Part shown: one piece after another, positions 1 through 64,000 of the stretch | How the letters are laid out: each line of letters begins with the position of its first letter | Position numbering within the stretch: position 1 is the stretch's first letter | Assembly (NCBI GenBank): GCA_964420075.1 | Contig: CAYQRE010000006.1 | Span: 74,793 to 138,792 of the forward strand | Direction: 5' to 3' | Source of the DNA: an uncultured Thermoanaerobaculia bacterium | GTDB lineage: Bacteria > Acidobacteriota > Thermoanaerobaculia > Multivoradales > SZUA-115 | Length of the DNA: 64,000 bases | Notes under the pieces: model-generated | Seen by the model: only the letters and a program-made list of their open reading frames with translations | What the model was told of the DNA's origin: nothing | Databases searched by the model: none | Position numbers and translations under genes: made by a program

Positions 1-3000
1 GGCGGGCGGGGCGAGCGGAAACCAGGCACCGCCGAAGGCGCGGGAGGCCTGCCAGCGGTCGAAGCGGCGGCGACCCGGGGCCACGGGCGCCGCGGAGCGC
101 GCCGGCCGCTCGGGGACGGCCTCGGGGCGGAAGCGGCCGGCGATCCCCTGGCGCACCACGGCGAAGGCTTGGTTCGAGGCCCGGCCCTGCCAGGCGAGCT
201 CCCAGAGGCGGCGGCTGACCTCGCCGGAGGCCAGGCCGGTGGCGCGGGCGATCTCGCCCAAGTCCCGCCGCACGCTGTCCCGCCGGGTACCGTCCTGCCG
301 GGCGCTGCTGCCCGCGAAGAGAAAGTCGATCTCTTCCGCCGTGCCGGCGCTCTGCGGCTCGAGGCCCAGGAGGTCGAGGTCGGAGGCGAAGGCGAAGGTG
401 AGGCGCTCAGCGCCCGTCCCCACCCAGAGGAGCTCGCTTTCGAGCAGCAGGCTGTCGAGCCACGCGGGGTAGTAGGGCACCAGGCGGGCCGGCAGGAAAT
501 CCGCCTCCCAGGCGGCGGCCGGCGCCGGAAAGCCGAGGAGCTGCTCCAGGCGGTCCTTCAAGGCCTCGAGGTCGTCCCCGGAGTCGGTCAGGCCCTGGTG
601 AGCGGCCAGGAAGAGGGGGAGACGCGCCAGCGGCAGGGCCTCGAAGGCCGGCCGGCGGGCGGCCCGCAGGCGGCGCAGCAGCCGCTCGAGGTTCTCGGTG
701 TCGCAGATCTCCAGCAGCTCCGCGCCCTCGCGCAGGCGATCGATCACCCACAGCTGGCGGCGTTCTAGCTCGGCGAGCACCCCCGCGCCGCGCCTGGCGT
801 CGAGGCAGAAGGTGGCGGCGAGACGATCGGCCGGGAAGGGGCCATAGAAGCGCGCCCACTCGGCGAGCACGCCGGTGAGCTCGGCGTTGCCGGCCGGCCC
901 CGCCACGAGGAGCTGCGTGACGACCGCCGCCTGCCCACGGCCCAAGCGACCGCCGCCGAGCGCCGTGAGCGCCACCTCCGCCTGGCCGAGACCGAGGGCA
1001 GCGAACAGGCGAGGCAAGACATCGAGGGCCACCACCGCCGGCCCGGCGGCCGCCGGCAGCGTGACGCGGACCAGGCGCCGTTCGGCCTCGGCAAGGGTGG
1101 CGTCGAGGGAGAAGCCCTCCGTCAGACCACCGTCGCGCTCGATGGCGGCGACCAGCGCCTGCCACTCGCTTTCCGGCAGCAGCAGGCGTTCCTTCACCCA
1201 CTCGACGAGCTCCGCCGCCTCGCGCGGCGCGTAACCGGGGGCCAGGCGTTGCAGGCGAGCTTCGAGGTCGGCGACGAGGCCGGCTGGAAGAGGCGGCCGG
1301 TGGCCGGCGGAGAGCGCCACCTCCCGTAGCAGGTCGGGCCGCAGGCCGGGGCCGCGGGCGGCAAGCGGCGTGTCGTCGTCGTACATCGCCGTGTTGGTCT
1401 GCTTCCAGACCAGGCCGGCGGCGAACGGCGAGGGGGCGGCGGTGGTGGCGCGGGCCACCTGGATCTCTCCGCTCGCCAGCTCACCCAGCAGGCGCCGCAG
1501 GGCGGGCAGGTCGAGCTCGTCTTCGAGGCAGGTGCGCCAGGTCTCGACGACGAGCGGGAAGTCCCCGTAGCCGGCCACCGCCTCGAGCAGCTTCTTCGCC
1601 CGCTGGCGGTTGAGCCACAGCGGCGTGCGGTGGCGAAAGCCCGCCCGCGGCAGCAGCAGGGCGCGGCCGGCGTTCTCGCGGAAGCGGGCGCCGAAGAAGC
1701 CGGTCGACTCCAGCTTGCTGCGCAGCAGGCCCTCGATCGCACCGGGGCCCACCAGGCCGAGGAGCTCGTCGGGGTCGGCCTCGGCCGGCAGGGCAACGGC
1801 CACACAATCGTCGTCGTGCAGCACCTCGATGGGGGCCATGGGGTAGCGCTCGCTCCACGCCGCGGCGAGGGCGAGGGAGAACGGCCGGTTGACGGCGCCG
1901 CCCCAGAAGGTGTGGAGGTAGAGCTCCAGGCGATCGGGGGCGGACGGCCCGGCGAGGCGCTCGACGACGAGGCGGTAGCGGTGCGGCAACACGCCGGTCG
2001 CCGCCCGCTGGCGTTCGAGCAGCTGGACGAGCTGCGCCGCCGCCCCCTCCTCCATCGCGAAGCTCTCGACCAGGGTGGCGAGGAAAGCGGGCTTGCCGAG
2101 CTCGGCGTCCGCCAGGGCGAGGAAGCGGGCGATGCGCTCCGAGAGGTGGAAGCCGCGGTCCTGCTCGTCGGCCCGCCAGAAGGGGGCCATCGGCGCCGCG
2201 CCGCGGGCCGGGGTGACCAGCACGTCGTTGTGGGTGATCGCCTGGATGCGCCAGCTCTGGGCACCGAGCGAGAAGACGTCGCCCAGCGAGCGCTCCCAGA
2301 CAAACTCCTCGTCCAGCTCGCCGAGGCGGGCCATCGAGTCCTGGATCCGCAGGGTGAAGTAGCCGCGGTCCGGGATGGTGCCGCCGGAGAGGTAGAGCAG
2401 GCGGTCGACGCCAGGGCGGGCCCGCGCCGTGCCGGCGACGCCGTCGACGGCGATCCGCGCCTTGAGCTCGCGCAGGCGACTGTCGGCGTAGCGGCCGGCG
2501 AGCATCTCGATCACCAGGTCGAAGGCGCGGCGCGACAGGTTGCGGAAGGGGTAGGTCGAGCGCAGGAAGGCGAAGAGGGCGTCGAGCCGCCAGCTCTCCC
2601 CCACCAGCATCGAGAGCACCACCTGGGCGAGCACATCGAGAGGGTTGGCGATCGGCCGCACCTCCTCGATGTCGCCGTCGAGGACGGCGCGGGCCACCAC
2701 CGCGGCAGAGAGGAAGTCGCGTGCGAAGGTCGGGTAGATCATCCCGTGGCTGACCTCGCCCACCCGGTGGCCGGCGCGGCCCAGGCGCTGGATGGTCGAG
2801 GCGATGGTCTTCGGGGTCTGGATCAGCACCACCTCGTCGAGGTCGCCGATGTCGATCCCCAGCTCGAGGGAGCTGGTGGCCACCAGGGCCGGCAGCTCGC
2901 CGCGTTTGAGCCGCCCCTCGACCACCTGCCGCACCTCCTTGGCGAGCGAGCCGTGGTGGGAGTAGGCGAGGTCCGAGCCCTCGGCCTCGTTGACGAAGCG

Positions 3001-3882
3001 GGTGACCTTCTCGGCCAGCCGCCGGCTGTTGGTGAAGAGGAGCGTCGAGCGGTGGCGGCGGATGCGCTCCACCAGCTGCGCCGAGAAGCCCTCCCAGAAG
3101 GCCGGCGGCTCGCCCTCGGCGGCGAAGCCGGCGGGCAGCCCCACCCGCACGTCGTAGCGCTTCGGCACCGCCGAGCGCACCACGGTGATCGGTCGCGGCC
3201 GGTAGCTCGCCGCCTCGCCCTCGCCCATCATCTGGAAGCCGGCGACCAGCTGGGCGACCGTCTCGGCCGGCCGCACCGTTGCCGAGAGGGCCACCCGCTG
3301 GAACTCTCCGGCGGCGAGCCCGAGGCGATCGACGGCGGTCACCAGGTGGCTACCGCGCTTGCTGCCGGCGACGGCGTGGATCTCGTCGAGGATCACCGTC
3401 TGGAGGCCCGCGAAGAGACGACGGCCACCCTGCGAGGTGAGCAGGATGTTGAGGCTCTCCGGGGTGGTGATCAGGACCTCGGGCGGCTGGCTCAGCAGGC
3501 GGCGGCGCTCGGCGGCCGGTGTGTCGCCGCTCCGGGTGAGGGCGCGGATGCCGGGCTGGCCGGTGCCGGCGGCGGCGAAGCGCCGCGAGAGCTCGGCGAG
3601 CGGCGTGCTGAGGTTGCGCTCGATGTCGGCGTTGAGGGCCTTGAGGGGCGAGACGTAGAGCACCCGCACCCGCCCGGCCTCCCAGGCCCCGGAGAGCAGA
3701 CGGTCGAGGGCCCAGAGGAAGGCGGTCAGCGTCTTGCCGCTGCCGGTGGGCGCCACCACCAGCACATGGCCGCCGGCGGCGATCTCCGGCCAGGCGCGTG
3801 CCTGGGCGTCGGTGGGCGTGCCCACCCGCTCGCGGAACCAGGCGGCGACCAGGGGATGGAAGGCGGCAAGGGGATCGGCCAC
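1..3882 (-). CDS. lhr: Large ATP-dependent helicase, Lhr family (partial; C-terminus lies beyond the left window edge)
   Basis: Minus-strand translation gives 'AFHPLVAAWFRERVGTPTDAQARAWPEIAAGGHVLVVAPTGSGKTLTA' (Walker A), 'LITTPESL' and 'VILDEIHAV' (DExH box), and the frame stays open to position 1. The frame is absent from the ORF track, presumably because it has no stop inside the window. Start is a GTG at 3880-3882, preceded by an in-frame TAA. Confidence 0.88.
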   Translation of the reverse strand, partial: MADPLAAFHPLVAAWFRERVGTPTDAQARAWPEIAAGGHVLVVAPTGSGKTLTAFLWALDRLLSGAWEAGRVRVLYVSPLKALNADIERNLSTPLAELSRRFAAAGTGQPGIRALTRSGDTPAAERRRLLSQPPEVLITTPESLNILLTSQGGRRLFAGLQTVILDEIHAVAGSKRGSHLVTAVDRLGLAAGEFQRVALSATVRPAETVAQLVAGFQMMGEGEAASYRPRPITVVRSAVPKRYDVRVGLPAGFAAEGEPPAFWEGFSAQLVERIRRHRSTLLFTNSRRLAEKVTRFVNEAEGSDLAYSHHGSLAKEVRQVVEGRLKRGELPALVATSSLELGIDIGDLDEVVLIQTPKTIASTIQRLGRAGHRVGEVSHGMIYPTFARDFLSAAVVARAVLDGDIEEVRPIANPLDVLAQVVLSMLVGESWRLDALFAFLRSTYPFRNLSRRAFDLVIEMLAGRYADSRLRELKARIAVDGVAGTARARPGVDRLLYLSGGTIPDRGYFTLRIQDSMARLGELDEEFVWERSLGDVFSLGAQSWRIQAITHNDVLVTPARGAAPMAPFWRADEQDRGFHLSERIARFLALADAELGKPAFLATLVESFAMEEGAAAQLVQLLERQRAATGVLPHRYRLVVERLAGPSAPDRLELYLHTFWGGAVNRPFSLALAAAWSERYPMAPIEVLHDDDCVAVALPAEADPDELLGLVGPGAIEGLLRSKLESTGFFGARFRENAGRALLLPRAGFRHRTPLWLNRQRAKKLLEAVAGYGDFPLVVETWRTCLEDELDLPALRRLLGELASGEIQVARATTAAPSPFAAGLVWKQTNTAMYDDDTPLAARGPGLRPDLLREVALSAGHRPPLPAGLVADLEARLQRLAPGYAPREAAELVEWVKERLLLPESEWQALVAAIERDGGLTEGFSLDATLAEAERRLVRVTLPAAAGPAVVALDVLPRLFAALGLGQAEVALTALGGGRLGRGQAAVVTQLLVAGPAGNAELTGVLAEWARFYGPFPADRLAATFCLDARRGAGVLAELERRQLWVIDRLREGAELLEICDTENLERLLRRLRAARRPAFEALPLARLPLFLAAHQGLTDSGDDLEALKDRLEQLLGFPAPAAAWEADFLPARLVPYYPAWLDSLLLESELLWVGTGAERLTFAFASDLDLLGLEPQSAGTAEEIDFLFAGSSARQDGTRRDSVRRDLGEIARATGLASGEVSRRLWELAWQGRASNQAFAVVRQGIAGRFRPEAVPERPARSAAPVAPGRRRFDRWQASRAFGGAWFPLAPPA

Positions 3883-4069
3883 CGGGGGATCTTAGCGCCC
3901 CGGCGGCCGGCGCCCGCCTGTGCGCATTCGGTCGCGGCGCGTTCCGAAAGCGGACAGCCGGCGCTCCTCCCGCAGCGGCCGGCCACGGAACGATGGGGGC
4001 CTGGCGGCGCAATCCAGCCGCAAGCGTCGCCCCCCCTCCTGGCACAGGCCTTGCCATTCTCGCCTGGCC

Positions 4070-6487
4070 ATGGCCATCTTCCAAGACCTCCGCTTCTCGC
4101 TCCGCAGCCTGGCGAAGAGCCCGGGCTTCACGCTCGCCGCGGTCCTCACCCTGGCGCTCGGCATCGGTGCCAACACCGCCGTCTTCAGCTTCGTCAACGG
4201 AGTGCTGCTGCGGCCGCTCGCCTACCGTGATCCGGGCCGGCTCTACACCCTCTGGCTCAATCTCGAGAAGCGCGACGGGCCGCGGGCGGAGTGGGCGGGG
4301 AGGTCGCTGTTCAGCGACTGGCGGCGCGAGAACCGCAGCTTCGCCGGCCTCGCCGCCTGGGGAGGCTTCGGCGCCGAGCTCACCGGCGACGGCGAGCCCG
4401 AGAGCCTGCCGGGCCTGCGGGTCTCCCCCGCGCTGTTCGACCTCCTGGGCGTGCGGCCGGCCCTCGGTCGCAGCTTCAGCGCCGAAGAGGAGACGCCCGG
4501 TCGCGACCAGGTGGTGATGCTCACCGACGGGCTGTGGCGCCGGCGTTTCGGCGCCGACCGCAGCTTGCCGGGTAAGACGATCGAGATCAACGGCCAGTCC
4601 TTCACCGTCGCCGGTGTGCTGCCGCCGGGGTTCCGCTTCGAGCTGGAGCCGGACGCGGCGCTCTTCGCGCCCCTGCCGATCGACCCTGCTCGGGAGGACT
4701 ACGGCGCCTTCTACATCCGGGTGGTGGGCCGCCTGCGCGACGGCGTCAGCCCACTGCAGGCCCAGGCCGACCTCGACCGCGTGGCGGCCCTCCTCGGCAG
4801 CCAGCACCCCGAAGACCTCGCCGACACCGGCATCACGCTCACGCCCCTCAAGCAAAGCGTGGTCGGTGACAGCCAGGCTCTGCTCATCGCCCTCTTCGCC
4901 GCCTCCCTCTTGGTGCTGCTGATCGCCTGCACCAACGTCGCCAACCTGCTCCTGGCGCGGGCCGGGGGCCGCGAGCGCGAGCTCGCCCTGCGCAGCTCGC
5001 TCGGCGCCAGCCGCGGCCGCCTGGTGCGCCAGCTGCTCACCGAGAGCTTGCTCCTCGCCCTCGCTGGAGGCCTCGCCGGCCTGCTCTTGGGCGGCTGGGG
5101 GATGGACCTCCTGCGCTGGCTCGCCCCGCAAGGCACGCCGCGGCTCGACGAGGTGTCGCTCAACCTGACGGTGCTGGCCTTCACCTTCGCCGCCGCGCTC
5201 ACCACCGGCCTCGTCTTCGGCCTGGCACCCGCCTCAGGCCTGGTGCGCCGGCAGAGCCCGAAGAGCCTCCGCGAGGGGAGCCAGGGCGGCGGCACCCCGG
5301 GGCGCTCACGCCTGCGCTCCCTGCTCGTCGTGGGCGAGGTGGCGCTCGGGCTGGTGCTGCTGGTAGCCGCCGGCCTCCTGATCCGCTCGCTGGGAGCGCT
5401 CAGCCACGTCGATCCGGGCTTTCGCCCCCAGCAGGTGGTGAGCGGCACGCTGCTCTTCCCCAGCGCGCGCATCCCGGACGAGGCCGACCTCGTGCCACTC
5501 CTCGACCGCATGCTCGCGCGGCTGGCCGCGCGGCCGCAGGTGGAGGCGGTGGGCGCCGTTTCCGTGCTGCCCCTCTCGGGCTCGCAGACCGACATCAGCG
5601 TCGCCGTCGAAGGACGCCTGCCCAAGCCGGGCCAGGAACCGGGGACCGACTACCGCATCGTCAGCCCCGGCTACTTCGCCGCCATGGGCATCCCGCTGCT
5701 CCAGGGTCGGCTCTTCGCGGCCGAGGACGGCCCCACCGGGACCCGCACGGTGGTGGTGAGCGAGCGCTTCGTCGAGCGCTTCCTGCCCGGCGAGGACCCT
5801 CTCGGCAAGCGCGTCCGCCTGGGCGAGGTGCAGAGCGCGGAATCGCCGTGGTGGACCATCGTCGGCGTGGTAGGCGGTGTGCGCGACAACCAGCTCGACC
5901 GCGCGCCCGACCCGGAGATCTACACCTCCTTCCAACAGTTCCCCGTGCGGCGCATGACCCTGGTGGCACGGGTCGCCGGCGCCCCGGCAACGGCCCTGCC
6001 GCTGCTGCGCCAGGCGGTGGCCGATGTCGATCCCAGCCGCCCCCTCGCCCACCTCGACACCCTCGAGAACCTGGTGGCCCGCTCGCTGGCACCCACCCGC
6101 TTCGTGGCCTACCTGCTGGCGAGCTTCGCCGCCCTCGCGCTGGTGCTCGCGGCAGTGGGCATCTACGGCGTGGTGGCCCATGCCGTGGGCGAGCGCCGGC
6201 GGGAGATCGGCATCCGCATGGCGGTGGGGGCGGAGATCGCGAGCATCCTCCGCATGGTGCTCGCCTGGGGCGGGCGCTTGCTCGCCATCGGCCTCGGCCT
6301 GGGATTGCTGGCCGCCCTCGCCGCCTCTCGTCTCCTGGTGAGCCTGCTCTACGGCGTCGGCCCGGCCGACCCGGCGACCCTGGCCGTGGTCACCGGGCTC
6401 CTCGGACTCGTCGCCCTGGGGGCCTGCTACCTGCCGGCCCGTGCCGCCTCGCGGATCGATCCGGCGCTGACCCTCAAGGCCGAGTAG
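4070..6487 (+). CDS. ABC transporter permease, duplicated FtsX/MacB-like (ADOP family)
   Basis: Internal ATG of ORF 3920..6487. N-terminus 'MAIFQDLRFSLRSLAKSPGFTLAAVLTLALGIGANTAVFS' is the hallmark of acidobacterial duplicated orphan permeases. Two FtsX-type 4-TM blocks separated by large periplasmic domains. Confidence 0.85.
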   Translation: MAIFQDLRFSLRSLAKSPGFTLAAVLTLALGIGANTAVFSFVNGVLLRPLAYRDPGRLYTLWLNLEKRDGPRAEWAGRSLFSDWRRENRSFAGLAAWGGFGAELTGDGEPESLPGLRVSPALFDLLGVRPALGRSFSAEEETPGRDQVVMLTDGLWRRRFGADRSLPGKTIEINGQSFTVAGVLPPGFRFELEPDAALFAPLPIDPAREDYGAFYIRVVGRLRDGVSPLQAQADLDRVAALLGSQHPEDLADTGITLTPLKQSVVGDSQALLIALFAASLLVLLIACTNVANLLLARAGGRERELALRSSLGASRGRLVRQLLTESLLLALAGGLAGLLLGGWGMDLLRWLAPQGTPRLDEVSLNLTVLAFTFAAALTTGLVFGLAPASGLVRRQSPKSLREGSQGGGTPGRSRLRSLLVVGEVALGLVLLVAAGLLIRSLGALSHVDPGFRPQQVVSGTLLFPSARIPDEADLVPLLDRMLARLAARPQVEAVGAVSVLPLSGSQTDISVAVEGRLPKPGQEPGTDYRIVSPGYFAAMGIPLLQGRLFAAEDGPTGTRTVVVSERFVERFLPGEDPLGKRVRLGEVQSAESPWWTIVGVVGGVRDNQLDRAPDPEIYTSFQQFPVRRMTLVARVAGAPATALPLLRQAVADVDPSRPLAHLDTLENLVARSLAPTRFVAYLLASFAALALVLAAVGIYGVVAHAVGERRREIGIRMAVGAEIASILRMVLAWGGRLLAIGLGLGLLAALAASRLLVSLLYGVGPADPATLAVVTGLLGLVALGACYLPARAASRIDPALTLKAE

Positions 6488-6585
6488 GGGCACCCCGCCG
6501 CCGGGCAGAGTTCCGCCCGGACACCATCGTAGGGGCGAATGATCACCCGCCCCGCGATGTTCGCCCCGACACCATCCTTCGGACC

Positions 6586-7209
6586 CTACTCGCCGGGGTG
6601 CTGGAGGCGAAAGACCTGCGCCGCCAGAAAGCCGGCGATCAGCTGGGTGACGATGTAGATCGCGAGGTTGGTGCCGTTCAAGACGCCGAGAATGGTGATG
6701 CCGAGGCCGACGGCCGGGTTGAAGACACCGCCCGAGATGCTCCCCACGGCGTAGGCACCGGCGAGCACGGTGAAGCCGATGGCGAGGCCGTAGAAGGAGT
6801 TGTTGGCCGTGCCCTTGGCGGTGGCGACGTTGAGCACCACGTAGGCGAGGGCGAAGGTGAAGAGAAGCTCCGCGACGACCACGGGCACCAGGTCGACGGC
6901 GAGCGGCGTGGCGGCCTTGACCTTGAAGACGCCCGAAGCGAGCCCGGCGGCGAGGCCGGCGCCGACGAACTGCGCGACCCAGTACTTGACCATCTCGCCG
7001 GCCGAGATCTTGCCGCGGGCGAAGACCGCCATGCTCACCGCCGGGTTGTAATGCGCCCCGGAGATGTGGCCGCCGGCGAAGATCATCACCATCAGCACCG
7101 AGCCGATCGCCAGACCAGCCAGGGTCCCGGCGCCACCCGCGACGGCGGCCATCGACACCGTGAAGACGAGGAAGAACGTTCCGATCAGCTCTGTCACATA
7201 GTTCCGCAT
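6586..7209 (-). CDS. aqpZ: MIP-family channel (aquaporin/aquaglyceroporin)
   Basis: 207-aa hydrophobic ORF with two NPA boxes ('HYNPAV', 'FNPAV'). N-terminus 'ELIGTFFLVF' is typical of AqpZ/GlpF. Confidence 0.85.
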   Translation of the reverse strand: MRNYVTELIGTFFLVFTVSMAAVAGGAGTLAGLAIGSVLMVMIFAGGHISGAHYNPAVSMAVFARGKISAGEMVKYWVAQFVGAGLAAGLASGVFKVKAATPLAVDLVPVVVAELLFTFALAYVVLNVATAKGTANNSFYGLAIGFTVLAGAYAVGSISGGVFNPAVGLGITILGVLNGTNLAIYIVTQLIAGFLAAQVFRLQHPGE

Positions 7210-8139
7210 CGCTGAGCTCCTCCGTAAATCGACGAAAAAGGTGATATTCGGAGGAGCCTAGCACGAGGCCGGCGGGCCGGCTCGGTTCCCTGCGGCGAGC
7301 CTCCGCGGTCCAAAGACAGGCGTCCGCTGCGATGGCACTGTTCTTGCCCCCGCAGCGCTCCATCCACCACCTTGCCTCGCGCCGCATCGCGCACCCAAGG
7401 AGGACCGATGCGCTTCCGCTGGAGACGATCCAAGACCGCCCGCGCCACCCTCGGTGAACAGGGGCTGCACCGCAGCACCCTCTCCGCCGGGCTTACTCTC
7501 GCGGCCCTTCTCGCCGCCTGGCCCTTGCGGCCCAGCAGGTCGAGCTGGGCCTCGACCGCTTCCAGGAGCTGTGGGAGAGGGCCCATCCCGCGGCCGCTCC
7601 GCTGCCGCCGTCGCCACCCATCCTTGCCCTCGAAGGTGCCGAGTGTGCCCTGACCGTCGCCGGGGACACCGCACGGCTCACCACCGCCCGAGGTCCAGGA
7701 CGTCCGGGCGCTCTCCGGCGGCCTCGTCCGCGCCGAAGGAGAGCAGCGCTGGAGCTTTAGACGACCGCAGCGTCCACACCGGCACCGCGATCAGGCAGGA
7801 AGATAACGACAAGATCCCCGCCGCGCGGGACCCCTGGGCGCAGCTCCAGGCGGCGCCGGGAGTGCGCACCGACCAGATCAACGTCGGCGGCAACGAGGCC
7901 AACCAACAATCGAGCTACATCTCACCCGGCGCCAAGGTGCAGCTGCGGCCGGCGGGCTCCGGCGCCGCGGCGCGGCTGGTCCTCACCGCCGCTCTGCCAC
8001 CTCCCGAGGTGGGTGTCGAGGTGGCGATCCAGCAGCCCAAGGAGCGCAAGGGGCGACGGCGCTAGGGCGTCCGCTCACCCCGGAACGAGAAAACGGCATC
8101 GAGTAGCCTACGACCATCAACCACAAAGGGACCGTCCTC

Positions 8140-9192
8140 ATGCGCGCTCGCTCGACTCGGCCTTCGTTCTCCGCCCTGCTCCTCGCAGGGTCGCTCTTCG
8201 CCGCCGGCTGCGCCAGCGCTCCGCAGGCGCCGCCAGCAGCTGCCGGCCCCACCCTCGAAGCCAGTGCCCGGCTGTGCAACGAGGCGACGCGGGCCCTCTT
8301 CTTCGACCAGGCGGGCGTGCCGGCGAGCGACGAGCCCGTCGACCTGGTGCTCACCCCAGACGCGATCTGGGTGCTCTTCGAACCGGCAAGGCTGCTGCGC
8401 GTCGAGCGCGGCAGTGGCTCGACCGAGCTGCGCATGCTCACCGGTGACGCCGCAGAGCACTGGACGGCCCTCGCCCTCGACCCGCTCGACGGCAGCCTGT
8501 GGATCGCCGCCTCGCCGTTCCACCTCAAGCACCTGACGACCCAGCAGAGCCTCGAGACGGTGCGCCTGCCGCAGATCCTCGGCGAGGGCAGCTTCACCCA
8601 GCTGGGCCTCACCCGCGACGAGATCTGGGCCCATCCGCCGCTCGCCGAGCACGAGCTGTGGCGCTTCGACCGCACCGGCAAGCTCCTCGGCGAGGCCTTC
8701 CCCAGGAGCGCCTCCGGTGAGCAGCCGGTGACCAGCGGTGAGCTGCTGCTCGGCTCGCTGCGCCTGGAGCTCGGCCGCGACGGCCAGCTCCTCGCCTGGC
8801 GCTGGAGCGACGGCGCCGTGTTCGCAGCCGTGGGCAGCGGCGACTGGCAACCGGCCGAGGAGCCCCTCCTCGCCGCCGCGCCCCGCTTCAGTGGCATCGC
8901 CGGCACGGCCGTGGGGACTCAGCACGAGCAGTGGTTCTTCCCCAACCGCGTCCACAACCTCTTCTACCTCGGCGACGAGGCGGCGCTCCTCGGCGACGCC
9001 ACCATCCCCGCCGGCCGCGGCTGGCCGCAGACCGTCGTCTGGCTGCGCCGCGACGGCGAGGTCAAACCGGTGCTCGAGAGCTGTGCCGGCGCCGGCCGCC
9101 GCGGCCTGCTCGCCGTGCGGGCGGACGGGCGCGGCTTCGCCGGGCTCACCGACCAGGCGTTGATCGTCGGCAGCCTGGCGGCGGGTTCGTAG
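8140..9192 (+). CDS. Hypothetical lipoprotein
   Basis: ORF with signal peptide and lipobox ('LLLAGSLFAAGCASA'). AAGGGA RBS 8 nt upstream. Non-repetitive, protein-like composition. Confidence 0.6.
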   Translation: MRARSTRPSFSALLLAGSLFAAGCASAPQAPPAAAGPTLEASARLCNEATRALFFDQAGVPASDEPVDLVLTPDAIWVLFEPARLLRVERGSGSTELRMLTGDAAEHWTALALDPLDGSLWIAASPFHLKHLTTQQSLETVRLPQILGEGSFTQLGLTRDEIWAHPPLAEHELWRFDRTGKLLGEAFPRSASGEQPVTSGELLLGSLRLELGRDGQLLAWRWSDGAVFAAVGSGDWQPAEEPLLAAAPRFSGIAGTAVGTQHEQWFFPNRVHNLFYLGDEAALLGDATIPAGRGWPQTVVWLRRDGEVKPVLESCAGAGRRGLLAVRADGRGFAGLTDQALIVGSLAAGS

Positions 9193-9202
9193 AACGAGGC
9201 GC

Positions 9203-10765
9203 TCAAGGCAGCGCGATCGCCGGCGCCTGCGGCCACCTGGCAAGGAAGCCGGCAGCGGCCTCGCTCGCCGTCATTCCAGGCGCCGCTGGCCACTGCGCGG
9301 CGGCGAGGGCTCGCAGCTCGTCGACGCGCAAGCCGTGCTCGCGGCCTCGCTGGAAGAAGGCGCGGAGGATGGCCTCGAAAGCCGCGTCCGACCCTGTTGG
9401 GCCGCCGCGGAGGGCTCGGCGCAGCTCTTCGAGGGCGAGGCCAGCCTTGGCGGCGAGGAGGTCGCCAACGACCGCGGATGGGGTGGCCGCCGCCGCTTCC
9501 GCGTGCGCCCGGCGGGCGAGCTCGGGAAGCGCCAGATCGGCGAGCGGTGACGCGGCCACGTACGCGCTGGCTCGCTGCCAGTGTGCGGCTCCTGCCTCCG
9601 GCCCGCTGAGGTGCTCCGCGCAAAGTGCCGCGGAGAGCTCTGCCAAGCCCTCGACCAACCAATCGTCCTCCGCCGACGCGGCAGGCGCGCCAAGCCCCCA
9701 CCACTGGCGCGCCAGCTCGCTGACTGCGCCGCGGGGGAAGCGGTCTTCATTGCCGCTCGCCGGCAGCACCACGACGCTCGGTAGGGAGCTCGCGGGGCGG
9801 GCCTCCGCGCTCCGCACGACCACCAGCCGCTCGAGGGGTAGCGGTCCTAGCACGCTCGCCAGCCAGCCGCCGGCGGCGCTCAGCTCCTCGGGTGCTAGCA
9901 ACCGGCGGGGCGGCGGACTGCTTCCCTGCGCCTGTGGGCGGCTCACCGATTGCGCGCCCGTGAACTCTCCTCCGCCGCTCACCGGCACCTGGATGCCCGT
10001 CGCGGAGCTGCCGCGACGACCGCCCCCATCCGCCCACGCGAAGCCGCCGGCACCCGGTGTGGCGTCCCGCGAAGAGAGCGAATGCGCTGCCCCTGGGGCC
10101 TGCAGCTCGCCCACGACGAGCCCGGAGCGAGGGTCGCGGCTCGGAACGTAGGTCCAGGAACCGATCAGCAGCACACCTCCCGCACCCCCGCGGCGGATCT
10201 CTTGCTTCCAACGCACCTGCTGCCCGTCGCGCTCCTTGCCGAGAAGGCGGTCGGGGCCAAGAAGCCGGGTACCGAAGAGGGTCAGGACCTCGAGACTGAA
10301 TCGCGGCTGAGTAGTCTCGGGGAGAAACCGCGGGTACCAAAGGTCCTCTGGGCCGGCGACCCAGACCCTCCTGTCGAGCTTCCTCAGGACCTTGTCCACC
10401 CGGTAGGCGAAGCGTAGGGTGAGGTCGGTATTCGGCTCGACCAGGGTCGGCAGTGTCACCTCGCACTCCCCTGAGGCCGCGCAGCGGGGGTTGAGCTCGT
10501 GCCCGCCCCTGGGCTCGACGAGCTTCACCGTCAGCCTCTTGGTCTGCGCTGCGAGACGAAAGGCAAGGGTCTGAGCCTGGATCGCTGCCCGCAGCCGCAC
10601 GTCACCGCTGACCTCCAGGCCGTCCTTGCCGCGGACCTGCACTTCGAGCTGGTAGTCGAGGGCGGATGCGGCCGCCGCGTCCGGCGTCGCCGGCACATCC
10701 GCGACAGCTGGGCGCACCGCAGCGAGGAGGAGCATCGGGATCGTGAAGGAGGTGAGAAGGTTCAT
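9203..10765 (-). CDS. Secreted protein with a degenerate (probably inactive) M1/gluzincin peptidase-like domain
   Basis: Trimmed to the internal Met 'MNLLTSFTIPMLLLAAVRPAVA' (signal peptide) of ORF 9203..10873. 'AVSELARQWWGLG…DDWLVEGLAELS' aligns with the M1 motif HExxHxW…WLNEGFA, but both His zinc ligands are replaced (SExxR). The middle third is low-complexity. Confidence 0.5.
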   Translation of the reverse strand: MNLLTSFTIPMLLLAAVRPAVADVPATPDAAAASALDYQLEVQVRGKDGLEVSGDVRLRAAIQAQTLAFRLAAQTKRLTVKLVEPRGGHELNPRCAASGECEVTLPTLVEPNTDLTLRFAYRVDKVLRKLDRRVWVAGPEDLWYPRFLPETTQPRFSLEVLTLFGTRLLGPDRLLGKERDGQQVRWKQEIRRGGAGGVLLIGSWTYVPSRDPRSGLVVGELQAPGAAHSLSSRDATPGAGGFAWADGGGRRGSSATGIQVPVSGGGEFTGAQSVSRPQAQGSSPPPRRLLAPEELSAAGGWLASVLGPLPLERLVVVRSAEARPASSLPSVVVLPASGNEDRFPRGAVSELARQWWGLGAPAASAEDDWLVEGLAELSAALCAEHLSGPEAGAAHWQRASAYVAASPLADLALPELARRAHAEAAAATPSAVVGDLLAAKAGLALEELRRALRGGPTGSDAAFEAILRAFFQRGREHGLRVDELRALAAAQWPAAPGMTASEAAAGFLARWPQAPAIALP

Positions 10766-10956
10766 CGGCAGAGCCTCTCTCTGGCCAAACAGACATCCGA
10801 GCCGTGCAGGAAGCCGCTCGTTGCGCAAGGACTCTACCAAGGACCCGGTTGGATTCGAACCACAGGGGCCCACAGCAGCTCGCCGCCGGCCGATCCAGGG
10901 GGGCAGGCGCGCCCGTAGAAGCCGATGTCGAGCGCCTGCGAAAGGAGCCCCCTACG

Positions 10957-11946
10957 ATGCCGTCCGTCCACCGCCGCCCCAGCTGGTACCTCCCCGAGCG
11001 GCTCGCCACCCCGGAAGCCGTGTTCGTCAACCGCCGCGAGATCCTCGCCGGGCTCGGCCTGGGGGCGCTCGCCTTCTCGCTGCCGCAGCTCGCCTGCGCC
11101 GCCACGCCACCGCCGGCGAGCATGCTCGCGCCGGCGGTCGGCGGGCGCTTCAAGGAGCGCTTCCCGGCCAAGCGCAACCCCGCTTTCAGCTATGGGGACG
11201 ACCGCGCGCAGACCGCCGAGGAGATCGCCGGGGGCTACAACAACTTCTACGAGTTCACCACCACCAAAGACGAGGTATGGAAGCTCGCCCAGGGCTACCA
11301 GGTCGATCCCTGGACGGTCGACGTCAAGGGCCTGGTGAAAAAGCCCTTCACCCTCGACCTCGACGCGCTGTTCAGCCGCTTTCCCTTGGAGGAGCGCCTC
11401 TACCGCCATCGCTGCGTCGAGGCCTGGGCGATGCAGGTCCCGTGGACGGGCTTCCCGCTGCGCGCCCTGATCGACGCCTGCGAGCCCCTGTCGACGGCCA
11501 AGTACGTGCGCTTCCTGAGCTTCCTCGACCGCAAGGGCCTGCCCGGCCAGAAGGAGGCCAGCTGGTACCGCTGGCCCTACTACGAGGCGCTGCGCCTCGA
11601 CGAGGCGCGCAACGAGCTGGCCTTCGTGGTGGTGGGTAGCTACGGCCACCCACTGCCGATGCAGCACGGCGCGCCGCTGCGCTTGGCGATCCCATGGAAG
11701 TACGGCTACAAGAGCCCGAAGTCGATCGTCGAGATCGTGCTCACCGACGAGCTGCCGGCGACCTTCTGGAACGACAGCGAGCCCAACGAGTACGGCTTCT
11801 TCTCGAACGTCGACCCCAAGCGGCCTCATCCCCGTTGGAGCCAGGCCACCGAGCGGGACATCGGCACCGGCCAGCGCCGCCTCACCCTGCCCTACAACGG
11901 CTACAGCGAGCAGGTGGCGGCGATGTACACCGGCAAGGAATATTGA
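10957..11946 (+). CDS. msrP: Protein-methionine-sulfoxide reductase catalytic subunit MsrP (YedY-type molybdoenzyme)
   Basis: Internal ATG 'MPSVHRR'. Twin-arginine signal 'NRREILAGLGLGALAF'. Strong end-to-end similarity to E. coli MsrP ('GYNNFYEF', 'RCVEAWAMQVPWTGFPL', 'PWKYGYKSPKSIVEI', 'HPRWSQATER'). Confidence 0.9.
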   Translation: MPSVHRRPSWYLPERLATPEAVFVNRREILAGLGLGALAFSLPQLACAATPPPASMLAPAVGGRFKERFPAKRNPAFSYGDDRAQTAEEIAGGYNNFYEFTTTKDEVWKLAQGYQVDPWTVDVKGLVKKPFTLDLDALFSRFPLEERLYRHRCVEAWAMQVPWTGFPLRALIDACEPLSTAKYVRFLSFLDRKGLPGQKEASWYRWPYYEALRLDEARNELAFVVVGSYGHPLPMQHGAPLRLAIPWKYGYKSPKSIVEIVLTDELPATFWNDSEPNEYGFFSNVDPKRPHPRWSQATERDIGTGQRRLTLPYNGYSEQVAAMYTGKEY

Positions 11947-12004
11947 CGTCGAGACGGGTTGACGGCAGACAGGGCGGGTTTCAAACCCGCCCCCAAACCC
12001 GCCC

Positions 12005-14164
<2,160 letters not shown>

Positions 14165-14261
14165 GGCAGACCTCCGCGAGCGATGGGCTGCTGAAGGATA
14201 GCGCGAGGCCGCCGGGGCGGCGGACTCTCGCCTGCCGGAGGTCGCCGGCCGGGTCGCCAGC

Positions 14262-15494
14262 TCAAGGCCCGGGCACTGGATAGGGAGTGCCGAGCAAGAC
14301 CCAGTCGGGCACGCAGTAGACCGTCTCGCTTAGTCGTTGGACGGCGGATCCACGGTAGACGACGACGCCGCCGCGATACTTCTCGCCTAAGAGCCCGCGG
14401 GCCCGCTCGATGCGTCTGGCGTCCCGTTCCTGGACCGTCGCCCGCGACTTGAGCTCGCAAGCCACGATGCCACCATCCTCCCCTTCCAAGAGAAGGTTGA
14501 TCTCCAGGCCGCCGGCTGTGCGCAGGTAGCTGGCGTTGAAGCGGACCCCCAGGCTCCACAACGTGGTCAGGATCTGGGCCGTGATCAGGTTCTCGTACTG
14601 CTCGCCACTCAGCCCGGACACCTGCCCGGAGAGTGCTCGCTGCACCCCGGCATCGACCCAGATCAGCTTGGGTGCCTTGATCAACCGAGCACCGGCGTTG
14701 GTGGACCAGGGAGGCAGCCGCAGGCTCTGGTACGAGAGCTCCAGATAGCGCAGGTAGCGCCTGACGCTGGTCACCGGCAGCGAGGCGTCGCGCGCCAGGT
14801 CGGCAAGGTCCCGCTGCAGATGGGACTGCTGGTAGGAGTCGAGCCAGGGCAGCCGTTCTGCGGGAGGGTACTCGAGCTGGGGGGGCATGCCCCCCAGCGG
14901 GTGAGATGGTCCACGCAAGCCCCGGCGGCCCCAGCCTCGGGACCCACGACACCACTCGTCAGTGGCGAAGGCATCTCGCCGAAGCTGCCAGGAGCCAGGA
15001 GCCGGGCGAGGACTGGAGGCACCAGAGGACCTGCCGCGAAGAAGGGCGCCAGCTCCGCGACGGTCAGTGGCCAAAGCTCCTGGAGGAAGACCCTACCGGC
15101 GAGCGTCTCCCGGACCTTCTCGAGCAGCAGGATGCGGGATGAGCCGAGGAGCGCCGGATCTACCGTCCTCGCCCAGCCGTCCTCGCCCAGCCGTCCTCGC
15201 CCAGCCTTCCGCCGGAACGCCGCGTCGCCGGTCGCTCTCCCCAGGCGAGTCGAGGTTCAGATAGCGCAGCTCGCGGCCGTAGGTGGCACGGGCGAGAGTG
15301 GTCTTGCCCACCTGGCAGGCACCGGTGAGGACCGCCAGGCGCCGCGGACCCGTGGGCCGTGGCAGACGGGAGGCCAGGAAGCGCTCAAGCACCACAGAAA
15401 CCTGGCTAGTCGACCATGTAGTGGTCAAATTACCCTGCAAATCGACCAAGCAACGGTCGATCTGCAGGGTTGAGCTACCTCTCGGGACGCTCAT
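14262..15494 (-). pseudogene. Degraded AAA+ ATPase gene (AAA_14 + DUF4143 family), with frameshifts and an internal deletion
   Basis: N-terminal piece (ORF 15093..15494) carries the P-loop 'LAVLTGACQVGKTTLA…YLNLDSP'. A second frame carries 'RILLLEKVRETLAGRVFLQELWPLTVAEL'. A third frame (ORF 14262..15074) carries the DUF4143 body 'LPWLDSYQQSHLQRDLADL…LPPWSTNAGARLIKAPKLIWVDAGV'. The Walker-B segment between P-loop and 'LLLEK' is missing, and a 3×14-bp tandem repeat sits at the junction. Confidence 0.7.
15163..15204. repeat. Perfect tandem repeat, 3 × 14 bp (CCGTCCTCGCCCAG) inside the DUF4143 pseudogene
   Basis: Read directly from the sequence, with a partial fourth copy. A 14-bp unit shifts the reading frame per copy. 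Confidence 0.9.
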
Positions 15495-16179
15495 CCGCGA
15501 ACCAGACCGCCACCTCTTCGAGGCCCTTGCGGCGCAGGTCGGGCACCTGGACGTCGGCGGCGGGATAGCCGACCGGGAAGAGGATCGCCGGCTTCTCGTT
15601 GGCGGGGCGGCCGAGGATCTCGCTCAGGAAACCCATCGGGCTCGGGGTGTGGGTGAGGGTGCACAGGCCCATATGGTGGAGGGCGGCGACGAAGAGGCCG
15701 CAGGCGATGCCGACGCTCTCCGGGGTGTAGTAGTTCTTGCGCCGGCTGCCGTCGGGATTGAGCCCGTAGCGTTCCTCGAAGACCACGACGATCCACGGCA
15801 CGACCTCGAGGTAGGGCTTCTCCCAGGTGGTGCCGAGGGGCGCCAAGGCCTCCAGCCAGTCCGGCGGCATGCGCCCGCCGAGGTAGGACTTCTTCTCCTC
15901 GGCCTCGGCCGCGATGCGAATGCGCTGCTTGGTCCCCGGCTCGCTCACCGCGACGAACCGCCAGGGCTGGCGGTGGGCGCCGGAGGGCGCCGTCGAGGCG
16001 GTGCGGATGGCGAGCTCGATGAGCTCGCGGGGCACGGGGTCGGCGGAGAAGTACCGGACGCTGCGCCGGCGGTCCATCTCCTGGTAGAACTCGCTCGCTC
16101 TGGCCCGCATCTCGGCGGTGGGCCGCCGGGTGAACGGATAGGGCACGAAGCGCGGCGCCGGAACTCGCTCGCGGCTCAT
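15475..16179 (-). CDS. Nitroreductase-superfamily flavoprotein (iodotyrosine deiodinase-like)
   Basis: Internal ATG 'MSRERVPAPRF…' of ORF 15475..16842. 'RRSVRYFSADPVP…APSGAHRQPWRFVAV' is the FMN-binding signature of nitroreductase/IYD-type proteins. 234 aa. Overlaps the upstream decarboxylase by 4 nt. Confidence 0.75.
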   Translation of the reverse strand: MSRERVPAPRFVPYPFTRRPTAEMRARASEFYQEMDRRRSVRYFSADPVPRELIELAIRTASTAPSGAHRQPWRFVAVSEPGTKQRIRIAAEAEEKKSYLGGRMPPDWLEALAPLGTTWEKPYLEVVPWIVVVFEERYGLNPDGSRRKNYYTPESVGIACGLFVAALHHMGLCTLTHTPSPMGFLSEILGRPANEKPAILFPVGYPAADVQVPDLRRKGLEEVAVWFADERPER

Positions 16180-17639
16180 CGGGCGGCCTCCGCGGCCAGC
16201 GTTGCGCGCAGCGAGGCTGCCGCCTCGGCGATCTTCTGCCAGGCCGCGCGGAGGTGGCGCTCCTCCGTGCGCAGATTGCCCACCACCACCCGCAACACGA
16301 TCCGCCCGCCGAGCTTGCTGTGCGACAGGAAGGCGGTGCCATCGCGGTTGACCGCGGCGAGGACTTCCTCGTTGAGGCGGTCGTCGGCTTCGTCGCCCCG
16401 GCCGCTCAAGGCGCGGAAGGCGACGATCGCCAGGGTGATCGGCGCCGCCAGCTCGAAGCCCGGCTCCGCCTCCACCCAGGAGGCGACCAGGCGAGCGAGC
16501 CGTAGGTGCTCTTCGATGCGCGCTCGGATGCCCTCGACACCGAAGCTGCGCAGAACGATCCACAGCTTGAGCGAGCGGAAGCGGCGGCCGAGTTGAATGC
16601 CGTAGTCCATCAGGTGCGAGACCCCCGCCTCGGGGGTGCGCAGGTACTCGGGGAGGACCGAGAAGGACTGCTTCAGGAGCTCGGGGTCGCGCAGGAAGAG
16701 GAGCGAGCAGTCGATGGGCACGAAGAGCCATTTGTGGGCGTTGATCACCACGGCATCCGCCAGCTCCCACCCCGCAAACTGGGAGCGCAGGCGAGGTACC
16801 ACGGCGGCACCGCCGCCGTAGGCGGCATCGACGTGGAACCACAGGCCGTGCCGCCCGCAGATCGCCGCCACCTCGGCGAGAGGGTCGATCGCTCCCGTCG
16901 AGGTCGTGCCGGCCGTCGCCAGCACGGCGAGCGGACGCCGGCCCTCAGCGAGGTCGGCGTCGATCGCCGCCGCGAGGTCCTGCGGTCTCAGGCGGCAGTC
17001 GGCCCCGGTGGGCAGACGTCGTAGCTGGTCGAGACCCAGGCCGAGAGCGATCATCGCCTTGTCGACCGAGGAGTGCGCCTGGTCGGAGGTGTAGACGACG
17101 GCCCGTGGCAGCTCGGGATGGCCGAGGAGGCCGTGGCGGCGGACCTCCGGGTAGGCCCGTTCGCGCGCCGCGGCGAGCGACAGGAAGACGCTGATCGAGG
17201 CGGTGTCGTTGATGTGGCCGCGGAAGCTGGGATGCAGCCCGACCATCTGCCGCACCCAATCGCAGCTCACCTCTTCGAGCTCGGTGGCCGCTGGCGCCGT
17301 CCGCCACAGCATGGCGTTGACGTTGAGCGCGGCAGCCAGGGTCTCGCCGACGACCCCCGCCGCCGAGCCGCTGATCGCGATGTAGGCGAGGAAACCGGGG
17401 TGGTTCCAGTGGGTGAGGTTGGGCTCGATCAGGCCCTGGTAGTCGGCGAGGATCGTCGCCAGGGGCTCGGCGGCTTCCGGTGGCGAGGCGGGGAGGGCGG
17501 CGCGGACGGCACCGGGCTCCACGCGCGGGAGCACCGGGAAGCGTTCCATGCCGGTGAGATAGTCGGCTGCGAGGTCGGCCGCCCGGTGGAGGGCGGCCCG
17601 CAGCTCGTCGTCGGGCCAGTCGCCGGTGCGTCGCATCAC
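16176..17639 (-). CDS. PLP-dependent group II amino-acid decarboxylase (aromatic/tyrosine/DOPA decarboxylase-like)
   Basis: 487 aa. PLP-lysine motif 'VVINAHKWLFVPIDCS'. 'FHVDAAYGG' and the overall architecture match the group II decarboxylases. Confidence 0.8.
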   Translation of the reverse strand: MMRRTGDWPDDELRAALHRAADLAADYLTGMERFPVLPRVEPGAVRAALPASPPEAAEPLATILADYQGLIEPNLTHWNHPGFLAYIAISGSAAGVVGETLAAALNVNAMLWRTAPAATELEEVSCDWVRQMVGLHPSFRGHINDTASISVFLSLAAARERAYPEVRRHGLLGHPELPRAVVYTSDQAHSSVDKAMIALGLGLDQLRRLPTGADCRLRPQDLAAAIDADLAEGRRPLAVLATAGTTSTGAIDPLAEVAAICGRHGLWFHVDAAYGGGAAVVPRLRSQFAGWELADAVVINAHKWLFVPIDCSLLFLRDPELLKQSFSVLPEYLRTPEAGVSHLMDYGIQLGRRFRSLKLWIVLRSFGVEGIRARIEEHLRLARLVASWVEAEPGFELAAPITLAIVAFRALSGRGDEADDRLNEEVLAAVNRDGTAFLSHSKLGGRIVLRVVVGNLRTEERHLRAAWQKIAEAAASLRATLAAEAAR

Positions 17640-17723
17640 GCCCTGCAGTTTCTCACAGGCGTTCGGCGGCGAAACCAGCCGGGGCAGGCCCAGCGGCCTG
17701 CCCCGTGCGGAGGCATGTCGGCG

Positions 17724-18782
17724 CTAGCGACCTGCTTCGCGGGTCAGCTCGTCGTCGATGATGTTGGTGAAGTCCTGCAGCCCGGCGGCACCGGAGACCA
17801 TGCGCCCGTTGATGAACGTGGCCGGCGTGCCCGACACGCCCACCTTCTGGCCGTCGGCGATGTCCTCGGCCACCTTCTGGGCGTACTTGCTGGAGTCGAG
17901 GCACTGGTTGAACTGGTCGGCGTTGAGGCCCATCCCCGCCGCCCGCGCCTTCAGCTGATCGACCCCCAGCTCCTGCTGGTTGCCGAACATCGCGTCGTGC
18001 ATCTCCCAGAACTTGCCCTGCTCGTTGGCGCACAGCGAGGCCTCGGCGGCCTTCTGGGCGAAGGGATGGAAGGAGAGCGGGAACTGCCGAAAGGCGAACC
18101 GCACCTTGTCGCCGTACTTGGCCACCACCTCATGGAGAGTGGGAGCGACGCGGCTGCAGTAGGGGCACTGGAAGTCCGAGAACTCGATGATCGTCACCGG
18201 AGCGTTGGCCGGGCCCTTGGTGGGCGCGCCGGCGATCTCCACCTTCTCGCGCGGGGGCTCGAGGAGGACCTTCACCTTGTGCTTCTGCTTCAGGCTGCCG
18301 AGGAAGGCCTCGCGGGCCTCACCGGTGCGCTGCTGCTCCAGGAAGGCCTTGATCTGGCTCACCACCTGCTCCTTGGGCTGCCGCACGCGGGCCTTGTTCT
18401 CCTCGTACCAGGCGTCGACGTCGGCGTCGGTCACCTGGGCGACCTTGCCATCGACCTCGGCGGCCATCAGGTCCTCCGCCTTCATGCCCCGGCTCGCCGC
18501 CTCAGCCTCTACCAGGCGGTCTTCGATCAGCTGCCCAAGCACGCCCTCGAGGATCTTCTGCCGCTGCGCCTCGATCTGCTTGAGCTGCGGGGCCGCGGCC
18601 GCTTCGAGGTCGGCCTGGGTCACGGGCTTGCCGTCGACCTCGGCCACCACGGAGGGGGCCGGCTTGGCCTCGGCGCCGCCGCCCTGGGCCGAGCAGGCCG
18701 GCAGCAGGCCGACGGTCATGGCCAGAATGGCACCGAGGGCCAGGCCGCGGGAGAGCGTCTGGAAATGGGTTTTGGCGTTCAT
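17724..18782 (-). CDS. DsbA-family thiol:disulfide oxidoreductase lipoprotein
   Basis: Internal ATG 'MNAKTHFQTLSRGLALGAILAMTVGLLPACSA' (lipobox). Thioredoxin active site 'FQCPYC'. C-terminal DsbA-like helical insert. Confidence 0.8.
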   Translation of the reverse strand: MNAKTHFQTLSRGLALGAILAMTVGLLPACSAQGGGAEAKPAPSVVAEVDGKPVTQADLEAAAAPQLKQIEAQRQKILEGVLGQLIEDRLVEAEAASRGMKAEDLMAAEVDGKVAQVTDADVDAWYEENKARVRQPKEQVVSQIKAFLEQQRTGEAREAFLGSLKQKHKVKVLLEPPREKVEIAGAPTKGPANAPVTIIEFSDFQCPYCSRVAPTLHEVVAKYGDKVRFAFRQFPLSFHPFAQKAAEASLCANEQGKFWEMHDAMFGNQQELGVDQLKARAAGMGLNADQFNQCLDSSKYAQKVAEDIADGQKVGVSGTPATFINGRMVSGAAGLQDFTNIIDDELTREAGR

Positions 18783-18931
18783 CGCGTGCTCGACTCCTTC
18801 TTTGGTGCTGCGTTGTTGGAACTGGCAAGATCGCGACAAGCGGTGCGACTGGGTCCGATCTTGAGGCTCGCGCCGGCAGAGAGCAAGCCCCATGCCCGGC
18901 GCCGCTGCTAGCCGCGCCGGGCCTCTAGGGC

Positions 18932-19789
18932 TCAAACCGCCGCCAGCGACGGGCCGGCGAGATGCCGCGCAACGAGCCCCTCGAGGATGCGCTCCGCGCT
19001 GATCGAGCGCAGGCGTAGCGGCAAGGCATCGAGCAGCGCCGCGGCCAGGGCCAGCAGCCGGCGATTGAGCTCGCTCGGCAGCTCGCCCCGCCGTACGCTC
19101 TCGGTCACCATGGCGGCGGCGCTCGCCCACGGCCGGCTGGAGCGTGGATCGTCCCAATGACCCGCTCCCTCCTTGAGAGTGTCGGCTGCCGCCAGAAGGT
19201 AGACGCCGGCGCCGGTGGCGGCGAACCGGCGGACGCACTCGGCGAAGCGCTCGCTGGCGGCGGTGATCGCCGCCGCGTCGAGGCCTTCGGCAGCACCGAG
19301 ATACAGCGACAGAGAGCGGCTGCGCAGGGTGGCGAGGAGGTCCAACCGGGACGGTGCCAGCAGGAGGAAGTGCCGCGGCGAGGCGTCCGGGGGCTCTTCG
19401 AGGGTCTTCAGCAGGCTGTTGGCCGCCTCGGCGGTGAGCGTCTCGGCGTTGGCCACCACGAAGACCTGGCCCCGGGCCTCGAACGGCGAGACCTGCGCCA
19501 CCCGCAGCAGGGCCCGGGCGGACTCCACGGAGGTCGCCGTCTTGAGGTCGCGCTGGAGGACGTGGAAGTCAGGATGGAAGCGCTCGCCGGCCTCGCCGTC
19601 TGGCCAGAGGATGCGCCGGCAATGGCGGCAGTGGCCGCAAGGTCGTGCCGCCGGCGCCGCCTCACAGAGCAGAGCCCGGGCGAGGCTCACCGCCAGCTCG
19701 TTGCGCTCCTCCTGGGTGCCGCCGTGGAGGATCACCGACGGGTAGAGCTGGCCCCGGCGGACCAGGTTGATGGCTTCTTCGTGCTTCAC
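18932..19789 (-). CDS. holB: DNA polymerase III subunit delta-prime
   Basis: 285 aa. 'HGGTQEERNELAVSLARALLC…PCGHCRHCRRI' (degenerate P-loop plus zinc module) and 'SRLDLLATLRSRS' (sensor-2-like) are typical of HolB. Overlaps tmk by 4 nt. Confidence 0.8.
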   Translation of the reverse strand: MKHEEAINLVRRGQLYPSVILHGGTQEERNELAVSLARALLCEAAPAARPCGHCRHCRRILWPDGEAGERFHPDFHVLQRDLKTATSVESARALLRVAQVSPFEARGQVFVVANAETLTAEAANSLLKTLEEPPDASPRHFLLLAPSRLDLLATLRSRSLSLYLGAAEGLDAAAITAASERFAECVRRFAATGAGVYLLAAADTLKEGAGHWDDPRSSRPWASAAAMVTESVRRGELPSELNRRLLALAAALLDALPLRLRSISAERILEGLVARHLAGPSLAAV

Positions 19790-20481
19790 GGCGCAGGCGC
19801 CAGGGCCGCAGGCCCCGTGGGCTCGGCGAGGCCCGGTGCCACCAGCTCGGCGAGCACCGCCCGCACTTGCCGGCTGGTCGCTTCCGCCGTACCGGCCGAG
19901 TCGATCACCCGGAAGCGCTCCGGCTCGGCGGCCGCAAGAGCGAGGAAGCCCTGCCGCGCTCGACCGTAGAAGGCGAGGTCTTCGGCATCGAGGCGGTCGA
20001 CCCCGCCGCGCTCGATCCGGCGCGGCGAATGGCCGCGCTGGCGGGCGACTTCGGCCGGCAGGTCGAAGAGCAGGGTGAGGTCGGGCCGCCGGCAGCCGGT
20101 GGCTACCCGGTCCACCATCTCGATGGCGGAGCGCTCGACCCCGCGGCCGGCTCCTTGATAGGCGAGAGTCGAGTCGGTGAAGCGATCACAGAGCACGAGC
20201 TGGCCGGCAGCCAGGGCAGGGTCGATCACCTCCAGCAGGTGCTGGCGACGGCTGGCGAAGACGAGCAGCAGCTCGACCAGGCCGTCGGCGGGCCGCAGAC
20301 CGGTGTCGAGGAAGATCCGTCGCAGCTCGTCGCCGACCGGCGTGCCCCCCGGCTCCTTGGTCGTCAGCACCGAGAACCCCATCGCGCCGAGCCAGCCGGC
20401 GGCCCGTCGCAGGTGGGTGGACTTGCCGCTGCCGTCGAGGCCCTCGAAGGTGATGAATCGGGGCGGATTGCCTTTGCCCAT
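19786..20481 (-). CDS. tmk: Thymidylate kinase
   Basis: Internal ATG 'MGKGNPPRFITFEGLDGSGKSTH' (P-loop), 'VLCDRFTDSTLAYQG' and the LID region. 231 aa. Confidence 0.88.
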   Translation of the reverse strand: MGKGNPPRFITFEGLDGSGKSTHLRRAAGWLGAMGFSVLTTKEPGGTPVGDELRRIFLDTGLRPADGLVELLLVFASRRQHLLEVIDPALAAGQLVLCDRFTDSTLAYQGAGRGVERSAIEMVDRVATGCRRPDLTLLFDLPAEVARQRGHSPRRIERGGVDRLDAEDLAFYGRARQGFLALAAAEPERFRVIDSAGTAEATSRQVRAVLAELVAPGLAEPTGPAALAPAP

Positions 20482-20615
20482 CGAGCCCGGGACGATAGCA
20501 CGGCGTCGATGCTCGGCTTGCTGGCAGGACGCCTCGCCTCGAAATGTCAATGTAACATGGGTCAACAGGGAACGTGGACCGGGTCTTGCTCGTAGGAGTC
20601 GCCAGGAGGCAAGCC

Positions 20616-23600
20616 GTGAGAAGTCTTGCAGCCGGGGCACACCATTGGTGGACCACGTCTCGCCGCGCCGTCGCGCTGCTGCTCCCCATCGCGGCCGTGA
20701 CCTGCGGGGCGCCGGTCGAACCGGCCGGGATCACGCTGCAGCGGCTCGAACGAGGCTCGGTCGCCGCCGTCGCGGGCCTGGAGGCCGGTGACGTGCTTCT
20801 CGCCTGGGCGAGGCATGACGAGGCGGGCGTCGACGGCCCGGCCACGCCCCTCGTCGCGGCTCGCGAGGTCGCCTCGGTGCTGCTGGCGGAGCTGCCGCGA
20901 CACGCCATCGTCCTCTTGGGAGAACGCCAGGGACGCGCCGCGAGGTGGCTGCTCCCCGCCGGCGGCTCGTGGCGCGAAGGGGCGATCGAGGTCCGCGCCC
21001 GCCCCGCCGCCAGCGCCGACAAGGCCACCACCGACAATGCCCCGACCGACGAAGCCACGAGCGACGGCCCTACGGGCAGCCTGGTCGAGGCCCTGCTCGC
21101 TGCCCGGGCGCACCGCGACCACGGTGACCTCGACCAGGCCGCTGCGGCGCTCACCGCGGCCCTGGCCACGCCGGCGAACCAGCCGACGGTGCCACAGCGA
21201 CTGGTGGCGGCGGCGCTCGCCAGCGAGCTCGCCGCCGTGGAGCTCGAGCGCGGCGGGCTCGCCGCGGGCCGCCGGGCCGCCGACACCGCCAGCCGCGTCT
21301 TCAGCGAGCTCGCGCCTCGCAGCCTCGACCTCGCCGAGGTCCTCACCCTCCAGGCCCGCCTCGCCCGGCGCCAGGGCGAAACGGCGGTGGCCGGCGAAGC
21401 CATCGAGCGGGCCGTCGCTCTCGCTGCGGCAGCTGGGCGAGAGAGCACCACCTGGGGGCGAGCCCTGGCGACGGCCAGCGGCCTGCGCCGGCTGCTGGGC
21501 TCACCCGCGGAGGCGGCGAGCGCGGGTCGCCAGGCGGCGGTCGTCCTCGAGCACCTGGCGCCCCGTTCCCGTGACCTCGCGGACGCCCTCCACCGCCAGG
21601 GAATCATTGCTGTCGATGACAACCGTCTCGACGAGGGCGAACAGCTGTTCCGGCGTGCCGCAGCGCTCGCCCAGGCCGAGTGGCCGGACGGACCCGAGAT
21701 GGCCCGCGCCTTCCACAACCTCGGTCTGATCGCCCTGCAGCGCAACGACGCCGATGTCGCTCAGCTGCAGCTCGCCCGCTCGGCGCGCCTGTGGCGACGC
21801 CTGGCACCGCGCTCGATCGACCTCGCCGTCAATCTCAACGCTCTAGCGACGGTGAAGATGGACCTCGGCGACTACCCCGGCGCCGAACGGGCGCTGCACG
21901 AATCGCTCGCCATCTATCGCGCCGTCTCGCCCAAGCACCGGCTGATCGTGCAGACCCTGCAGAACCTCGCGATGGCCACCCGCGACGGCCGGGGGGACCT
22001 GGTGGCAGCCGAGACCTACCTGCGCGAGGCCTTGATGCTCGCCGGCGAGCAGGAGCCCAACAGCCTGCTCTACGCCACCACCCTCAGCCATCTCGGTGAG
22101 CTGGTCGCCCGCCGCGGTGACCTCGGCCGCGCCCTGGTGATCCAGCGCCAGGCCCTGGCGATGGGCCAGCGGATCAGCGAGCGTGATCCCTTCCTGGTCG
22201 ACCTGCTGACCAACCTCGCCGAGACCGAGCGGCAGAGCGGCCAGCTCGCAGCCTGGGCTGAGCATGCCTGCGCCGCCATCGACATCCTCGACGAACGCTT
22301 CGACCACCTCGGCGGCACCGCCAGCCAACAAGCGCTCTTCGCCTCGCAGACGAACGGCGCCTACCGCTCTTGCGTCGCGGCCCTCGCCACTCTCGGGCGG
22401 GCCGAGGCGGCCTTCTCGGCCCTCGAACGGGGCCGGGCCCGGTCGCTGCTCTCTCTGCTCGCCACCCGTCGGCTGACCAATCGCGATCTGCCGCCGGCGA
22501 TCAGCCGCGAGCGCAAGCGATTGGCGACCGCCTACGATGCCACCCAGGACCGGCTGGCCGTCCTCGGGGCGGGCGAAGAGAGCACCGCCGAGGCCCTGCG
22601 AGCTCGCCTCAAGGAGCTGTGGCGCGCCCAGGAGGAGATCTCGGCCACGCTGCGGGACGCCCTGCCGCCGCCGACCTTGGCGGACTCGGCCAGGCCGCTC
22701 GACACCAGCGGCGCGCTTGCCGTCCTCGACCCCGGGACGCTCCTCCTGGCCTTCAGCGTCGGACGGGACGCCTCGTGGGTGCTCGCGCTCTCTCCCGGCC
22801 AGCGCCCCCTGGCGCGCCGCCTGGAGATCGGTGAGCGGGAGCTGCGCCAACGCGTGCGGGAGCTGCGCCAGGGCCTCGAAGACCCCAGCGCGGACCCCGT
22901 GGCCCTCGACCGCCAGGGCCAGGAGCTCTACGCGCTCTTGCTGGCGCCGATCGAGCCGCAGCTCGCCTCTGCCGAGCGCCTGCTGGTCTCCCCGGATGGA
23001 CCGCTCCACAGCCTCCCCTTCGCCGTGCTCGGCCCGCGGTCGGCCCCGCTGGTGTCCCGCTTGCCCATCCATACCGTGCTCTCGGCCTCGGTCTACGCGC
23101 AGCTGCGCCAGGGTCGCGGGGGGACCACGGCGGATCGCCGTGATCAGCTGATCGCCTTCGGCGACCCCAGCTACCGCGCGCCGCGCGGGACGGCTGGCGA
23201 TGCGGAGCCGGTGCTGCGCCTCGCCCTACCGCTCGAGCTGGCGCTCCAGCGCGGCCTGCGCCTGACCGCCCTGCCCGGCAGCCGGCGGGAGGTCGCGGCC
23301 ATCGCCCAGCTGGTCCCCGACGCCAAGGTCTTCTTCGGCAGCGAGGCCAGCGAGGCGCGGGCCCGCAGCGTGGCGCCGCAGGCCCGCTGGCTCCACTTCG
23401 CCTGTCACGCGCTGCTCGACGAGCGACTGCCCCTCAACTCCTCCCTGGCCCTGGCCCAGCCCGACCGCCTGCGCCCGGGGGAGGACAACGGTCTGCTGCA
23501 GGCCTGGGAGATCTTCGCCGGCCTGCAGCTCGACGCCGACCTCGTCACCCTCTCGGCCTGTAACACCGGTCTGGGGCAGGAGGTCTCGGGGGAGGGCTTG

Positions 23601-23834
23601 ATCGGCCTCAGCCGCGCGTTCCAGTATGCCGGGGCGAGGTCCGTCCTGGCCTCCTTGTGGTCGGTCTCCGACCGTGCGACGGCGCGCCTGATGCCCATCT
23701 TCTACCGCCGGCTGCTCGCCGGCGCCGCCAAGGACGAGGCCCTGCGCGAGGCACAGCTGGCGGTCGCGGCGGACCCCGAGACGCGCCATCCATTCCATTG
23801 GGCCGGCTTCGAGCTGCTCGGAGACCGGCGGTAG
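20616..23834 (+). CDS. Lipoprotein with PDZ-like domain, TPR repeats and C-terminal CHAT (caspase-like) protease domain
   Basis: GTG start with AGGAGG RBS 6 nt upstream. N-terminal 'LLLPIAAVTCG' lipobox, then a PDZ-like 'ITLQRLERGSVAAVAGLEAGDVLLAW'. Many TPR-like helical repeats. CHAT His/Cys dyad 'WLHFACHALLD…LVTLSACNTG'. Confidence 0.8.
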   Translation: MRSLAAGAHHWWTTSRRAVALLLPIAAVTCGAPVEPAGITLQRLERGSVAAVAGLEAGDVLLAWARHDEAGVDGPATPLVAAREVASVLLAELPRHAIVLLGERQGRAARWLLPAGGSWREGAIEVRARPAASADKATTDNAPTDEATSDGPTGSLVEALLAARAHRDHGDLDQAAAALTAALATPANQPTVPQRLVAAALASELAAVELERGGLAAGRRAADTASRVFSELAPRSLDLAEVLTLQARLARRQGETAVAGEAIERAVALAAAAGRESTTWGRALATASGLRRLLGSPAEAASAGRQAAVVLEHLAPRSRDLADALHRQGIIAVDDNRLDEGEQLFRRAAALAQAEWPDGPEMARAFHNLGLIALQRNDADVAQLQLARSARLWRRLAPRSIDLAVNLNALATVKMDLGDYPGAERALHESLAIYRAVSPKHRLIVQTLQNLAMATRDGRGDLVAAETYLREALMLAGEQEPNSLLYATTLSHLGELVARRGDLGRALVIQRQALAMGQRISERDPFLVDLLTNLAETERQSGQLAAWAEHACAAIDILDERFDHLGGTASQQALFASQTNGAYRSCVAALATLGRAEAAFSALERGRARSLLSLLATRRLTNRDLPPAISRERKRLATAYDATQDRLAVLGAGEESTAEALRARLKELWRAQEEISATLRDALPPPTLADSARPLDTSGALAVLDPGTLLLAFSVGRDASWVLALSPGQRPLARRLEIGERELRQRVRELRQGLEDPSADPVALDRQGQELYALLLAPIEPQLASAERLLVSPDGPLHSLPFAVLGPRSAPLVSRLPIHTVLSASVYAQLRQGRGGTTADRRDQLIAFGDPSYRAPRGTAGDAEPVLRLALPLELALQRGLRLTALPGSRREVAAIAQLVPDAKVFFGSEASEARARSVAPQARWLHFACHALLDERLPLNSSLALAQPDRLRPGEDNGLLQAWEIFAGLQLDADLVTLSACNTGLGQEVSGEGLIGLSRAFQYAGARSVLASLWSVSDRATARLMPIFYRRLLAGAAKDEALREAQLAVAADPETRHPFHWAGFELLGDRR

Positions 23835-23851
23835 CTGGCGGGAGGTGCACC

Positions 23852-26800
23852 TTGTCGCGACCCTGGAGCAGCCACCTTCGCCGCGCGCTCCCCGGCCTTG
23901 TCGCCGTGCTCCTCGCCATCGTCGCCGGGCGCGGTATCGGCGAGCGAGAGCGGGCCCTGGAAGCCGCTGCGTCGGCTCCTCGCCTGGGGCTCCTCGTCGA
24001 GTCCTGCCGGCCGCTGTCGGCGATCGCCGAGGTCGGGATCGCCGCCGGCGACCGCCTCCTCTCCTGGCAGGAGGAGGGCCACCCCGCCGCGACGCATCCG
24101 CTCGGCACGCCCTTCGACTGGTGGGCGCTCGCCATCGAGGTCCTCCCCCGCACGGCCGTCGTCCTCACCGGCGAACGGCACGGCAAGCCGCAGAGCTGGC
24201 CGCTCGCCGCCGGCCTGGAGCTCGCCGTGGACGATGCGGTCCTCAGCCCGTCCCTGCCCACCGTCCTCGCTGCCCTCGACCGCCAGGCTCGCGCCGCCTT
24301 GGGGGACCGCAACCAGGCGCAGGCCGAGCAGGCCTGGACGCTGGCGGCCGAGGTCGCGAGCGAGCGCGGGCAGCCCCGCCTCGGCGCCTGGCTGCTCGCC
24401 GGAGGGGCCGAGCTGGCGGCGCGCCAGCGCAACGGGCCGGCGGCAGACGCCCTCTATGCAGCGGCGGCCGCGGCCCTTGCCGCCCAGCAGGACGCGGCGA
24501 CGGCGGCGCTGTTACGCCGCTGGGCACGCGCGCTCTTCCAACAAGGTGACCTCAGCCGGGCCCTGAGCACCGCAGAACAGTCGATCACGGCGGCCGAGCG
24601 ACGGGCCTCGCCGGGCCTGGACGAGGCCGAAGGCCGGCTCGCGGCCGGCTACTACCTCAACAAGCAAAGCCGGATCCCCGCCGCCGAAGAGCAGTACCGG
24701 GCCGCCCTCGCGACCTTCGAAAGCCTCGCCCCGGACTCGGCCGGGCGGCTGCTCACGCTCTCCCGGCTCGCCGGCCTGGCGCTGCGCCGAGGAGACCTCG
24801 CGGCCGCCAAGGCCACCCTGGCGCAGGCCAAACCGGCCCTGCCGAGGCTCGCTCCCGGTTCGCCTGTCGCCTCGGCCCTGTTCACCAACCTTGGAGTGGT
24901 GGCGGACTACAGCAGCGACTTCCCCCAGGCCGAGGCCTTCGCTCGGCGGTCGATCGCCATCGACGAGCGCATCGACCCGCAGGGGACCGAGGTCGTCTCG
25001 GGGCTGCTCAACCTCTCGGTGCTGACCCAGCTCAAAGGAGATCTGGGCGAGACCGAGGCGGTGCTGCGGCGGGCCCTGGCGATCCTCGAGCGGCGCGGCA
25101 CCCAGGAGATGTTGCAGGCCCTGGTGCTCAACAACCTGGGGATGCTGAGCAAGGAGCTGGGGGACATCGACGAGGCCGGCCGCTGCTTCCAGCGGGCGGC
25201 CGATCTGCTGCAGGTGCTGGCCCCGGATAGCCCCGAGAGGGCCTTGATGCAGAGCAACCTCGGGGTGATCGCCCTGCGGCGGGATGACTTCGAAGGCGCC
25301 TTCCAGGCCTTCCGCACCGCCGCCGACGACGTCGCGAGGCAAGACCTGCGGGGGCCCGTGGCAAGTCAGCCGCTCATCCACCTGAGCCTCCTCGAGCTGC
25401 GCCGTGGCGAAGACCTCGGGGCTGCCGAGCGCTACCTCGCGAGGGCCGAGGCCATCCACTTCGAGGGCCAGAGCCCGCAGGACCGCGAGCGCCTGCTCGG
25501 CAACGAGATCCGCGCCGAGATCGCCTTGCGGCGCGGCGAGGTGGCCCGGGCGCGCCAGGCGCTCACCGATGCCCTGCGCTTCACCCGCAAGGCCTTCCCG
25601 GGGACCACCAACGAGGCGACGATCCTCGCTCAGACGGCGCGGCTCGAGCGCGATCATGGCAATCCGCACCGCGCCGCCGAGCTCTACTGCGAGGCGACCC
25701 GCGTGCTCGACCACCAGCGCACCCGCCTCGCCGACAGCGACACCCAGCGCCTGCTGTTCAGCGCCACCTACGCCGAGATTTACCAGGACTGTGCCGAGGC
25801 CCTGCTGGCGATCGGCGAGCCCGAGGCGGCCTTTCAAGCCGTCGAACGCGGGCGGGCTCGGCGCTTCTTGAGCCTGCTGCGCGAGCGCGACCTGCGCTTC
25901 GCCGACCTGCCGCCGGAGCTCCTCGCCGAGCGCCAGCGCCTCGACCAGCTCTTCGACCTCACACAGCGCAGCCTCCTCGGCCTGCCCGCCGGCAGCCCGG
26001 AGGCAGCGTCGACGATCGAGGAGCTGCGCGACCTCGAGCGGCAGCGCGAGGTGATCGCCCAGCGCGTCCGTGCCGCCTCGCCCCGCCTCGCCGCGCTCGA
26101 AGACCCCACACCGCTCGACGCCGTCGGTGCCCGCCAGGCCCTCGACCCCGGCACTCTGCTCCTGAGCTTCGTCGTCGGCAAGGAGGCGACGCTGCTCTTC
26201 GTGGTCGCCGGGCCCGGGAGCGGAGGGGCCGCGGCCACCAACCCGGCTGGCCTCGACGCCTACCGCCTGCCCGTCGGCGCGGCGGCGCTCAACGACAGCG
26301 CTCGCCACCTGCGCCAGCTGGCCGAGGACCCCGCCTCCTCGACCGCCGAGCTCGACCCCTTGGCGAGCGAGCTCTACGACCAGCTCCTGAAGCCCGCCGA
26401 GGCACGGATCGCGGCTGCCGACCGCCTGTTGATCTCCGCCGACGGCCCCTTGGCTGGCCTGCCGTTCGCCGTGCTCCGTCACAACGGCCAGTACCTCGCT
26501 CTGAGCAAGCCTCTGCACCGCGCCGCCTCGGCCACCGTCTACGCCGAGGTGCTGCGGCAGCGGGCGGCCCCCAGCGCGGCGCCGCTCGCCGCCTTCGGCG
26601 ACCCCAACTACAGCGGCCTGCGCCACTCGACCCTGGCGCAACAAGACCCGACCCTCACCCGTGCCGCCGCCAACGGCCTCCGTCTCGACCCCTTGCCCGG
26701 TACCCGCAGCGAGGTGGAGGGCATCGCAGCCCTGTTCCCCAACGCCGAGGTCTTCCTGGGCTCGGCCGCTACCGAGGAGGAGGCCCGGCGTGCCTCGCCC

Positions 26801-27256
26801 ACCTCACGGATCATCCACTTCGCCTGCCACGCCGTGCTCGACGAGCGCCTGCCCCTCAACTCGGCGCTGGTCCTCAGCCAGCCCGCGGGCAACACCAGGA
26901 GCGAGAACAACGGTCTGCTCCAGGCCTGGGAGATCTTCGAGAGCCTGCGTCTCGACGCCGACCTGGTGACCCTCTCGGCGTGCAACAGCGGCCTCGGCAG
27001 GGAGCTCAGCGGCGAGGGGATGATCGGCCTCACCCGCGCCTTCCAGTTCGCCGGCGCGCGCACCGTGCTCGCCTCGCTGTGGGCCGTCTCCGACCGCTCG
27101 ACGGCCAAGCTGATGCCCCGCTTCTACGCCCGCCTGCGCGACGGACTGCCGAAGGACGCGGCGCTGCGCGAGGCGCAGCGGGCGCTCGCCGCCGAGCCCG
27201 CTACCGCCCATCCCTTCCACTGGGCGGCCTTCGAGCTGGTGGGGGACTGGCGCTAG
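23852..27256 (+). CDS. Second PDZ–TPR–CHAT protein (tandem paralog)
   Basis: TTG start 18 nt after the stop of the first gene, with GGAGG 7 nt upstream. Same architecture (PDZ-like 'VGIAAGDRLLSW', TPRs, CHAT 'IIHFACHAVLD…LVTLSACNSG'). C-terminal ~250 aa nearly colinear with gene 1. Confidence 0.78.
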   Translation: MSRPWSSHLRRALPGLVAVLLAIVAGRGIGERERALEAAASAPRLGLLVESCRPLSAIAEVGIAAGDRLLSWQEEGHPAATHPLGTPFDWWALAIEVLPRTAVVLTGERHGKPQSWPLAAGLELAVDDAVLSPSLPTVLAALDRQARAALGDRNQAQAEQAWTLAAEVASERGQPRLGAWLLAGGAELAARQRNGPAADALYAAAAAALAAQQDAATAALLRRWARALFQQGDLSRALSTAEQSITAAERRASPGLDEAEGRLAAGYYLNKQSRIPAAEEQYRAALATFESLAPDSAGRLLTLSRLAGLALRRGDLAAAKATLAQAKPALPRLAPGSPVASALFTNLGVVADYSSDFPQAEAFARRSIAIDERIDPQGTEVVSGLLNLSVLTQLKGDLGETEAVLRRALAILERRGTQEMLQALVLNNLGMLSKELGDIDEAGRCFQRAADLLQVLAPDSPERALMQSNLGVIALRRDDFEGAFQAFRTAADDVARQDLRGPVASQPLIHLSLLELRRGEDLGAAERYLARAEAIHFEGQSPQDRERLLGNEIRAEIALRRGEVARARQALTDALRFTRKAFPGTTNEATILAQTARLERDHGNPHRAAELYCEATRVLDHQRTRLADSDTQRLLFSATYAEIYQDCAEALLAIGEPEAAFQAVERGRARRFLSLLRERDLRFADLPPELLAERQRLDQLFDLTQRSLLGLPAGSPEAASTIEELRDLERQREVIAQRVRAASPRLAALEDPTPLDAVGARQALDPGTLLLSFVVGKEATLLFVVAGPGSGGAAATNPAGLDAYRLPVGAAALNDSARHLRQLAEDPASSTAELDPLASELYDQLLKPAEARIAAADRLLISADGPLAGLPFAVLRHNGQYLALSKPLHRAASATVYAEVLRQRAAPSAAPLAAFGDPNYSGLRHSTLAQQDPTLTRAAANGLRLDPLPGTRSEVEGIAALFPNAEVFLGSAATEEEARRASPTSRIIHFACHAVLDERLPLNSALVLSQPAGNTRSENNGLLQAWEIFESLRLDADLVTLSACNSGLGRELSGEGMIGLTRAFQFAGARTVLASLWAVSDRSTAKLMPRFYARLRDGLPKDAALREAQRALAAEPATAHPFHWAAFELVGDWR

Positions 27257-29199
27257 CGCACTGGCGCCCGGCGCGCCCGCAGGCGCTCGATGCCCTGCTG
27301 CGCCGCGGCCGCCAGCGCCACCCACACCAGGGGCTCGATCATCATGCGGAAGCGGTTGTTCTCGCCGTACTCGCCGAGGTTGGCGACGACGGCCACGTAG
27401 AGCACGTTGAACAGGATGAAGAGCAAGGTCGAGTGCGCCGGCTCGCGGGGTTGGCGTAGGGCCCGCCAGGCCGCCGCCGGCAGGAGGGCGAGCACCAGGC
27501 CGAGCCAGAGCCACGACACCCGGCCCAGAAGGTCACGGGTGGGCAGCCAGCGCGAGCGGTGGGAGTGCGTCCCTGGCCACGAAGCGTCGGGAGCACCGTA
27601 GACGAAGCGGCTGTAGAGACGCTCCCAGCCGGCGATCGCCTGGCGCTTGACCCGGAAGGTCGGGTGCTCGGCCGGCGGCGCGAGGAAGATCAGCCCCGCC
27701 CGCAGGACGGCGCGAAGATAGAGGCGAGGGTGGTGCCGGATCACCCGCCAGGCGTCGCGCTCGTACTCCTGCATCACGCGAGCCATCAGCCAGTGGTTCA
27801 GGTTGGGGCCGCCGTCGCGGCGGACGATCCGGCCCGTGGCCCCTTGCCTCTCCAGCAAGGACCGCAGCTGCTCGCTGCCACTGGCGACGGCCGGCAGCCG
27901 GATCGCCGGCTCGAGCTGGAAGCCCAGCCAGCGGACCGCGAGCTGGCGCGAGTCCGGCCCCAGCCCCACGTCGACCGGTGCCGCGGTAGCGGCGTAGCGG
28001 AAGCTCAGCAGGTTGAGCGGCCGGTCGAGCGCTCCCGCCGGCAGGTCGAGCCGCGGCTGGGAGACACCGGCGGGGACTCCCAGACGCGCTACCTCGTGCC
28101 CGTTCACCCGCACCTCCACCCGCTGGGGCGGCGCTCCGGGGTACTCGAACGGCGCCCAACGCAGGGCGAGCGTATGCGCCGCGGCAGAGGGGCCCGGGAG
28201 CACGAACACCGAGACCGGCCCTCTCGACCACAGGGACGGGCCCTCCACCGAGCCCTCGACCTCTTTGCTCCAACCGAGCGGCAGGAAGGCCCAGGCGTTG
28301 CGGTCCGCGAGATCGAGCCCGCCGACCTCCCGTAGGCCCCGCTCCGGCAGGCCCAGTGGATAGCGATCGATCGCCTGGTTGACCGGAAAGAGGGCGAACG
28401 GCGACAGCTCCCCCGCCTCGGCCTCGCGCCACCGCTCCTCGGGGGGCAACAGCTCGGTCGAGATCCGGTAGAGGTTGAGGCCCACGAGGCTCGAGCCGCC
28501 GAACGGGCCGAAGAGCACGGCGTTCTTGAGGTAGAGCCCACCGACGAGGACGACGGGCAGAGCGAGCACCAGGGCTTGGCGCCGGCGCGGCCGGCGTAGC
28601 CCGGCCACCACCACCACGGCCGCCACCACCCACAGCAGGTGAAAGAGGCTCCGGGTCAGGGCCACCGCGGCGATCAGCAGCGCCGTCGCCACCAGCGCGC
28701 CGCGAGCGGCATCCGCGAAGAAGCGGTGCGCCACCGCGGCGAGGGCCAGCAGGAGCACCGCCGTCGGGTAGGTGTACATCGTGTACGTCTCGTAGAGCAG
28801 GCAGGCGGGCCCGACGATGAAGAGCAGCGTCACGAACGCCGCAGCGATGGCGTTGACCCCCAACCGCCGCTGCAGGTGGAACATCAGCCAGGTCATGGCG
28901 AGGCCGAAGGACCAGTAGACGGCCGACATCGCCAGCGAAAAGTCCTCGCCGCCGAGCTTGACCACCAGGCCCACCAGGGCATTGAACAGCGGCGGCTGCG
29001 AGTGCAGCAAGAAGAGGCTCGGGAGCAGGTCCGAGGCCAGCAGGTCGCGGTCCAGCAGGTGCATGGCCGGCAGCTCCTGTGAGCTGCGCACGCCGAGGGC
29101 ATAGACGAGCGCCCGGGTGAAGGCGAAAGCGAGGAAGAGGATCGCGAGGAAGTGCCTGTCGCTCCGCGCGGAACGCAGCGGCCCTCTCGAGGGGCTCAT
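27253..29199 (-). CDS. Hypothetical polytopic membrane protein with large C-terminal extracytoplasmic domain
   Basis: 648-aa ORF with about 9 N-terminal hydrophobic helices, then a soluble domain. Convergent with the CHAT gene and overlapping it by 4 nt. No recognised catalytic motif. Confidence 0.55.
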   Translation of the reverse strand: MSPSRGPLRSARSDRHFLAILFLAFAFTRALVYALGVRSSQELPAMHLLDRDLLASDLLPSLFLLHSQPPLFNALVGLVVKLGGEDFSLAMSAVYWSFGLAMTWLMFHLQRRLGVNAIAAAFVTLLFIVGPACLLYETYTMYTYPTAVLLLALAAVAHRFFADAARGALVATALLIAAVALTRSLFHLLWVVAAVVVVAGLRRPRRRQALVLALPVVLVGGLYLKNAVLFGPFGGSSLVGLNLYRISTELLPPEERWREAEAGELSPFALFPVNQAIDRYPLGLPERGLREVGGLDLADRNAWAFLPLGWSKEVEGSVEGPSLWSRGPVSVFVLPGPSAAAHTLALRWAPFEYPGAPPQRVEVRVNGHEVARLGVPAGVSQPRLDLPAGALDRPLNLLSFRYAATAAPVDVGLGPDSRQLAVRWLGFQLEPAIRLPAVASGSEQLRSLLERQGATGRIVRRDGGPNLNHWLMARVMQEYERDAWRVIRHHPRLYLRAVLRAGLIFLAPPAEHPTFRVKRQAIAGWERLYSRFVYGAPDASWPGTHSHRSRWLPTRDLLGRVSWLWLGLVLALLPAAAWRALRQPREPAHSTLLFILFNVLYVAVVANLGEYGENNRFRMMIEPLVWVALAAAAQQGIERLRARRAPVR

Positions 29200-29267
29200 T
29201 TTTCGATTTTACTCGACGTCGTAATTCTAGTCAGGCAGGACGCGCCGCAGCCGGCGCCACGCTTCGC

Positions 29268-30851
29268 TCAGCGCAGCAGCGCCGGCAAGCGCGCTTCGAC
29301 CTCGGCGCGCGAGAGCCCGAGGAGATCGGCGTGGGCGAGCAGGGGGGCGAAGTCCACTGGGTAAAGATTGCCGCGCGCCGGATCGGCGAGGCCGGCGACG
29401 TTGCGGGGCGCGATCGCCGCCGCGACCCACTCTTCGAAGGCAGCGAGAGCAGCCGGCAGCGGGGCAGCGCCCAGCACGGTGAGCCGGTCGTGGGCGGCGT
29501 GAGGCCAGCTGGCCACGAGCTCGTCCGTCGCTCCCAGGAAGCCCCGCCAAGCCCAATCATCGGCCTCGGGATGGAGGCGCCGCAGGGCCTCACCGAAGCT
29601 CGCCGCCGCGAAGTAGAGCTGGGCGTAGGCGGCGAATGCCCGGAAACTACGGCGGGCGCGGTAGGCGCCGGCGATCAGGCGGTCGAGGTGGTCGGCCTCG
29701 CAGGCGAGCTGCTGCTGGTAGCGCGCGAGGGCGGCCGCGGAGGGCAGACCGCGCTCGAAGAGCCGGCCGATCCGCTCGACGCCGGCGAGGCTCCAGGCGA
29801 TCCCGGTCGAGAAGAGGGGATCGCTGAAGGCGTAGGTGCTCGGCAACAGCAGCCAGTGCTCCCCCACGGCGCGGCACAGGCGGTGCTGCACCCGCGGCAC
29901 GAAGCCCAGAGGCCGGACGGCCTCGGCGGCCTCGAATTGGGCAGCGAGCGAGGGGTAGCGGGCGAGGAGCCGGGCCCAGAGCTCTGCAGCCGCCCCGCCT
30001 TCGGCGAGGAGCCCCGCCGCCGCGGGCTCGTCGAGGTCGAGCAGGAAACCAGCGCTCGTCACCCCGTCGTCGAAGGGGAGCACGTACATCCAACCGAGGT
30101 CGGTCAGGTGGTGGTTGGCCGCCCAATGCTCGGGGTAAGGAGGCGCGGGCAGCGGCGCTCCCTCCGCCGTTGCCACCTCGGCGAAGGGGTGCACACCAGT
30201 GAAGTGGCCGTAGACCAGCGCCGAGCGAACGGCCGAGGGCTCCGGCGCGACGATCCCCGGCACGACGGAGGCGTACAGGCCACGGCCACCGCTGGCATCG
30301 AGGACGAAGTCGGCGCTGGCGGCGAAGTCGCGGCCGTCCTGCCGGCCCTGGATCTGCACGCCCTGGGGACGGCGGCACACGGCCGTCACCTCCACCCGCT
30401 CGTGGACCTCCACGCCTTCCTCCGCGGCGCGGGCGACGAAAAAGGCGTCGACGTCCTCGCGCAGCCAGTGGCTGTCGGCCACCGCGTCGCTCGGGCTCGC
30501 CGCCACCAGCAGCCGGGCCAGCGGCGCGTCGGCGAACTTCCGGCCCGGCTGGTGGCCGTAGAAGCTGAAGCCGCGTTTGAGGCCACGGCGCAGCGCCGGA
30601 TAGGCCGCCAGCCAGCGGCCGTAGGCGGCCAGGGCGCGGAGATCGGGGAGGTCGTAGCGCGCGGCGAGGGCTTCGAGGGCGATCGCCGCGAGCGGCGTCG
30701 ACGACTCGCCGAGGGCGAAGCGCGGGTGCTGGCCGCGCTCGAGCAGGAGGACGCGGTACTCCAGCCGGTGGAGCACGCGGGCAGCGAGAGTGCCGGCGAA
30801 GCCGGAGCCGACCACGGCGACGGTCGCGCTCACGCTCCGCACTCCGCACAC
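29268..30851 (-). CDS. FAD-dependent oxidoreductase, tryptophan-halogenase-like family
   Basis: Rossmann motif 'VAVVGSGFAGTLAAR' at the N-terminus. 'GWMYVLPF' resembles the halogenase WxWxIP block, and 'FSDPLFSTGI' resembles the FxDPxxSxG motif. GTG start. Overlaps the radical SAM gene by 22 nt. Confidence 0.6.
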   Translation of the reverse strand: MCGVRSVSATVAVVGSGFAGTLAARVLHRLEYRVLLLERGQHPRFALGESSTPLAAIALEALAARYDLPDLRALAAYGRWLAAYPALRRGLKRGFSFYGHQPGRKFADAPLARLLVAASPSDAVADSHWLREDVDAFFVARAAEEGVEVHERVEVTAVCRRPQGVQIQGRQDGRDFAASADFVLDASGGRGLYASVVPGIVAPEPSAVRSALVYGHFTGVHPFAEVATAEGAPLPAPPYPEHWAANHHLTDLGWMYVLPFDDGVTSAGFLLDLDEPAAAGLLAEGGAAAELWARLLARYPSLAAQFEAAEAVRPLGFVPRVQHRLCRAVGEHWLLLPSTYAFSDPLFSTGIAWSLAGVERIGRLFERGLPSAAALARYQQQLACEADHLDRLIAGAYRARRSFRAFAAYAQLYFAAASFGEALRRLHPEADDWAWRGFLGATDELVASWPHAAHDRLTVLGAAPLPAALAAFEEWVAAAIAPRNVAGLADPARGNLYPVDFAPLLAHADLLGLSRAEVEARLPALLR

Positions 30852-31783
30852 GAGACGGCCGGCTCCCCTGCCCCCGCGAGGTTGATCCGTGCCAGCCGCT
30901 TACGCCGAGCCGCGAAGCAGCACGGGCAGGCGGCGAGGCGTTCGAGGTCCCAGAGGTCGGCCGTCACCACACCGCCGCCGAGCGCGAGGGCGCCGTCGAG
31001 GGCCGCCTCCAGCTGAGCGAGGTTCGGCGGCACGAACTGCCCACGCGCAGCCAGCGCGTCGAGGCCGCCACCACCGCGCACGGGGATGAGGCTCACCACG
31101 CCGACCCCCTGTGCAAAGGCGAGCTCCGCCGAGCGCACCGCCCAGGCCACCGCCTCGGCGGGCGGCACGAACGGCGCCCCCACCAGCACGAAGGCCCGCA
31201 TCCCCACCCCCGCACCGCGCAAGGTACGCGCAGCGGCCGCGAAGTCCCCGAGCGTCATCCCCTTACCGGAGCGGGCGAGCGCCTCGGGATGCGCCGTCTC
31301 AAGCCCCATCGCCACCTCCAGCCGCCCCGCGAGGCGCTCCGCGAAGGCGAGGCAGCGCCGGCCGACCAGGCGGGGATGGCTCTCGACCACCACGCCGAGA
31401 AAGGGCCGCGCGAGCTCGGCGAGCGCCGCGTCGTCCGCCTCCGGCACCGCCCGGTGGTCGAAGAAGTTGCTGGCGTTGTAGAGCTTGAGGAGAGTTCCCG
31501 CCCGTTCCCTGGGCGGCACCCCGGCGAGCGCGCTCGCGAGTTGCGCCGGCAAGGCCCCAGGCGGCGTGGGGCCGTCGAGGGTGTGCTGCCAGAGGTCACA
31601 GAACACGCAGGAGAAGGGGCATTCGGCACCGGTGAGAAAGACCGTGAGCGCCGCCACCTGCCCTCCTCCCGGCCGGCGCTCCTCCTCGCGCAGCACGCCC
31701 TGCGCCCGCCAATTATCGAGCGCGGGCTTGGGCGGGCGGTGCATGGGCCAGAGGATAGCCCCACAACGGAGCGAGCGGTCCAC
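30830..31783 (-). CDS. Radical SAM domain protein (about 300 aa, Cys-rich C-terminus)
   Basis: CxxxCxxC cluster 'TGAECPFSCVFCD' about 55 aa from the N-terminus. C-terminal 'CPCCF…SCAEC' suggests a zinc ribbon or auxiliary cluster. Start ambiguous (GTG at 31783 or ATG at 31744). Confidence 0.65.
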   Translation of the reverse strand: MDRSLRCGAILWPMHRPPKPALDNWRAQGVLREEERRPGGGQVAALTVFLTGAECPFSCVFCDLWQHTLDGPTPPGALPAQLASALAGVPPRERAGTLLKLYNASNFFDHRAVPEADDAALAELARPFLGVVVESHPRLVGRRCLAFAERLAGRLEVAMGLETAHPEALARSGKGMTLGDFAAAARTLRGAGVGMRAFVLVGAPFVPPAEAVAWAVRSAELAFAQGVGVVSLIPVRGGGGLDALAARGQFVPPNLAQLEAALDGALALGGGVVTADLWDLERLAACPCCFAARRKRLARINLAGAGEPAVSCAECGA

Positions 31784-32175
31784 CTGCGCGGACGCACTCG
31801 CCCGCAGGAACGCCGATGAGGTGATGAGATCGGGGCCTTCTACGAGGGGACGCCTTCGACGGTCGAGGGCTGGCGGTCAGCGCCAGGCCCGAGGTGGCGC
31901 CTTGGCCGGGGCGATGCGGAAGGGCGGTATGAAAGAGATGCCGCTCTTGGCCCTCGACGACGAGCAGGCGCGCTACTTCCGCGGGGCCGCGGAAGAGCAG
32001 ATCGTGGTCAGCCGCCCCGGCCAGCGGGCAGGCACATCGGTTTCGGCTCCGAGGACGCCTGGTTCGACTGCCGGCTGGACTACGAACCGCACTTCACCAG
32101 CGCGGCGAGAGCGTCCGCGCCAGGTAGCGCGCAAAGCGACGAGTGAGGCTGGAGAACCGGCCGCCGGAGGCCCCC

Positions 32176-33531
32176 TCACGCCACCTGGCAGTAGAGGTCG
32201 AGGAAGTGGCGGCGGTAGGTCTCCGCATCGTGGCCGAGGCGGCTCATGCGGGCCTCGTCCGAGGTCGCACCGTCCTGGAAGCGCCGCTTCTCGTAGACCG
32301 GCATCTCGAGCCCGGTGACGGCGGCGACGCCGCGGCGGACCACCTCGCCCTTCAACGCATAGAGCTGGGCGTGCGAACCGCCGGTCAGCGCCGCGAAGGG
32401 GATGGCCTCGGCCACCGCGATCACCGCCGGCCGGGTGTAGGGCGAGAAGCCCACGAAGCCATGGCGGGCGGCCGGAGCGTAGGTGCGCACGGTGCCCCGC
32501 GAGAGGCCGCCGCTGTAGGTCAACGAGTGCTTGATGCAGTCCACTCCCCAGCCCTCGTGGTAGAGCATTCGGTTGTTGACCACGCTGCGAATCGTCAGCT
32601 CAGCGTTCTCCTCGATCGGGTAGTCCTTGAGGTTCTCGTCGCCGCCGTCGCCGTCGACCAAGAGCTGCCAGTCCGGGTAGCGCTGGCGCAGCGCCGCCAG
32701 CAGCGCCAGGTTGACCGCCGCGCATTCGACGTCGAGGGGCTTGTAGTCCTCGATCACCTCGACTGCCGCCAGCGGGTCGACGGCAGAAGCCGGCACCTCG
32801 ATCACCTCGTGGAAGAGCCCGAGGTCCAGCCGCGAGAGGAAGTCCCGTGCCTGTGCCGCGTCGGCGCCGCCCTCGACGGAGAGCGTGAAGGCCTTGAGCC
32901 GCGCCGGGCTCTGGCCGAGATCGAGCAGAGCGCGGTAGAGGCAGAGGAAGACGGCGCCGCTGTCGATGCCGCCGGAGAGCAGGACGCCGATCGGCGCCCC
33001 GGGGTCGACGCTGCCGAGCCAGCTGCGCACTTCGTCCATCAGGGCGCCGACATACTGCCGGCCGATGAGATCGAGGTCGGGCGGCAGCACGGCCCGCTGG
33101 GGATCGAAGAAGCGGCGGTAGACGGGGTTCGGGTCCGGGCAGCCGACGAGCCGCAGCTCGGTCACGTGGTGCGCCGGCACCATCCGCGTGTAGGAGGGAT
33201 GGAACTGCGCCGCCTTGCCCTCGCCGGCGAGGAAGTCGCGGATCTCATCGATGCGCTCCGCCACCACCAGCATCGGCCCCGCGACCTCCTTGGCCAGGAA
33301 GTAGCGCAAGGGACGGTCGAGGCTGCGAGCGAGGTAGACCTTCTCGCCCCCGCGGGCCACCAGCGCGAAGGAGCCCTGCAGGCCGAGCACCGCGGCTGGC
33401 TCGCCGCTCACCAGCCGGCGGCGGGCCTCGGCGAGATCGACGCCCGGCAGCCGCTGGCGGGCCGGGTCGGTGAGGTCGACAAGGCGGGCGATGGTGCGCT
33501 GGTGGGGCGGCGGGGCGAGGGTGGTTTCCAT
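32176..33531 (-). CDS. Asparagine-synthetase-B-family amidotransferase homolog lacking the N-terminal glutaminase nucleophile region
   Basis: Internal ATG 'METTLAPP' with GGAGG 4 nt upstream. PP-loop 'GVLLSGGIDSGAV', 'LLVDGDGGDE' and AsnB-like 'GSFALVARGGEKVYLARSLDRPLRYF'. About 100 N-terminal residues of canonical AsnB, including Cys1, are absent. Confidence 0.7.
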   Translation of the reverse strand: METTLAPPPHQRTIARLVDLTDPARQRLPGVDLAEARRRLVSGEPAAVLGLQGSFALVARGGEKVYLARSLDRPLRYFLAKEVAGPMLVVAERIDEIRDFLAGEGKAAQFHPSYTRMVPAHHVTELRLVGCPDPNPVYRRFFDPQRAVLPPDLDLIGRQYVGALMDEVRSWLGSVDPGAPIGVLLSGGIDSGAVFLCLYRALLDLGQSPARLKAFTLSVEGGADAAQARDFLSRLDLGLFHEVIEVPASAVDPLAAVEVIEDYKPLDVECAAVNLALLAALRQRYPDWQLLVDGDGGDENLKDYPIEENAELTIRSVVNNRMLYHEGWGVDCIKHSLTYSGGLSRGTVRTYAPAARHGFVGFSPYTRPAVIAVAEAIPFAALTGGSHAQLYALKGEVVRRGVAAVTGLEMPVYEKRRFQDGATSDEARMSRLGHDAETYRRHFLDLYCQVA

Positions 33532-33700
33532 GGGGCCTCCTGGCGGGTCGCGTCCGCACCCGAGCTTACCGCGGCCGGCGCCGTGGCGGCTTTCGCCGCG
33601 GGATGACGCCAAGTCCTCCGGGGGGACTCTGCCGCCCGCCGGTTCGGCGGCGCGGCCGGCCTCGGCCCGATCCACCGCACCCGCCCCGGAGGACTGCCCC

Positions 33701-35947
33701 ATGCGAACGACCGCTCATCGATCCCGCCCGGCCGCCCGCCGTGGCCTCGCGGCGCTCCTGGCTCTGGCCGCGCAGCTGGGCCTCGCCGTTGCCGCCCACC
33801 CCGACTTCCTGCCCGGCTGGAGCCAGCCCAAGGGGGCCTGGAGCTTCTCGGTCGCCCTCGGCGACGTCGACGGCGACGGCGATCTCGACGCCTACGTCAC
33901 CGACTTCTTCACCGGCGACACGCTGTGGCTCAACGACGGTACCGGCACCTTCACGGACAGCGGCCAGTCCCTCGACACCGGCATGGGCAGCCTCGCCCTG
34001 CTGGCGCCCCTCGACAGCGGCACCTCCCTCGACCTCTGGCTTTCCCGCCACCTGGCGAGCAACCGCGTGTGGTTGAACGACGGGCTCGGCACCTTCACCG
34101 ACACGGGCCAGTCGATCGGCGGTGCGGAGAGCCGCCGCGGCGGCGCCCTCGGTGACCTCGACGGCGACGGCGACCTCGACGCCTGCGTGCCCACGAGCTC
34201 GCCGACCAATCCCAACCGGGTGTACTTCAACGACGGCACCGGCACCTTCACGGACAGCGGCCAGTCCCTCGGCAGCTATTCCAGCCTGGGGGTCGCCCTC
34301 GGCGACGTCGATGCCGATGGCGACCTTGACGCCCTGGTCGCCAACAACGGTGCCAACAAGCTCTGGCGCAACGACGGCCACGGCGTCTTCGCCGACACCG
34401 GCCAGACACCCGGCACGGGCGGCACCTTCGGCGTCGCCCTCGGCGACCTCGACGGCGACGGCGACCTCGACGCCTTCTTCGCCAACGGCAGCAACGGCGG
34501 CGAGGCCAACGAGGTCTGGCGCAACAACGGCAGCGGCGCCTTCACGAGCGGCGGCCAGTTCCTCGACGACGACTACTCGTGGTCCCTCGTCCTCCTCGAC
34601 TGCGAGGGGGACGGCGACCTCGACGCCTTCGTGGGCAACAACGCCGGCCAGCCCAACCGCCTCTACCTCAACGACGGCGCCGCCCACTTCAGCGACAGCG
34701 GCCAGCCGCTGGGCGTGGGCGGCGGGATCTCGGTGGCCGCTGGCGACCTCGACGGCGACGGCGACAGCGACCTCTTCGTAGCCAACGCGGCGCAGCCCAA
34801 CCAGGTGTTCTGGAACGATGGTGCCTGCCACTTCACCGACTCGCTGCAGCTCCTCGGCGGCAGCCGCGGCATCTCAGCGGCGCTCGCCGACCTCGACGGC
34901 GACGGTGACCAGGACGCCCTGATCGGCTCCACCGCCGGCATCGTGCGGGTGCTGCTCAACGACGGTGTGGGCGGCTTCACCGACAGCCACCAATGGCTCG
35001 CCAACGGCTACGGCAGCCTCAACAACGTGCTCTTGGTGGCCGATCTCGACGGCGACGGCGATCGCGACCTCTGGGTGGGCGACGGCGGGCGGACGGCGAG
35101 CGACGACGACCCGGCCGATCGCCTGTGGTGGAACGACGGTGCCGGCACCTTCACCGACAGCGGCCAGCGACTGGGCAGCGAGAGCACCACCGACGGGGCC
35201 TTGGGGGACGTCGACGGCGACGGTGACCTCGACCTCGTGGTGGCCAACTACCCGTCGCTCTTCTCGCCGGGAAGCAACGTCCTCTACCTCAACCAGGGTG
35301 GCACCTTCACGGCGAGCGGCACGAACCTGGGCCTCGGCAACACCACGGCCGTGGCCCTCGGCGACCTGGATGGCGACCAAGACCTCGACATCTTCTTCGC
35401 CAACCGCGGCGAGGGCAGCAAGGTCTGGCGCAACGCCGGCGGCGGCAGCTTCACGGACAGCGGCCAGTCCCTGGGTAGTGCCCAGACCTTCTGTCTCGCC
35501 CTCGGCGACCTCGACGGCGACCAGGACCTCGACGCCTTCTTCGGCAACGGCGGCGGCAACACCGTCTGGCTCAACGACGGCACCGGGGCCTTCACCGACT
35601 CCGCACAATCCTTGGGAACGCTCAACACCGTCGCCGTCCATCTGCTCGACGTCGACGGCGACGGCGACCTCGACGCCTGGACCACCAACGGCAGCGGCGG
35701 GCCGGAGCCGGCGCAGGTCTGGCTCAACGACGGCAGCGCTCGCTTCACGGACAGCGGTTGGCTGCTGGCGAGCAGCCTGGCGGCCGACAGCGCCCTCGGC
35801 AACGTCGACGACGACACCGACCTCGACGTATTGGTGGTGAGCGGTGACGGCGATCACCAGCTGTGGGTGAACCAGTACTCGGGGCCGCTCTTCGCCGACG
35901 GCTTCGAGAGCGGTGACACCACCGCCTGGACCCTCACCGAGCCGTGA
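33701..35947 (+). CDS. Secreted FG-GAP/VCBS (integrin-alpha-like β-propeller) repeat protein
   Basis: Internal ATG with GGAGG upstream. Tat-like signal 'RSRPAARRGLAALLALAA'. More than 12 repeats of 'LGDLDGDGDLDAF…N…W.NDG.G.FTDSGQ.LG'. Confidence 0.8.
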   Translation: MRTTAHRSRPAARRGLAALLALAAQLGLAVAAHPDFLPGWSQPKGAWSFSVALGDVDGDGDLDAYVTDFFTGDTLWLNDGTGTFTDSGQSLDTGMGSLALLAPLDSGTSLDLWLSRHLASNRVWLNDGLGTFTDTGQSIGGAESRRGGALGDLDGDGDLDACVPTSSPTNPNRVYFNDGTGTFTDSGQSLGSYSSLGVALGDVDADGDLDALVANNGANKLWRNDGHGVFADTGQTPGTGGTFGVALGDLDGDGDLDAFFANGSNGGEANEVWRNNGSGAFTSGGQFLDDDYSWSLVLLDCEGDGDLDAFVGNNAGQPNRLYLNDGAAHFSDSGQPLGVGGGISVAAGDLDGDGDSDLFVANAAQPNQVFWNDGACHFTDSLQLLGGSRGISAALADLDGDGDQDALIGSTAGIVRVLLNDGVGGFTDSHQWLANGYGSLNNVLLVADLDGDGDRDLWVGDGGRTASDDDPADRLWWNDGAGTFTDSGQRLGSESTTDGALGDVDGDGDLDLVVANYPSLFSPGSNVLYLNQGGTFTASGTNLGLGNTTAVALGDLDGDQDLDIFFANRGEGSKVWRNAGGGSFTDSGQSLGSAQTFCLALGDLDGDQDLDAFFGNGGGNTVWLNDGTGAFTDSAQSLGTLNTVAVHLLDVDGDGDLDAWTTNGSGGPEPAQVWLNDGSARFTDSGWLLASSLAADSALGNVDDDTDLDVLVVSGDGDHQLWVNQYSGPLFADGFESGDTTAWTLTEP

Positions 35948-36416
35948 GCAGGGCCGCTCGGGCGAGGGCCCAGCGGGCGGCGAGCGCGATGGGAAGACCG
36001 ATCAGGAACATGTGAACGAGGAGGCCCGAGATCAGCACCGGCAAGGGAAAGCGCAGCGGCGTGGGGAAGCGCGACAGCGGCACCACGACGAGGTTCATCA
36101 CGGCGTAGATGCCGGCGCCGTAGAGGGGTCCCAGGATCCCCGGGCGACGCGCGAGGGCGGGCCAGGCGCGGCTCGCCAGCACGAAGGCCGCGGCGAAGGT
36201 GAGGGCGATCCCAAAATGGAGGGCGAGGCCGAGGGCGGCGGTCGCCGCGCCGCCACCGTAGGCCTCCCGACCGAGGAGCCCGCTCGCCACCGACTGCAGC
36301 ACTCGCGCCGGTGGCACGGCACGGCGCAGCCACGAGAAGACGACCGCGTAGGTGATGTCGAAGGCGCCGGCGACGAGGCCTCCAACGGCGATGGCAGTCA
36401 GGGTGCGGGCGCGCAT
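35934..36416 (-). CDS. Small hypothetical membrane protein (4 TM)
   Basis: Internal ATG 'MRARTLTAIAVGGLVAGAFDITYAVVF…'. Uniformly hydrophobic 160-aa product. Confidence 0.5.
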   Translation of the reverse strand: MRARTLTAIAVGGLVAGAFDITYAVVFSWLRRAVPPARVLQSVASGLLGREAYGGGAATAALGLALHFGIALTFAAAFVLASRAWPALARRPGILGPLYGAGIYAVMNLVVVPLSRFPTPLRFPLPVLISGLLVHMFLIGLPIALAARWALARAALLTAR

Positions 36417-36694
36417 GGTTGCGCCCAGAAGCTTACCCGAGAGTCGTCTGCGACCTGGCCTCCTGGCGCTCTGCCGCACCGGCCTCGGGGAGGAGACGGC
36501 CGCCGGACGGCCCTGACGGTTCTCGCGCCGCCGCCAGCAGTCCACAGGAGCGGCCCTCGCTGGCCAGCGGCCTACCCGTCCGTGTGTGGAAGGCCGCCCC
36601 GCCGGCGAACCAGGATCGCCGTTGTAGGATTCCTCCGCTCATCCGAGCGAACAACGCCGAGTATCGGCTGGGAAGGGAGCCCGGACCCACCGCC

Positions 36695-37804
36695 ATGCCC
36701 AAAGTCTTCGTCCCCAAAGAGACCCGCAGCGGCGAGACCCGCGTCGCCGCGACCCCCGAGACCGTCAAGAAGCTCATCAAGGCCGGCCTCACCGTCGCCG
36801 TCGAGGCCGGTGCCGGTGCCAGCGCCTCGATGGCCGATGCGCAGTACCAGGCCGCCGGCGCTGAGATCCTCGACGTGGCGACCGGCTACGCCACGGCGCA
36901 GATGGTGCTCAAGGTGCAGCCCCCCACCGCCGCCGAAGCTGCCCGGCTGACGGCCGACACGGTGCTGATCGCCTTCATGGCCGCCCACCGCAACGCCGAC
37001 GTGGTGAGCCAGCTGGCCCAGGGCCGCGTCAGCAGCCTCGCCATGGAGCTCATCCCGCGCATCACCCGCGCCCAGGCGATGGACGCCCTGTCCTCTCAGG
37101 CGTCGATCGGCGGCTACAAGGCGGTGCTGGTCGCCGCCGCCCGCCTCGGCAAATACTTCCCCCTGCTGATGACCGCCGCCGGCACCATTCCTCCCGCCAA
37201 GGTGGTGGTGATGGGAGCGGGGGTCGCCGGCCTGCAGGCGCTCGCCACCGCCAAGCGGCTGGGGGCCGTGGTCGAGGTGTCGGACGTGCGCGCGGCCGTC
37301 AAAGAGCAGGTGCAGTCCCTCGGTGGCAAGTTCATCGACCTGCCGCAGACCGAGAGCGGCGAGGGCCAGGGCGGCTACGCTCGCGAGATGGGCGAGGACT
37401 TCCTGCGCCGCCAGCGCGAGATCGTTCAGCAGCGGCTGGCCCAGGCCGACGTTGCGATCACCACCGCGCTCATCCCCGGCAAGCCGGCGCCGCGCCTGAT
37501 CAGCCGCGAGATGGTCGAGGCGATGAAGCCGGGGGCGGTGATCGTCGACCTGGCGATCGAGCAGGGTGGCAACTGCGAGCTGTCGCAGGCGGACGTCGAG
37601 GTCAATCATGGCGGCGTCATCATCCTCGCCCCCTCGAACCTGCCAGCGAGCGTACCGATGGATGCTGCCACCCTCTACAGCCGCAACGTCCTCGCGCTTG
37701 TGCAGACGCTGGTCAAGGATGGCGCGCTCCAGCTCGACCTCGCCGACGAGGTCGTCGCCGGTGCCCTCCTCACCCACGCCGGCGAGGTCTGCAAGGCCGG
37801 CTGA
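36695..37804 (+). CDS. pntAA: NAD(P) transhydrogenase alpha subunit part 1 (dI, NAD(H)-binding domain only)
   Basis: 'MPKVFVPKETRSGETRVAATPETVKKL', 'IPRITRAQAMDALSSQASIGGYKAV', 'VVVMGAGVAGLQA' and 'TTALIPGKPAPRLISREMVEAMKPGAVIVDLA' track E. coli PntA dI closely. The ORF stops right after dI (369 aa). No pntAB or pntB follows. Confidence 0.8.
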   Translation: MPKVFVPKETRSGETRVAATPETVKKLIKAGLTVAVEAGAGASASMADAQYQAAGAEILDVATGYATAQMVLKVQPPTAAEAARLTADTVLIAFMAAHRNADVVSQLAQGRVSSLAMELIPRITRAQAMDALSSQASIGGYKAVLVAAARLGKYFPLLMTAAGTIPPAKVVVMGAGVAGLQALATAKRLGAVVEVSDVRAAVKEQVQSLGGKFIDLPQTESGEGQGGYAREMGEDFLRRQREIVQQRLAQADVAITTALIPGKPAPRLISREMVEAMKPGAVIVDLAIEQGGNCELSQADVEVNHGGVIILAPSNLPASVPMDAATLYSRNVLALVQTLVKDGALQLDLADEVVAGALLTHAGEVCKAG

Positions 37805-37843
37805 AGAGCGGTCAACCACCCACTCAGCTCCCCTCTGCGCTCA

Positions 37844-37864
37844 CCCCACCCATCCGCCGCTGCC
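37844..37864 (+). terminator. GC-rich hairpin downstream of pntAA (putative intrinsic terminator)
   Basis: Perfect 9-bp stem CCGCCGCTG/CAGCGGCGG with a CCA loop, 40 nt after the pntAA stop. No U-tract, as is common in high-GC genomes. Confidence 0.4.
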
Positions 37865-37981
37865 ACAGCGGCGGCGTGGTGAGCGCTGTGCTAGCCTCGA
37901 CGCATCTTCTGGGGTCTCCATGGGCTCTCGGTGGCTCGCCCTGCCGCAGGCGGCGGGTCGCCGGCGATGGGAGGTGCGGGC

Positions 37982-39934
37982 ATGCGATCAGCGGCGGAGC
38001 GGGCCAGCGGTCCGATCATTGAGCTCACCCTGCGTTCGGCCCTCGCCGGCATCGTCTTCGGCGTGCTCTTCGGGGCGGCCAACGCCTACCTCGGCTTGCG
38101 CGTCGGGCTGACCGTCTCGACCTCGATCCCCATCGCCGTCCTCACGGTTGCCTTCTTCAGGCTGCTGCCCAGCCGCCGCGGCAACACGATCCTCGAGGCC
38201 AACCTCTCGCAGACCATCGGCTCAGCGAGCTCGTCGCTCGCCTCGGGCACGATCTTCACCATCCCAGCCCTCTTCTTGTGGGGGATCGCGCCGCCGCTCT
38301 GGCAGGTGGCCACCCTCGCCTTCCTGGGCGCCATCCTCGGCATCGCGGCGATGGTGCCTCTGCGCCGGTTGCTGATCGTCGACAGTGCCGCGGAGCTGCC
38401 GTACCCGGAAGGGACGGCCTGCGCCGAAGTCTTGAAGGCCACCTCTCGGGAGGCCAAGGGCGGCCGGCTGATCTTCCTCGGCCTGGCCGTGGGAGCGCTC
38501 ATCAAGCTGACGATCGGCGGCCTCTGCCTGATCTCCCCCGAGCTCGGCTTCCATCTCGCCGCGCTGCCCAAAGCCGAGCTGACGCTCGAGGTGGCACCGG
38601 CGCTGCTGGCCGTCGGCTACATCCTCGGCTACCGGCAGTCGGCGATCATGGTCTCTGGAAGCCTGATCTCCGCCTTGGTGCTGACGCCGTTGATCGCCCT
38701 GGTGGGCGACGGCCTGCCGGCGCCCCTCTTCCCCGAGGCCACGTCACTGATCCACGACCTCTCGGCCGGCCAGATCTGGTCACGCTACGTGCGCTACATC
38801 GGCGCTGGCGCGGTGGCTGCCGCCGGCATCGTGACCGTGCTGCGCTCGCTGCCCACGATGTACCGTTCGCTGGCGGCCGTGGTCGCTGGGCTGCGCCGGC
38901 AGCGCGGCAGCGAGGCGCCGGCCGAGGTGGTGCGCACGGACCGCGACATCCCTGGCTGGGTGGTCCTGGTGGCCCCGATCATCGTGGTCCTGGCGCTGGT
39001 TGGCATCCCGGGCCTCCTGGCCGGCGAGATGAGCTTCGTACCGCGGCTGGCGGCGAGCCTCGGCGTGGGCCTCTTCAGCATCCTCTTCGTGGCCGTCTCG
39101 TCGCGCATCGTGGGCCTGATCGGTGTCTCCTCCAACCCGACCTCGGGAATGACGCTGGTGACGCTCCTCGGCGTCTCGCTGATCTTCGTCCTCTGCGGCT
39201 GGACGGACCCCTCGGCGCGCGCCGCGATCCTCACCGTCGGCACGGTGGTCTGCATCGCCGCCTCGAAGGCCGGCGACATCTCGCAGGACTTGAAGACCGG
39301 CTTCCTCGTCGGTGCCACGCCGGCTCGCCAGCAGGCCGGCCAGTTCCTCGGTGCTGCCTTCGCCTGCTGGGCGGTGGCCGGCACGGTCCTGCTGCTCGGC
39401 CAGGCCTACACCTTCGGCTCGCCGGAGCTGCCGGCGCCGCAGGCCACCCTGATGAAGACGGTGATCGAAGGCGTGATCTCCGGCTCGCTACCCTGGGGCC
39501 TGGTGGGCACCGGCGGCGCCTTCTCGCTCTGCGCCATGCTGGCGGGCCTGCCCGGCCTCGCCTTTGCCGTCGGCATCTACTTGCCGCTCGGCAGCATGAC
39601 GCCGATCTTCGTCGGCGGCTTGGTGCGCGCGCTCGTCGAGCGGCGGCGCCAGGCGGCGAGCGGCGAGGGGGACCCCGGTGTCCTCGCCGCCTCGGGGCTG
39701 ATCGCCGGCGAGGGGCTCGCCGGGGTGGCGATCGCCTTCCTCGCCGTCAGTAAGAAGTGGCCGGGCTCGACCCTCGGTGAGCTGCTGACGTCCTGGCGCT
39801 TCGCCGAACCGGACCTGGTCCGTCTGGCGGCCACGCCGAGCCTATGGTTGGGGGTTGCGCTCGTCGTCGGCGTCTCGGCCCTGCTGTATCGCGCCGGGCT
39901 CGGCGCCAGCGTGACTCCAGCGGAGCCTCGCTGA
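37982..39934 (+). CDS. OPT-family oligopeptide/glutathione transporter
   Basis: ATG with GGGAGG 7 nt upstream. About 16 TM helices. N-terminal 'LTLRSALAGIVFGVLFGAANAYLGLRVGLTVSTSIPIAV' and overall length fit the bacterial OPT family. Confidence 0.75.
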   Translation: MRSAAERASGPIIELTLRSALAGIVFGVLFGAANAYLGLRVGLTVSTSIPIAVLTVAFFRLLPSRRGNTILEANLSQTIGSASSSLASGTIFTIPALFLWGIAPPLWQVATLAFLGAILGIAAMVPLRRLLIVDSAAELPYPEGTACAEVLKATSREAKGGRLIFLGLAVGALIKLTIGGLCLISPELGFHLAALPKAELTLEVAPALLAVGYILGYRQSAIMVSGSLISALVLTPLIALVGDGLPAPLFPEATSLIHDLSAGQIWSRYVRYIGAGAVAAAGIVTVLRSLPTMYRSLAAVVAGLRRQRGSEAPAEVVRTDRDIPGWVVLVAPIIVVLALVGIPGLLAGEMSFVPRLAASLGVGLFSILFVAVSSRIVGLIGVSSNPTSGMTLVTLLGVSLIFVLCGWTDPSARAAILTVGTVVCIAASKAGDISQDLKTGFLVGATPARQQAGQFLGAAFACWAVAGTVLLLGQAYTFGSPELPAPQATLMKTVIEGVISGSLPWGLVGTGGAFSLCAMLAGLPGLAFAVGIYLPLGSMTPIFVGGLVRALVERRRQAASGEGDPGVLAASGLIAGEGLAGVAIAFLAVSKKWPGSTLGELLTSWRFAEPDLVRLAATPSLWLGVALVVGVSALLYRAGLGASVTPAEPR

Positions 39935-40028
39935 GCACTCCTGAGGTGAATCCCGCGACGACCAACGAGACGAAACGATGTAGAACGGACGGTCAGAGCT
40001 AGACGAACCGGGCCAGGTAGGGGGCGCC

Positions 40029-41954
40029 ATGGGCGAGCAGAAAATCGACTCCGACGCTGCAGCAGCCGACCTTCGCCGCTTCATGAAGCAGGTGCTGGCC
40101 GAGGTGCAGGCCCTCGAGAAGATGCTGGCAGGAGACTGGTTCGAGACCGGGATCCGCCGGATCGGTGCCGAGCAGGAGACCTGCCTCGTCGATCGCGACT
40201 TCCACCCGGCGCCGCTCAACCTGCAGATCCTCGAAGACCTCGGCGACCCCCACTTCACCACCGAGCTCGGTCGACACAACGTCGAGATCAATCTCGACCC
40301 ACAAGAGCTCGATGCCGGCTGCCTGGCCCGCCTCGAAGGTCAGCTCAGCGAGCTCCTGGGCAAGCTGCGAGCGGCGGCCACGGCGCGCTGCGCCGAGGTG
40401 GTGCTGACCGGCATCCTGCCCACTCTCGACGTCTCGCACCTCGACTTGAGCTTCATGACCCCGGTGCCGCGCTACTACGCCTTGAACGACGCGATGAACC
40501 GACTGCGGGGCGGTGACTTCCGCCTCTTCGTCAAGGGCCAGGACGAGATTGCCATCCGCCACGACAACGTGATGCTCGAGGCCTGCACCACGAGCTTCCA
40601 GGTCCATCTGCAAGTGGCCCCGGCCGAGTTCGCGCGGCTCTACAACATCGCGCAGGCGATCGCCGCGCCGGTCCTCGCCACCGCCGCCAACTCACCCTTG
40701 CTGTTTGGCCGCCGGCTCTGGCGCGAGACGCGGATCGCCCTCTTCCAGCAGTCGATCGACACCCGCCAGGAAACCAAGTACCTGCGCGAGCAGCTGCCGC
40801 GGGTGAGCTTCGGGGCGAGTTGGCTGCAGGACTCGGTGCTCGAGATCTTCCAGGAGGACCTGGCGCGCTTCCGCCTGCTGATCGCGACGCAAGTCGACGA
40901 GGACCCGGTCAAGGTGATGGCCAAGAAGAAGGCGCCACAGCTCAAGGCGCTGCGCCTGCACAACGGCACCGTCTACCGTTGGAACCGCCCCTGCTACGGC
41001 ATCTCGGCCACCGGCAAGCCGCATCTGCGGATCGAGAACCGGGTCCTGCCGTCCGGCCCCAGCGTGATCGACGAGATCGCCAACGCCGCCTTTTGGATCG
41101 GCCTGCTGCGTGGCGTCGAGCGCGAGTACGGCGACATCACCAAGTCGATGGACTTCGGCACCGCCGCCGAGAACTTCCTCTCCGCCGCTCGCTTCGGCGT
41201 CGGTGCCCAGCTCAGCTGGCCACGCAAGGGCAAGCGCTCGCGCGGCGCGATCCCGGTGCAGACCCTGGTGCCCGAGACGTTGGTGCCCCTCGCTCGTGAA
41301 GGCCTCCGTGACTGGGGAGTGGCGAGCGAAGACGTCGACCGCTACCTTTCGATCATCGAGGAGCGCGCGAGAGAGATGCACACCGGCTCGGTCTGGCAGC
41401 TCGACTCGCTGGCCGCGCTTGCCGGCACCGGCACCAAGGCCGAGAGGCTGGCGGCGCTCACCGGGGCGACGGTCGCCCGCCAGAAGGAAGGCACCCCCGT
41501 GCATCGCTGGGAGCTCGCCTCGATCGATGAGGGCGGCGGCTGGAGCCGTCACTACTCGCGGGTCAAGAACTTCATGACCACCGACCTCTTCACCGTCAAC
41601 GAAGACGAGCTGGTGGACCTGGTGGCGGCGATGATGTACTGGAAGCACATCCGCCACGTGCCCGTCGAGGATACCCAGCACCGCCTGGTCGGCCTGGTCA
41701 CCCACCGCACCCTGCTGCGCCTGCTGTCGACCGGCTCGGGGCAGAGCCGGCCGGTGCCGGTGCGCGAGATCATGGAGACGGAGGTGATCACCATCGGGCC
41801 GGAAGCTTCCACCCTGGACGCCATCGCCCTGATGCGCGAGCACAAGGTGGCCTGCCTGCCGGTGGTGGAGGACGAGCACCTGGTGGGGATCATCACCGAG
41901 CGGGACTTCATGAACGTCACCCGCAAGCTGCTCGAAGCCGAGCTGCGGAAGTAG
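40029..41954 (+). CDS. Glutamate–cysteine ligase family 2 (GCS2/YbdK-like carboxylate-amine ligase) fused to a C-terminal CBS-domain pair
   Basis: The N-terminal ~480 aa has the GCS2 pattern ('RIGAEQETCLVD', 'FQVHLQV', 'RVLPSGPS'). The C-terminal ~130 aa are tandem CBS domains ('VHRTLLRLL…EIMETEVITIGPEASTLDAIALMREHKVACLPVVEDEHLVGIITERD'). Confidence 0.75.
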   Translation: MGEQKIDSDAAAADLRRFMKQVLAEVQALEKMLAGDWFETGIRRIGAEQETCLVDRDFHPAPLNLQILEDLGDPHFTTELGRHNVEINLDPQELDAGCLARLEGQLSELLGKLRAAATARCAEVVLTGILPTLDVSHLDLSFMTPVPRYYALNDAMNRLRGGDFRLFVKGQDEIAIRHDNVMLEACTTSFQVHLQVAPAEFARLYNIAQAIAAPVLATAANSPLLFGRRLWRETRIALFQQSIDTRQETKYLREQLPRVSFGASWLQDSVLEIFQEDLARFRLLIATQVDEDPVKVMAKKKAPQLKALRLHNGTVYRWNRPCYGISATGKPHLRIENRVLPSGPSVIDEIANAAFWIGLLRGVEREYGDITKSMDFGTAAENFLSAARFGVGAQLSWPRKGKRSRGAIPVQTLVPETLVPLAREGLRDWGVASEDVDRYLSIIEERAREMHTGSVWQLDSLAALAGTGTKAERLAALTGATVARQKEGTPVHRWELASIDEGGGWSRHYSRVKNFMTTDLFTVNEDELVDLVAAMMYWKHIRHVPVEDTQHRLVGLVTHRTLLRLLSTGSGQSRPVPVREIMETEVITIGPEASTLDAIALMREHKVACLPVVEDEHLVGIITERDFMNVTRKLLEAELRK

Positions 41955-42134
41955 GCGGGCTCAGCGAGGTTGCCGGTGCCAGCCGGCGACGAGGGCCGAG
42001 AGGTCTGCCCGCAGCGCCGAGAGGTCCTCGGCAGCTGCAGCGGCCCACAGCACGAGGTCGAAGCAAGCCATCGTCACCGGCAGTCCGAGCGCACGGCGCC
42101 AGGCGAGCAGGCCGGGCTAGAATCTCGCCGCAGC

Positions 42135-43730
42135 ATGCATCCCCCTCGCGCCCTCACGGCTCGCGCCCTCGGCATCGGCCTCGCTCTCTCGCTGGTGGTG
42201 GCGGCGTACTCGACCTACGCGGGCCTCAAAGTGGGCGGCGTCTACTGGCCGATCATTACCGCGACGCTGCTGGCCTTGGCCGTCGGCAAGCTCTTCGGCG
42301 GGCTCTCGCCGCAGGAGCTGAGCATCGCCGCCACCGCCGCCTCGACGGGCGGTCTCCTCGCCGCCGGAGTGCTCTTCACCGTGCCGGCGGCATGGCTGCT
42401 TGGGGTGGCCATCCCGCCGCTCGAGGTCTCTCTCGTCGCCATCCTGGGTGGCCTCCTCGGCGTGGCCTTCACCCTGCCCTTGCGCGAGGAGATGCTCGAG
42501 CGGCTCGCCCTGCCCTACCCCGACGGCACCGCCACGGCGGCGGTGATCGCCGCCGGGGATGCCGGCGGCCGGCAGGTACGCCCGCTGCTTGCCGCCGCCG
42601 GGGTGGCGGCGGCCTTCACCGCGCTGCGCGACGGCTTCCGACTGCTGCCGGCGGTGATCAACCTCGAGAGCCTGGGCAGCCGCTACGCCAGCCGGCTCTC
42701 GCTGGGCAGCAGCGTCTCGCTGGTGCCGTTCGCCGGCGGCTTCTTGATTGGCCCCCTGTTCAGCGGCGTCTGGTTCGCCGGTGCCGTCCTCTCCTACCTC
42801 GTCGCCCTGCCGCTGCTGGTCGCAAACGGCCGCTTCGAGAGCAAGCTGGCCGCCGTCCACGGCCTGACCCAGCCGGCCGGCATTGGCGTGATCGTCGGCG
42901 CGAGCGTCGCCTACTTCCTGCTCAAGGGCCTGCCCTCCCTGCACCCGCTGCTCGCCCGCTGGCTCGGCGGTGGCCGCTCACGCGGCAGGGCGGGGCTGTG
43001 GCTGGCGGGTGGTGCGCTCGCGGTGGTCGTCGTCTCCCTCGCCCTCGACCTGCCCCTCTGGTTGACCCTGGTGGCGCTCATCGCCGCCTTCATGGTGGCC
43101 TACATCGCCGCCCGCATCGCCGGCGAGCTCAACATCGACCCGATGGAGATCTTCGCCATCGCGATCCTCCTTCTGGTGGTCCTCTTCGTGCGCCTGGAGG
43201 TCCGCACCGCCGTCGTCTTCGCGGCCCTCCTCTGCCTCGCCGCCGGGATGGCCGGGGACTTCATGCAGGACCTCAAGGCCGGCTCTCTGGTCGGCACCCG
43301 ACCGCGGGACCAGGCCATCGCTCAGCTGGTCTCGGTGGTGCTCGTGGGCAGCGTGCTCGGCCTGCTGCTCGCCGCCATGGATCGCGCCTACACCATCGGC
43401 TCGGTCGAGCTACCCGCCCCCCAGGCGGTGGCCCTCGCCGGCATCGTCGAGGCGGGCTCGGTGAGCGCTCCGCTCGCCTGGGGCGGCCTCGCCGGCGCCC
43501 TGCTCGCCCTCCTCGCTCTCTGGCGCGGCCTGGGGATCCTCCCCGTCGCCCTCGGGATCGGCCTCTACGCGCCGATCGAGCTCTCACTGCCCCTCTTCCT
43601 CGGCGGCCTCATCCGCCTGGCGACGGAACGCCGAGGTCGCGGCGAGCTCGGCCGGCTCCTGGCCGCCGGCGCCATCGGCGGTGAGGGAGTGGTCGGCGTG
43701 GCCCTGGCGCTGGCCAGGATGTGGCGGTAG
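42135..43730 (+). CDS. Second OPT-family transporter (shorter paralog)
   Basis: Internal ATG 'MHPPRALTARALGIGLALSLVVAAYSTYAGLKVGG'. 531 aa, polytopic. Same N-terminal signature as the upstream OPT protein. Confidence 0.7.
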   Translation: MHPPRALTARALGIGLALSLVVAAYSTYAGLKVGGVYWPIITATLLALAVGKLFGGLSPQELSIAATAASTGGLLAAGVLFTVPAAWLLGVAIPPLEVSLVAILGGLLGVAFTLPLREEMLERLALPYPDGTATAAVIAAGDAGGRQVRPLLAAAGVAAAFTALRDGFRLLPAVINLESLGSRYASRLSLGSSVSLVPFAGGFLIGPLFSGVWFAGAVLSYLVALPLLVANGRFESKLAAVHGLTQPAGIGVIVGASVAYFLLKGLPSLHPLLARWLGGGRSRGRAGLWLAGGALAVVVVSLALDLPLWLTLVALIAAFMVAYIAARIAGELNIDPMEIFAIAILLLVVLFVRLEVRTAVVFAALLCLAAGMAGDFMQDLKAGSLVGTRPRDQAIAQLVSVVLVGSVLGLLLAAMDRAYTIGSVELPAPQAVALAGIVEAGSVSAPLAWGGLAGALLALLALWRGLGILPVALGIGLYAPIELSLPLFLGGLIRLATERRGRGELGRLLAAGAIGGEGVVGVALALARMWR

Positions 43731-43744
43731 GGAGAGCCTGCACC

Positions 43745-45247
43745 TCAGAGCGCCCAGAGCGCACGTACCGCGCTCTTGACCACCTTGCCCATGGCGTTCT
43801 TCGGTAGCTCAGCAACGGTGAGGAGACGCGTCGGGAGCTTGTAGGGGGCGAGGCGGTCCCGGGCCCAGGCGCGCAGCGGCTCGAGCTCGAGCGGCTGGTC
43901 GCCTCGCAACACCACCGCGGCCGCCACGCGCTCGCCCCACTCGGCATCCTCGACCCCCACCACGGCGCACTCGCGGACCGCCGGGTGCCCGAGGAGCACG
44001 GCTTCGATCTCCAGGGCCGAAATCTTGTAGCCGCCGCTCTTGATGATGTCGACGCTCGAGCGCCCGAGGAGGCGGTACGAGCCGTCGGCGACCACGGCGG
44101 TGTCCCCGGTGCGGAACCAACCATCGCGGAAGGCAGCGGTAGTGTCGTCCGGCCGGCGCCAGTACTCCTGGAAGACCCCGGGGCCGGCGACCTCGATCTC
44201 ACCGACCTCGGCGGCGGCGACAGGTGTGCCGTCCGGCCCCACCAGCCGCACCTCGACTCCCGGCAGCGGTTGGCCCACATGACCCGGTCGGCGCTCACCG
44301 TGGTACGGGTTCGAGAGCGCCATCCCGATCTCGGTCATCCCGTAGCGCTCGAGGAGGGCATGGCCGGTGATCTCCTGCCAACGCAAGAAGACCGGCGCCG
44401 GCAGGGCCGCCGAGCCCGAGACCATCAGCCGCAGGCGAGCAGCGCCGCGGCTCCAGCCCTCGCGGGTGGCCGCTGGAGCACCCTCCCAGGCCTGGAGCAA
44501 GCGGAAGTAGAGGGTGGGGACGGCCATCAGCACGGTGATCTCACCGCTCGCCAGGCGCTCCCACACGGTCTCGGCCACGAACCGGCTGGCTAGCTCGCAG
44601 CAGGCACCGCTCCACAGGGCACAGCTGAGGACGTTGACGATGCCGTGCACATGGTGGAGCGGCAGCAGGTGGAGGGCGTGGTCCGTCGCCTGCCAACCCC
44701 AGGCCTGGCAGAGCGTCTCGCACTGGAAGGCCAGCATGGCGTGGGTCCACACCACGCCCTTGGGCCGGCTGGTGGTGCCGCTCGTGTAGAGGAGCATCGC
44801 GCGCCGCTCATCGCCCACGGCCGGCAAGGCCACCGGCACCACTTCCGAGCGCAGCAGAGTGTCCGTCGCCAGCAGGGGCAGCCCGCGGTCCGCCACCAAT
44901 TCGGCGAGCGCCGCGCCGCCCGCCGCGTCGCCGACGACGAGCGCCGGATCGCTATCCGCCAGGACGTGCGCGAGCTCCGCCGGGGGGTGTGCCGGGCAGA
45001 GCGGCACGGCGATCCCGCCGGCCCGCCAGATCCCCCACTGCACGGCGACGTGCGCCAGGCCAGGGGCGACGTGGAAGGCAACGCGCTCCTCTGCGAGGTC
45101 GCCGCGATCGGCAAGGAGGGCCGCCGCCACTCGTGCCGAGGCCGCGAGCAGCTCGCCGTAGGTCCAGGCACCGTCGGCGGCGACGAGGGCCGGGCGCTCG
45201 GCCCAGGAACGTGCACGGGCGACAAGGGGAAGCTGCGCTGCGGACAT
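43745..45247 (-). CDS. AMP-dependent synthetase/ligase (acyl-CoA synthetase family)
   Basis: AMP-binding motif 'LLYTSGTTSRPKGV', 'YGMTEIG', 'FRTGDTAVV…GRSSVDIIKSGGYKI'. 500 aa. Confidence 0.82.
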   Translation of the reverse strand: MSAAQLPLVARARSWAERPALVAADGAWTYGELLAASARVAAALLADRGDLAEERVAFHVAPGLAHVAVQWGIWRAGGIAVPLCPAHPPAELAHVLADSDPALVVGDAAGGAALAELVADRGLPLLATDTLLRSEVVPVALPAVGDERRAMLLYTSGTTSRPKGVVWTHAMLAFQCETLCQAWGWQATDHALHLLPLHHVHGIVNVLSCALWSGACCELASRFVAETVWERLASGEITVLMAVPTLYFRLLQAWEGAPAATREGWSRGAARLRLMVSGSAALPAPVFLRWQEITGHALLERYGMTEIGMALSNPYHGERRPGHVGQPLPGVEVRLVGPDGTPVAAAEVGEIEVAGPGVFQEYWRRPDDTTAAFRDGWFRTGDTAVVADGSYRLLGRSSVDIIKSGGYKISALEIEAVLLGHPAVRECAVVGVEDAEWGERVAAAVVLRGDQPLELEPLRAWARDRLAPYKLPTRLLTVAELPKNAMGKVVKSAVRALWAL

Positions 45248-45361
45248 GCCGGCAGTCTACGCGAGCAAGCTCTGCGCGGACCCGCGTCTAGCTTGCGCCG
45301 GGCCGCCGGCTGAGCGAGGCTTGCGCCGCCCACGTTGTCATCCAGATCCCGGAGGTCTCTG

Positions 45362-47059
45362 ATGCGCTTCCGCCGCCTGCTGGCCGTCCTTCTGCTCGTC
45401 ACTCTCAGCTGGCCGCTCGCCGCCGGCGCGCCGCCGGCGCTCCGCGGCAAGGGCGGCGCCGTCGCCTCCGAAGACGCCACCGCCACCGCCGCGGGCTTGA
45501 GCCTGCTGCGCGCCGGTGGCAACGCCGTGGACGCGGCCGTGGCGACCGCCCTAGCCCTCGCGGTGACCTTCCCCGAGGCCGGCAACCTTGGCGGCGGCGG
45601 TTTCGCGGTGATCAAGATGGGGGACACGGTGGCGGCGCTCGACTTCCGCGAGGTGGCGCCGGCGGCCGCGACCCGCAACATGTACCTGGACGCGGCTGGC
45701 GAACCCATCCCGGACGCCTCGCTGGTCGGGCCGCTCGCTGCCGGGGTGCCCGGCTCCCCGGCAGGCCTCTGGGCCCTCCACCAGCGCTTCGGCGCCCGGC
45801 CCTGGCAGGAGGTCGTCGAGCCGGCCCGCCGCCTGGCCGCCGAGGGCTTCGTGGTCGACTCCTCGCTCACCGCACGCCTGGCCGCCGCCCGTGAGCTCCT
45901 CGCCCGTTTCCCGGAGACGGCCGCCCTCTGGCTTCCCGGCAATGAGCCGCTCGCGCCCGGCAGCCGCGTGGTGCAGCCGGCGCTGGCGCGCACCCTCGCT
46001 CGCTATCAGGCGGACGGGCCACCAGCGATCACCCACGGCGAGCTCGCCAACGAGATCGAGGCTGCCTCGCGGCGCTACGGCGGGATCCTCACGGCAGCCG
46101 ACCTCGCCGCCTACCACGCCGAGTGGCGGCAGCCCCTGCTCTTCTCGGCCTTCGGCTGGGAGTGGGCCTCGATGCCGCTACCCTCTTCGGGCGGCATCAT
46201 CCTCGCCGAGAGCTCGGCTCTCCTCGCTCGCTGGGGTTGGGCGGAGATGCCCCGCTTCGGTGCCGACCGCGCCCATCTGCTGGCCGAGAGCTACCGCCGG
46301 GCCTACGCCGATCGCTATCGCCTGGGGGACCCGAGCACCACCGAGGTCGAGCTCGCCGACCTGCTCACCCCCGAGGCCCTGGCCAGCCGGGCCGCAAGCC
46401 TGGACCGTGCTCGCGCCACCCCCTCGGCGCAGCTGATGCCGGCAGCCGCTGAGCCGGCCGAGGTGATGCACACCACCCACCTCTCGGTGGTCGACGGTGC
46501 CGGCAACGTGGTGGCCTTGACCGCTACCCTCAACGGCCTCTTCGGCTGCGGCCTCTATCTTCCCGGGCTGGGCTTCCTCAACAACGAGATGGACGATTTC
46601 GCCGCCGCCCCCGGCCGCCCCAACCTCTTCGGCCTGATCCAGGGCGAGGCCAACGCCGTGCGGCCGGGCAAACGGATGCTCTCCTCGATGAGCCCGACGA
46701 TCGTCTGGCGCGGCGCCGAGGTGATCGCTGCCGGCGGTCGCGGCGGCTCGCGGATCCCCACCAACACGCACCAGGTGCTGCTCAACGTGCTGGTCGACGG
46801 TGATCCGCTGCAGGCGGCGATCAACCGACCTCGCCTCCACCACCAGTGGCTGCCCGATGAGCTCCAGGGCGAATCCGACACCTTTGCACCCGAGACCCGT
46901 CTGGAGCTCGAGCGGCGGGGCCACAAGGTCATCGTCACGCCGGTGACGGCCAAGGTCGAGGCCGTGCGCCGTCTCCCGGACGGCACCGTCGAGGCCGCCT
47001 GCGAGCCCCGCGGCGCGCGGGGGCCCGGCGTCGTCGAGCGCCTGCCGGGGGATGGCTAG
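45362..47059 (+). CDS. ggt: Gamma-glutamyltransferase
   Basis: Internal ATG with signal peptide 'MRFRRLLAVLLLVTLSWPLAAGA'. 'GGNAVDAAVATALALAV' and the autoproteolytic-threonine region 'TTHLSVVDGAGNVVALTATLN' are present, with 'DFREVAP' and 'GSRIPT' blocks. Confidence 0.88.
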   Translation: MRFRRLLAVLLLVTLSWPLAAGAPPALRGKGGAVASEDATATAAGLSLLRAGGNAVDAAVATALALAVTFPEAGNLGGGGFAVIKMGDTVAALDFREVAPAAATRNMYLDAAGEPIPDASLVGPLAAGVPGSPAGLWALHQRFGARPWQEVVEPARRLAAEGFVVDSSLTARLAAARELLARFPETAALWLPGNEPLAPGSRVVQPALARTLARYQADGPPAITHGELANEIEAASRRYGGILTAADLAAYHAEWRQPLLFSAFGWEWASMPLPSSGGIILAESSALLARWGWAEMPRFGADRAHLLAESYRRAYADRYRLGDPSTTEVELADLLTPEALASRAASLDRARATPSAQLMPAAAEPAEVMHTTHLSVVDGAGNVVALTATLNGLFGCGLYLPGLGFLNNEMDDFAAAPGRPNLFGLIQGEANAVRPGKRMLSSMSPTIVWRGAEVIAAGGRGGSRIPTNTHQVLLNVLVDGDPLQAAINRPRLHHQWLPDELQGESDTFAPETRLELERRGHKVIVTPVTAKVEAVRRLPDGTVEAACEPRGARGPGVVERLPGDG

Positions 47060-47092
47060 GGAGCGTAGCCGAGGTCTAGCGAGCCCTTCGTC

Positions 47093-47944
47093 TTACACCT
47101 GCGGCAACGGCACCAGCAGCGAGGTCACCACGGCGACGACGGTCGCTACCAGGCAGAGGACGGCTCCGAGGAGGTGGTCGAGGCGCTCGGGCTTGAGGGG
47201 ATCGAGCACCCGCCCGAGGCCGTAGCCACCGACGAAGCCGCCCAGGTGGGCCCAGTTGTCGACCCGCGGTGCGATCAGCCCGAAGACGAAGAGGAAGATC
47301 GCCCAACCCCAGACCTCACGACCTAGGGCGCTCGCGCCGCCCCGGCGGCTGTAGTAGATGAGCGCCCCGAGAAGGCCGAAGATGGCCGCCGAGGCCCCCA
47401 CCGTCGTACCACCCCCACCCAGGATCAGAGAGACGATCGGCAGGCTCGGCGCGTAGGAGCTGAAGAGAAAGCCGATGGCCGAGCTCAGGCAGTAGAGCAG
47501 GATGGTCCGCGCCGTGCCGTAGGCCTCGAGCATCAGCGGCCCGACCTGCCTGACCCACATCATGTTGAACACCAGGTGGAGCAAGCTGCCGTGGAGCCAG
47601 CCGGCCGAGAGCACCGTCCACCAGCGGTCGAGGGCCCGCACCGGCCAGGCGCCGCTGGCACCGAAGCGCAAGAGCGACTCGTTGCCGGGAGAGAGCAGGC
47701 CGAGCAGCCCGCGCGACGAGATGGCCTCGGGAGCGGCCACCAGTGAGGCGGCGTAGAGGCCGCCACAGACGAGCATCACGAGCTGGAAGAAGCTCACCTC
47801 GACGCCGAGGCGCCGCAGGGCCGGCGCGAAGCCCCAGAGCGCGGGGTTGCGTGCACCGCAGTTGAGGCACTGGGCGTCGTTGACCCCCACGAGCCTGCCG
47901 CAGGACCGACAGATGAAGGCGCCCTGGCGTTGGCGACCAAACAT
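47093..47944 (-). CDS. Rhomboid-family intramembrane serine protease with N-terminal zinc ribbon
   Basis: 'CRSCGRLVGVNDAQCLNCG' zinc ribbon. Catalytic Ser in 'GASAAIFGLLGA' and His in 'AHLGGFVGG'. 6-TM topology. Confidence 0.8.
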   Translation of the reverse strand: MFGRQRQGAFICRSCGRLVGVNDAQCLNCGARNPALWGFAPALRRLGVEVSFFQLVMLVCGGLYAASLVAAPEAISSRGLLGLLSPGNESLLRFGASGAWPVRALDRWWTVLSAGWLHGSLLHLVFNMMWVRQVGPLMLEAYGTARTILLYCLSSAIGFLFSSYAPSLPIVSLILGGGGTTVGASAAIFGLLGALIYYSRRGGASALGREVWGWAIFLFVFGLIAPRVDNWAHLGGFVGGYGLGRVLDPLKPERLDHLLGAVLCLVATVVAVVTSLLVPLPQV

Positions 47945-47996
47945 GACGGCGGGAGCTTATCCGATCCGCCCACCGCCACCAGCGGCCGAAGGGCCT

Positions 47997-49079
47997 CTAG
48001 CCGGCCAAGGGTGGCGCGGCGAAGCCGAGAAAGACCGGCTCCGGCTCCAGGCAAACGCCGAAGCGCGCCGCGACACCGGCGCGCACCTCGGCCGCCAGGG
48101 CGACCAGCTCGGCGCTCGTCCCGCCGCCGTAGTGCACGAGGGCGAGAGCGTGGCACGACGAGATCCCCACGGTGCCACGGCGCAGGCCGCGTGCAAAGCC
48201 GGCCCGCTCGATCAACCAGCCGGCCGAGAGCTTCACGCGGCCACCCTCACCCGCGAAGCGCGGCACCTCGTCGGCCTCGCGCACCAGTCCCTCGCCCAAG
48301 GCCACGCGCACGACCCGGGCCGCCACCTCGGCGCTGACCTGCGGGTTGACGAAAAAGGAGCCCACACTGTGCCGGTTCTCGTCGTCGGGAGTGAGCAGCA
48401 TCGACTTCTGCCGGCGCAGGTCGAGCACCGCTTGCCGCACCTCGGCGAGGCGCGGCAAGGCACCCCCGCCGGCGCCGAGGGCCCGGCGCAGCTCGGGGTA
48501 GCGCAGCGTGGGTGCCCCACCGGGGTGGAGCTCGAAGCGAACCGTGGAGACCGCGAGCGCGCCCGGCCGGCGGCGGAGGACGCTGGTGCGATAGCCGAAG
48601 CCAAGCCCCTCGCGGTTCAGGCACCGACGCTCGCCCGTCGTCGCATCGAGGCCGCTCACCTCGACGAGCCGCTCAGCGACCTCCTGGCCGTAGGCCCCGA
48701 CGTTCTGGATCGGCGTCGCCCCGGCCGTCCCCGGGATCCCGGAGAGGCATTCGAGCCCGGCCCAGCCCTCCTCCACCATCCACGCCACGAGATCGTCCCA
48801 GGGCTCGCCGGCGGCGACCTCGATCTGGACTCGGTCGTCGTGGCGATGGACCCGGCGCCCCCGCAGGCCGACGCGGACGACCAAGCCCCTGACCCCGGCG
48901 TCGGCGACGACGACGTTGGTGCCGCCGCCGAGGAGCGTCACCGGCCAACCTTCGTGCCGGGCCAGGGCGAGGGCCTCGGCGAGCTCCGCCTCGCTCTCCA
49001 CCCGGACGAGCCGCTCGGCAGCACCCCCGAGGCCGAGGCTGGTCCAGGGCGCGAGGGATGCTTCGCTCTCGATCTCCAT
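47997..49079 (-). CDS. murB: UDP-N-acetylenolpyruvoylglucosamine reductase
   Basis: FAD-binding PCMH domain 'LGGGTNVVVAD', 'ECLSGIPGTAGATPIQNVGAYGQEV', and a C-terminal MurB domain. 360 aa. Confidence 0.85.
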   Translation of the reverse strand: MEIESEASLAPWTSLGLGGAAERLVRVESEAELAEALALARHEGWPVTLLGGGTNVVVADAGVRGLVVRVGLRGRRVHRHDDRVQIEVAAGEPWDDLVAWMVEEGWAGLECLSGIPGTAGATPIQNVGAYGQEVAERLVEVSGLDATTGERRCLNREGLGFGYRTSVLRRRPGALAVSTVRFELHPGGAPTLRYPELRRALGAGGGALPRLAEVRQAVLDLRRQKSMLLTPDDENRHSVGSFFVNPQVSAEVAARVVRVALGEGLVREADEVPRFAGEGGRVKLSAGWLIERAGFARGLRRGTVGISSCHALALVHYGGGTSAELVALAAEVRAGVAARFGVCLEPEPVFLGFAAPPLAG

Positions 49080-49153
49080 TGCGGACGAGCATACGGCAGC
49101 GCCAACGCCGCCGCCGGCTCAACCGTATCCACGACCAGCAGAGAGGAGGAAAC

Positions 49154-49708
49154 ATGGCGCAACGTGGCTTGGTGGTCGCTGGCGTCTTCGCCGTCGGAGC
49201 GGGCCTCGTGGGCCTCGCCGCCGCTGGCACGGCCGAGCTCGAACAGGTGTGGGTGCAGAACTTCCCGGAGACCCAGCAGGTCCGCGGCAGCGTGACGGTG
49301 ACGGAGCCGGTGCCCCATGCCGTGTTCCTGCGTCGCGAGGGCCTCATCGTGCCGCAGGCCCGCCGCACGGAGAGCAACGACCTGGTCTTTGCCGGCGTCG
49401 TCGAGAGCGCCGGCTTCACGGGCGCGGTGCTCTCGCTCCAGGGAGAGGTGCAGGACAGCTTCTTTTCGGCGGGCGACGTCGGCGTGCTGCTCATCCCCGA
49501 TGAAGCACCCATCCTCGACGCCCTGCGGCGCCACGGGCGGATCGATCTCGCCCTCGAGGCCGTCGCGGCGGCCGCGCCCAGCGCGGGAGCACGGTTCAGC
49601 TCGGCCCCGACCGCGGCGGGAGTTGCCTTCCCACGCTACCGAGCCTTCCTCTACAACACCACGAACCGGAGCGCCGAGGTGAACCTCTATGTCTACCTGA
49701 CCCACTGA
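49154..49708 (+). CDS. Hypothetical secreted protein
   Basis: Internal ATG preceded by a strong RBS (AGAGGAGGAAAC-ATG). Signal peptide 'MAQRGLVVAGVFAVGAGLVGLAAAGTA'. 184 aa. Divergent from murB. Confidence 0.55.
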   Translation: MAQRGLVVAGVFAVGAGLVGLAAAGTAELEQVWVQNFPETQQVRGSVTVTEPVPHAVFLRREGLIVPQARRTESNDLVFAGVVESAGFTGAVLSLQGEVQDSFFSAGDVGVLLIPDEAPILDALRRHGRIDLALEAVAAAAPSAGARFSSAPTAAGVAFPRYRAFLYNTTNRSAEVNLYVYLTH

Positions 49709-49737
49709 GGAGCGCTCCCGGTTGCTACCATCGCACT

Positions 49738-50553
49738 GTGGCGTTCCTCCACTTCGGGTCCCGCCGGCTGGCCTACGAGCTCCACGGCTCCTCAGGCCCC
49801 CTCGTCGCCCTGGTGATGGGCCTGGGCATGCCGGGCGCCGCCTGGGCACCGCAGATCTCCGCCCTCGGGCCGTCCTACCGGCTGCTGACCTTCGACCACC
49901 CCGGGATCCACGCCTCAGACGCCCTCCCCGGCCTGCCTTCGGTACCCGAGTTGGCCGCCGACCTCGGCACCCTCCTCGCACACCTCGGCGCGCGGACCGT
50001 CCACCTCGTCGGTATCTCGATGGGGAGTCAGATCGCTCTCGCGACGGCCCTCGCGGCGCCGGCGCGGGCTGCCTCGCTCACTCTGCTCTCGACCTGGAGC
50101 GGCCGCACGCTCTGGTTACCGACCCTCGCCAACCTGCGCTGGACGCCAGCCGTCGTCTTGCGAAGCGGTCCACCCCACTACCGGGCGCTCGCCCGCCAGC
50201 TCTTCTCGCGCCGCTTTCGGGCCTCGCTCGCCGAGGCCGAGGTCATCGCCCGCCTCAGCGCCGGCCTCGGCCCTCGGCCGTCGGCGCGCAACACCCTTGG
50301 GCAGTTCTGGTCACTCCTGCGCTACGACGCCGGCCGCCAGCTCGGGGCGCTTGCCGCCGTGCCCACGCTGGTGGTCCACGGTGGGGCTGACTGCTTGGTG
50401 CCCGTCTCGCGAGCCCGCGAGCTGGCACGACGCATCCCCGGCGCTCGCTTCGAGCTCGTGGCCGGCTGCGGGCACGGCTTGTCCATGGAAGCCGCGGCCG
50501 AGGTGAACCGCCTCTTGGCGGAGCACTTCGCCGCCGCCGGCGAGCTGCCCTAG
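49738..50553 (+). CDS. Alpha/beta-hydrolase fold protein
   Basis: Nucleophile elbow 'HLVGISMGSQIA' (GxSxG), C-terminal 'VVHGGADCLVP' and 'GCGHGLSME' (catalytic His region). Alternative-start (GTG) ORF. Confidence 0.7.
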   Translation: MAFLHFGSRRLAYELHGSSGPLVALVMGLGMPGAAWAPQISALGPSYRLLTFDHPGIHASDALPGLPSVPELAADLGTLLAHLGARTVHLVGISMGSQIALATALAAPARAASLTLLSTWSGRTLWLPTLANLRWTPAVVLRSGPPHYRALARQLFSRRFRASLAEAEVIARLSAGLGPRPSARNTLGQFWSLLRYDAGRQLGALAAVPTLVVHGGADCLVPVSRARELARRIPGARFELVAGCGHGLSMEAAAEVNRLLAEHFAAAGELP

Positions 50554-50738
50554 AGGCCGGGTGGGGCCTGGCGCAGCAACCACCAGACCCCGCAACCCAG
50601 CGCGACAAAGAAGGCCAGCACGGTCACGGCGGCCCACAGCGCGAAGCGCCGCCCCTTGGGGCCGACGGCAGCAAGGTAGGCCCCCACCGCGGCGAGCAGG
50701 GCGAAGAGCACGAAGGTAATCAGGGGCAACGTCATCAA
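50550..50738 (-). CDS. Small hydrophobic protein (2 TM, 62 aa)
   Basis: 'MMTLPLITFVLFALLAAVGAYLAAVGPKGRRFALWAAVTVLAFFVALGCGVWWLL' has a clean two-helix hydropathy. Overlaps the hydrolase stop by 4 nt on the opposite strand. Confidence 0.35.
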   Translation of the reverse strand: MMTLPLITFVLFALLAAVGAYLAAVGPKGRRFALWAAVTVLAFFVALGCGVWWLLRQAPPGL

Positions 50739-50906
50739 AGCCTCCCAGGAGGCCGAGCTGCGGGGCCGAAGAGGCCGGCTCGGCGAGCGTCCGATGGAGT
50801 GGACAGGACGCTTCTGGATGTCATGGCGAGAGTACTACGGCCGAGGCGGGGGGAGAGAACAGTGCGGAAGGCGGCGGCTGAGCTGAACGGGCGTTCTGCC
50901 CGGTGT

Positions 50907-50920
50907 TGGCAAGTTTGCCA
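50907..50920 (+). promoter_or_regulatory. Perfect inverted repeat TGGCAA-GT-TTGCCA, a candidate enhancer (UAS) for a σ54 activator
   Basis: Read directly from the sequence, about 125 bp upstream of the σ54-like −24/−12 element, inside a locally AT-richer intergenic island. Confidence 0.4.
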
Positions 50921-51038
50921 GAAGTTCACCACCAATGGGCATTTCTACCACCCAATTTTCCCAGATTCGGGTATGCTACCCGCCAACTTCTCCTGGTGCA
51001 GGCTGCTTGACGTCCCAGAAAAGGCAGCCTCGACGAGC

Positions 51039-51054
51039 TGGCATTTACGTTGCT
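51039..51054 (+). promoter_or_regulatory. Putative σ54 (RpoN) −24/−12 promoter, TGGCAT-N5-TTGCT
   Basis: Matches the consensus TGGCAC-N5-TTGCW with correct GG/GC spacing, about 185 nt upstream of the multiheme cytochrome start codon, in a 0.5-kb AT-rich non-coding region. Confidence 0.5.
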
Positions 51055-51239
51055 AGCAGAGACCCAAGAGAGACAACTTGGAACGCTCGTAGATGCAATG
51101 CACCCAAATTGCACTGACGAGAAGATGTGCGCTAGAATCCCAATCGAAATAGTAATTTCCAAAAGTTGGATTGTTGACTGATTAAGTTCAAAGTGGAGCT
51201 GATCGATGATCCAGGGAGCGACGGGGTGAGAGGGGCCGC

Positions 51240-52571
51240 GTGAGCAAGCAAGCGGATCGAAGCCTCGAGAGCACGCGGCTGCGGAACTGGCTCGTCTCCC
51301 GATTGTGGATGGTCGGCCTGGCCTTGGCACTCACCCTCGGCGGCCTGTTCCTCTCCGGGCATCGGCAGTTCTTCGTGCCCGGAACCACCTCCGACGGGCA
51401 CCACCTCCTTGAGCCATCCTGCAATTCCTGTCACAAGGGCTTCGCCCCGATCGCCAACGACGACTGTGTCAGCTGCCATCGCCCGGAGCTGGCGAGCGAC
51501 ACCCACCCCGTGCGCACCTTCGACGATCCACGGTGGGCGAGCGACCTGAAGGAAATTAACGCCCTTCGCTGCGTCACCTGTCATCACGAGCACAAGGTGG
51601 CCGCCGGTGGCGTCACCATCCGCCGCGAGTTCTGCTACCCCTGCCACGACGACGTGGTTGCCAAGCGGGCCAGCCACAAGGACCTCTCCCCCTCGTCCTG
51701 CGGCGACGCCGGCTGCCACAACTACCATGACAACTCTGGCCTCAACACCGCGGTGCTCACCGCTGCCCTGGGGCAACCCGACCAGCTGGCGGAGCCCGCA
51801 GTGCTGGCACGGCGCCTCGTCCCGGAGCCCGCCGGACCGCACCTGGCTCCCGACGCTCCTGCCGGCGTGACCGCTCCGGCCGCCCTCGTCCAGGCCTGGG
51901 ACGGCAGTGTCCATCGGCGAGCCGGGGTCGGCTGCTCGGACTGCCATGGCAAGGGCGAGGCCTTCGCCTTGCGGCCTGGCTTCGCCGCCTGCAAGACCTG
52001 CCACGGCTTCGAGGTCGATACCTTCGGTGCTGGGCAGCACGGGGTGCGCACACGCCTCGACCTCGAGCCGCTGCGGCCGGCGGACGCGCGATCCCCGATG
52101 GCTGCCGGGGCGTCGCGGCTGCACCCCGAGCATGGCTGTGGCTCCTGCCACGACGTGCACTCGGTCGACACCCGCCACGCGGCCACCGAGGCCTGCCTCG
52201 ACTGTCATGCAGACCGCCACAGCCTGGCCTTCGGCTCCTCTCCCCACGCCCGCGGCGCAACCCAGCTCGATCCTCACGACGGGCGGGCCGTCACCTGCGC
52301 GACCTGCCACCTGCCCCGGGTCGAGGTCGAGGAGAAGGGCGCCGTGAGGGTGGCGACCAACCACAACAACAGCCTGACCATGCGACCGATCGATCGCATG
52401 GCCCGCCTGGTCTGCAACCGCTGCCATGGCTATGAGCTGTCCCTCGCCAGCCTGCTCGACCCGCAGGCCGGGGCCAGCAATTTCGCTGCGAAGCCGTCTT
52501 CCCGGGCGCGCAGCTTCCTGATGGTGGAGGCTGCCCGCCTGGGTCGGCAGCCGGAAGGAGGAGGACGATGA
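51240..52571 (+). CDS. Membrane-anchored multiheme c-type cytochrome (10 × CxxCH + 1 × Cx4CH)
   Basis: GTG start with GAGAGGGG RBS. N-terminal TM helix 'LWMVGLALALTLGGLFL'. Heme motifs CNSCH, CVSCH, CVTCH, CYPCH, CGDAGCH, CSDCH, CKTCH, CGSCH, CLDCH, CATCH, CNRCH. Confidence 0.85.
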   Translation: MSKQADRSLESTRLRNWLVSRLWMVGLALALTLGGLFLSGHRQFFVPGTTSDGHHLLEPSCNSCHKGFAPIANDDCVSCHRPELASDTHPVRTFDDPRWASDLKEINALRCVTCHHEHKVAAGGVTIRREFCYPCHDDVVAKRASHKDLSPSSCGDAGCHNYHDNSGLNTAVLTAALGQPDQLAEPAVLARRLVPEPAGPHLAPDAPAGVTAPAALVQAWDGSVHRRAGVGCSDCHGKGEAFALRPGFAACKTCHGFEVDTFGAGQHGVRTRLDLEPLRPADARSPMAAGASRLHPEHGCGSCHDVHSVDTRHAATEACLDCHADRHSLAFGSSPHARGATQLDPHDGRAVTCATCHLPRVEVEEKGAVRVATNHNNSLTMRPIDRMARLVCNRCHGYELSLASLLDPQAGASNFAAKPSSRARSFLMVEAARLGRQPEGGGR

Positions 52572-53161
52572 TGGCAAGAGCTTGGTGCAGCAAGGGTCGC
52601 GTCGTCGCCGGCGTCGTCGGCCCAGCCCTGATCACCTGCCTGACCGCTTGCGGTGGCAGCGCTGCGAAACCGGCAGGGATCGCGCCCGAGCAGGCGGTCG
52701 ACTACATCCACGCCGTGATCGAGGCTGATCGCAGTGTCTACGCCGAACGCGTGGTGCAACGCCTGCAGAACACCGAGGGCGTGATCAAGGCCAGCGAGCA
52801 TTTCGAGGCCGACAAGGCCCTGCCACTGCCGGCCCAGATGTTGCGCATGGGCTCGCAGGCGGCGGCCGAGAAGGGCGACTTCCGCTACGCCCTGATCAGC
52901 CAGTGGGCGATCAACAAAGCCAACCTGCCGAAGACGGATGCCGAGAAAGCCGGGATGGAGCAGGTGATCGCCGATCCCTCCAAGCCCTATCGCAGCTATC
53001 TGACGGTGAATGGTCGCCGCTACTTCATGGCCATCTACGCCGACCGCGCCGTCTCCCCGGCGTGCGTCAAGTGCCACAACGAGCACCAAGAGAGCCCGCG
53101 CCACGACTTCACACCCGGCGACGTGATGGGCGGCGTCGTCGTCACCCTTCCCCTCGACTGA
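52568..53161 (+). CDS. DUF3365-like (Tll0287-type PAS-like) c-heme lipoprotein
   Basis: ATGA overlap with the cytochrome stop and GGAGGA RBS. Lipobox 'LITCLTACGG'. A single C-terminal 'CVKCH'. About 190 aa, the size and layout of the DUF3365/Tll0287 heme-PAS family. Confidence 0.6.
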   Translation: MMARAWCSKGRVVAGVVGPALITCLTACGGSAAKPAGIAPEQAVDYIHAVIEADRSVYAERVVQRLQNTEGVIKASEHFEADKALPLPAQMLRMGSQAAAEKGDFRYALISQWAINKANLPKTDAEKAGMEQVIADPSKPYRSYLTVNGRRYFMAIYADRAVSPACVKCHNEHQESPRHDFTPGDVMGGVVVTLPLD

Positions 53162-53179
53162 CCTGGAGCGAGATCGGAC

Positions 53180-53767
53180 ATGCGTACGGAAACTCTGCGT
53201 TGGGAATTTCGGGTCCTGCCTTGGCTGGCGTTGCTCGGCGTCATCGTGCTGGCTCTCCTACCCCTCAGCATCTCCCTGCTGGGAGCCTTGCCGTTGTCGG
53301 AGAACATCCGTCTCCTCGGCAAGCTCTCGGAGAGCCACCGCTTCCGCGAGCTTACGGGCTACGGCGCCCTTGCCCTGGTCGCCTTCGAGGGGCTGCTCAT
53401 CCTCCACAAGCGGGGCAAGCTACCGTTCATGCCCGGCAACCGCATTAGCTGGCGTTCGGCGCACATCTTCGTCGGCGCGTCGCTGATCCCGTTGGTCGTC
53501 ATCCATACCGGCGGCCGCTGGGGGAGCAACCTCAACGGCGCCCTGCTGCTGAGCTTGATGGCCGTCGTGCTGATCGGGGTGGCCGGTAAGCTGATCGAAG
53601 CGATTCACTTGCAGCGCAACGTCCAGAGTGCCAAGGCCGAGGCCGGCAAAGAGGGAGGCCGGCGGCGCGCGCCCATGCATACCTACTGGCTACGGCTCCA
53701 CATGATGCTGGCGACGGTGCTGGTCGCCCTGCTGGGCTTCCACATCTTCAGCGTCTACTACTTCTAG
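53180..53767 (+). CDS. Small polytopic membrane protein, probable di-heme cytochrome b (DUF4405-like)
   Basis: 195 aa with 4–5 TM helices and conserved intramembrane His ('LILHKRG', 'SAHIFVG', 'VVIHTGG', 'GFHIFS'). Third gene of the cytochrome operon. Confidence 0.55.
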   Translation: MRTETLRWEFRVLPWLALLGVIVLALLPLSISLLGALPLSENIRLLGKLSESHRFRELTGYGALALVAFEGLLILHKRGKLPFMPGNRISWRSAHIFVGASLIPLVVIHTGGRWGSNLNGALLLSLMAVVLIGVAGKLIEAIHLQRNVQSAKAEAGKEGGRRRAPMHTYWLRLHMMLATVLVALLGFHIFSVYYF

Positions 53768-53805
53768 CCCGCCGCTTCCGCCTTCCGCCACCGCGCCTCG
53801 AGCAA

Positions 53806-53835
53806 GCGAAAGGCCCCCTGCTGGGGGCCTTTCGC
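53806..53835. terminator. Strong GC hairpin, a likely bidirectional terminator between the cytochrome operon and the convergent H-NOX operon
   Basis: Perfect 12-bp stem GCGAAAGGCCCC/GGGGCCTTTCGC with a 6-nt loop, lying between the stop codons of the convergent genes at 53767 and 53881. Confidence 0.6.
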
Positions 53836-53880
53836 ACGAGGCGCATCGGCGCGCCCACGACCGGCAGTGAGCCGGCACCT

Positions 53881-54420
53881 TCAGGCTGACAGGACGCGGA
53901 CACGAATCTGCGTCGAAGGCGCGTCGTCGCCTCCCTCACAGATGATCTCCACCCTCTCGCCGTAGTACCCAGCGACACCGCGCACGATGCCGCGAGCCAA
54001 CGCTGCCATCTTGCGGGGCGACCGATAGAGGATCGTCACCTCGTTGTCGCCGGTGCGCGAGCAGACCAACGCCGGCGGCTTGGCCTGGCGGTTGCGCGTC
54101 CGCACGATGTGGTGGATGGTGCTCTCGACGTTGGTCAGGAACTCGAGGGTCTTCCACTTGGGGTCGATCAACGGCCGGTAGATCGTCACCAGATCAGCCC
54201 CGATGAACTGGCCGAAGTCCTCCAGGATGTTCGGCACCGGGATCCCCGTGATCTTCGAGGCCGTGACGACGATCCCCACCGCCTCCTCGTCCGGGTACAT
54301 GAGGAAGTTCTCGTACTCCTTCTTGCCCAACCCGGCCTGCTCGAGCACTGCGATCCAGGCTTCGCGGCCGAGCTTCGACTCGACGTATTTTTTTATTTCC
54401 GAGAAAATAAATCCGTGCAC
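53881..54420 (-). CDS. hnoX: Stand-alone H-NOX (heme nitric oxide/oxygen-binding) sensor protein
   Basis: 179 aa. Aligns along its length with Tt H-NOX: N-terminal 'MHGFIFSEIKKYVESKLG', proximal-His region 'ESTIHHIV', heme-propionate Y-x-S-x-R motif 'ILYRSPRKMAALARGIV', and C-terminal 'TQIRVRV'. GTG start with GAGGGA RBS. Confidence 0.85.
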   Translation of the reverse strand: MHGFIFSEIKKYVESKLGREAWIAVLEQAGLGKKEYENFLMYPDEEAVGIVVTASKITGIPVPNILEDFGQFIGADLVTIYRPLIDPKWKTLEFLTNVESTIHHIVRTRNRQAKPPALVCSRTGDNEVTILYRSPRKMAALARGIVRGVAGYYGERVEIICEGGDDAPSTQIRVRVLSA

Positions 54421-54460
54421 CGTTGACTCCCTCGGTGGCGAATGATGACCCGGGAGCTGT

Positions 54461-55294
54461 CTAGCTCAGCTCGCCGACGGCGGCCAGCAGCTTGGGCTCG
54501 TACTTCTTCATGATGGCCCGCGCGAGCCCGAGATTGCCACGCCGGCCCACCGCCAGCACGTGGTAGTAGTCCTTGCCCATCGGGCGGATGAGGACGTAGA
54601 TCTTCTCGGTGGAGATCAGGATGTCCTCCGTCGAGCCAGCCCCCATCCCCAGCAGGTCGAGGGCCCGGCCGTTTGCCTTGACCACCTCGGCGTAGGACGC
54701 CGCGGCCACCGAGGCATCGAAGTCCGGGTCGATGGAGCCGCCGCCGATGGACAACCCGCTGTCCACGTTGACGATGTCCGTCGAGACGAACTCAGGGACC
54801 TCCTCGCGAAACGACTCCAGCACCTTGTGCAACGTGTTCATGCTCCCCTCCTCCTTGAGGTCCGTCCACCAGCCATCCTCGATCGGCACCACGGGGGCCA
54901 GCTCGGGACGGTCCTCCGTCTTCTTCCGCTCGTCGTCGCGCCGGCTGCTCTCGAGCAGCAGCATGGTCAGCGAGCACTCGATCCGCGGCGTGCGGTCGCC
55001 GGCAAAGGTCTTGATCTCGATGTCGTTGCTCCGCCAGCCGATGAGCTCGTAGGCGGCGTCCTCCCCCTGGAGATCCCCTACCTCGGCGTCGATCAGGGCA
55101 CCGTCCAGGAAGAAGAGGTGGCCCACCCGATCGGCCGCGTACACGCACACCAGGCACGTGGTCTTCTCGATCGAGACCATCTGCAGCACGGTCGGCAGGC
55201 TGATCCCCTGGACGTAGCCGAGGAAGTCCTGCACCTCGATGCGGTTGCGCAGCTCGAAATTGGAGATCGCCATGCTCAACCTAGGTAGTTTCAT
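54461..55294 (-). CDS. PATAN (DUF4388) domain + Roadblock/LC7 (MglB-like) domain protein
   Basis: N-terminal 'VQDFLGYVQGISLPTVLQMVSIEKTTCLVCV…HLFFLDGALIDA…GEDAAYELIGW' fits the DUF4388/PATAN pattern. C-terminal 'EFVSTDIVNVDSGLSIGG…AASYAEVVKANGRALDLLG…KIYVLIRPMGKDYYHVLAVG' fits Roadblock/LC7. Confidence 0.65.
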   Translation of the reverse strand: MKLPRLSMAISNFELRNRIEVQDFLGYVQGISLPTVLQMVSIEKTTCLVCVYAADRVGHLFFLDGALIDAEVGDLQGEDAAYELIGWRSNDIEIKTFAGDRTPRIECSLTMLLLESSRRDDERKKTEDRPELAPVVPIEDGWWTDLKEEGSMNTLHKVLESFREEVPEFVSTDIVNVDSGLSIGGGSIDPDFDASVAAASYAEVVKANGRALDLLGMGAGSTEDILISTEKIYVLIRPMGKDYYHVLAVGRRGNLGLARAIMKKYEPKLLAAVGELS

Positions 55295-55325
55295 CCCTCA
55301 CGGTTTTCGGGACACACCAAGAAAG

Positions 55326-55913
55326 TCAATCTGCTTCACTCATGACTCGTACGAGTCCTTCGCGGAGTGTGTGCACCAACTCCCGGCGCACCGGCTGGCT
55401 GACCACGAAGCCGAGGATGTAGCGGCCGAGGGCAGTGTCGGCCTGCAGCAGCTCGAGGACCTGGCCGCGATCCAGGTCGATCGAGACCGAACCCAGGATC
55501 GGTGACTCCAGGCAGGAGTGGAGCCGGTCGAGCAGGCTTACGAAGGAAGCCGCCACCGCCACCATCACTGGGTCGGAGTTCTTCTCCATGAGGACGAAGC
55601 CCTCGGCATCCGCCACGAAGAGCCGGCGGCAGCCAGTGAGCTCCAAGATAAACGCGAAGTAGGTCTTCAGGCGGACCTGCAGGGGGGCCCCGCTCGGCAG
55701 GCGAAGGCCCTCGGCCTCACCGGCCATGGCCCCGCGTGGGGCAACCGGCGGGGCCGGCGGCGGCGAGCTCCACAAAGAGCCGGCCGGCCAGGGTTGGAAA
55801 CCGCCATCTCCCGCGACCGGGGCCGGAGACGCCGGCGGCCGCGCCATGAGGCCTGCTCGCGCCAACGTGGCAGCGAGCTCCGCCGGCTCAATCCAGGAGA
55901 GAGATCGGCTCAT
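55326..55913 (-). CDS. Roadblock/LC7 (MglB-like) domain protein with Pro-rich N-terminal extension
   Basis: 'YFAFILELTGCRRLFVADAEGFVLMEKNSDPVMVAVAASFVSLLDRL…GRYILGFVVSQ' fits the Roadblock/LC7 fold pattern. Overlaps the upstream ATPase gene by 26 nt. Confidence 0.6.
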   Translation of the reverse strand: MSRSLSWIEPAELAATLARAGLMARPPASPAPVAGDGGFQPWPAGSLWSSPPPAPPVAPRGAMAGEAEGLRLPSGAPLQVRLKTYFAFILELTGCRRLFVADAEGFVLMEKNSDPVMVAVAASFVSLLDRLHSCLESPILGSVSIDLDRGQVLELLQADTALGRYILGFVVSQPVRRELVHTLREGLVRVMSEAD

Positions 55914-56697
55914 CGGCGCTTTCCTCGCGCAGGAGCCCCAGGCGAGGCTCGAGCTCGGCAGCGATCTGGTCGAAGACGGCCGCCACGGGCGGCGGCCGAC
56001 GGCTGAGCAGCCCGATCGGCACGCCGTAGGCGCTCGCTTTGAGAAAGGCGGGGTCGCGAGGCACGAAGCCGTTGAGCACCAGCTCGGGGGGAAGCGTGCT
56101 CCAGCTCTCCTGGGCCACGGTCAGTGAGACGTCGCTCCGCGAATTGAGCATGCTGACGACAAAGCCCACCACCTCGACGCGCGCGCCGCGCTCGCGCAAC
56201 TGGCCGAGACGATTGAGCAGCTGGGTGATCGACCGCAGCGCCAGTGGTTCCGCCTGCAGGGGCACCAGCGCATGGTCGGCCAGCTCGAGAGCGACGGCGG
56301 CAGGTCCTTGCAGCCCCGAGGGCGTGTCCACCACGACGAGGTCGTAGAGCGGCCGCAGGCTGTCGAAGACTCGCCCCATCTTGTCGCGGTCGGCGAGGAG
56401 CTGGTCCTGCTCGGGGTCGCTCGGCAGGCCGGCCGCGCCGGCCACCGGCAGCACTGCCAGCTCCGGGAGATGGGTCTGGAGGATCGCTTCCTGGAGACCG
56501 ATACGGCCTTCGAGATGAGCGAGCAGGCCCTGCCCGCGGCGGTTGGCACCCTGTACCGACAAGCCCACGGCACCGAGCGGGTCGACGTCCATCACGAGCG
56601 TCTTCCAGCCGCGGCGGGCCAGCGCATAGCTGAGATTGAGAGCGACAGTGGTCTTGCCGACTCCGCCCTTCTGGCTCACGACTGCGAGCAAGGCCAT
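55888..56697 (-). CDS. MinD/ParA-family (SIMIBI-class) P-loop ATPase
   Basis: Internal ATG giving 'MALLAVVSQKGGVGKTTVALNLSYALARRGWKTLVMDVDP' with the deviant Walker A KGGxGK[ST]. 'LVVVDTPSG' is the Walker B. 269 aa. Confidence 0.8.
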   Translation of the reverse strand: MALLAVVSQKGGVGKTTVALNLSYALARRGWKTLVMDVDPLGAVGLSVQGANRRGQGLLAHLEGRIGLQEAILQTHLPELAVLPVAGAAGLPSDPEQDQLLADRDKMGRVFDSLRPLYDLVVVDTPSGLQGPAAVALELADHALVPLQAEPLALRSITQLLNRLGQLRERGARVEVVGFVVSMLNSRSDVSLTVAQESWSTLPPELVLNGFVPRDPAFLKASAYGVPIGLLSRRPPPVAAVFDQIAAELEPRLGLLREESADEPISLLD

Positions 56698-56826
56698 CGT
56701 CCCCTTCCGCGCGGCGAACCGCGAAGCAACATCGATCGGACGCCCGCGTCCCCGTGAATCGAACGTGTGAAAGAGGCTGAATCCTGCCACAGATACGGAC
56801 TTCCGCGCAAGCTTGTTTGTATGTAT

Positions 56827-56844
56827 TTTGTAGGCACGTACAAA
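56827..56844. promoter_or_regulatory. Palindrome TTTGTA-N6-TACAAA in the AT-rich region upstream of the ParA-like/Roadblock/H-NOX operon
   Basis: Read directly from the sequence, about 130 bp upstream of the ATPase start. A candidate operator or promoter element. Confidence 0.35.
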
Positions 56845-56924
56845 GAATATTTGGTCCTGGCTCTAGGCCTTGCGGAGCGCTGCGGAGGCCCCGAGCCGGG
56901 AGTTGGTTCCGGGCTCAGGAAAAT

Positions 56925-56941
56925 ATTTCGGATGCCGAAAT
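56925..56941 (-). terminator. Small hairpin ATTTCGG-ATG-CCGAAAT followed, on the minus strand, by ATTTTCC (possible terminator of the DUF420 gene)
   Basis: 7-bp perfect stem. On the minus strand it lies about 55 nt after the DUF420 stop, with a short U-rich tail. Confidence 0.3.
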
Positions 56942-56995
56942 GAGATAGGGCGGACGATCTTGGCTTCGCGCGGACGCCGAAGGGGGTGGGCCTTC

Positions 56996-57412
56996 CTAGA
57001 GCTTGTACAGCATCCAATACACCACGACGCCCGTCACCGAGACGTACAGCCAGATCGGCAGCGTCCAACGGGCCAGGCGGCGGTGGCGCTCGAAACGCCC
57101 CCGCAGGGCCAGCACGAGCACCATGACGGCGAGGATCGGCACCAACGCCGCGAGAATGGTGTGCGAGGCGAGGATCGCCAGGTAGGCAGTGCGCAGCGCT
57201 CCGGTCCCCGCGAACCGGCGCGAGCCCGTTTCGGCGTGGTAGATGAGATAGGAGATCAGGAACAGGATGGAGCTGGCGAAGGCGGCGGTCATCACCACGC
57301 GGTGCGCCGTGCGCCGACCGCGGCGGATGAGCAGGTATCCGGCGACGAGAAGGAGTGCCGAAAGGCTGTTCAGCAGGGCATTGAGGGCTGGCAGCTGGCT
57401 CGTCGCAGGCAT
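56996..57412 (-). CDS. DUF420-family membrane protein (cytochrome-oxidase-associated)
   Basis: Internal ATG 'MPATSQLPALNALLNSLSALLLVAGYLLIRRG…'. 138 aa, 4 TM. C-terminal 'WLYVSVTGVVVYWMLY' is typical of DUF420. Confidence 0.65.
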   Translation of the reverse strand: MPATSQLPALNALLNSLSALLLVAGYLLIRRGRRTAHRVVMTAAFASSILFLISYLIYHAETGSRRFAGTGALRTAYLAILASHTILAALVPILAVMVLVLALRGRFERHRRLARWTLPIWLYVSVTGVVVYWMLYKL

Positions 57413-57509
57413 GGTGGCGGGAGGAGTTTGCGGCACCGCGCGGCGAAGAGCAATCCCCGGGGCGGCGTTGCCGCGGGGCCAGACCGCTCCGGCCCCGCGA
57501 CGCAGTGGC

Positions 57510-59165
57510 TCACGGGTCAGAGATCGGTGCCGTCCAAATCTCCTCCTTGCCTCCGCTGCGGCGGTCGGTCCAGGAGGGGAAGAACTTGCCGAGGAAACCC
57601 GAAAGGCCGTTGTAGTCGCCGTACTGGTTGCCGAGGTTGGCGCTCGACTGGGTCTCATCGGTCTGCGCGGTGGTGACCTGCAGCGGCGCCGACCAGGTCA
57701 CACCGTCGTTGCTGGAAGACTGATAGTAGACGTGGGTCTTCAAGCGCGCCGAGTCGGCCACCGTGTCGTAGTACATGATGCCGACCGTACCGTTCGATTC
57801 GTCGACCGCCAAGAACTGGTTGAATTGATCGTTCTTCGACGCCTGGTTGTTGATCTTCACCGGCGCCGACCAAGTGGCTCCGCCGTCGGTCGAGCGCGCG
57901 AACCAGATGCGCGTCTTGCAGCTCGAGGCCGCATTCGAGCCTGGTTCGTTGGCGGCAGCGGTGCAGCCGGTCTCGCCGGAGAGGTCGGTCCAGGAGACGT
58001 AGACGTTGTTCTTGGTCGCCGTGCGATAGGCCGCTCCAGAGGTGTAGATCAGGGCACGACGGCTGTTGAACGAAGGCACGCCGATGTCGTAGCCGTCGTA
58101 CATCGTGGCGACGACCACCGCCGTCGACCAGGAGGCCCCGCCGGTGGTCGACTTGCGGACGACGACCCGGCGGTTGCTCGTGGTGGGCCAAAAGGCGAAG
58201 ACGTCGCCACTGCTGTTGGTCTTGATGTCGCAGCCGATCGCCGTGCCCGTGGACTCCGAGCCGCTGACCTGCACGGGCGTCTGCCAACCGGCGCTGGTAC
58301 GCCGTCCGACGTAGGCCGGGTTCCCGTTGTGGTAGCAGACGTAGACGTTGTCGCGGAAGGAGGAGCTGGCGCTGTGGTCGACCCACATCAGCTCCTTGTC
58401 GGTGCTGCGCTGGCTGCCCGACACCGTCCCGTCGAAGGTCCAGGTCACGCCGCCGTCGGTCGATCGGTAGGCCCGGGTCTTGAGAGTGTTGCCCTTGATG
58501 CCGAGGGTCACGGCCCAGGCGGTGCCATCGGAGGTCCAGTCCACGGCGGGGTCCGAGTGGAAGCTGTCCGTACTCGCCAAGGGTAGCTCGGTACGCCCCC
58601 AGGTCGCGCCGCCGTCCGACGAATAGAACTGGGCCTGCCGGCCAGTGCCGCCGATGTTGTTGGAGGCGGCGATGATCTGGTTGGGGGCCAGGAAGTTGAT
58701 CCTGATGTCGGATTCGCTGTGCGGGCTGGGCTGCGCGGTCGAGATCCGGCGATCGGCCGCCACCGAGGCCTTGTCCGCCCCCGCCAGCTCCTCCGCTCCC
58801 GGCTTGCCGGGCTCGAGGTCCTGGTGGGTCAGCATCCACTGGTGGATCTCTTTCAGGACGTGCGGATAGCCGCCCGTCGGGTCGTCCGCCGCGTAGACCG
58901 CTCCCGGGTGCCCCTTGCGCCACCAGACACGCAGCCACAGGGGCAAGCGACGTCCGTCCACGAGCTCATCGGCCCGGAGCAGGGCGAAGTCCTGGTTGGT
59001 GCGCACCAGCTGCGCCAACGCTGTCCCCGGCCGGATCTGATCGACCGCGAGCTGCTCCGTCAACGTGGGAGGGCCCTGGCGGCCTGGAGCAGCCCAGGCG
59101 GCCAGCGAGAGAAGGGACGACCCGAGGCAGCACAGCGCAGAGACCAAGACAAGCTTCGATTTCAT
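57510..59165 (-). CDS. Secreted BNR/Asp-box repeat β-propeller protein (sialidase-like fold)
   Basis: Signal peptide 'MKSKLVLVSALCCLGSSLLSLAAWA'. At least five Asp-box repeats (SSDGGATWG, STDGGVTWT, STTGGASWS, STDGGATWS, SNDGVTWS). Confidence 0.75.
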   Translation of the reverse strand: MKSKLVLVSALCCLGSSLLSLAAWAAPGRQGPPTLTEQLAVDQIRPGTALAQLVRTNQDFALLRADELVDGRRLPLWLRVWWRKGHPGAVYAADDPTGGYPHVLKEIHQWMLTHQDLEPGKPGAEELAGADKASVAADRRISTAQPSPHSESDIRINFLAPNQIIAASNNIGGTGRQAQFYSSDGGATWGRTELPLASTDSFHSDPAVDWTSDGTAWAVTLGIKGNTLKTRAYRSTDGGVTWTFDGTVSGSQRSTDKELMWVDHSASSSFRDNVYVCYHNGNPAYVGRRTSAGWQTPVQVSGSESTGTAIGCDIKTNSSGDVFAFWPTTSNRRVVVRKSTTGGASWSTAVVVATMYDGYDIGVPSFNSRRALIYTSGAAYRTATKNNVYVSWTDLSGETGCTAAANEPGSNAASSCKTRIWFARSTDGGATWSAPVKINNQASKNDQFNQFLAVDESNGTVGIMYYDTVADSARLKTHVYYQSSSNDGVTWSAPLQVTTAQTDETQSSANLGNQYGDYNGLSGFLGKFFPSWTDRRSGGKEEIWTAPISDP

Positions 59166-59338
59166 CTCCAACCTCCGTGATTGAGGCCAAGCGTGCAGGG
59201 GGCGACCCGGCAAGGGGGACGACGCACGAACACCATGACCTCGGTTGAGGAGGAGAAGCTGCCAGACTATCTCCGTGTAGAGATATTACGAACGAAAGAA
59301 AATTTCGATAGTAGTGGCGCAGTATCAATAAGGTGTCG

Positions 59339-59359
59339 CGTGGTTCGGCTCGAACCACG
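59339..59359 (-). terminator. Perfect 9-bp hairpin CGTGGTTCG-GCT-CGAACCACG downstream of the SCO1 gene
   Basis: Read directly from the sequence, 35 nt past the SCO1 stop on the minus strand, in an AT-richer spacer. Only a weak U-tract. Confidence 0.4.
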
Positions 59360-59393
59360 TCGAGACCTCCAGGTCGACGCTAGGGGGTCGAAG

Positions 59394-60029
59394 CTATGGC
59401 TCTGGTGAGTTGCCCTCGCGCTGGACGGCGCGGGCGTCGCGAACCAGGCGGTCGAGGTCGGCGGGCTCGAAGGGATTGTAGAAGCCCCGGAGGCCACCGT
59501 CGCCGTCGACGAGGATCAGTCGCGTGGCGTGGATCACTGGCCCTTGCTCGGGTGGACTGTCGACCCCGGCGGGAGCGACCCCCAACTTGAAACCCGAGAT
59601 CGACAGCTCCCAGATCGCTTGCCGGTCACCCGTGAGGAAGAGCCAATCGTCCCCGGCGCCGAAGCGGCGAGCGTACTCGTCGAGCACGGTCGGCGTGTCG
59701 TGCTCGGGGTCCACGGTGATCGACACCCTGAGCACGCCCTTGGGCAACCGAGGCCCAATCTCGGCCAGTCGCTGGGTCATCAGCGGGCACGGGCCCGGGC
59801 ACCGCGTGTAGATGAAGTCCGCGATCCAGACGACCCCGGCGAGATCGTCGAGGCGCACGTCTCTGCCATCGCGGTTGCTGAGGACAAAGCCCGGCAAGTA
59901 GGCGACGACCTGCGGCGCCGGGCGCCGGGCCTCGGTGCGGCTGCGCTCGAGCGCCACGACGCCGACCACAGCCAGGACCGCCACCAGCACCAGCCAGAGG
60001 AACCCCCGCAGGGCGGTTCGTCGGTCCAT
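59394..60029 (-). CDS. SCO1/SenC-family copper chaperone (thioredoxin fold)
   Basis: N-terminal TM anchor. 'FIYTRCPGPCP' is the SCO CxxxC copper-binding motif, and a conserved His lies in 'DPEHDTP'. Confidence 0.8.
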   Translation of the reverse strand: MDRRTALRGFLWLVLVAVLAVVGVVALERSRTEARRPAPQVVAYLPGFVLSNRDGRDVRLDDLAGVVWIADFIYTRCPGPCPLMTQRLAEIGPRLPKGVLRVSITVDPEHDTPTVLDEYARRFGAGDDWLFLTGDRQAIWELSISGFKLGVAPAGVDSPPEQGPVIHATRLILVDGDGGLRGFYNPFEPADLDRLVRDARAVQREGNSPEP

Positions 60030-60089
60030 CGCTCTCAGAGCTCCTCCGCGCTCGCCAGGTGGCCTGCCGGCACGCCGCCGGCAGCCGAG

Positions 60090-61010
60090 CTAGCCGGCGA
60101 GCAGGCGGTCGATCAGGGTGAGCAGGAAAATCCCCGGCAGGTAGAAGACCGAGGTCAGCAGCACCCGGCGAGCCGTCGGTTGGCCGGGTAGATGGGCGAA
60201 GCGGAAGCAAGCAGTGAGATAGAGGAGTCCGAGGACCAGCGTGCCGGCGAAGTAGGTCAACCCGGTCAGCCGGAGAGCGGAGGGCAGCAGGCTCACCGGG
60301 ATCAGCGCCGCACCCCAGAGCAGCATCTGAAAGGCCGTCGCCCGGCCGTCGCGATCACCGACCGTCAGCAGCGGAAAGCCGCCCCGTGCGTAGTCTTCGC
60401 GGTACATCCAGGCAATCGCCAGAAAGTGCGGCATCTGCCAGAAGAAGAGCAGCCCGAAGAGGGCCCAGGCACCGGGCTCGAGGCCGCCCGTCGCCGCCGA
60501 CCAACCCATCATCGGCGGAATGGCCCCCGGCACCGCACCCACCACCGTGGCGAAGGAGGTCTGGCGCTTGAGCGGCGTATAGACGAAGACGTAGCCGGCC
60601 ACGGTGAGGGCACCGAGCAATGCCGTCAGGGGACGCGCCCAGGTGAGCAGCACCAGCAGGCCAGCGGTCACCAGGGTGAGACCAAAGAGCAGGGCGCTCT
60701 CAGGATCGACCCGCCCCGTTGGCAGCGGCCGCTGGGCGGTGCGTCGCATGCGGGCATCGTGGCTGCGCTCGAGCAGGTGGTTGAAGGTGCCGGCGCCCGC
60801 CGAGAGCAGTCCGGTGCCGAGGACGGCAGCCATGAAGCCGAGCCACCCGGTGTGCTCCGCACCCACTGAGCGCCCGCCGAGCAGGTAGCCAGCCGCGGCG
60901 GTGACCGCGACCATCGAGGTGATCCGCGGCTTGGTGAGCTCCACCCAGTCGGCCAAGCGGGCCGCCGGCACGGAGTCGCCGGGGACGAGATCAGCACGCT
61001 CTAGCTGCAT
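60090..61010 (-). CDS. ctaB: Protoheme IX farnesyltransferase (heme O synthase)
   Basis: UbiA-family motifs 'NHLLERSHDARMRRTAQRPL' and 'YTPLKRQT', with 8–9 TM helices. 306 aa. Confidence 0.85.
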   Translation of the reverse strand: MQLERADLVPGDSVPAARLADWVELTKPRITSMVAVTAAAGYLLGGRSVGAEHTGWLGFMAAVLGTGLLSAGAGTFNHLLERSHDARMRRTAQRPLPTGRVDPESALLFGLTLVTAGLLVLLTWARPLTALLGALTVAGYVFVYTPLKRQTSFATVVGAVPGAIPPMMGWSAATGGLEPGAWALFGLLFFWQMPHFLAIAWMYREDYARGGFPLLTVGDRDGRATAFQMLLWGAALIPVSLLPSALRLTGLTYFAGTLVLGLLYLTACFRFAHLPGQPTARRVLLTSVFYLPGIFLLTLIDRLLAG

Positions 61011-61304
61011 GGGGCGCGCTCGCTGCCGCCGCGTTCACGGCTGGGGTGACGAAGAGGCATGGGCTGGTGGTGGGCTCCGTTCGACACCCCCGACCATCGA
61101 GGGATCGGGCGAGTGTACCGCAGTTGGGTCGCCCACCGTCCTTGCCGACCACCGCAAGCACGGGCGAAGCGCCGGGCTCCTCGCGCCGGGCCCGATCGAG
61201 AGGAGATATCGAGACGCTATAGTGACGAGAGTGCGACGGCAGCCGCCGAACGACGCCGAACCACTGACGCCAACCGGGGAGGGGCGCCCCATGACGAGCC
61301 GCAC

Positions 61305-62054
61305 GTGAGCCGCAGGCACCCGCACCACAAGCCAGCTCATTGCCTGGTCTGTGGCAAGGCAGGGGGCGCGATCGAGCTCGAGCCCGTCGCGCTGCTGCGA
61401 CCGCCGCTCCTCGCCATGCTCAAGGCCGAGCACCCGGACTGCGGAGCGGACTCCTACCTCTGCACCTCCGATCTCAACCGCTACCGGGCTCGCTATGTGG
61501 CCGCCCTGCTCTCCGAGGAGAAGGGTGAGCTGACCGCGATCGAGCGCGACGTGGTGCGGGGCCTCGCCGGCGATGAGCTGCTCAGCCAGGACACCAACCT
61601 CGAGTTCGACCGCCGGCTCAGCTTCGGCGAACGGCTGGCGGACCGCATCGCCACCTTTGGCGGCAGCTGGACCTTCATCCTCGCCTTCGCAGGCTTTCTC
61701 GGCGTCTGGATCGCCGTCAACAGCTGGCTCCTCCTGCACCGTCCCTTCGACCCCTACCCCTTCATCTTGCTCAACTTGATCCTCTCCTGCCTGGCAGCGC
61801 TCCAGGCCCCGGTGATCATGATGAGCCAGAACCGCCAGGAGGCGAAGGACCGCTTGCGGGCCGAGTACGACTACCGGGTGAACCTCAAGGCGGAGCTGGA
61901 GATCCGCTTGCTCTCCGAACGCATCGACCGGCTGCTCACCCACCAGTGGCAGCGCCTGCTCGAGATCCAGCAGGTCCAGGTGGAGCTGATCGAGCAGCTC
62001 GATGCCCGCAATCCGCGCCCTCCGGCGGCCAACCCGCAGCCTCCTCAACCCTAA
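61305..62054 (+). CDS. DUF1003-family membrane protein with N-terminal zinc-ribbon-like region
   Basis: C-terminal 'FGGSWTFILAFAGFLGVWIAVNSWLLLHRPFDPYPFILLNLILSCLAALQAPVIMMSQNRQ' is the DUF1003 core. Start uncertain: GTG at 61305. An upstream ATG at 61291 with a good RBS is out of frame. Confidence 0.55.
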   Translation: MSRRHPHHKPAHCLVCGKAGGAIELEPVALLRPPLLAMLKAEHPDCGADSYLCTSDLNRYRARYVAALLSEEKGELTAIERDVVRGLAGDELLSQDTNLEFDRRLSFGERLADRIATFGGSWTFILAFAGFLGVWIAVNSWLLLHRPFDPYPFILLNLILSCLAALQAPVIMMSQNRQEAKDRLRAEYDYRVNLKAELEIRLLSERIDRLLTHQWQRLLEIQQVQVELIEQLDARNPRPPAANPQPPQP

Positions 62055-62142
62055 AGGGAGCGCGTTTTCGGCGAGCCTTTCCGCCCGCGAGGAGGGGCCG
62101 CTTGCGCCCCTCTCGCGAAGTGGGCTACGATTCGCCGCCGTT

Positions 62143-62158
62143 TGTGAAAGTCGTCACA
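62143..62158 (+). promoter_or_regulatory. Perfect CRP/FNR-family-type site TGTGA-N6-TCACA upstream of the ACIII operon
   Basis: TGTGAaagtcgTCACA read directly from the sequence. Centred about 87 bp upstream of the actA start codon. Confidence 0.5.
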
Positions 62159-62236
62159 AGCTCGCTTGCGACGCGGCGAGCCTCTGCGCTATCCTCGCCG
62201 CCACATTCCGCGGACGGACCTACAGGTTGACGAACG

Positions 62237-62896
62237 ATGGCTCAATTCTTCCATCGCAGTACGAACACGATCGCCAAGGCCTCGATCTATGGAGGCGTGG
62301 TGGTCGCCGCCCTCGTGGGTTGGGGCATGCTCACCCTGTCGCGCTCGACGTATGTCACCAGGCAGGACGTGGTGCGCAAACAGCCGGTGCCCTTCAGCCA
62401 CGACCACCACACAGCGGGCCTGGGGATCGACTGCCGCTACTGCCACACCTCGGTTGAGGAGTCGGCCTTCGCGGGCATTCCGCCGACCCAGACCTGCATG
62501 AACTGCCACAAGCTGATCTGGACCAACGCCGAGATCCTCGAGCCGGTGCGGGCCTCGTGGCGCACCAATCAGCCGCTGCAGTGGGTGCGGGTCAACGACC
62601 TGCCGGACTTCGTCTACTTCAATCACTCGATCCACGTGGCGCGGGGAGTGGCCTGCGTGACCTGCCATGGGGCGGTGAACGAGATGCCCCTGATGCGGCA
62701 GGCCCAGTCACTGCAGATGGAATGGTGCCTCAACTGCCACCGCAACCCGGAGAAGTACGTCGGCTACAAGGACCAGGTGGTCAACTGGGACTGGAAGCCG
62801 ACGTCCCCCGAAGAGCAGCAGGACGTGCTCGGCCCCAAGCTGGTGCAGGAATACGGCATCCAGAGTCTCACCAACTGCTCGACCTGCCACCGCTAG
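62237..62896 (+). CDS. actA: Alternative Complex III pentaheme cytochrome c subunit
   Basis: N-terminal TM anchor. Five CxxCH motifs (CRYCH, CMNCH, CVTCH, CLNCH, CSTCH). Directly followed by an actB-like gene. Confidence 0.8.
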   Translation: MAQFFHRSTNTIAKASIYGGVVVAALVGWGMLTLSRSTYVTRQDVVRKQPVPFSHDHHTAGLGIDCRYCHTSVEESAFAGIPPTQTCMNCHKLIWTNAEILEPVRASWRTNQPLQWVRVNDLPDFVYFNHSIHVARGVACVTCHGAVNEMPLMRQAQSLQMEWCLNCHRNPEKYVGYKDQVVNWDWKPTSPEEQQDVLGPKLVQEYGIQSLTNCSTCHR

Positions 62897-62968
62897 CTGG
62901 GCAGGGTCCGGCGCCAAGAGGTAGGGCTCGCGGTGGACAAAACTCACTCTGCTCGAGACGAGCGTGAC

Positions 62969-64000
62969 ATGAAGCTGGCTTCAGGGAGCTCGCAAGCGAT
63001 GGGAATCGAGGACACGGACCATCAAACCGCGCCGGAGGCTCAGCCAGAGCCTGTCGATATCAAGGCGCTGCGCGAGCGGCTGGCAGGTGCCGAGGGCCCG
63101 ACCTACTGGCGATCGCTCTCGGAGCTGGCCCGGACCCCGGAGTTCGAAGAGGCCCTCCACCGCGAGCTGCCGCGGTTCGCCGCCGAGTGGCCGCAAGGCC
63201 TGAGCCGGCGCGGCTTCCTCGAGCTCTCCGCCGCTTCGCTGGCTCTCGCCGGTCTCACCGCTTGTACCCGCCAGCCCTCCGAGGCGATCGTCCCCTACGT
63301 CAAGGCGCCGGAAGACATCGTCCTCGGTCGCCCGCTCTACTACGCGACCTCCTACGAGCTTTCCGGCCACGGCTTTGGTCTGCTCGCCGAAGCCCACGAG
63401 GGGCGGCCCACCAAGCTGGAAGGCAATCCGGACCATCCCGCTTCGCAGGGTGCGACGGACGTCTTCGCCCAGGCGGAGATCCTCGCCCTCTACGATCCCG
63501 ATCGCTCGCAGACGGTCACTCACCTCGAGCGGATCACCACCTGGAGCGCCTTCGTCGATGCCCTCAAGGCGCGGCAGACGGCGCTCGCCGCCCTCAACGG
63601 CGACGGGCTACGGATCCTCACTCCCACCGTGGGCTCGCCGACCCTCGGCGCGCAGCTCGCACAGCTCGCCGCCAAGTACCCGAAGGCCGTCTGGCACCAG
63701 TGGGAGGCTGCCGGCCGCCACAGCGCCCGCGCCGCCGCCCAGAGGGCCTTCGGCACCGCCGCCGACACTCGCTATGACCTGAGTCAGGCGGACGTCATCG
63801 TGGCGCTCGAGTCCGACTTCCTCACCGCCGGCGCCGACTGGGTGCGGCACGCCCGTGACTTCGCCCGCCGCCGCCGCGTGAGCGACGACCTGGCGCAGGC
63901 CGAGATGAGCCGCTTCTACTGCGCCGAGGCGAGCCCCTCCGCCTCCGGCGCGCTCGCCGACCATCGCCTTGCGGTGCCGCCGGCCGGCGTGCTGGCGGTG
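62969..64000 (+). CDS. actB: Alternative Complex III subunit ActB (Tat-exported molybdopterin-oxidoreductase-like/Fe-S subunit), partial: runs off the right edge
   Basis: ATG at 62969. Twin-arginine signal 'LSRRGFLELSAASLALAGLTAC'. Open frame to the window end ('…GRPTKLEGNPDHPASQGATDVFAQAEILALYDPDRSQ…'). Not in the ORF track because there is no stop inside the window. Confidence 0.75.
   Translation, partial: MKLASGSSQAMGIEDTDHQTAPEAQPEPVDIKALRERLAGAEGPTYWRSLSELARTPEFEEALHRELPRFAAEWPQGLSRRGFLELSAASLALAGLTACTRQPSEAIVPYVKAPEDIVLGRPLYYATSYELSGHGFGLLAEAHEGRPTKLEGNPDHPASQGATDVFAQAEILALYDPDRSQTVTHLERITTWSAFVDALKARQTALAALNGDGLRILTPTVGSPTLGAQLAQLAAKYPKAVWHQWEAAGRHSARAAAQRAFGTAADTRYDLSQADVIVALESDFLTAGADWVRHARDFARRRRVSDDLAQAEMSRFYCAEASPSASGALADHRLAVPPAGVLAV

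Follow-up and report, generated by a model that had tools for sequence, protein, structure and literature searches.

Two adjacent PDZ-TPR-CHAT genes as candidate extracytoplasmic, ligand-gated cysteine proteases of an Acidobacteriota-rich family

What do two adjacent genes for large proteins with a PDZ domain, a TPR array and a CHAT domain do, and on which side of the membrane do their products act? The genes, A and B, lie in a 64-kb stretch of DNA from a probable member of the Thermoanaerobaculia (Acidobacteriota) that was analysed as a whole (the window). Judging from sequence, predicted models and analogy, A and B are probably extracytoplasmic, ligand-gated cysteine proteases, two old paralogs of an Acidobacteriota-rich family. 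The family as a whole probably serves to sense and cleave extracytoplasmic proteins. The gene pair is arranged as follows.

20616..23834, + strand: gene A, PDZ-TPR-CHAT protein of 1072 aa (ORF and translation; public gene calls agree)
23835..23851, + strand: A/B spacer of 17 nt, containing GGGAGG, the RBS of gene B (sequence)
23852..27256, + strand: gene B, PDZ-TPR-CHAT protein of 1134 aa with a TTG start (ORF and translation; public calls agree)

Gene A runs from a GTG at 20616 to a TAG at 23832-23834, and its RBS, AGGAGG at 20603-20608, lies 7 nt upstream of the GTG. Gene B runs from the TTG at 23852 to a TAG at 27254-27256, with its RBS 6 nt upstream. Both starts fit the places of the RBSs and were also chosen by independent gene callers. 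A reading made earlier from the sequence only had given these coordinates and sizes of about 1070 and 1134 aa, which were borne out. It had also assigned to gene B a TTG start with its own RBS, which stands, and a spacing of 18 nt, which is to be corrected to a gap of 17 nt. The two are not one gene split by a sequencing error, since both are complete and are called separately in three independent Logan assemblies, whose public gene calls contain the identical pair, with products of 1072 and 1134 aa. The gene A product has an exact copy, P0001, and the gene B product differs from its cluster representative, P0079, at 5 residues. A and B are separate, complete paralogs, and old ones. They are probably carried on one transcript, because the gap is only 17 nt, gene B has its own RBS and a terminator scan of the spacer found no terminator-like site.

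Both proteins follow the order signal, PDZ, TPR, CHAT, as had been proposed. In each, a signal-like N-terminus is followed by a PDZ domain of the HtrA/RseP type, a long TPR superhelix, a helical linker and the CHAT domain. The N-terminal features are listed first.

20616..20708, + strand: residues 1-31 of A, signal-like N-terminus (sequence, hydropathy)
20721..21008, + strand: residues 36-131 of A, PDZ domain of HtrA/RseP type (family profile A1, AlphaFold, Foldseek)
23852..23932, + strand: residues 1-27 of B, signal peptide or uncleaved signal anchor (hydropathy, model)
23987..24253, + strand: residues 46-134 of B, PDZ domain (profile A1 membership, N-terminal HMM, model)

The signal-like N-terminus claimed for both proteins is present in each. 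In A, an n-region with three Arg residues (charge +3/0) precedes the h-region AVALLLPIAAV and then TCG; the hydropathy maximum in a 10-residue window is 2.81, and the stretch SRRAVAL is weakly Tat-like. The N-terminus of B also has three Arg residues in its n-region, followed by the h-region LPGLVAVLLAIVAG, with a maximum of 3.39 in the same window and no Cys. Residues 13-25 of B form a helix of low confidence in the full-length model. This N-terminus may be an uncleaved anchor, because Arg and Glu directly follow its hydrophobic core. The label "lipoprotein-type", given to the pair earlier, finds no support. A canonical lipobox was rejected for A, whose AVTC breaks the rule [LVI][ASTVI][GAS]C at positions -3 and -1, and for B, whose N-terminus has no cysteine. 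Among 63 relatives, the relaxed motif [LVIAFM][ASTVIGL][GAS]C occurs in 10, few of which satisfy the strict rule. A hydrophobic core (10-residue maximum of at least 2.0) is kept in 57 of these 63 and a net-positive n-region in 52, with a median of 14 residues between the end of the core and the PDZ domain. In two relatives, the PDZ-TPR-CHAT part follows other domains: in P0172 a hydrophobic segment that is itself preceded by an ECF-sigma-like domain, and in P0086 transmembrane segments together with a kinase and a CHASE2 domain. The call of export combines such heuristics with consistency across the family, for which the best reading is an extracytoplasmic location, either in the periplasm or held at the inner membrane via the N-terminal signal or anchor.

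Identification of the PDZ domain by HMM depended on the profile used. The single-sequence Pfam scans did not confirm it: the PDZ_6 match for A, at E 0.016, scores 15 bits and so falls short of the 27-bit cut-off, and B has no PDZ match. The family profile A1, built from 58 members including B, confirms the domain by matching the PDZ domains of DegQ, DegP and RseP in the PDB with E-values of 2e-15 to 1e-8. The N-terminus of B matches a locally built family N-terminal HMM with an E-value of 8e-34. An AlphaFold prediction for this domain of A (pLDDT 92.8) supports the same assignment, as the Foldseek matches listed for it are PDZ domains or PDZ-containing proteins, the best being RseP PDZ2 (3id4, E 4e-4, TM 0.69). 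In the full-length model of B, residues 47-133 adopt a PDZ-like beta/alpha pattern with pLDDT of about 88-95.

The downstream features comprise the repeats and the predicted catalytic domain.

21018..22310, + strand: residues ~135-565 of A, TPR array of TPR_12 / kinesin-light-chain-like 42-residue repeats (Pfam TPR_12; boundaries from the alignment to B)
22911..23825, + strand: residues 766-1070 of A, CHAT caspase-like domain (Pfam CHAT)
23406..23408, + strand: dyad histidine His931 of A, in HFACHA (invariant column, codon checked)
23559..23561, + strand: dyad cysteine Cys982 of A, in LSACNTG (invariant column, codon checked)
24260..25891, + strand: residues ~137-680 of B, TPR superhelix of ~26 helices (Pfam, model secondary structure)
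26357..27247, + strand: residues 836-1132 of B, CHAT domain (Pfam CHAT, E 2.3e-70)
26828-26830 and 26981-26983, + strand: dyad His993 and Cys1044 of B (invariant columns, codons checked)

The long TPR array described earlier is matched by Pfam TPR_12 in four stretches of A (E 6.5e-23) and five of B (E 2.5e-23), and each protein has about 12 repeats of this type. The CHAT domain is confirmed by HMM in both proteins at E-values of about 1e-70; in A the match (E 1.8e-70) covers profile positions 2-289 of 289. The His/Cys dyad, reported as intact, is present in A and B and invariant in all 50 sequences of the family alignment, despite an overall identity of 30-40%. Surrounding motifs are also conserved in the family (HFAxH, LSAC.TG and GEG..GL.RAF..AGA). 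Pairwise alignment, suggested earlier as a way to map the divergent segments, gave 42% identity over 791 aa and 33% over the N-terminal 120 aa (41% overall). By domain, CHAT is best kept at 59%, followed by PDZ at 35% and TPR at 29%. The invariant dyad, the conserved motifs and the well-kept CHAT domain point to selection on catalysis, although invariance of the dyad by itself does not establish it. The divergence pattern fits diverged recognition combined with conserved chemistry. It suggests that A and B have two specificities, because PDZ and TPR diverged while the catalytic domain was kept. Less certainly, and by analogy, the two could form a DdvA-like heterodimer. The earlier reading had suggested subfunctionalisation or a heteromeric pair.

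The conservation of the dyad and its flanking motifs at such low overall identity, and of CHAT within the pair, also argues against an unlikely alternative, in which the pair has no catalytic role: its TPR arrays and PDZ domains would organise a complex in the envelope, comparable to the TPR lipoproteins BamD, LpoA and PilF/PilW, and its CHAT domains would serve for binding or dimerisation. It draws on a weak NCBIfam resemblance to the PilW and PorW/SprE TPR lipoproteins, far under the cut-offs, and on the TPR-CHAT protein DdvA, whose CHAT active site was called incomplete by the authors of its structure and for which no cleavage was shown (PMC11506125).

In overall fold, DdvA is the closest match, followed by separase and Csx29, as judged from the full-length AlphaFold model of B (pLDDT 87.7, pTM 0.84), in which the relative placement of the domains is a prediction. 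In Foldseek searches against the PDB, DdvA ranked best (8rw5, E 1.2e-14; 8rot_A, TM 0.49), ahead of separases (E of about 2e-14 to 1e-9) and Csx29 (E of about 2e-13). At the sequence level, the CHAT profile search did not match DdvA at E <= 1. The DdvA TPR-CHAT part is periplasmic and its structure is solved (PDB 8ROT/8RW5) (PMC11506125), so that the earlier framing of TPR-CHAT proteins solely as cytoplasmic CRISPR partners is outdated. DdvA shares with A and B an N-terminal membrane segment, then a large TPR scaffold, extracytoplasmic in DdvA and probably so in A and B, and a CHAT domain carrying the His/Cys dyad; signal-gated envelope proteolysis is proposed for both. Unlike DdvA, A and B lack a cytoplasmic zinc-binding anti-sigma domain, because only 12-18 residues precede their hydrophobic core, and they have no sigma partner gene nearby. 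They carry a PDZ domain, which the DdvA paper names for RseP only (PMC11506125). Their family is mostly found in Acidobacteriota, whereas DdvA homologs are reported only in Myxococcota and one Comamonas (PMC11506125).

Separase shares a helical-repeat scaffold with a CHAT-like catalytic domain, but is eukaryotic, nuclear or cytoplasmic, much larger, and without a PDZ domain or signal peptide. It is under securin and CDK regulation. Csx29 of the type III-E CRISPR Craspase (PDB 8D9F, 7X8A, 8EEY; PMC10028731) has the TPR-CHAT architecture. The family CHAT profile matches it with an E-value of 6e-4, aligning His931 of A with the His of ILCHGE and Cys982 with the Cys of LGACETD, and the NCBIfam Csx29 model gives weak partial matches to the pair, which score 17 and 12 bits where the cut-off is 300. 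Csx29, however, is cytoplasmic, has about 670-750 aa, lacks a signal peptide and PDZ domain, and forms a complex with Cas7-11 in which RNA activates it (PMC10028731). HetF of Anabaena/Nostoc, a founding CHAT protease, has the CHAT domain in common with A and B; its site-specific regulatory proteolysis of PatU3 has been demonstrated, but it has another architecture and acts in cell division and heterocyst development (PMC8406250, PMC9457339). DegS, DegP and RseP of sigma-E signalling share with A and B the PDZ type, the envelope location, which is a probable one for A and B, and the proposed logic, in which a protease is gated by a PDZ domain that recognises a peptide cue. They differ in being trypsin-like serine proteases or a zinc metalloprotease rather than caspase-like cysteine proteases, and in A and B the PDZ domain is N-terminal, with about 700 residues of helical repeats before the protease.

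The cytoplasmic Csx29 and separase among the structural matches raise the prospect of a cytoplasmic pair of NLR-like or conflict-system proteases, which, in the manner of Csx29 or of TPR-CHAT effectors in bacterial immunity, would cut a toxin or regulator upon an intracellular cue, with the hydrophobic N-terminus being an inward-facing tether or the product of a wrong start call. A paralog-rich family with divergent TPR regions, as conflict-system sensors tend to have, and the mobile-element and toxin-antitoxin genes beside P0002 agree with this. We regard it as distinctly unlikely. The starts agree with RBS positions and independent calls, 57 of 63 relatives keep a signal-like N-terminus directly ahead of the PDZ domain, this domain belongs to the periplasmic HtrA/RseP type, and periplasmic DdvA is the best structural match. 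In the 64-kb window, PADLOC gave no match, and no NTPase or effector gene, CRISPR array or cas genes were found, the last two in agreement with the earlier statement of no CRISPR context. The window also contained no Rfam families.

The family of A and B is large, uncharacterised and rich in paralogs, and most of it comes from Acidobacteriota. More than 230 relatives of B were found at E <= 1e-20, and at least 597 family loci occur in species-representative genomes. The cyanobacterial relatives recovered are without the PDZ domain. A survey of tandem pairs, as proposed earlier, found 2-3 copies within 10 kb at no fewer than 10 of 80 related loci, so the pair is not special but one case of a family that is often multi-copy and clustered. 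There is no conserved operon partner, the most widespread neighbour family being present in 9 of 81 loci. About one-fifth of family loci have an ECF sigma gene next to the protease gene, whether or not an anti-sigma gene accompanies it, which is a further likeness to sigma-E signalling. With sigma HMMs built from genes of the same family-locus flanks, 17 ECF sigma ORFs lay no more than 2.5 kb from a family gene, a density of 4.97 per 100 kb, and 10 lay farther off (1.38 per 100 kb); the enrichment is modest, at about 3.6-fold (binomial p of about 9e-4). No sigma or anti-sigma gene lies near A and B, and no ECF sigma gene in the 64-kb window. Elsewhere, relative P0002 adjoins mobile-element and toxin-antitoxin genes, and a trypsin-like gene lies near P0087.

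Extracytoplasmic regulated proteolysis, the role suggested earlier, remains the best reading in view of the conserved signal-like N-termini, the HtrA/RseP-type PDZ domain, the fusions behind transmembrane segments and the DdvA precedent. Under this reading, A and B would be exported by the Sec pathway and then held in an inactive resting state, as in other TPR-CHAT proteases. A peptide or protein cue, perhaps an exposed C-terminus or else an envelope protein that is misplaced or foreign, would dock onto the PDZ domain and into the TPR groove. Binding would align the dyad, and CHAT would cut a target or itself site-specifically. At sigma-adjoined loci, the likely target would be the anti-sigma factor, in a site-1 cut analogous to that of DegS on RseA and to the self-cleavage proposed for DdvA (PMC11506125).

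Six kb upstream of the pair, at 12005-14164, lies an S46 dipeptidyl-peptidase gene with a signal peptide. Together with the trypsin-like gene near P0087, it would suit a proteolytic lifestyle in which A and B are secreted or periplasmic nutritional peptidases working beside the S46 enzyme, with PDZ and TPR parts that merely hold substrates. This is very unlikely: the S46 gene is not conserved as a neighbour across family loci, and the CHAT, separase and Csx29 enzymes that have been characterised make site-specific, regulatory cuts rather than degrading in bulk (PMC11506125, PMC9457339). The size of the scaffold, more than 600 residues, points instead to signalling, as do the fusions and neighbours of sigma, kinase and CHASE2 type.

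The two genes, called A and B here, lie side by side on one strand, and each encodes a PDZ-TPR-CHAT protein.

20616-23834, + strand: gene A, GTG start at 20616, TAG stop at 23832-23834, 1072 aa, with AGGAGG 7 nt upstream of the start.
23852-27256, + strand: gene B, TTG start at 23852, TAG stop at 27254-27256, 1134 aa, with GGGAGG 6 nt upstream of the start.

Third-position G+C is 0.89 in both frames, the coding signature of a genome of 73% G+C. The identical two genes are present in public gene calls from three independent Logan assemblies. Since all three give each gene its full length as stated above, one gene split by a sequencing error is excluded; each gene also has its own RBS, stop, and full domain set. 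A sequence-only reading had described this pair of separate genes, and its observation is confirmed with small corrections, such as the gap between them, which is 17 nt rather than 18 nt. A promoter and terminator scan found none, an uninformative result at 73% G+C.

Both proteins match the CHAT domain (Pfam PF12770, caspase-hemoglobinase fold) over profile positions 2-289 of 289, with 238.1 bits (E 1.8e-70) for A and 237.7 bits (E 2.3e-70) for B vs a cut-off of 24 bits. The His/Cys dyad, which had been read as intact, is H931/C982 in A and H993/C1044 in B. The His belongs to HFACHA and the Cys to LSAC.TG, and both columns are invariant in 50 of the 50 sequences in a full-length family alignment; the view that A and B are non-catalytic scaffolds built around their TPR arrays is less well supported. 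By profile and dyad motifs, A and B belong to the CHAT protease family, and proteolysis is predicted. Single-sequence phmmer with the CHAT domain of A found no match in PDB, and the full-length family profile was swamped by TPR proteins. Csx29, the cytoplasmic TPR-CHAT protein of type III-E CRISPR, was reached only with a CHAT-only family profile (E 6e-4), which aligned the dyad with its conserved motifs ILCHGE (His) and LGACETD (Cys). Even this profile did not reach DdvA in PDB.

The similarity to DdvA appears at the level of the fold. TPR_12 is matched in both A and B (Pfam, E about 1e-23), and modelling of full-length B from the 50-sequence alignment gave a pLDDT of 87.7 and a pTM of 0.84. 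In PDB, this model is most similar to DdvA of Myxococcus xanthus (8rw5, E 1.2e-14; 8rot_A, TM 0.49), followed by human and yeast separases and then Csx29, with top matches at E 1e-14 to 1e-11. Profiles and model place A and B in the TPR-CHAT architecture of the separase/Csx29/DdvA type, with a predicted helical scaffold N-terminal of CHAT. To our knowledge, CHAT caspase-like proteases have been studied nearly exclusively as cytoplasmic proteins (separase, Csx29, and HetF), and DdvA is the single periplasmic example, its activity and signal still to be demonstrated.

DdvA is a single-pass anti-sigma factor whose periplasmic part of about 900 residues is TPR-CHAT (PMC11506125). In its authors' proposal, a signal induces self-cleavage by CHAT, in trans between the partners of a dimer, as the site-1 step that precedes RseP (PMC11506125). 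Because an extracytoplasmic TPR-CHAT protein is thus already known, the framing of the sequence-only reading, which set the pair against Csx29 alone, is out of date. Three features set A and B apart from DdvA: they lack a cytoplasmic (zinc-binding) anti-sigma domain, with only 12-18 residues ahead of the hydrophobic core; they lack a sigma partner gene; and they carry an added PDZ domain. HMMs made from ECF sigma genes near relatives detected no such gene in the 64-kb window, and with no N-terminal anti-sigma domain either, A and B are not DdvA-like TPR-CHAT anti-sigma factors. Instead, they are a PDZ-bearing, anti-sigma-free variant of the TPR-CHAT protease kind, within a large and uncharacterised family found mostly in Acidobacteriota.

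The distance from Csx29 is equally clear. NCBIfam NF041237 gives 16.9 bits for A and 12.3 bits for B vs a cut-off of 300, and there are no cas-like Pfam matches among the neighbours, so type III-E Csx29 is rejected. Scans of the 64-kb window for CRISPR-like repeats, Rfam families, and PADLOC matches were all empty. The absence of a CRISPR context, as originally noted, therefore holds, and a defence context is rejected with it. A cytoplasmic conflict-system protease, as Csx29 would exemplify, is a less well supported reading of A and B.

The PDZ domain is weak in single sequences: Pfam gives a partial PDZ_6 match in A (E 0.016, 15.4 bits vs a cut-off of 27) and none in B. In about 75 retrieved relatives, a module of ~90 residues directly follows the N-terminal hydrophobic segment, with the consensus GVVVEEV..GSAA.KAGL..GDVLLSW.R...SPFDL..VE.EQAPRG.V.L.G.R.G...W...RP.L. 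A family profile of 58 modules matched the PDZ domains of DegQ, DegP, RseP, and DegS in PDB (E 2e-15 to 1e-5, over profile positions 2-73 of 87), and this match of homologues to known PDZ domains settles the weak call. Several relatives have precomputed matches to PF17820, PF13180, or PF00595. The AlphaFold model of A residues 36-131 has a pLDDT of 92.8. Its best Foldseek match is RseP PDZ2 (3id4, E 4e-4, TM 0.69), followed by MucP, DegS, DegP, GRASP, and CtpA; every listed match is a PDZ domain or a protein that contains one. The PDZ-like domain of the sequence-only reading is thus upheld by the family profile and the model of A, but not by single-sequence Pfam. Profile and model indicate a genuine PDZ domain of the bacterial envelope-protease (HtrA/RseP) type, with putative peptide binding. 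A and B both depart from the conserved C-terminal PDZ motif of the family, G.WG[LI]..RP, having WREGAIEVRARP and GLELAVDD..., respectively. A full-text literature search found no paper on a PDZ-TPR-CHAT protein. B differs from P0079, the representative of its 90%-identity cluster, at five residues (63, 77, 79, 95, and 339), four of which are inside the PDZ domain. This tiny sample hints that strain-level variation is concentrated in the recognition domain.

The N-terminus of A, MRSLAAGAHHWWTTSRRAVALLLPIAAVTCGAP, has three Arg and an 11-residue hydrophobic core followed by TCG. That of B, MSRPWSSHLRRALPGLVAVLLAIVAGRGIGERE, has three Arg and a 14-residue core stronger than that of A. Charged residues directly follow the core of B, so B may be an uncleaved signal anchor, its cleavage being doubtful. 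Neither protein has a canonical lipobox. A departs from the pattern [LVI][ASTVI][GAS]C, its AVTC having A at -3 and T at -1, and residues 1-50 of B contain no Cys. Even a relaxed lipobox-like pattern, [LVIAFM][ASTVIGL][GAS]C, is present in only 10 of 63 relatives. The layout originally described stands for PDZ, TPR array, and CHAT in both proteins; its lipoprotein designation is not supported for either, and the N-terminus is signal-like by heuristics. The N-terminus is complete in 63 relatives. A hydrophobic core, taken as a 10-residue Kyte-Doolittle mean >= 2.0, occurs in 57 of them and a net-positive n-region in 52, with a median of 14 residues between the core end and PDZ. The same heuristic scores the neighbouring S46 peptidase as exported and the PLP decarboxylase as not exported. 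Tat export was also considered, with SRRAVAL in A and RR in the n-regions of several relatives, and was not adopted as the motif is inconsistent across the family.

Two fused relatives also point to an extracytoplasmic placement, as judged from their inferred topology. P0172 carries an ECF-sigma-like domain and a short hydrophobic segment ahead of PDZ-TPR-CHAT. The corresponding N-terminal modules of P0086 are a Ser/Thr kinase and CHASE2, together with several transmembrane segments. Taken with the heuristics and the DdvA precedent, the fusions make it well supported, not proven, that A and B are located outside the cytoplasm, either exported or anchored. At locus L088 (1-591), a CHASE2 gene is found immediately upstream of P0087, a close relative. 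Additional modules N-terminal of PDZ occur as well: an alpha/beta hydrolase in P0133, and an unassigned domain of ~250 aa between signal and PDZ in P0080, P0081, P0091-P0093, and P0096.

More than 230 relatives of B were retrieved at E <= 1e-20, many spanning 96% of B at 35-43% identity. Nearly all named ones are from MAGs of Thermoanaerobaculia or other Acidobacteriota, and their database labels are only "CHAT domain-containing protein" or "tetratricopeptide repeat protein". A is more divergent than B, its best outside match being 38% identical. A genome scan found at least 597 encoding loci in species-representative genomes. Among the best 80 of these, which do not include the window's own genome, about 60 have the PDZ and CHAT profiles in one ORF; cyanobacterial relatives lack PDZ. 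In an exhaustive PDZ-profile search, many matches span the full profile, occur once per protein, and are N-terminal, the proteins being 1000-1300 aa long; the total of 8950 at E <= 1e-10 also includes ordinary multi-PDZ proteins.

Clustering of paralogs is a recurrent habit of the family and not peculiar to the window. Two or three family genes occur together, within 10 kb, at no fewer than 10 of the 80 loci (L005, L008, L010, L014, L022, L029, L031, L032, L051, and L057). In several MAGs, family copies are spread over two to four contigs. Alignment of A with B gives 35% identity in PDZ, 29% in TPR, 41% in the linker, and 59% in CHAT; the TPR segments have diverged most and CHAT is best conserved. 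By BLOSUM distance, A and B are each at least as close to proteins of other genomes (P0082, P0085, and P0087) as to each other. A neighbour-joining tree places them in one clade with long terminal branches. Distances and branches contradict a recent tandem duplication, the tree being weak evidence as it has no bootstrap. The closest relative of A, P0002 (locus L084), adjoins relaxase/MobC, toxin-antitoxin-like, and phage-like genes. The four genes that come next on its strand are without a Pfam family, although one has a weak BNR repeat (L084, 204-9626 and 13789-19442). Its surroundings suggest that some family members may travel on mobile elements.

A fixed operon partner is not seen: in all-against-all ORF clustering of 81 loci, no neighbour family occurs in more than 9. 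Those that recur are ECF sigma factors, which fall into three groups. Sigma genes of this kind, in some cases with a zf-HC2 anti-sigma gene, adjoin PDZ-TPR-CHAT genes at about a fifth of the loci. In one of the groups, a zf-HC2 gene comes between the sigma gene and the protease gene; the order sigma, zf-HC2 anti-sigma, protease is found at L011, L024, L025, L031 (twice), L037, and L076. A sigma gene lies just downstream of the family gene at L027, L032, and L038, and also adjoins it at L014, L015, L050, and L051. Within 2.5 kb of a family gene there are 17 sigma-like ORFs (4.97 per 100 kb) vs 10 farther away (1.38 per 100 kb), a 3.6-fold enrichment (one-sided binomial p about 9e-4). Because the sigma HMMs were built from genes in the very flanks that were then counted, this enrichment is a lead, not a result.

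The architecture, fold, and dyad conservation of A and B are established by these data, and we consider it fairly probable that the two act as exported, cue-gated, site-specific CHAT proteases. Once exported, each protein would recognise a peptide or protein cue through its PDZ and TPR groove. Binding would align the His/Cys dyad, by analogy with other TPR-CHAT proteases, and the aligned CHAT would then cleave at a specific site. At loci with neighbouring sigma and anti-sigma genes, the obvious candidate substrate would be the anti-sigma factor. A bulk nutritional peptidase, which would likewise act outside the cytoplasm, is less well supported than such cue-gated cleavage. As the recognition parts have diverged while the catalytic domain is conserved, the sequences suggest two specificities for A and B, and a DdvA-like A-B heterodimer is possible. 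The earlier interpretation, an extracytoplasmic role in regulated proteolysis with a subfunctionalised or heteromeric pair, is thus partly supported. A broader proposal is rather unlikely in its entirety: that PDZ-TPR-CHAT proteins form a widespread, so far overlooked class of caspase-like sensor-proteases in the periplasm, mainly of Acidobacteriota, and carry out site-1 cleavage of ECF anti-sigma factors or of other proteins in envelope signalling. They would be a cysteine-protease counterpart of DegS with PDZ reading the cue, and tandem paralogs would form DdvA-like heterodimers with active sites completed in trans.

What is defined here is a large, mostly Acidobacteriota family in which an HtrA/RseP-type PDZ precedes an exported TPR-CHAT, some members adjoining ECF sigma/anti-sigma genes or carrying fused sigma, kinase, or CHASE2 modules. 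Should they be active, these proteins would provide a caspase-type site-1 protease usable in envelope stress or sensing pathways. They would also be soluble, anti-sigma-free proteins for testing how a periplasmic TPR-CHAT switches on, making the family a tractable route into the activation of periplasmic caspase-like proteases. For the window, the gain is in annotation: two exported PDZ-TPR-CHAT paralogs vs generic "CHAT domain-containing proteins".

Upstream of A, in divergent orientation, are tmk, holB, and genes for a DsbA/SurA-like protein, the PLP decarboxylase, and the S46 peptidase, which is 62-70% identical to Thermoanaerobaculia proteins and so makes this class the most likely source of the window. 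A convergent block lies downstream of B, and a possible split gene occurs elsewhere in the window.

27253-33702, - strand: convergent downstream block, with genes for a 648-aa polytopic membrane protein without a Pfam match, a FAD/Trp-halogenase-like oxidoreductase, a weak radical-SAM-like protein, and asparagine synthase.
15093-15494, - strand: AAA_14 ATPase part (Pfam), in its own ORF.
14262-15074, - strand: DUF4143 part, in the ORF adjacent to the AAA_14 part.

At its 3' end, the gene for the 648-aa membrane protein has a 4-nt overlap with the stop end of B, and the block is a possible small gene cluster for biosynthesis or modification. AAA_14 ATPase and DUF4143 are normally parts of one protein; their split at 14262-15494 may reflect a frameshift or mark a pseudogene. 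Inside this region, at 15163-15210, are 3.4 copies of a 14-bp tandem repeat, CCGTCCTCGCCCAG. The final 14 kb of the window (50001-64000) shows a drop in G+C to 0.66-0.69, from about 0.72-0.74.

Follow-up and report, generated by a model that had tools for sequence, protein, structure and literature searches.

The window analyzed here, a 64,000-nucleotide stretch of DNA from an uncultured Thermoanaerobaculia bacterium, carries genes for an asparagine-synthetase-like ligase (AsnBL), a radical SAM enzyme (rSAM) and a halogenase-type flavoprotein (Hal), and it raises the question of whether these enzymes form a functional unit and on what kind of substrate they would act. A preliminary description of the sequence had grouped them into a small, RiPP-like or otherwise biosynthetic cassette, with a large polytopic membrane protein downstream and a 68-aa ORF as the sole, doubtful precursor candidate. 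All three enzymes, with the features assigned to them, are present on the minus strand where that description placed them (Table 1).

Table 1. Features of the locus, in window positions.
Feature	Position	Strand	Description
Divergent intergenic region upstream of AsnBL	33532..33700	.	169 bp; shared with opposite FG-GAP gene
AsnBL	32176..33531	-	451 aa; asparagine-synthetase-superfamily adenylating ligase; opens the operon and is its most conserved gene
AsnBL/rSAM spacer	31745..32175	.	431 bp; lineage-specific; not among the operon's conserved parts
68-aa ORF	31973-32179	-	Inside AsnBL/rSAM spacer
rSAM	30830..31744	-	304 aa; distant relative of RaSEA (TIGR01210), MnmL/YhcC and Elp3 group
Hal	29268..30833	-	521 aa; two-component-type flavin-dependent halogenase family, related to PltM/CtcP
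Downstream ORF (membrane protein)	27253-29199	-	648 aa; at least 8 hydrophobic segments

Results

Comparison with other genomes bore out the proposal that the three enzyme genes belong together. At least 566 stretches from species genomes carry an AsnB-like relative, and the order AsnBL→rSAM→Hal is intact in 52 of the 60 informative loci, those with enough DNA around the AsnBL relative, a linkage of three enzyme genes far beyond chance. The hosts, hundreds of soil and water bacteria, belong to at least five phyla, among them Acidobacteriota, Gemmatimonadota, Verrucomicrobiota and Planctomycetota. In other genomes the median gaps inside the trio are 60 nt (AsnBL-rSAM) and 27 nt (rSAM-Hal); in L088 and L089, the nearest relatives, the stop of one gene overlaps the start of the next, and in the window the GTG start of Hal overlaps the rSAM stop codon by 4 nt (GTGA). 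A reciprocal scan from Hal found rSAM upstream in most relatives, and AsnBL too where room allows, and the AsnBL tree is congruent with that of Hal. AsnBL, rSAM and Hal form a real, compact and functionally linked operon, for which we found no description in the literature. Some genomes carry AsnBL alone, or AsnBL and rSAM with no Hal nearby, and the three steps may thus not follow a strict order.

In Acidobacteriota the trio lies in a conserved core-genome neighborhood, between pntAB and tmk-holB-dsbA, rather than in a variable biosynthetic island. The tmk-holB-dsbA genes are themselves syntenic within this phylum, showing that gene order can last without shared function, and the three enzymes might likewise be unrelated in function and be neighbors by chance or through shared ancestral gene order. 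This explanation, already disfavored, is extremely improbable: the trio alone is kept across the phyla while all flanks differ, its genes overlap or stand tens of nucleotides apart, the two trees agree, and profile typing by HMM search matched none of the three proteins to a housekeeping equivalog. Nor did any of them reach a curated family cut-off.

The immediate neighbors of the trio are heterogeneous and often on the opposite strand, and no other gene family is common to more than 14 of 82 loci. Because in most genomes the upstream neighbor is divergent and the downstream neighbor often convergent, the trio is a self-contained transcription unit. In the window, the divergent region upstream of AsnBL presumably holds the operon promoter; no sigma-70 consensus was found there. 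The large membrane protein does lie downstream, as described, but it is not part of the unit, since it is absent from all other lineages, has its own promoter-like site and lies within a lineage-specific insertion. We found no exporter, regulator or flavin reductase gene, and no tRNA or tRNA modification gene, consistently near the trio. At one locus, L089, a gene for an intradiol ring-cleavage dioxygenase directly follows Hal; in Gemmatirosa, Hal is followed by an MFS transporter gene.

The spacer between AsnBL and rSAM is 431 bp long if rSAM starts at 31744, and 392 bp if the longer ORF is taken. It has no Pfam or Rfam match, its sequence matches are limited to contigs of this one organism, and in L088 and L089 overlapping genes stand in its place. 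Besides an unassigned plus-strand ORF fragment it holds the 68-aa ORF, which is present as reported but lies in this organism-unique spacer, at a point where the genes of the nearest relatives overlap. There is no support for a classical RiPP cluster, because no conserved small ORF was found in any intergenic gap, in or around the operon, across about 50 loci. The trio loci also yielded no protease, leader peptidase, RRE or transporter partner, leaving the RiPP-like reading of the preliminary description with no positive evidence.

More broadly, the trio could modify a peptide or protein encoded elsewhere, either an unlinked RiPP precursor or a protein-derived cofactor, for example by amidation or lactam formation at the C-terminus or a side chain, radical cross-linking, or halogenation or hydroxylation of Trp or Tyr. 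AsnB-like enzymes that amidate, nitrilate or cyclize peptides exist, namely lasso cyclases, TsrC and PesC (PMC13060819). As proposed for AsnBL, these members of the superfamily activate carboxylates for N–C bonds; in contrast to their systems, the trio lacks precursor, B-protease and RRE genes, the window's AsnBL has no lasso or macrolactam HMM match, and PesC and TsrC retain a glutamine use for which AsnBL has no glutaminase site. Radical SAM enzymes and Trp halogenases also act on peptides, and strong conservation of AsnBL (see below) could reflect a conserved protein substrate. Hal gives weak matches to QhpG and LodB, flavoproteins that modify protein Trp, but these matches are confined to the FAD-binding N-terminus, and rSAM has no SPASM/twitch domain, only a CxxC…CxxC knuckle. 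Together with the lack of a conserved small ORF, RRE, leader peptidase or transporter, and the restriction of the 68-aa ORF to a single organism, these points make action on a peptide or protein unlikely.

The AsnB-like ORF spans 32176-33702; the real start is at 33531, and the protein is identical to database entry P0001. Its sole Pfam match is to Asn_synthase (39 bits, over the PP-loop region) and it scores 30.9 bits against TIGR01536 (cut-off 267), weak matches from which carboxylate adenylation is extrapolated. The SGGxDS motif is present in 47 of 47 relatives, none of which has a Met-Cys start, and compared with E. coli AsnB the PP-loop is shifted about 55 residues toward the N-terminus. 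The glutaminase part is therefore truncated and without its nucleophile, in agreement with the preliminary description. Invariant motifs include SGGIDSG, QFHPSYTRMVPAHH, GCPDPNP and DGDGGDENLKDYPIEEN, and DGDGGDE aligns with SGEGSDE of ASNS. In a Foldseek search of the PDB with the AF2 model (pLDDT 86), the best match was beta-lactam synthetase (E 3e-14, TM 0.62), followed by ASNS, AsnB, TsnB9 and CarA. Beta-lactam and carbapenam synthetases, glutaminase-less AsnB homologues and the best structural matches, share with AsnBL a two-domain fold in which the N-terminal domain is vestigial and the other is a PP-loop domain for adenylation. The sequence relation is nearly undetectable, however; AsnBL has Asp at the position of AsnB Glu348 and beta-LS Tyr348, the invariant His/Cys-rich motifs of its N-terminal domain are its own, and the trio lacks CEAS or CarB partner genes. 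Identity between phyla is 62-76% for AsnBL and 38-54% for Hal. CPR and DPANN organisms, with their reduced genomes, also encode distant homologues of AsnBL that stand alone.

The radical SAM ORF spans 30830-31783 and is called from 31744. As described earlier, it encodes a protein of about 300 aa with an extra C-terminal Cys cluster: the N-terminal CxxxCxxC is invariant among relatives, and the C-terminal CxxC-x22-CxxC occurs in 42 of 47 and in about 62 of 70 of them. Its nearest relative is RaSEA by HMM (TIGR01210, E 2e-16, 60 bits, cut-off 212; TIGR01212, E 0.004) and Elp3 by fold (AF2 model, pLDDT 95; top Foldseek match 5l7l, E 6e-7, then PFL-AE and viperin); no sequence match was found in the PDB, profile search included.

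Since the only characterized relatives of rSAM (RaSEA, MnmL/YhcC and Elp3) all act on tRNA, the trio might modify tRNA or rRNA, with rSAM and the PP-loop ligase building or trimming a carboxyl- or amide-bearing side chain that the flavoprotein oxidizes. Modification of tRNA often involves PP-loop enzymes, the conservation of AsnBL is what would be expected if it read a universal macromolecule, and both the homologues in CPR and DPANN and the housekeeping surroundings of the operon are in keeping with such a role. We nevertheless consider it improbable. All three proteins are acidic (median pI 5.8-6.3, net charge -4 to -8), HMM searches detected in them no domain for RNA binding such as PUA, THUMP or TRAM, rSAM falls far below the RaSEA and MnmL cut-offs, tRNA and modification genes are not consistently nearby, and we know of no flavin-dependent halogenase-family enzyme that acts on RNA.

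The flavoprotein ORF (29268-30851, 527 aa) is called from a GTG at 30833. Phmmer matches in the PDB to PltM (E 1.9e-40) and CtcP (E 7e-37), with clear homology over more than 340 residues, confirm that the halogenase-like flavoprotein belongs to the halogenase family. PltM and CtcP are phenolic flavin-dependent halogenases whose substrates are free phenolic compounds, and Hal has in common with them GxGxxG (GSGFAG), F-x-D-P-x-F-S-x-G (FSDPLFSTGI, with F-x-D-P-L-F-S-T-G conserved among relatives) and, of the catalytic Lys/Glu pair that the preliminary description had singled out, the Lys: Lys92 (527-aa ORF numbering), within GLKRGF, aligns with the Lys of both and is invariant in 55 of 55 relatives. 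In contrast, WxWxIP becomes W-x-Y-x-L-(R/P) in Hal, which does not lie in a polyketide or pyoluteorin cluster. This motif is degenerate among relatives (GW-M-Y-x-L-(R/P)-F; GWMYVLPF in the window), with Tyr for the second Trp in 48 of 55 and Pro in only 18 of 55, so that halogenation is not assured.

With WxWxIP degenerate, the flavin site could allow direct hydroxylation, and Hal might then be a phenol hydroxylase of aromatic catabolism or detoxification, the ligase and rSAM activating or cleaving a side chain. The dioxygenase gene after Hal in L089 would fit, as would stand-alone Hal paralogues that adjoin PaaA/PaaC-like or aldehyde dehydrogenase/enoyl-CoA hydratase genes. The invariance of the catalytic Lys argues otherwise; the dioxygenase link is a single locus, none of the regulators, transporters and downstream genes usual in catabolic operons is conserved at the trio, and aerobic catabolism of aromatic compounds seldom involves radical SAM enzymes. 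A catabolic role is, in our estimation, very unlikely.

Discussion

By analogy with characterized systems, we tentatively propose, at less than an even chance, that the trio starts from a carboxylic acid common in cells and makes from it a small product of the amide or lactam type, which it then halogenates or hydroxylates. The acid probably bears or acquires an electron-rich aromatic ring. AsnBL, as its fold and motifs suggest, would bind ATP at the PP-loop and adenylate the carboxylate, which would be captured by an amine from an amino acid, by free ammonia or intramolecularly. As AsnBL has no glutaminase site, the nitrogen cannot come from glutamine hydrolysis.

The radical SAM enzyme, whose translation is coupled to that of AsnBL and which probably binds this ligase, may then work on the newly attached N-substituent, since RaSEA and MnmL/YhcC each strip from a nitrogen an alkyl group derived from an amino acid, while the nitrogen stays on the substrate. 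ArcS uses no NH4+, Asn or Gln but transfers lysine, and it is active only when complexed with RaSEA, which then yields archaeosine (PMC11298593); binding of rSAM to AsnBL is proposed by analogy with this obligate complex. In the euryarchaeal archaeosine synthase complex, as may be the case for AsnBL and rSAM, one partner attaches a nitrogen-bearing group without glutamine and a TIGR01210-lineage radical SAM enzyme processes the product. AsnBL–rSAM would be an ATP-driven counterpart, acting on a carboxylate rather than a nitrile. The likeness has limits: ArcS is a TGT/PUA-domain protein whereas AsnBL is an ATP-dependent AsnB-fold PP-loop ligase, rSAM stays well short of the TIGR01210 cut-off, and the trio is bacterial, shows no sign of tRNA binding and includes an extra halogenase-type flavoprotein. 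MnmL/YhcC (TIGR01212), a tRNA demodification enzyme of the same broad radical SAM clade that converts cmnm5s2U to nm5s2U (bioRxiv 10.64898/2026.05.18.725915), shows that the clade can carry out N-dealkylation with the nitrogen left on the substrate; its match to rSAM is marginal, its partners are others, and the trio has no tRNA context.

In the last step Hal, judging from its established family membership, would chlorinate, brominate or possibly hydroxylate a ring resembling phenol, pyrrole or indole, with reduced flavin and O2 as its reagents. Such an operon would need no dedicated neighbors. The acidity of the proteins, the free phenolic substrates of PltM and CtcP, the dioxygenase gene in L089 and the MFS transporter gene in Gemmatirosa point toward a small-molecule substrate. 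Conversely, AsnBL is unusually conserved between phyla, which would be easier to reconcile with a conserved macromolecule as substrate than with a tailoring pathway, and the tRNA substrates of all characterized rSAM relatives, the location among housekeeping genes (tmk, holB) in Acidobacteriota, the want of a consistent exporter, regulator or flavin reductase, the degenerate WxWxIP of Hal and the genomes with AsnBL but no Hal nearby also count against the proposal.

Whatever its product, the operon is a stand-alone and mostly vertically inherited unit, and the trio represents a widespread orphan pathway.

Conservation of a three-gene operon

Listing of ORFs and profile typing with Pfam and NCBIfam recovered every element of the preliminary description: on the minus strand, a glutaminase-less AsnB-like ligase (AsnBL), a radical SAM enzyme (rSAM), a PltM/CtcP-like halogenase-family flavoprotein (Hal) and a membrane protein (see table). 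Contigs of this organism encode proteins identical to the first three, with matching gene calls, which confirms these gene models; the G+C content of the window is ~72%, and the GTG start of Hal and the stop codon of rSAM share a 4-nt overlap. The typing had been proposed as a check on whether the three enzymes belong to unrelated housekeeping pathways. It placed none of them in an equivalog, and a housekeeping assignment was rejected on these grounds. Two further candidates, Nit1C/MSMEG_0568-type clusters and the PEP-CTERM amidotransferase, were rejected, as the window proteins had no NCBIfam match to them.

In a scan of one genome per species, with taxon labels as given by the submitters of metagenome-assembled genomes (MAGs), relatives of AsnBL were found in at least 566 stretches. 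The best 80 of these come from Acidobacteriota (Thermoanaerobaculia, Vicinamibacteria, Holophagae), Gemmatimonadota, Verrucomicrobiota and Planctomycetota (Gemmatales), and from single MAGs labelled Deltaproteobacteria and Lysobacterales. Gene order was scored at 60 AsnBL loci with sufficient downstream DNA, and AsnBL→rSAM→Hal was found at 52 of them, the two gaps having medians of 60 and 27 nt; Hal is absent from the locus in three cases and rSAM in one, and AsnBL stands alone in four, all Verrucomicrobiota. The genes overlap stop-to-start in the two closest relatives, and a reciprocal metagenome scan that started from Hal found rSAM, and AsnBL where there was room for it, upstream of most relatives. 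The neighbour-joining tree of AsnBL agrees largely with that of Hal, with major lineages grouping together, which indicates that the trio is inherited as a block. The compact cassette originally described is thus retained across several phyla, and it is extremely improbable that its genes are adjacent by chance. We conclude that AsnBL, rSAM and Hal form a self-contained, translationally coupled operon. Mobility of the trio was rejected, since plasmid and phage collections contained no matches, and apparent AsnBL-rSAM fusions among long database proteins proved to be frameshifted read-throughs.

At two of the four lone verrucomicrobial AsnBL loci, the ligase gene is followed by a D-2-hydroxyacid dehydrogenase, which may be an alternative partner that processes the ligase product; at one of them (L076) an isopropylmalate-synthase-like gene lies further on. 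A rare and distant AsnBL subfamily, ~30-37% identical, retains the motifs F.P.YT.M.PAH and DGDGG.E. Its members come from two MAGs, one of Kerfeldbacteria (CPR) and one of Nanoarchaeota (DPANN), and from related contigs. In every case the gene is divergent from a TrmB- or AsnC-type HTH regulator, and no rSAM or halogenase gene was found nearby.

Features of the window and of related loci (L numbers)
Feature	Locus	Coordinates	Strand	Remarks
AsnBL ORF	window	32176-33702	minus	real start 33531; 451 aa
rSAM ORF	window	30830-31783	minus	called from 31744; 304 aa
Hal ORF	window	29268-30851	minus	called from GTG at 30833; 521 aa
Membrane protein	window	27253-29199	minus	648 aa; lineage-specific insertion relative to L088
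CHAT/TPR protein	window	23657-27256	plus	lineage-specific insertion relative to L088
ORF	window	21843-23072		lineage-specific insertion relative to L088
FG-GAP gene	window	33701-35947	plus	lineage-specific insertion relative to L088
DUF1440-like gene	window	35934-36545		lineage-specific insertion relative to L088
pntA	window	36692-37804		flank also in L088
tmk	window	19786-20640		flank also in L088
DsbA-like gene	window	17724-19238		flank also in L088
PLP decarboxylase	window	16176-17639		flank also in L088
OPT oligopeptide transporters	window	37931-39934; 41970-43730		
GCS2-like ligase with CBS domains	window	40029-41954		
AMP-binding enzyme	window	43745-45247	minus	
Gamma-glutamyltranspeptidase	window	45335-47059		
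D-2-hydroxyacid dehydrogenase	L076	11184-12320		in place of rSAM; Verrucomicrobiota (Limisphaerales-type) MAG
D-2-hydroxyacid dehydrogenase	L081	5491-6543		in place of rSAM; Verrucomicrobiota (Limisphaerales-type) MAG
Distant AsnBL	L085	3496-4908		stand-alone
Distant AsnBL	L086	2201-3625		stand-alone
Distant AsnBL	L087	928-2364		stand-alone

Flanking genes and the intergenic spacer

The operon appears to have no conserved accessory genes, since all-against-all clustering of flanking ORFs placed the largest other family at no more than 14 of 82 loci. Its immediate neighbours are varied and frequently on the opposite strand; within Acidobacteriota, the neighbours seen repeatedly are tmk, holB, a DsbA-like gene, a nitroreductase and manC. 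In L088, the nearest relative, pntAB is divergent from the trio, followed by tmk-holB-dsbA-PLP decarboxylase. The window has the same flanks, which marks the intervening window genes as lineage-specific insertions. Among these is the gene for the membrane protein, which has at least eight hydrophobic segments, a marginal GT-C-like match and no family, and is absent from other lineages. The sole sigma-70-like match between 27000 and 34000 (CTGACT-17-TAAAAT, minus strand, 29206-29234; 0.1 expected by chance) falls in AT-rich DNA located after the stop codon of Hal and before the ATG of the membrane gene, which suggests that the latter is transcribed separately. On these grounds we remove the membrane protein from the cassette, in which it had been included.

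Several other features of the surroundings deserve mention. Two very large proteins with TPR and CHAT domains, one in the window and an adjacent one in L002 (10141-11799), are convergent with the membrane gene and belong to the insertion that separates Hal from tmk in this lineage. A gene for a secreted FG-GAP/VCBS-repeat protein directly adjoins the trio on its upstream side, in divergent orientation, as it does in many Gemmatimonadaceae and one Verrucomicrobiota MAG (L006, L010, L020, L021, L033, L035, L037, L038, L058, L062 and L065). Such genes are plentiful in these phyla, and their recurrence may therefore be due to chance; alternatively, it may point to a regulatory region that the gene and the trio share. 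Between 37931 and 47059, a run of genes is suggestive of peptide or glutathione-type metabolism.

The spacer between AsnBL and rSAM (31745-32175) is 431 bp long in the window, as opposed to a median of 60 nt elsewhere and an overlap in the nearest relatives, and matches contigs of the same organism and nothing else. It holds a 68-aa ORF (31973-32179, minus strand), the one precursor candidate of the preliminary description, which we reject because it has no family match, lies in sequence unique to this organism and corresponds to no conserved small ORF: in the four intergenic positions of ~50 loci, only gene ends and antisense artefacts were found. A RiPP-like assignment is likewise not supported: neither a conserved neighbour family nor a conserved small ORF that could represent a lasso or RiPP precursor, a leader (B) protease or an RRE was found at the loci compared. 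Modification of a peptide or protein whose gene is unlinked to the operon is unlikely, and nothing that we found argues for it. The plus strand of the spacer contains an ORF fragment, beginning MKEMPLLALDDEQARYFRGAAEEQIVVSRPGQ and continuing in another frame, which has no Pfam match and may be what is left of a small gene once inserted there. Riboswitches and leader RNAs were rejected as well, with no Rfam family detected in the window or in seven loci.

Properties of the three enzymes

AsnBL matches Asn_synthase over the PP-loop part alone (39 bits) and scores 30.9 bits against TIGR01536, below the equivalog cut-off of 267.1. The SGGxDS motif of ATP pyrophosphatases is present, as SGGIDSG, in 47 of 47 relatives. 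The N-terminal cysteine that serves as the nucleophile of the Ntn glutaminase in glutamine-dependent AsnB is missing: no family member of the 47 begins with Met-Cys, and only one has any cysteine within its first 15 residues. The N-terminal domain is ~55 residues shorter than that of AsnB, and the PP-loop lies that much nearer the N-terminus. Judged by these motifs, AsnBL is an ATP-pyrophosphatase-type ligase predicted to be incapable of glutamine hydrolysis. Foldseek searches with its AlphaFold model (pLDDT 86) returned beta-lactam synthetase first (1mbz, 1jgt, 1mc1; E ~3e-14, TM ~0.62), followed by ASNS of human, AsnB of E. coli, TsnB9 and the carbapenam synthetase CarA (1q15), the last at E 6e-10. 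At the level of sequence AsnBL is an outlier family: a single-sequence search of 1.8 billion cluster representatives yielded only 734 proteins at E<=1e-3, and the family profile reached ASNS in the PDB at E 0.008 only.

Beta-lactam and carbapenam synthetases share with AsnBL an AsnB-like fold with an inactive N-terminal domain. In the profile alignment to ASNS, DGDGGDE of AsnBL lies opposite SGEGSDE, so that the general-base glutamate of AsnB is replaced by aspartate. Glu348 of AsnB occupies the position of the catalytic Tyr348 of beta-lactam synthetase, at which AsnBL has the aspartate of D-G-D-G-G-D-E. Partner genes of the CEAS or CarB/CarC type were found at no locus. The family has additional invariant motifs for which we know of no counterparts elsewhere: the vestigial N-terminal domain and the linker contain QFHPSYTRMVPAHH and GCPDPNP, and a loop that is disordered in the model contains EGWG..IKHS.TYSGG. 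Identity to the window protein across relatives is 62-76% for AsnBL, 45-70% for rSAM and 38-59% for Hal; AsnBL is strikingly constrained, its conservation being on par with that of core translation proteins.

The rSAM protein matches Radical_SAM weakly. Among curated families it is closest to RaSEA (TIGR01210, E 2e-16), against which it scores 60.1 bits where the cut-off is 212, and MnmL (TIGR01212, E 0.004) comes second; by these scores it is a relative of RaSEA and not a member. CxxxCxxC is invariant, and a C-terminal CxxC-x22-CxxC nearly so. No solved structure was detectable from the sequence, even by profile search. The predicted model (pLDDT 95) is closest to bacterial Elp3 (E 6e-7), with PFL-AE and viperin nearby, and we place rSAM in the RaSEA/MnmL/Elp3 lineage.

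Hal matches Trp_halogenase, and many FAD families weakly; its homology to PltM (E 1.9e-40) and CtcP (E 7e-37), both phenolic halogenases, is clear. The FAD-binding GxGxxG motif (G15-x-G17-x-x-G20) is found in 54 of 55 orthologues, among which F-x-D-P-L-F-S-T-G is also conserved. The hallmark WxWxIP motif of flavin-dependent halogenases is replaced by the consensus G-W-M-Y-x-L-(R/P)-F, with tyrosine for the second tryptophan in 48 of 55 and proline in only 18. Lys92 (numbered on the 527-aa ORF), in GLKRGF, is invariant (55/55) and aligns with the lysines of GIKLGFSF in PltM and GQKSNFGF in CtcP, which we take to be the catalytic lysine of halogenases (equivalent to PrnA K79 and PltM K87). Of the catalytic Lys/Glu pair that had been proposed as a check on the flavoprotein, the lysine is accordingly retained, and Hal can be assigned to the halogenase-family flavoproteins, with Lys92 as the putative catalytic residue. 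Stand-alone paralogues (37-47% identity; L093, L095, L098, L106, L114, L118) are found without AsnBL or rSAM among unrelated neighbours (TPR, AIR-synthase-related, PaaA/PaaC-like, UvrD, citrate synthase), showing that the flavoprotein family is broader than the operon.

Discussion

Each protein of the trio belongs to a known superfamily, yet departs from its nearest characterised family in at least one defining test. Together they constitute a compact and widespread biosynthetic or modification unit; our search of the full-text literature found no paper that combines enzymes of the three types, and those on nitrilobacillin, ammosamide and sponge halogenases concern different systems.

The lineage of rSAM offers a guide to mechanism. 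Archaeosine is made from preQ0-Lys by RaSEA, which is active only when bound to ArcS, an enzyme that transfers lysine and does not accept NH4+, Asn or Gln (PMC11298593), and MnmL/YhcC converts cmnm5s2U to nm5s2U (bioRxiv 10.64898/2026.05.18.725915). We infer that both strip an amino-acid-derived group off a nitrogen that stays on the substrate. The conserved partner of the trio's rSAM is AsnBL, whereas that of RaSEA is ArcS, and no ArcS or TGT-like gene was found near the trio. The coupling of a glutaminase-less ligase to an rSAM of the RaSEA/MnmL type suggests an ATP-driven scheme similar to that of ArcS and RaSEA, in which AsnBL would attach an amine donor to a carboxylate, rSAM would process the N-substituent so added, and Hal, like PltM, would afterwards decorate an electron-rich ring.

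It is possible, and we tentatively favour, that this substrate is a small molecule. All three proteins are acidic, and PltM and CtcP act on free phenolics. In L089, which with L088 makes up the two closest relatives, an intradiol ring-cleavage dioxygenase (PF00775; 12065-12670) follows Hal after 43 nt on the same strand, and in Gemmatirosa an MFS transporter follows Hal. No neighbour other than the L089 gene points to a substrate of the catechol or phenol type, and a role of the operon in aromatic catabolism is very unlikely.

A pathway for tRNA or rRNA modification would be in keeping with the relatives of rSAM, the extreme degree to which AsnBL is conserved, the housekeeping genes around the operon and the stand-alone distant CPR/DPANN homologues that adjoin TrmB/AsnC-type regulators. 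However, the acidic charge of the proteins and the absence of RNA-binding domains argue against it, and there is no precedent for the flavoprotein family of Hal in this role, as we know of no flavin-dependent halogenase-family enzyme that acts on RNA; on balance we consider such a pathway improbable. More doubtful still is the specific proposal that AsnBL and the RaSEA-like rSAM are an ATP-driven bacterial counterpart of ArcS–RaSEA whose target is a conserved macromolecule, later modified by Hal. An amino acid would be ligated to a carboxylate of a tRNA nucleoside or protein residue and then cleaved by radical chemistry, the nitrogen alone remaining, which would amount to glutamine-independent installation of an amide or amidine.

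Hundreds of species carry the operon, as do thousands of metagenomic sequences, from soil phyla that are among the most abundant and the least studied, and none of its proteins belongs to a curated functional family. It unites adenylation, radical SAM and flavin/halide chemistries in a minimal package that is free of accessory genes, and a cultured carrier, Gemmatirosa kalamazoonensis, whose trio lies at about 4,646,014-4,650,160 of CP007128, makes the question of its product directly testable. Opitutaceae EW11 is another cultured carrier. The outcome would be either a new and widespread metabolite, possibly halogenated and bearing on natural organohalogen formation in soil, or a new macromolecular modification. 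Work on the operon would also test whether the scheme of ArcS and RaSEA, with an amino acid first donating nitrogen and then being cut by radical chemistry, extends beyond archaeal tRNA; if a macromolecule is indeed the target, the trio would represent a new modification pathway in the primary metabolism of Acidobacteriota, Gemmatimonadota and Verrucomicrobiota.

What the first reader, a model, noticed from the sequence alone, without database searches (positions are those of the whole stretch)
50739..53767. A σ54-type promoter with an upstream palindrome drives an operon of an 11-heme cytochrome, a DUF3365 heme lipoprotein and a b-type membrane cytochrome
A 0.5-kb AT-rich island in a ~70% GC background contains a near-consensus −24/−12 element (TGGCAT-N5-TTGCT, 51039-51054). 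A perfect TGGCAA-GT-TTGCCA palindrome lies ~125 bp upstream (50907-50920), which is the geometry expected for an enhancer-binding-protein UAS. Downstream are three translationally coupled genes: a TM-anchored cytochrome with 10 CxxCH motifs plus an unusual Cx4CH (CGDAGCH) site, a lipoprotein with the DUF3365/Tll0287-like single-heme PAS-like layout, and a small His-rich 4–5 TM protein resembling di-heme cytochrome b membrane anchors. Together this looks like a compact quinol↔periplasmic electron-transfer module of unassigned function. It sits tail-to-tail with the H-NOX cluster, and the two share a bidirectional terminator hairpin.
Basis: partly seen in the sequence, partly recalled or inferred. 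Interest (0 to 1): 0.7.

Follow-up and report, generated by a model that had tools for sequence, protein, structure and literature searches.

The report
Membrane heme chain linked to nitric-oxide genes
Three co-transcribed genes encode a heme chain from the inner membrane into the periplasm, a reduced form of a widespread, unstudied module that in most bacteria carries an NAD(P)H-oxidising enzyme domain and sits beside nitric-oxide-detoxifying globins.

Summary

**Genes**
- P1 has an N-terminal membrane anchor and 11 heme c sites, including the Cx4CH site. All 11 sites are invariant, as are 11 further His, which fits an all-bis-His electron wire.
- P2 is a Tll0287-like ("sCache_heme") lipoprotein without the axial Cys.
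- P3 has two invariant H-x13-H pairs. Its model best matches E. coli cytochrome b561, so it is very likely a di-heme cytochrome b.

- The trio occurs in at least 533 species genomes across many phyla.
- In 66 of 86 loci the P3 domain is the C-terminus of a NirB/NorW-like NAD(P)H flavoprotein.
- 51 of 86 loci carry an Hmp-like or truncated globin in the operon.
- NsrR-like regulators and nitrate-assimilation genes recur.
- The window holds the flavoprotein-less variant, kept beside an H-NOX cluster in its clade.

**Promoter**
- The σ54 motif is modest on its own: 10/12 matches, local chance about 0.02, absent in the nearest relatives.
- σ54-type motifs are strongly enriched upstream of the module overall: 20 of 77 loci against about 1.6 expected.
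- The palindrome and the hairpin are neither unusual nor conserved.

**Verdict:** partly supported, and more interesting than proposed. This is probably an undescribed periplasm-facing electron-delivery system tied to NO or nitrogen-oxide stress.

The parts
50907..50920 (.).
   Evidence: Present and unique in the window as a 14-mer. It is one of 13 short inverted repeats in the 501-bp intergenic region. The upstream DNA of relatives cannot be aligned. Function is not supported.
51039..51054 (+). σ54-type -24/-12 candidate TGGCAT-TTACG-TTGCT, about 186 nt upstream of the P1 start codon
   Evidence: It scores 10/12 with correct GG/GC spacing, and the local chance is about 0.023. Comparable motifs are enriched upstream of the module in other phyla. 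It is absent in the nearest relatives. The transcription start has not been mapped.
51109..51138 (+). Rival σ70-like candidate TTGCAC-N18-TAGAAT
   Evidence: It is the only pair with at least 8/12 matches in the intergenic region in my relaxed scan. The stricter tool scan found none.
51240..52571 (+). P1: membrane-anchored periplasmic 11-heme cytochrome c, 443 aa
52568..53161 (+). P2: lipoprotein with one heme c in a Tll0287-like (sCache_heme) domain, 197 aa
   Evidence: Pfam PF11845 E=1.7e-17. The lipobox Cys28 is conserved in at least 90% of sequences. CxxCHNxH, Met91 (LPAQM), Y58 and W113 are invariant in 35 P1-linked homologs, and there is no axial Cys. It lies next to P1 in 78 of 86 loci.
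53180..53767 (+). P3: five-helix membrane protein, predicted di-heme cytochrome b, 195 aa
53793..53844 (.). GC-rich hairpin between the convergent P3 and H-NOX genes
   Evidence: 13-bp perfect inner stem at 53806-53835, MFE -66.5 kcal/mol, z = -4.8. It has no U-tract and is not conserved in relatives.
53881..54420 (-). Convergent H-NOX gene (context): first gene of an H-NOX / PatA_N (DUF4388) / unknown / ParA-like cluster reaching 56790
   Evidence: Pfam HNOB E=1.2e-33. The same cluster lies tail-to-tail with P1-P2-P3 in L004/L005, L089 and L091. An H-NOX gene is divergent from the fusion gene in a Polyangiaceae locus, L059.

Best explanation
The three genes encode one electron-transfer chain that runs from the inner membrane into the periplasm.

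- P3 is a five-helix cytochrome b. It holds two b hemes, one near each membrane face, between two His pairs (H95+H174 and H109+H188). I infer that it carries electrons across the membrane.
- P1 is anchored by one N-terminal helix and carries 11 covalently bound hemes. Each heme appears to have two His ligands, so P1 looks like a wire or electron store rather than an enzyme.
- P2 is a lipoprotein of the heme-Cache (Tll0287/sCache_heme) family that lacks the axial Cys. It probably uses the invariant Met91 instead. I infer that it is the terminal site, either a redox partner or a small-ligand-reactive heme.

The window holds a reduced variant of a module found in many phyla. In most genomes the P3 domain is fused to a NirB/NorW-like NAD(P)H-FAD-[2Fe-2S] reductase. 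The operon there also holds a monoheme cytochrome c and an Hmp-like or truncated globin, often with an NsrR-like repressor or nitrate-assimilation genes. It is often preceded by a σ54-type promoter.

The most likely role is therefore to deliver reducing power to the periplasm to deal with nitric oxide or a related nitrogen oxide. In this organism the flavoprotein domain is missing, so electrons would come from quinol or from an unlinked reductase. The neighbouring H-NOX cluster would be the NO-sensing side of the same biology.

Shown: the cofactor-binding motifs, their conservation, the fusion, the gene linkage and the promoter enrichment. Inferred: the direction of electron flow, the substrate, and σ54 use in this particular window.
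For: Cofactor sites:
- P1 has 11 invariant heme motifs and 11 further invariant His.
- P3 has two invariant H-x13-H pairs, and its fold matches di-heme cytochromes b. DUF4405 has been shown experimentally to bind heme b (PMC11334425).
- P2 is a Pfam Tll0287-like member without an axial Cys. Cys-less sCache_heme binds NO with an H-NOX-like off-rate (bioRxiv 10.64898/2026.02.01.703092).

Fusion:
- P3 is fused to a protein with Pyr_redox_2, Rubredoxin_C and Fer2_BFD domains. This part matches NirB residues 8-465 at 1e-117 and also NorW.
- The fusion occurs in 66 of 86 loci.
- The exhaustive profile search lists many 630-700-aa proteins with the domain at the C-terminus.

Neighbourhood:
- Globin or truncated hemoglobin lies in the operon in 51 of 86 loci. 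Any NO- or nas-related neighbour occurs in 58 of 86.
- The globin matches the N-terminal domain of NO-inducible Hmp at 1e-50. The best match of the Rrf2 neighbours is NsrR.
- L090 has the order NIR_SIR, globin, P1, P2, P3, cytochrome c, ferredoxin, NasA-like.
- The H-NOX cluster is adjacent in four diverged relatives, and independently in a Polyangiaceae locus.

Other:
- P1's structural neighbours are N-oxide enzymes: HAO, octaheme nitrite reductase and NrfA.
- σ54 motifs occur in 20 of 77 loci against 1.6 expected.
- Precedent: the Bjgb-Flp NO-detoxification and nitrate-assimilation unit (PMC4724949).
Against: - The window itself has no globin, NirB-like reductase, NsrR, NasT or nitrate reductase. 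The NO link here rests on the H-NOX neighbour and on homologs.
- H-NOX adjacency within the window's clade could be inherited synteny. The DUF420-SCO1-UbiA genes beyond it are conserved too.
- No catalytic site has been identified, and P2's sixth ligand is inferred from a weak partial alignment to 5B82.
- P3 alone does not reach any Pfam model.
- Some loci, such as L006, show no N-oxide context.
- Nitrate-assimilation linkage could reflect electron supply to NasA rather than NO chemistry.
- No experimental data exist for any member in the searchable literature.
Confidence: 0.55

Rival explanations
1. It is a general respiratory module: a quinol:periplasmic or extracellular acceptor oxidoreductase used for metal or other anaerobic respiration, like the Geobacter Cbc/ImcH-type inner-membrane cytochromes. 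Under this reading it has no special link to nitric oxide.
For: The architecture is a cytochrome b plus a multiheme c wire. The closest genomes are Holophagales/Acidobacteriota MAGs. The window variant lacks the NAD(P)H domain and the globin. Some loci lack any N-oxide context.
Against: No outer-membrane porin or cytochrome partner recurs in the 86 neighbourhoods. The recurrent partners are globins, NsrR-like regulators and nas genes. The carriers include many aerobic marine heterotrophs. NAD(P)H input through a fused flavoprotein is the majority form.
Confidence: 0.15
2. P1 is itself an enzyme of the HAO/NrfA/octaheme-reductase lineage. One heme would have an open site and one of the 'extra' invariant His would be a catalytic residue. 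P1 would reduce nitrite, NO or hydroxylamine, and P2 would be an accessory.
Against: There is no CxxCK motif. The count of 22 invariant His for 11 hemes fits all-bis-His ligation. In the alignment to the HAO-like protein 6h5l, that protein has an extra heme motif (CDMCH) that P1 lacks. The matched segments are the electron-transfer heme pairs of NrfA.
Confidence: 0.1
3. The module is a sensor rather than a catalyst. P2 reports periplasmic NO or redox state, and P1 and P3 set or relay its redox poise. It would work together with the adjacent H-NOX / PatA_N / ParA-like cluster.
For: About half of the sCache_heme domains are sensor modules of kinases, MCPs and GGDEF proteins. Members without the axial Cys behave as NO sensors. 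An H-NOX signalling cluster lies next door in this clade.
Against: P2 has no output domain and is translationally coupled to an 11-heme cytochrome. The fused NAD(P)H reductase and the 13-heme path look built for electron flux. The H-NOX link is limited to one clade plus one other locus.
Confidence: 0.1
4. Promoter rival: transcription starts from a σ70-type promoter (TTGCAC-N18-TAGAAT, 51109-51138), and the σ54-like sequence is a chance match.
For: A σ70-like pair with 8/12 matches lies in the AT-rich island. The σ54 motif is absent in L004, L089, L091, L006 and L010. Seven sites in the window score equally. No rpoN or bEBP signature occurs in the window.
Against: The family-wide σ54 enrichment is about 13-fold over shuffles, and at a score of 11 or more it is 10 forward against 0 reverse. 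The σ70 candidate has a poor -35 element and was not called by the standard scan.
Confidence: 0.45

Closest known systems
Tll0287 / DUF3365 'sCache_heme' family (PDB 5B82; bioRxiv 10.64898/2026.02.01.703092)
   Same: P2 matches Pfam PF11845 well above the cut-off. It has the strictly conserved C-terminal CXXCH, is extracytoplasmic, and is a stand-alone domain.
   Different: There is no axial Cys, unlike Tll0287 and the P. putida protein, and an invariant Met91 is the candidate ligand. P2 is a lipoprotein. It is only a remote match to 5B82 (profile E=0.34). It is obligately paired with an 11-heme cytochrome, a partnership the preprint does not mention.
DUF4405 and bacterial cytochrome b561 (E. 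coli CybB, 5OC0); FdnI/HyaC-type di-heme b subunits
   Same: It is a four-helix heme-binding core with four conserved His, and the best structural match is CybB. DUF4405 binds heme b experimentally (PMC11334425).
   Different: P3 itself scores below every Pfam model. It has five helices rather than the six described for DUF4405. Its partner is a multiheme cytochrome c, not a flavinylated protein or a dehydrogenase. Its commonest form is a C-terminal fusion to a NirB-like flavoprotein.
Bradyrhizobium Bjgb-Flp system, and Hmp / NorVW (NO detoxification powered by an NAD(P)H flavoprotein)
   Same: In relatives, an Hmp-like single-domain globin sits with a NirB/NorW-like NAD(P)H flavoprotein, often inside nas clusters with NasT.
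   Different: Here the flavoprotein is welded to a transmembrane di-heme b domain and feeds 12 periplasmic c hemes. The window variant has neither the globin nor the flavoprotein.
NADPH oxidase-type transmembrane electron export (NOX5, SpNOX) and MsrQ-type ferric-reductase domains
   Different: The domain order is reversed, with the flavoprotein N-terminal. The flavoprotein is of the Pyr_redox_2 plus BFD [2Fe-2S] type rather than the FNR type. The acceptor is a multiheme cytochrome, not O2.
Geobacter inner-membrane cytochrome complexes (CbcL, CbcBA, ImcH) and NapC/NrfH/CymA quinol dehydrogenases (own knowledge)
   Same: These are inner-membrane entry points that pass electrons to periplasmic multiheme cytochromes. 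CbcL also combines a di-heme b domain with a 9-heme c domain.
   Different: P1 does not hit the NapC/NirT family model. The neighbourhoods contain no metal-respiration partners. Input in most members is NAD(P)H rather than quinol.
HAO / octaheme nitrite reductase / NrfA multiheme enzymes
   Same: The C-terminal six-heme half of P1 shares heme-pair modules and fold with them.
   Different: P1 has no CxxCK motif, no evident open-site heme, and 11 hemes with 11 distal His. The module order is permuted relative to NrfA.

Membership tests
Tll0287-like / sCache_heme (PF11845) | Match to the family profile above the curated threshold | tested here: met
   64.6 bits against a cut-off of 24.1, E=1.7e-17, covering aa 44-195.
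Tll0287-like / sCache_heme (PF11845) | Strictly conserved CXXCH heme c motif near the C-terminus | tested here: met
   C166-V-K-C169-H170 is invariant in 35 P1-linked homologs.
Tll0287-like / sCache_heme (PF11845) | Extracytoplasmic location | tested here: met
   A signal peptide with an LTAC lipobox is present, and Cys28 is conserved in at least 90% of sequences. This is read from the sequence only.
Tll0287-like / sCache_heme (PF11845) | Cys/His axial ligation, as in Tll0287 and the redox-type stand-alone members | tested here: not met
   The mature protein has no Cys outside CXXCH. This feature defines a subgroup, not the whole family.
Tll0287-like / sCache_heme (PF11845) | Cache fold carrying the heme insertion | not tested
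The profile match to 5B82 is weak (E=0.34).
DUF4405 / prokaryotic cytochrome b561 clan | Match to PF14358 or PF01292 | tested here: inconclusive
   The window P3 has no hit at E<=1. Fourteen of 19 family members hit DUF4405 (best E=4.9e-6), and the two members scored individually fall below the 26.7-bit cut-off (17.1 and 24.3 bits). Six of 19 hit Ni_hydr_CYTB.
DUF4405 / prokaryotic cytochrome b561 clan | Four conserved transmembrane His able to ligate two b hemes | tested here: met
   H95, H109, H174 and H188 are invariant in 19 and 22 sequences, with H-x13-H on two helices.
DUF4405 / prokaryotic cytochrome b561 clan | Di-heme four-helix-bundle fold | tested here: met
DUF4405 / prokaryotic cytochrome b561 clan | Heme b actually bound | not testable with these tools
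   This needs a pyridine hemochrome assay on purified protein, as was done for DUF4405 in PMC11334425.
NapC/NirT/NrfH quinol dehydrogenases (for P1) | Match to the family model, with a tetraheme core directly after the TM helix | tested here: not met
   No Cytochrom_NNT hit at E<=0.1. There is only a weak QrcA hit (E=0.003, 17 bits against a cut-off of 180).
HAO / NrfA / octaheme reductase enzymes (for P1) | A catalytic heme with an open or unusual axial position (CxxCK Lys ligand or a five-coordinate P460-type heme) | tested here: not met
   No CxxCK motif is present. Eleven invariant non-motif His accompany 11 hemes.
σ54-dependent promoter | GG and GC doublets 10 nt apart within a TGGCAC-N5-TTGCW-like sequence upstream of the gene | tested here: met
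   51039-51054, 10/12 matches.
σ54-dependent promoter | rpoN and an enhancer-binding protein in the genome, with a UAS | tested here: inconclusive
   No GAFTGA or RpoN-box motif occurs in the 64-kb window, and the rest of the genome cannot be reached. The palindrome is not above chance. An NtrC-like site with 3 mismatches lies at -114.
σ54-dependent promoter | Conservation of the element upstream of orthologous operons | tested here: inconclusive
   It is absent in the closest relatives. It is present in 20 of 77 loci family-wide against 1.6 expected.
Globin-flavoprotein NO detoxification unit (Bjgb-Flp / split Hmp) | Globin and NAD(P)H flavoprotein genes in the same operon | tested here: not met
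   Neither is present in the window. They are present in relatives: globin in 51 of 86 loci and the flavoprotein fusion in 66 of 86.

The most novel reading that the evidence does not exclude
The conserved core (di-heme b domain, 11-heme wire and Cys-less heme-Cache lipoprotein) is an undescribed periplasm-facing NO reductase or scavenger, possibly acting on nitrite or hydroxylamine instead. It would be driven NOX-style by cytoplasmic NAD(P)H across the membrane. P2 would be the catalytic NO-binding heme and P1 a multi-electron store. The fused NirB/NorW-like reductase would also be the long-sought reductase of the co-encoded single-domain and truncated globins. The window organism would run a quinol-fed version under H-NOX-linked control.
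Probability: 0.25. Interest if true: 0.85.

Novelty: new variant of a known kind. Interest (0 to 1): 0.6.

Why it matters
- **Partner for stand-alone heme-Cache proteins.** A 2026 preprint left the role of stand-alone heme-Cache (DUF3365) proteins open, calling it 'redox-related'. This work gives a large subfamily a fixed partner, an 11-heme cytochrome, and a membrane entry point.
- **A distinct way to export electrons.** The usual fusion of the cytochrome b domain to a NirB/NorW-like NAD(P)H reductase is a bacterial route from NAD(P)H to the periplasm that differs from NOX, MsrQ and flavinylation systems.
- **A candidate globin reductase.** The module's tight linkage to Hmp-like and truncated globins offers a candidate for the unidentified reductase of single-domain globins. 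PMC4724949 notes that the donor for Cgb is unknown.
- **Testability.** The module occurs in at least 533 species genomes, including cultured Neptuniibacter, Microbulbifer, Cerasicoccus and Polyangium. The hypothesis can therefore be tested directly by genetics and NO-consumption assays.

Tried and rejected
- **P2 against the PDB.** phmmer found no hit. The profile search gave only a marginal 5B82 match, so the Met91 axial-ligand assignment stays an inference.
- **Upstream DNA.** The upstream regions of the window, L004, L089 and L091 could not be aligned meaningfully. A shared word (CACCAAyGG.CA.TTCT) between the window and L004 rests on only two sequences.
- **Palindrome and NorR sites.** Neither the palindrome nor a NorR-type site was found upstream of the σ54 motifs of the other loci.
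- **Leader RNA.** There is no Rfam family in the leader or intergenic region, and the leader fold is unremarkable (z = -1.7).
- **σ70 and terminators.** The standard σ70/terminator scan found no σ70 site, and its terminator calls were at the chance level.
- **Linked bEBP genes.** Only 1 of 91 loci has a GAFTGA motif within 8 kb.
- **Literature.** Searches for the gene combination returned no description. The 'undecaheme' UetJ of Tenderiales is an unrelated extracellular system.
- **Model coordinates.** These were not available to scripts, so His-heme geometry could not be checked.

Full report
**1. Observation**

The region contains three same-strand genes.
- P1 runs 51240-52571. P2 runs 52568-53161, and its ATG overlaps the P1 stop as ATGA. 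P3 runs 53180-53767, starting after an 18-nt gap.
- P1 carries ten CxxCH motifs and one CGDAGCH. P2 has a single CVKCH behind an LTAC lipobox. P3 has no Cys and eight His.
- Pfam places P2 in Tll0287-like (E=1.7e-17) and the N-terminal half of P1 in Cytochrom_c3_2 (E=6e-14). P3 matches nothing.
- The -24/-12-like sequence, the 6+2+6 inverted repeat, the AT-rich island and the GC-rich hairpin are all at the stated positions.

**2. The three proteins**

P1:
- In 49 homologs of 35-55% identity, all eleven heme motifs are invariant, including Cx4CH.
- Exactly eleven further His are invariant: 54, 89, 118, 146, 163, 225, 267, 307, 327, 336 and 375.
- Five of these lie in the five-heme N-terminal half and six in the six-heme C-terminal half. 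The simplest reading is eleven bis-His hemes, so P1 is a wire or electron store.
- The AF2 model has pLDDT 81, about 90 in the C-terminal half.
- Profile matches cover the electron-transfer heme pairs of NrfA. The HAO-like protein 6h5l has one more heme motif at a point where P1 has none.
- There is no CxxCK motif.

P3:
- H95/H109 and H174/H188 are invariant. They form two H-x13-H pairs on the third and fifth helices.
- By the positive-inside rule the N-terminus and the 77-93 and 141-169 loops are cytoplasmic (my reading of the sequence). That places one heme near each membrane face.
- Fourteen of 19 family members weakly match DUF4405, six match Ni_hydr_CYTB and four match Ferric_reduct.
- DUF4405 has been shown to bind heme b (PMC11334425).

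P2:
- In 35 P1-linked homologs the invariant residues include CxxCHNxH, the LPAQM motif with Met91, Y58 and W113. No Cys lies outside the lipobox and the heme motif.
- A 2026 preprint renames this family sCache_heme. It shows that members with an axial Cys behave as redox proteins. A Cys-less member binds NO with an off-rate like H-NOX.
- A weak partial alignment to 5B82 puts Tll0287's Cys68 within a few residues of Met91. I treat His/Met ligation as an inference.

**3. Comparative genomics changes the picture**

Distribution:
- A scan of one genome per species found at least 533 genomes encoding a P1 relative.
- They span Acidobacteriota, Verrucomicrobiota, Planctomycetota, Gammaproteobacteria, Myxococcota, Rhodothermales and cyanobacteria.
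- The closest is a Holophagales MAG at 53% identity.

Census of 86 non-duplicate loci:
- P2 lies beside P1 in 78.
- In 66 the gene just upstream of P1 is a protein of about 650 aa whose C-terminus is the P3 domain. It ends ...FHILASYYF, as P3 does.
- Its N-terminus carries Pyr_redox_2, Rubredoxin_C and Fer2_BFD domains. It matches NirB residues 8-465 of 794 at 1e-117 and also matches NorW.
- The exhaustive profile search agrees. It found 1006 cluster representatives, about 200-aa stand-alone forms plus many 630-700-aa proteins with the domain at the C-terminus.
- Stand-alone P3, as in the window, occurs in 13 loci.

Recurrent neighbours:
- A globin or truncated hemoglobin lies in the same-strand operon in 51 of 86 loci. 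The globin matches the N-terminal domain of NO-inducible flavohemoprotein at 1e-50.
- A monoheme cytochrome c occurs in 25 loci.
- Rrf2 regulators whose best match is NsrR occur in 8.
- Nitrate-assimilation genes (NasT-type ANTAR regulator, ABC permease, NasA-like molybdoenzyme) occur in 26.
- Any of these occurs in 58 of 86.
- One close relative with a stand-alone P3 (L090, 51% identity) has the order NIR_SIR, globin, P1, P2, P3, cytochrome c, ferredoxin, NasA-like.

The window's clade:
- The window itself has none of these neighbours.
- Four diverged relatives (L004/L005, L089, L091; 51-54% identity) keep the H-NOX / PatA_N / unknown / ParA-like cluster tail-to-tail with P1-P2-P3.
- A Polyangiaceae locus independently places an H-NOX gene divergent from the fusion gene.

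**4. Promoter**

- The window motif scores 10/12. Seven sites in the window score equally. The chance of such a forward hit in 501 bp of local composition is about 0.023.
- No hit of 8 or more lies upstream of P1 in L004, L089, L091 or L006. The upstream DNAs do not align.
- The window encodes no GAFTGA or RpoN-box protein.
- On that evidence alone I would have called the promoter unsupported. I therefore scanned -350 to +100 of the first module gene in 77 loci.
- That scan gave 20 forward hits of 10 or more against 3 on the reverse strand. At 11 or more it gave 10 against 0.
- Markov shuffles expect 1.6±1.2 (maximum 6) and 0.14 respectively.
- Most motifs lie 52-77 nt before the ORF start. 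They come from Verrucomicrobiota, Planctomycetota, Gamma- and Alphaproteobacteria.
- Four nas-linked loci have NtrC-like sites (2 mismatches or fewer) 123-164 nt upstream of the motif.
- σ54 control is therefore a recurrent trait of this module, which raises the prior for the window site. I put it near even odds against the σ70-like TTGCAC-N18-TAGAAT at 51109-51138.
- The palindrome is one of 13 comparable inverted repeats and recurs nowhere. An NtrC-like site with 3 mismatches lies at -114.
- The hairpin folds strongly (z = -4.8). It has no U-tract, and its place is taken by an 18-nt gap or a 4-nt overlap in relatives.

**5. Mechanism**

Shown:
- A cofactor set sufficient for a continuous path of 2 b hemes, 11 c hemes and 1 c heme from the cytoplasmic membrane face into the periplasm.
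- An NAD(P)H-FAD-[2Fe-2S] input module fused to it in most lineages.
- Tight linkage to NO-related genes.

Inferred:
- Electrons flow outward. Bis-His c hemes and a NirB-type input favour reduction of a periplasmic acceptor.
- P2 is the terminal site.
- The acceptor is NO or a related nitrogen oxide.
- The window variant draws on quinol or an unlinked reductase.

The closest functional precedents are the Bjgb-Flp unit of Bradyrhizobium (PMC4724949) and NOX-type transmembrane export. Rivals are a general respiratory conduit, an HAO/NrfA-like catalytic P1, and a sensory role for P2.

**6. Novelty and verdict**

- I found no description of this gene combination in the searchable literature. The sCache_heme preprint does not mention multiheme or globin partners.
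- The kind of system, a cytochrome b plus a multiheme c conduit, is known. This family, its flavoprotein fusion and its NO/globin linkage appear to be new.
- The UAS and terminator readings are weak.
- The function can be narrowed considerably.

Noticed in passing
window 53881-56790 (-): An H-NOX gene is followed by a PatA_N/DUF4388 protein, a 195-aa protein with no Pfam hit and a ParA/MinD-like ATPase. By eye the H-NOX has the YxSxR motif (YRSPR) and a candidate proximal His in ESTIHH. The four-gene cluster is conserved in L004, L089 and L091. This is an unusual partner set for H-NOX, with no kinase or cyclase.
   Followed up: partly
window 56996-61010 (-); L004 13540-15486: DUF420, SCO1/SenC and UbiA (heme O synthase-like) genes follow the H-NOX cluster in the window's relatives. 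The cytochrome operon therefore sits in a syntenic block with oxidase-assembly genes. This weakens the argument that H-NOX adjacency reflects function.
   Followed up: partly
L013 4355-5836; L014 7950-9383: In two cyanobacteria-type loci P1 is split into two ORFs, a five-heme half and a six-heme half. The split falls at the Pro/Ala-rich linker (window P1 aa ~175-215), which suggests a two-module protein. Sequencing frameshifts were not excluded.
   Followed up: no
L047 720-4740 and 5956-10072: A Thiohalomonadales MAG carries two tandem copies of the fusion-P1-P2 module.
   Followed up: no
window 50550-50738 (-): A 62-aa two-helix membrane protein is divergent from P1. ORFs of 60-62 aa are called in the upstream regions of L004, L089 and L091, though not adjacent to P1 there. 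Their homology to the window ORF was not checked.
   Followed up: no
window 50922-50950; L004 ~7843-7868: The upstream regions of the window and L004 share a word, CACCA(CCA)AyGG(G)CAkTTCT. In the window it overlaps the NtrC-like site with 3 mismatches, 114 nt upstream of the σ54-like motif. It rests on only two sequences.
   Followed up: partly
L035, L038, L042, L045, L050, L053, L072 (Verrucomicrobiota-type loci): These loci have a different gene order: NsrR-like Rrf2, then P2, cytochrome c, globin or truncated hemoglobin, flavoprotein-cytochrome b fusion, P1. In L045 and L050 a σ54-type motif lies between the Rrf2 gene and P2, so both an Fe-S repressor and σ54 may act there.
   Followed up: partly
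window P3 aa 191-195 and all homologs: The extreme C-terminus S-V-Y-Y-F is invariant or nearly so, in stand-alone and fused forms alike. It is predicted to lie at the periplasmic face and is a candidate docking element for P1.
   Followed up: no
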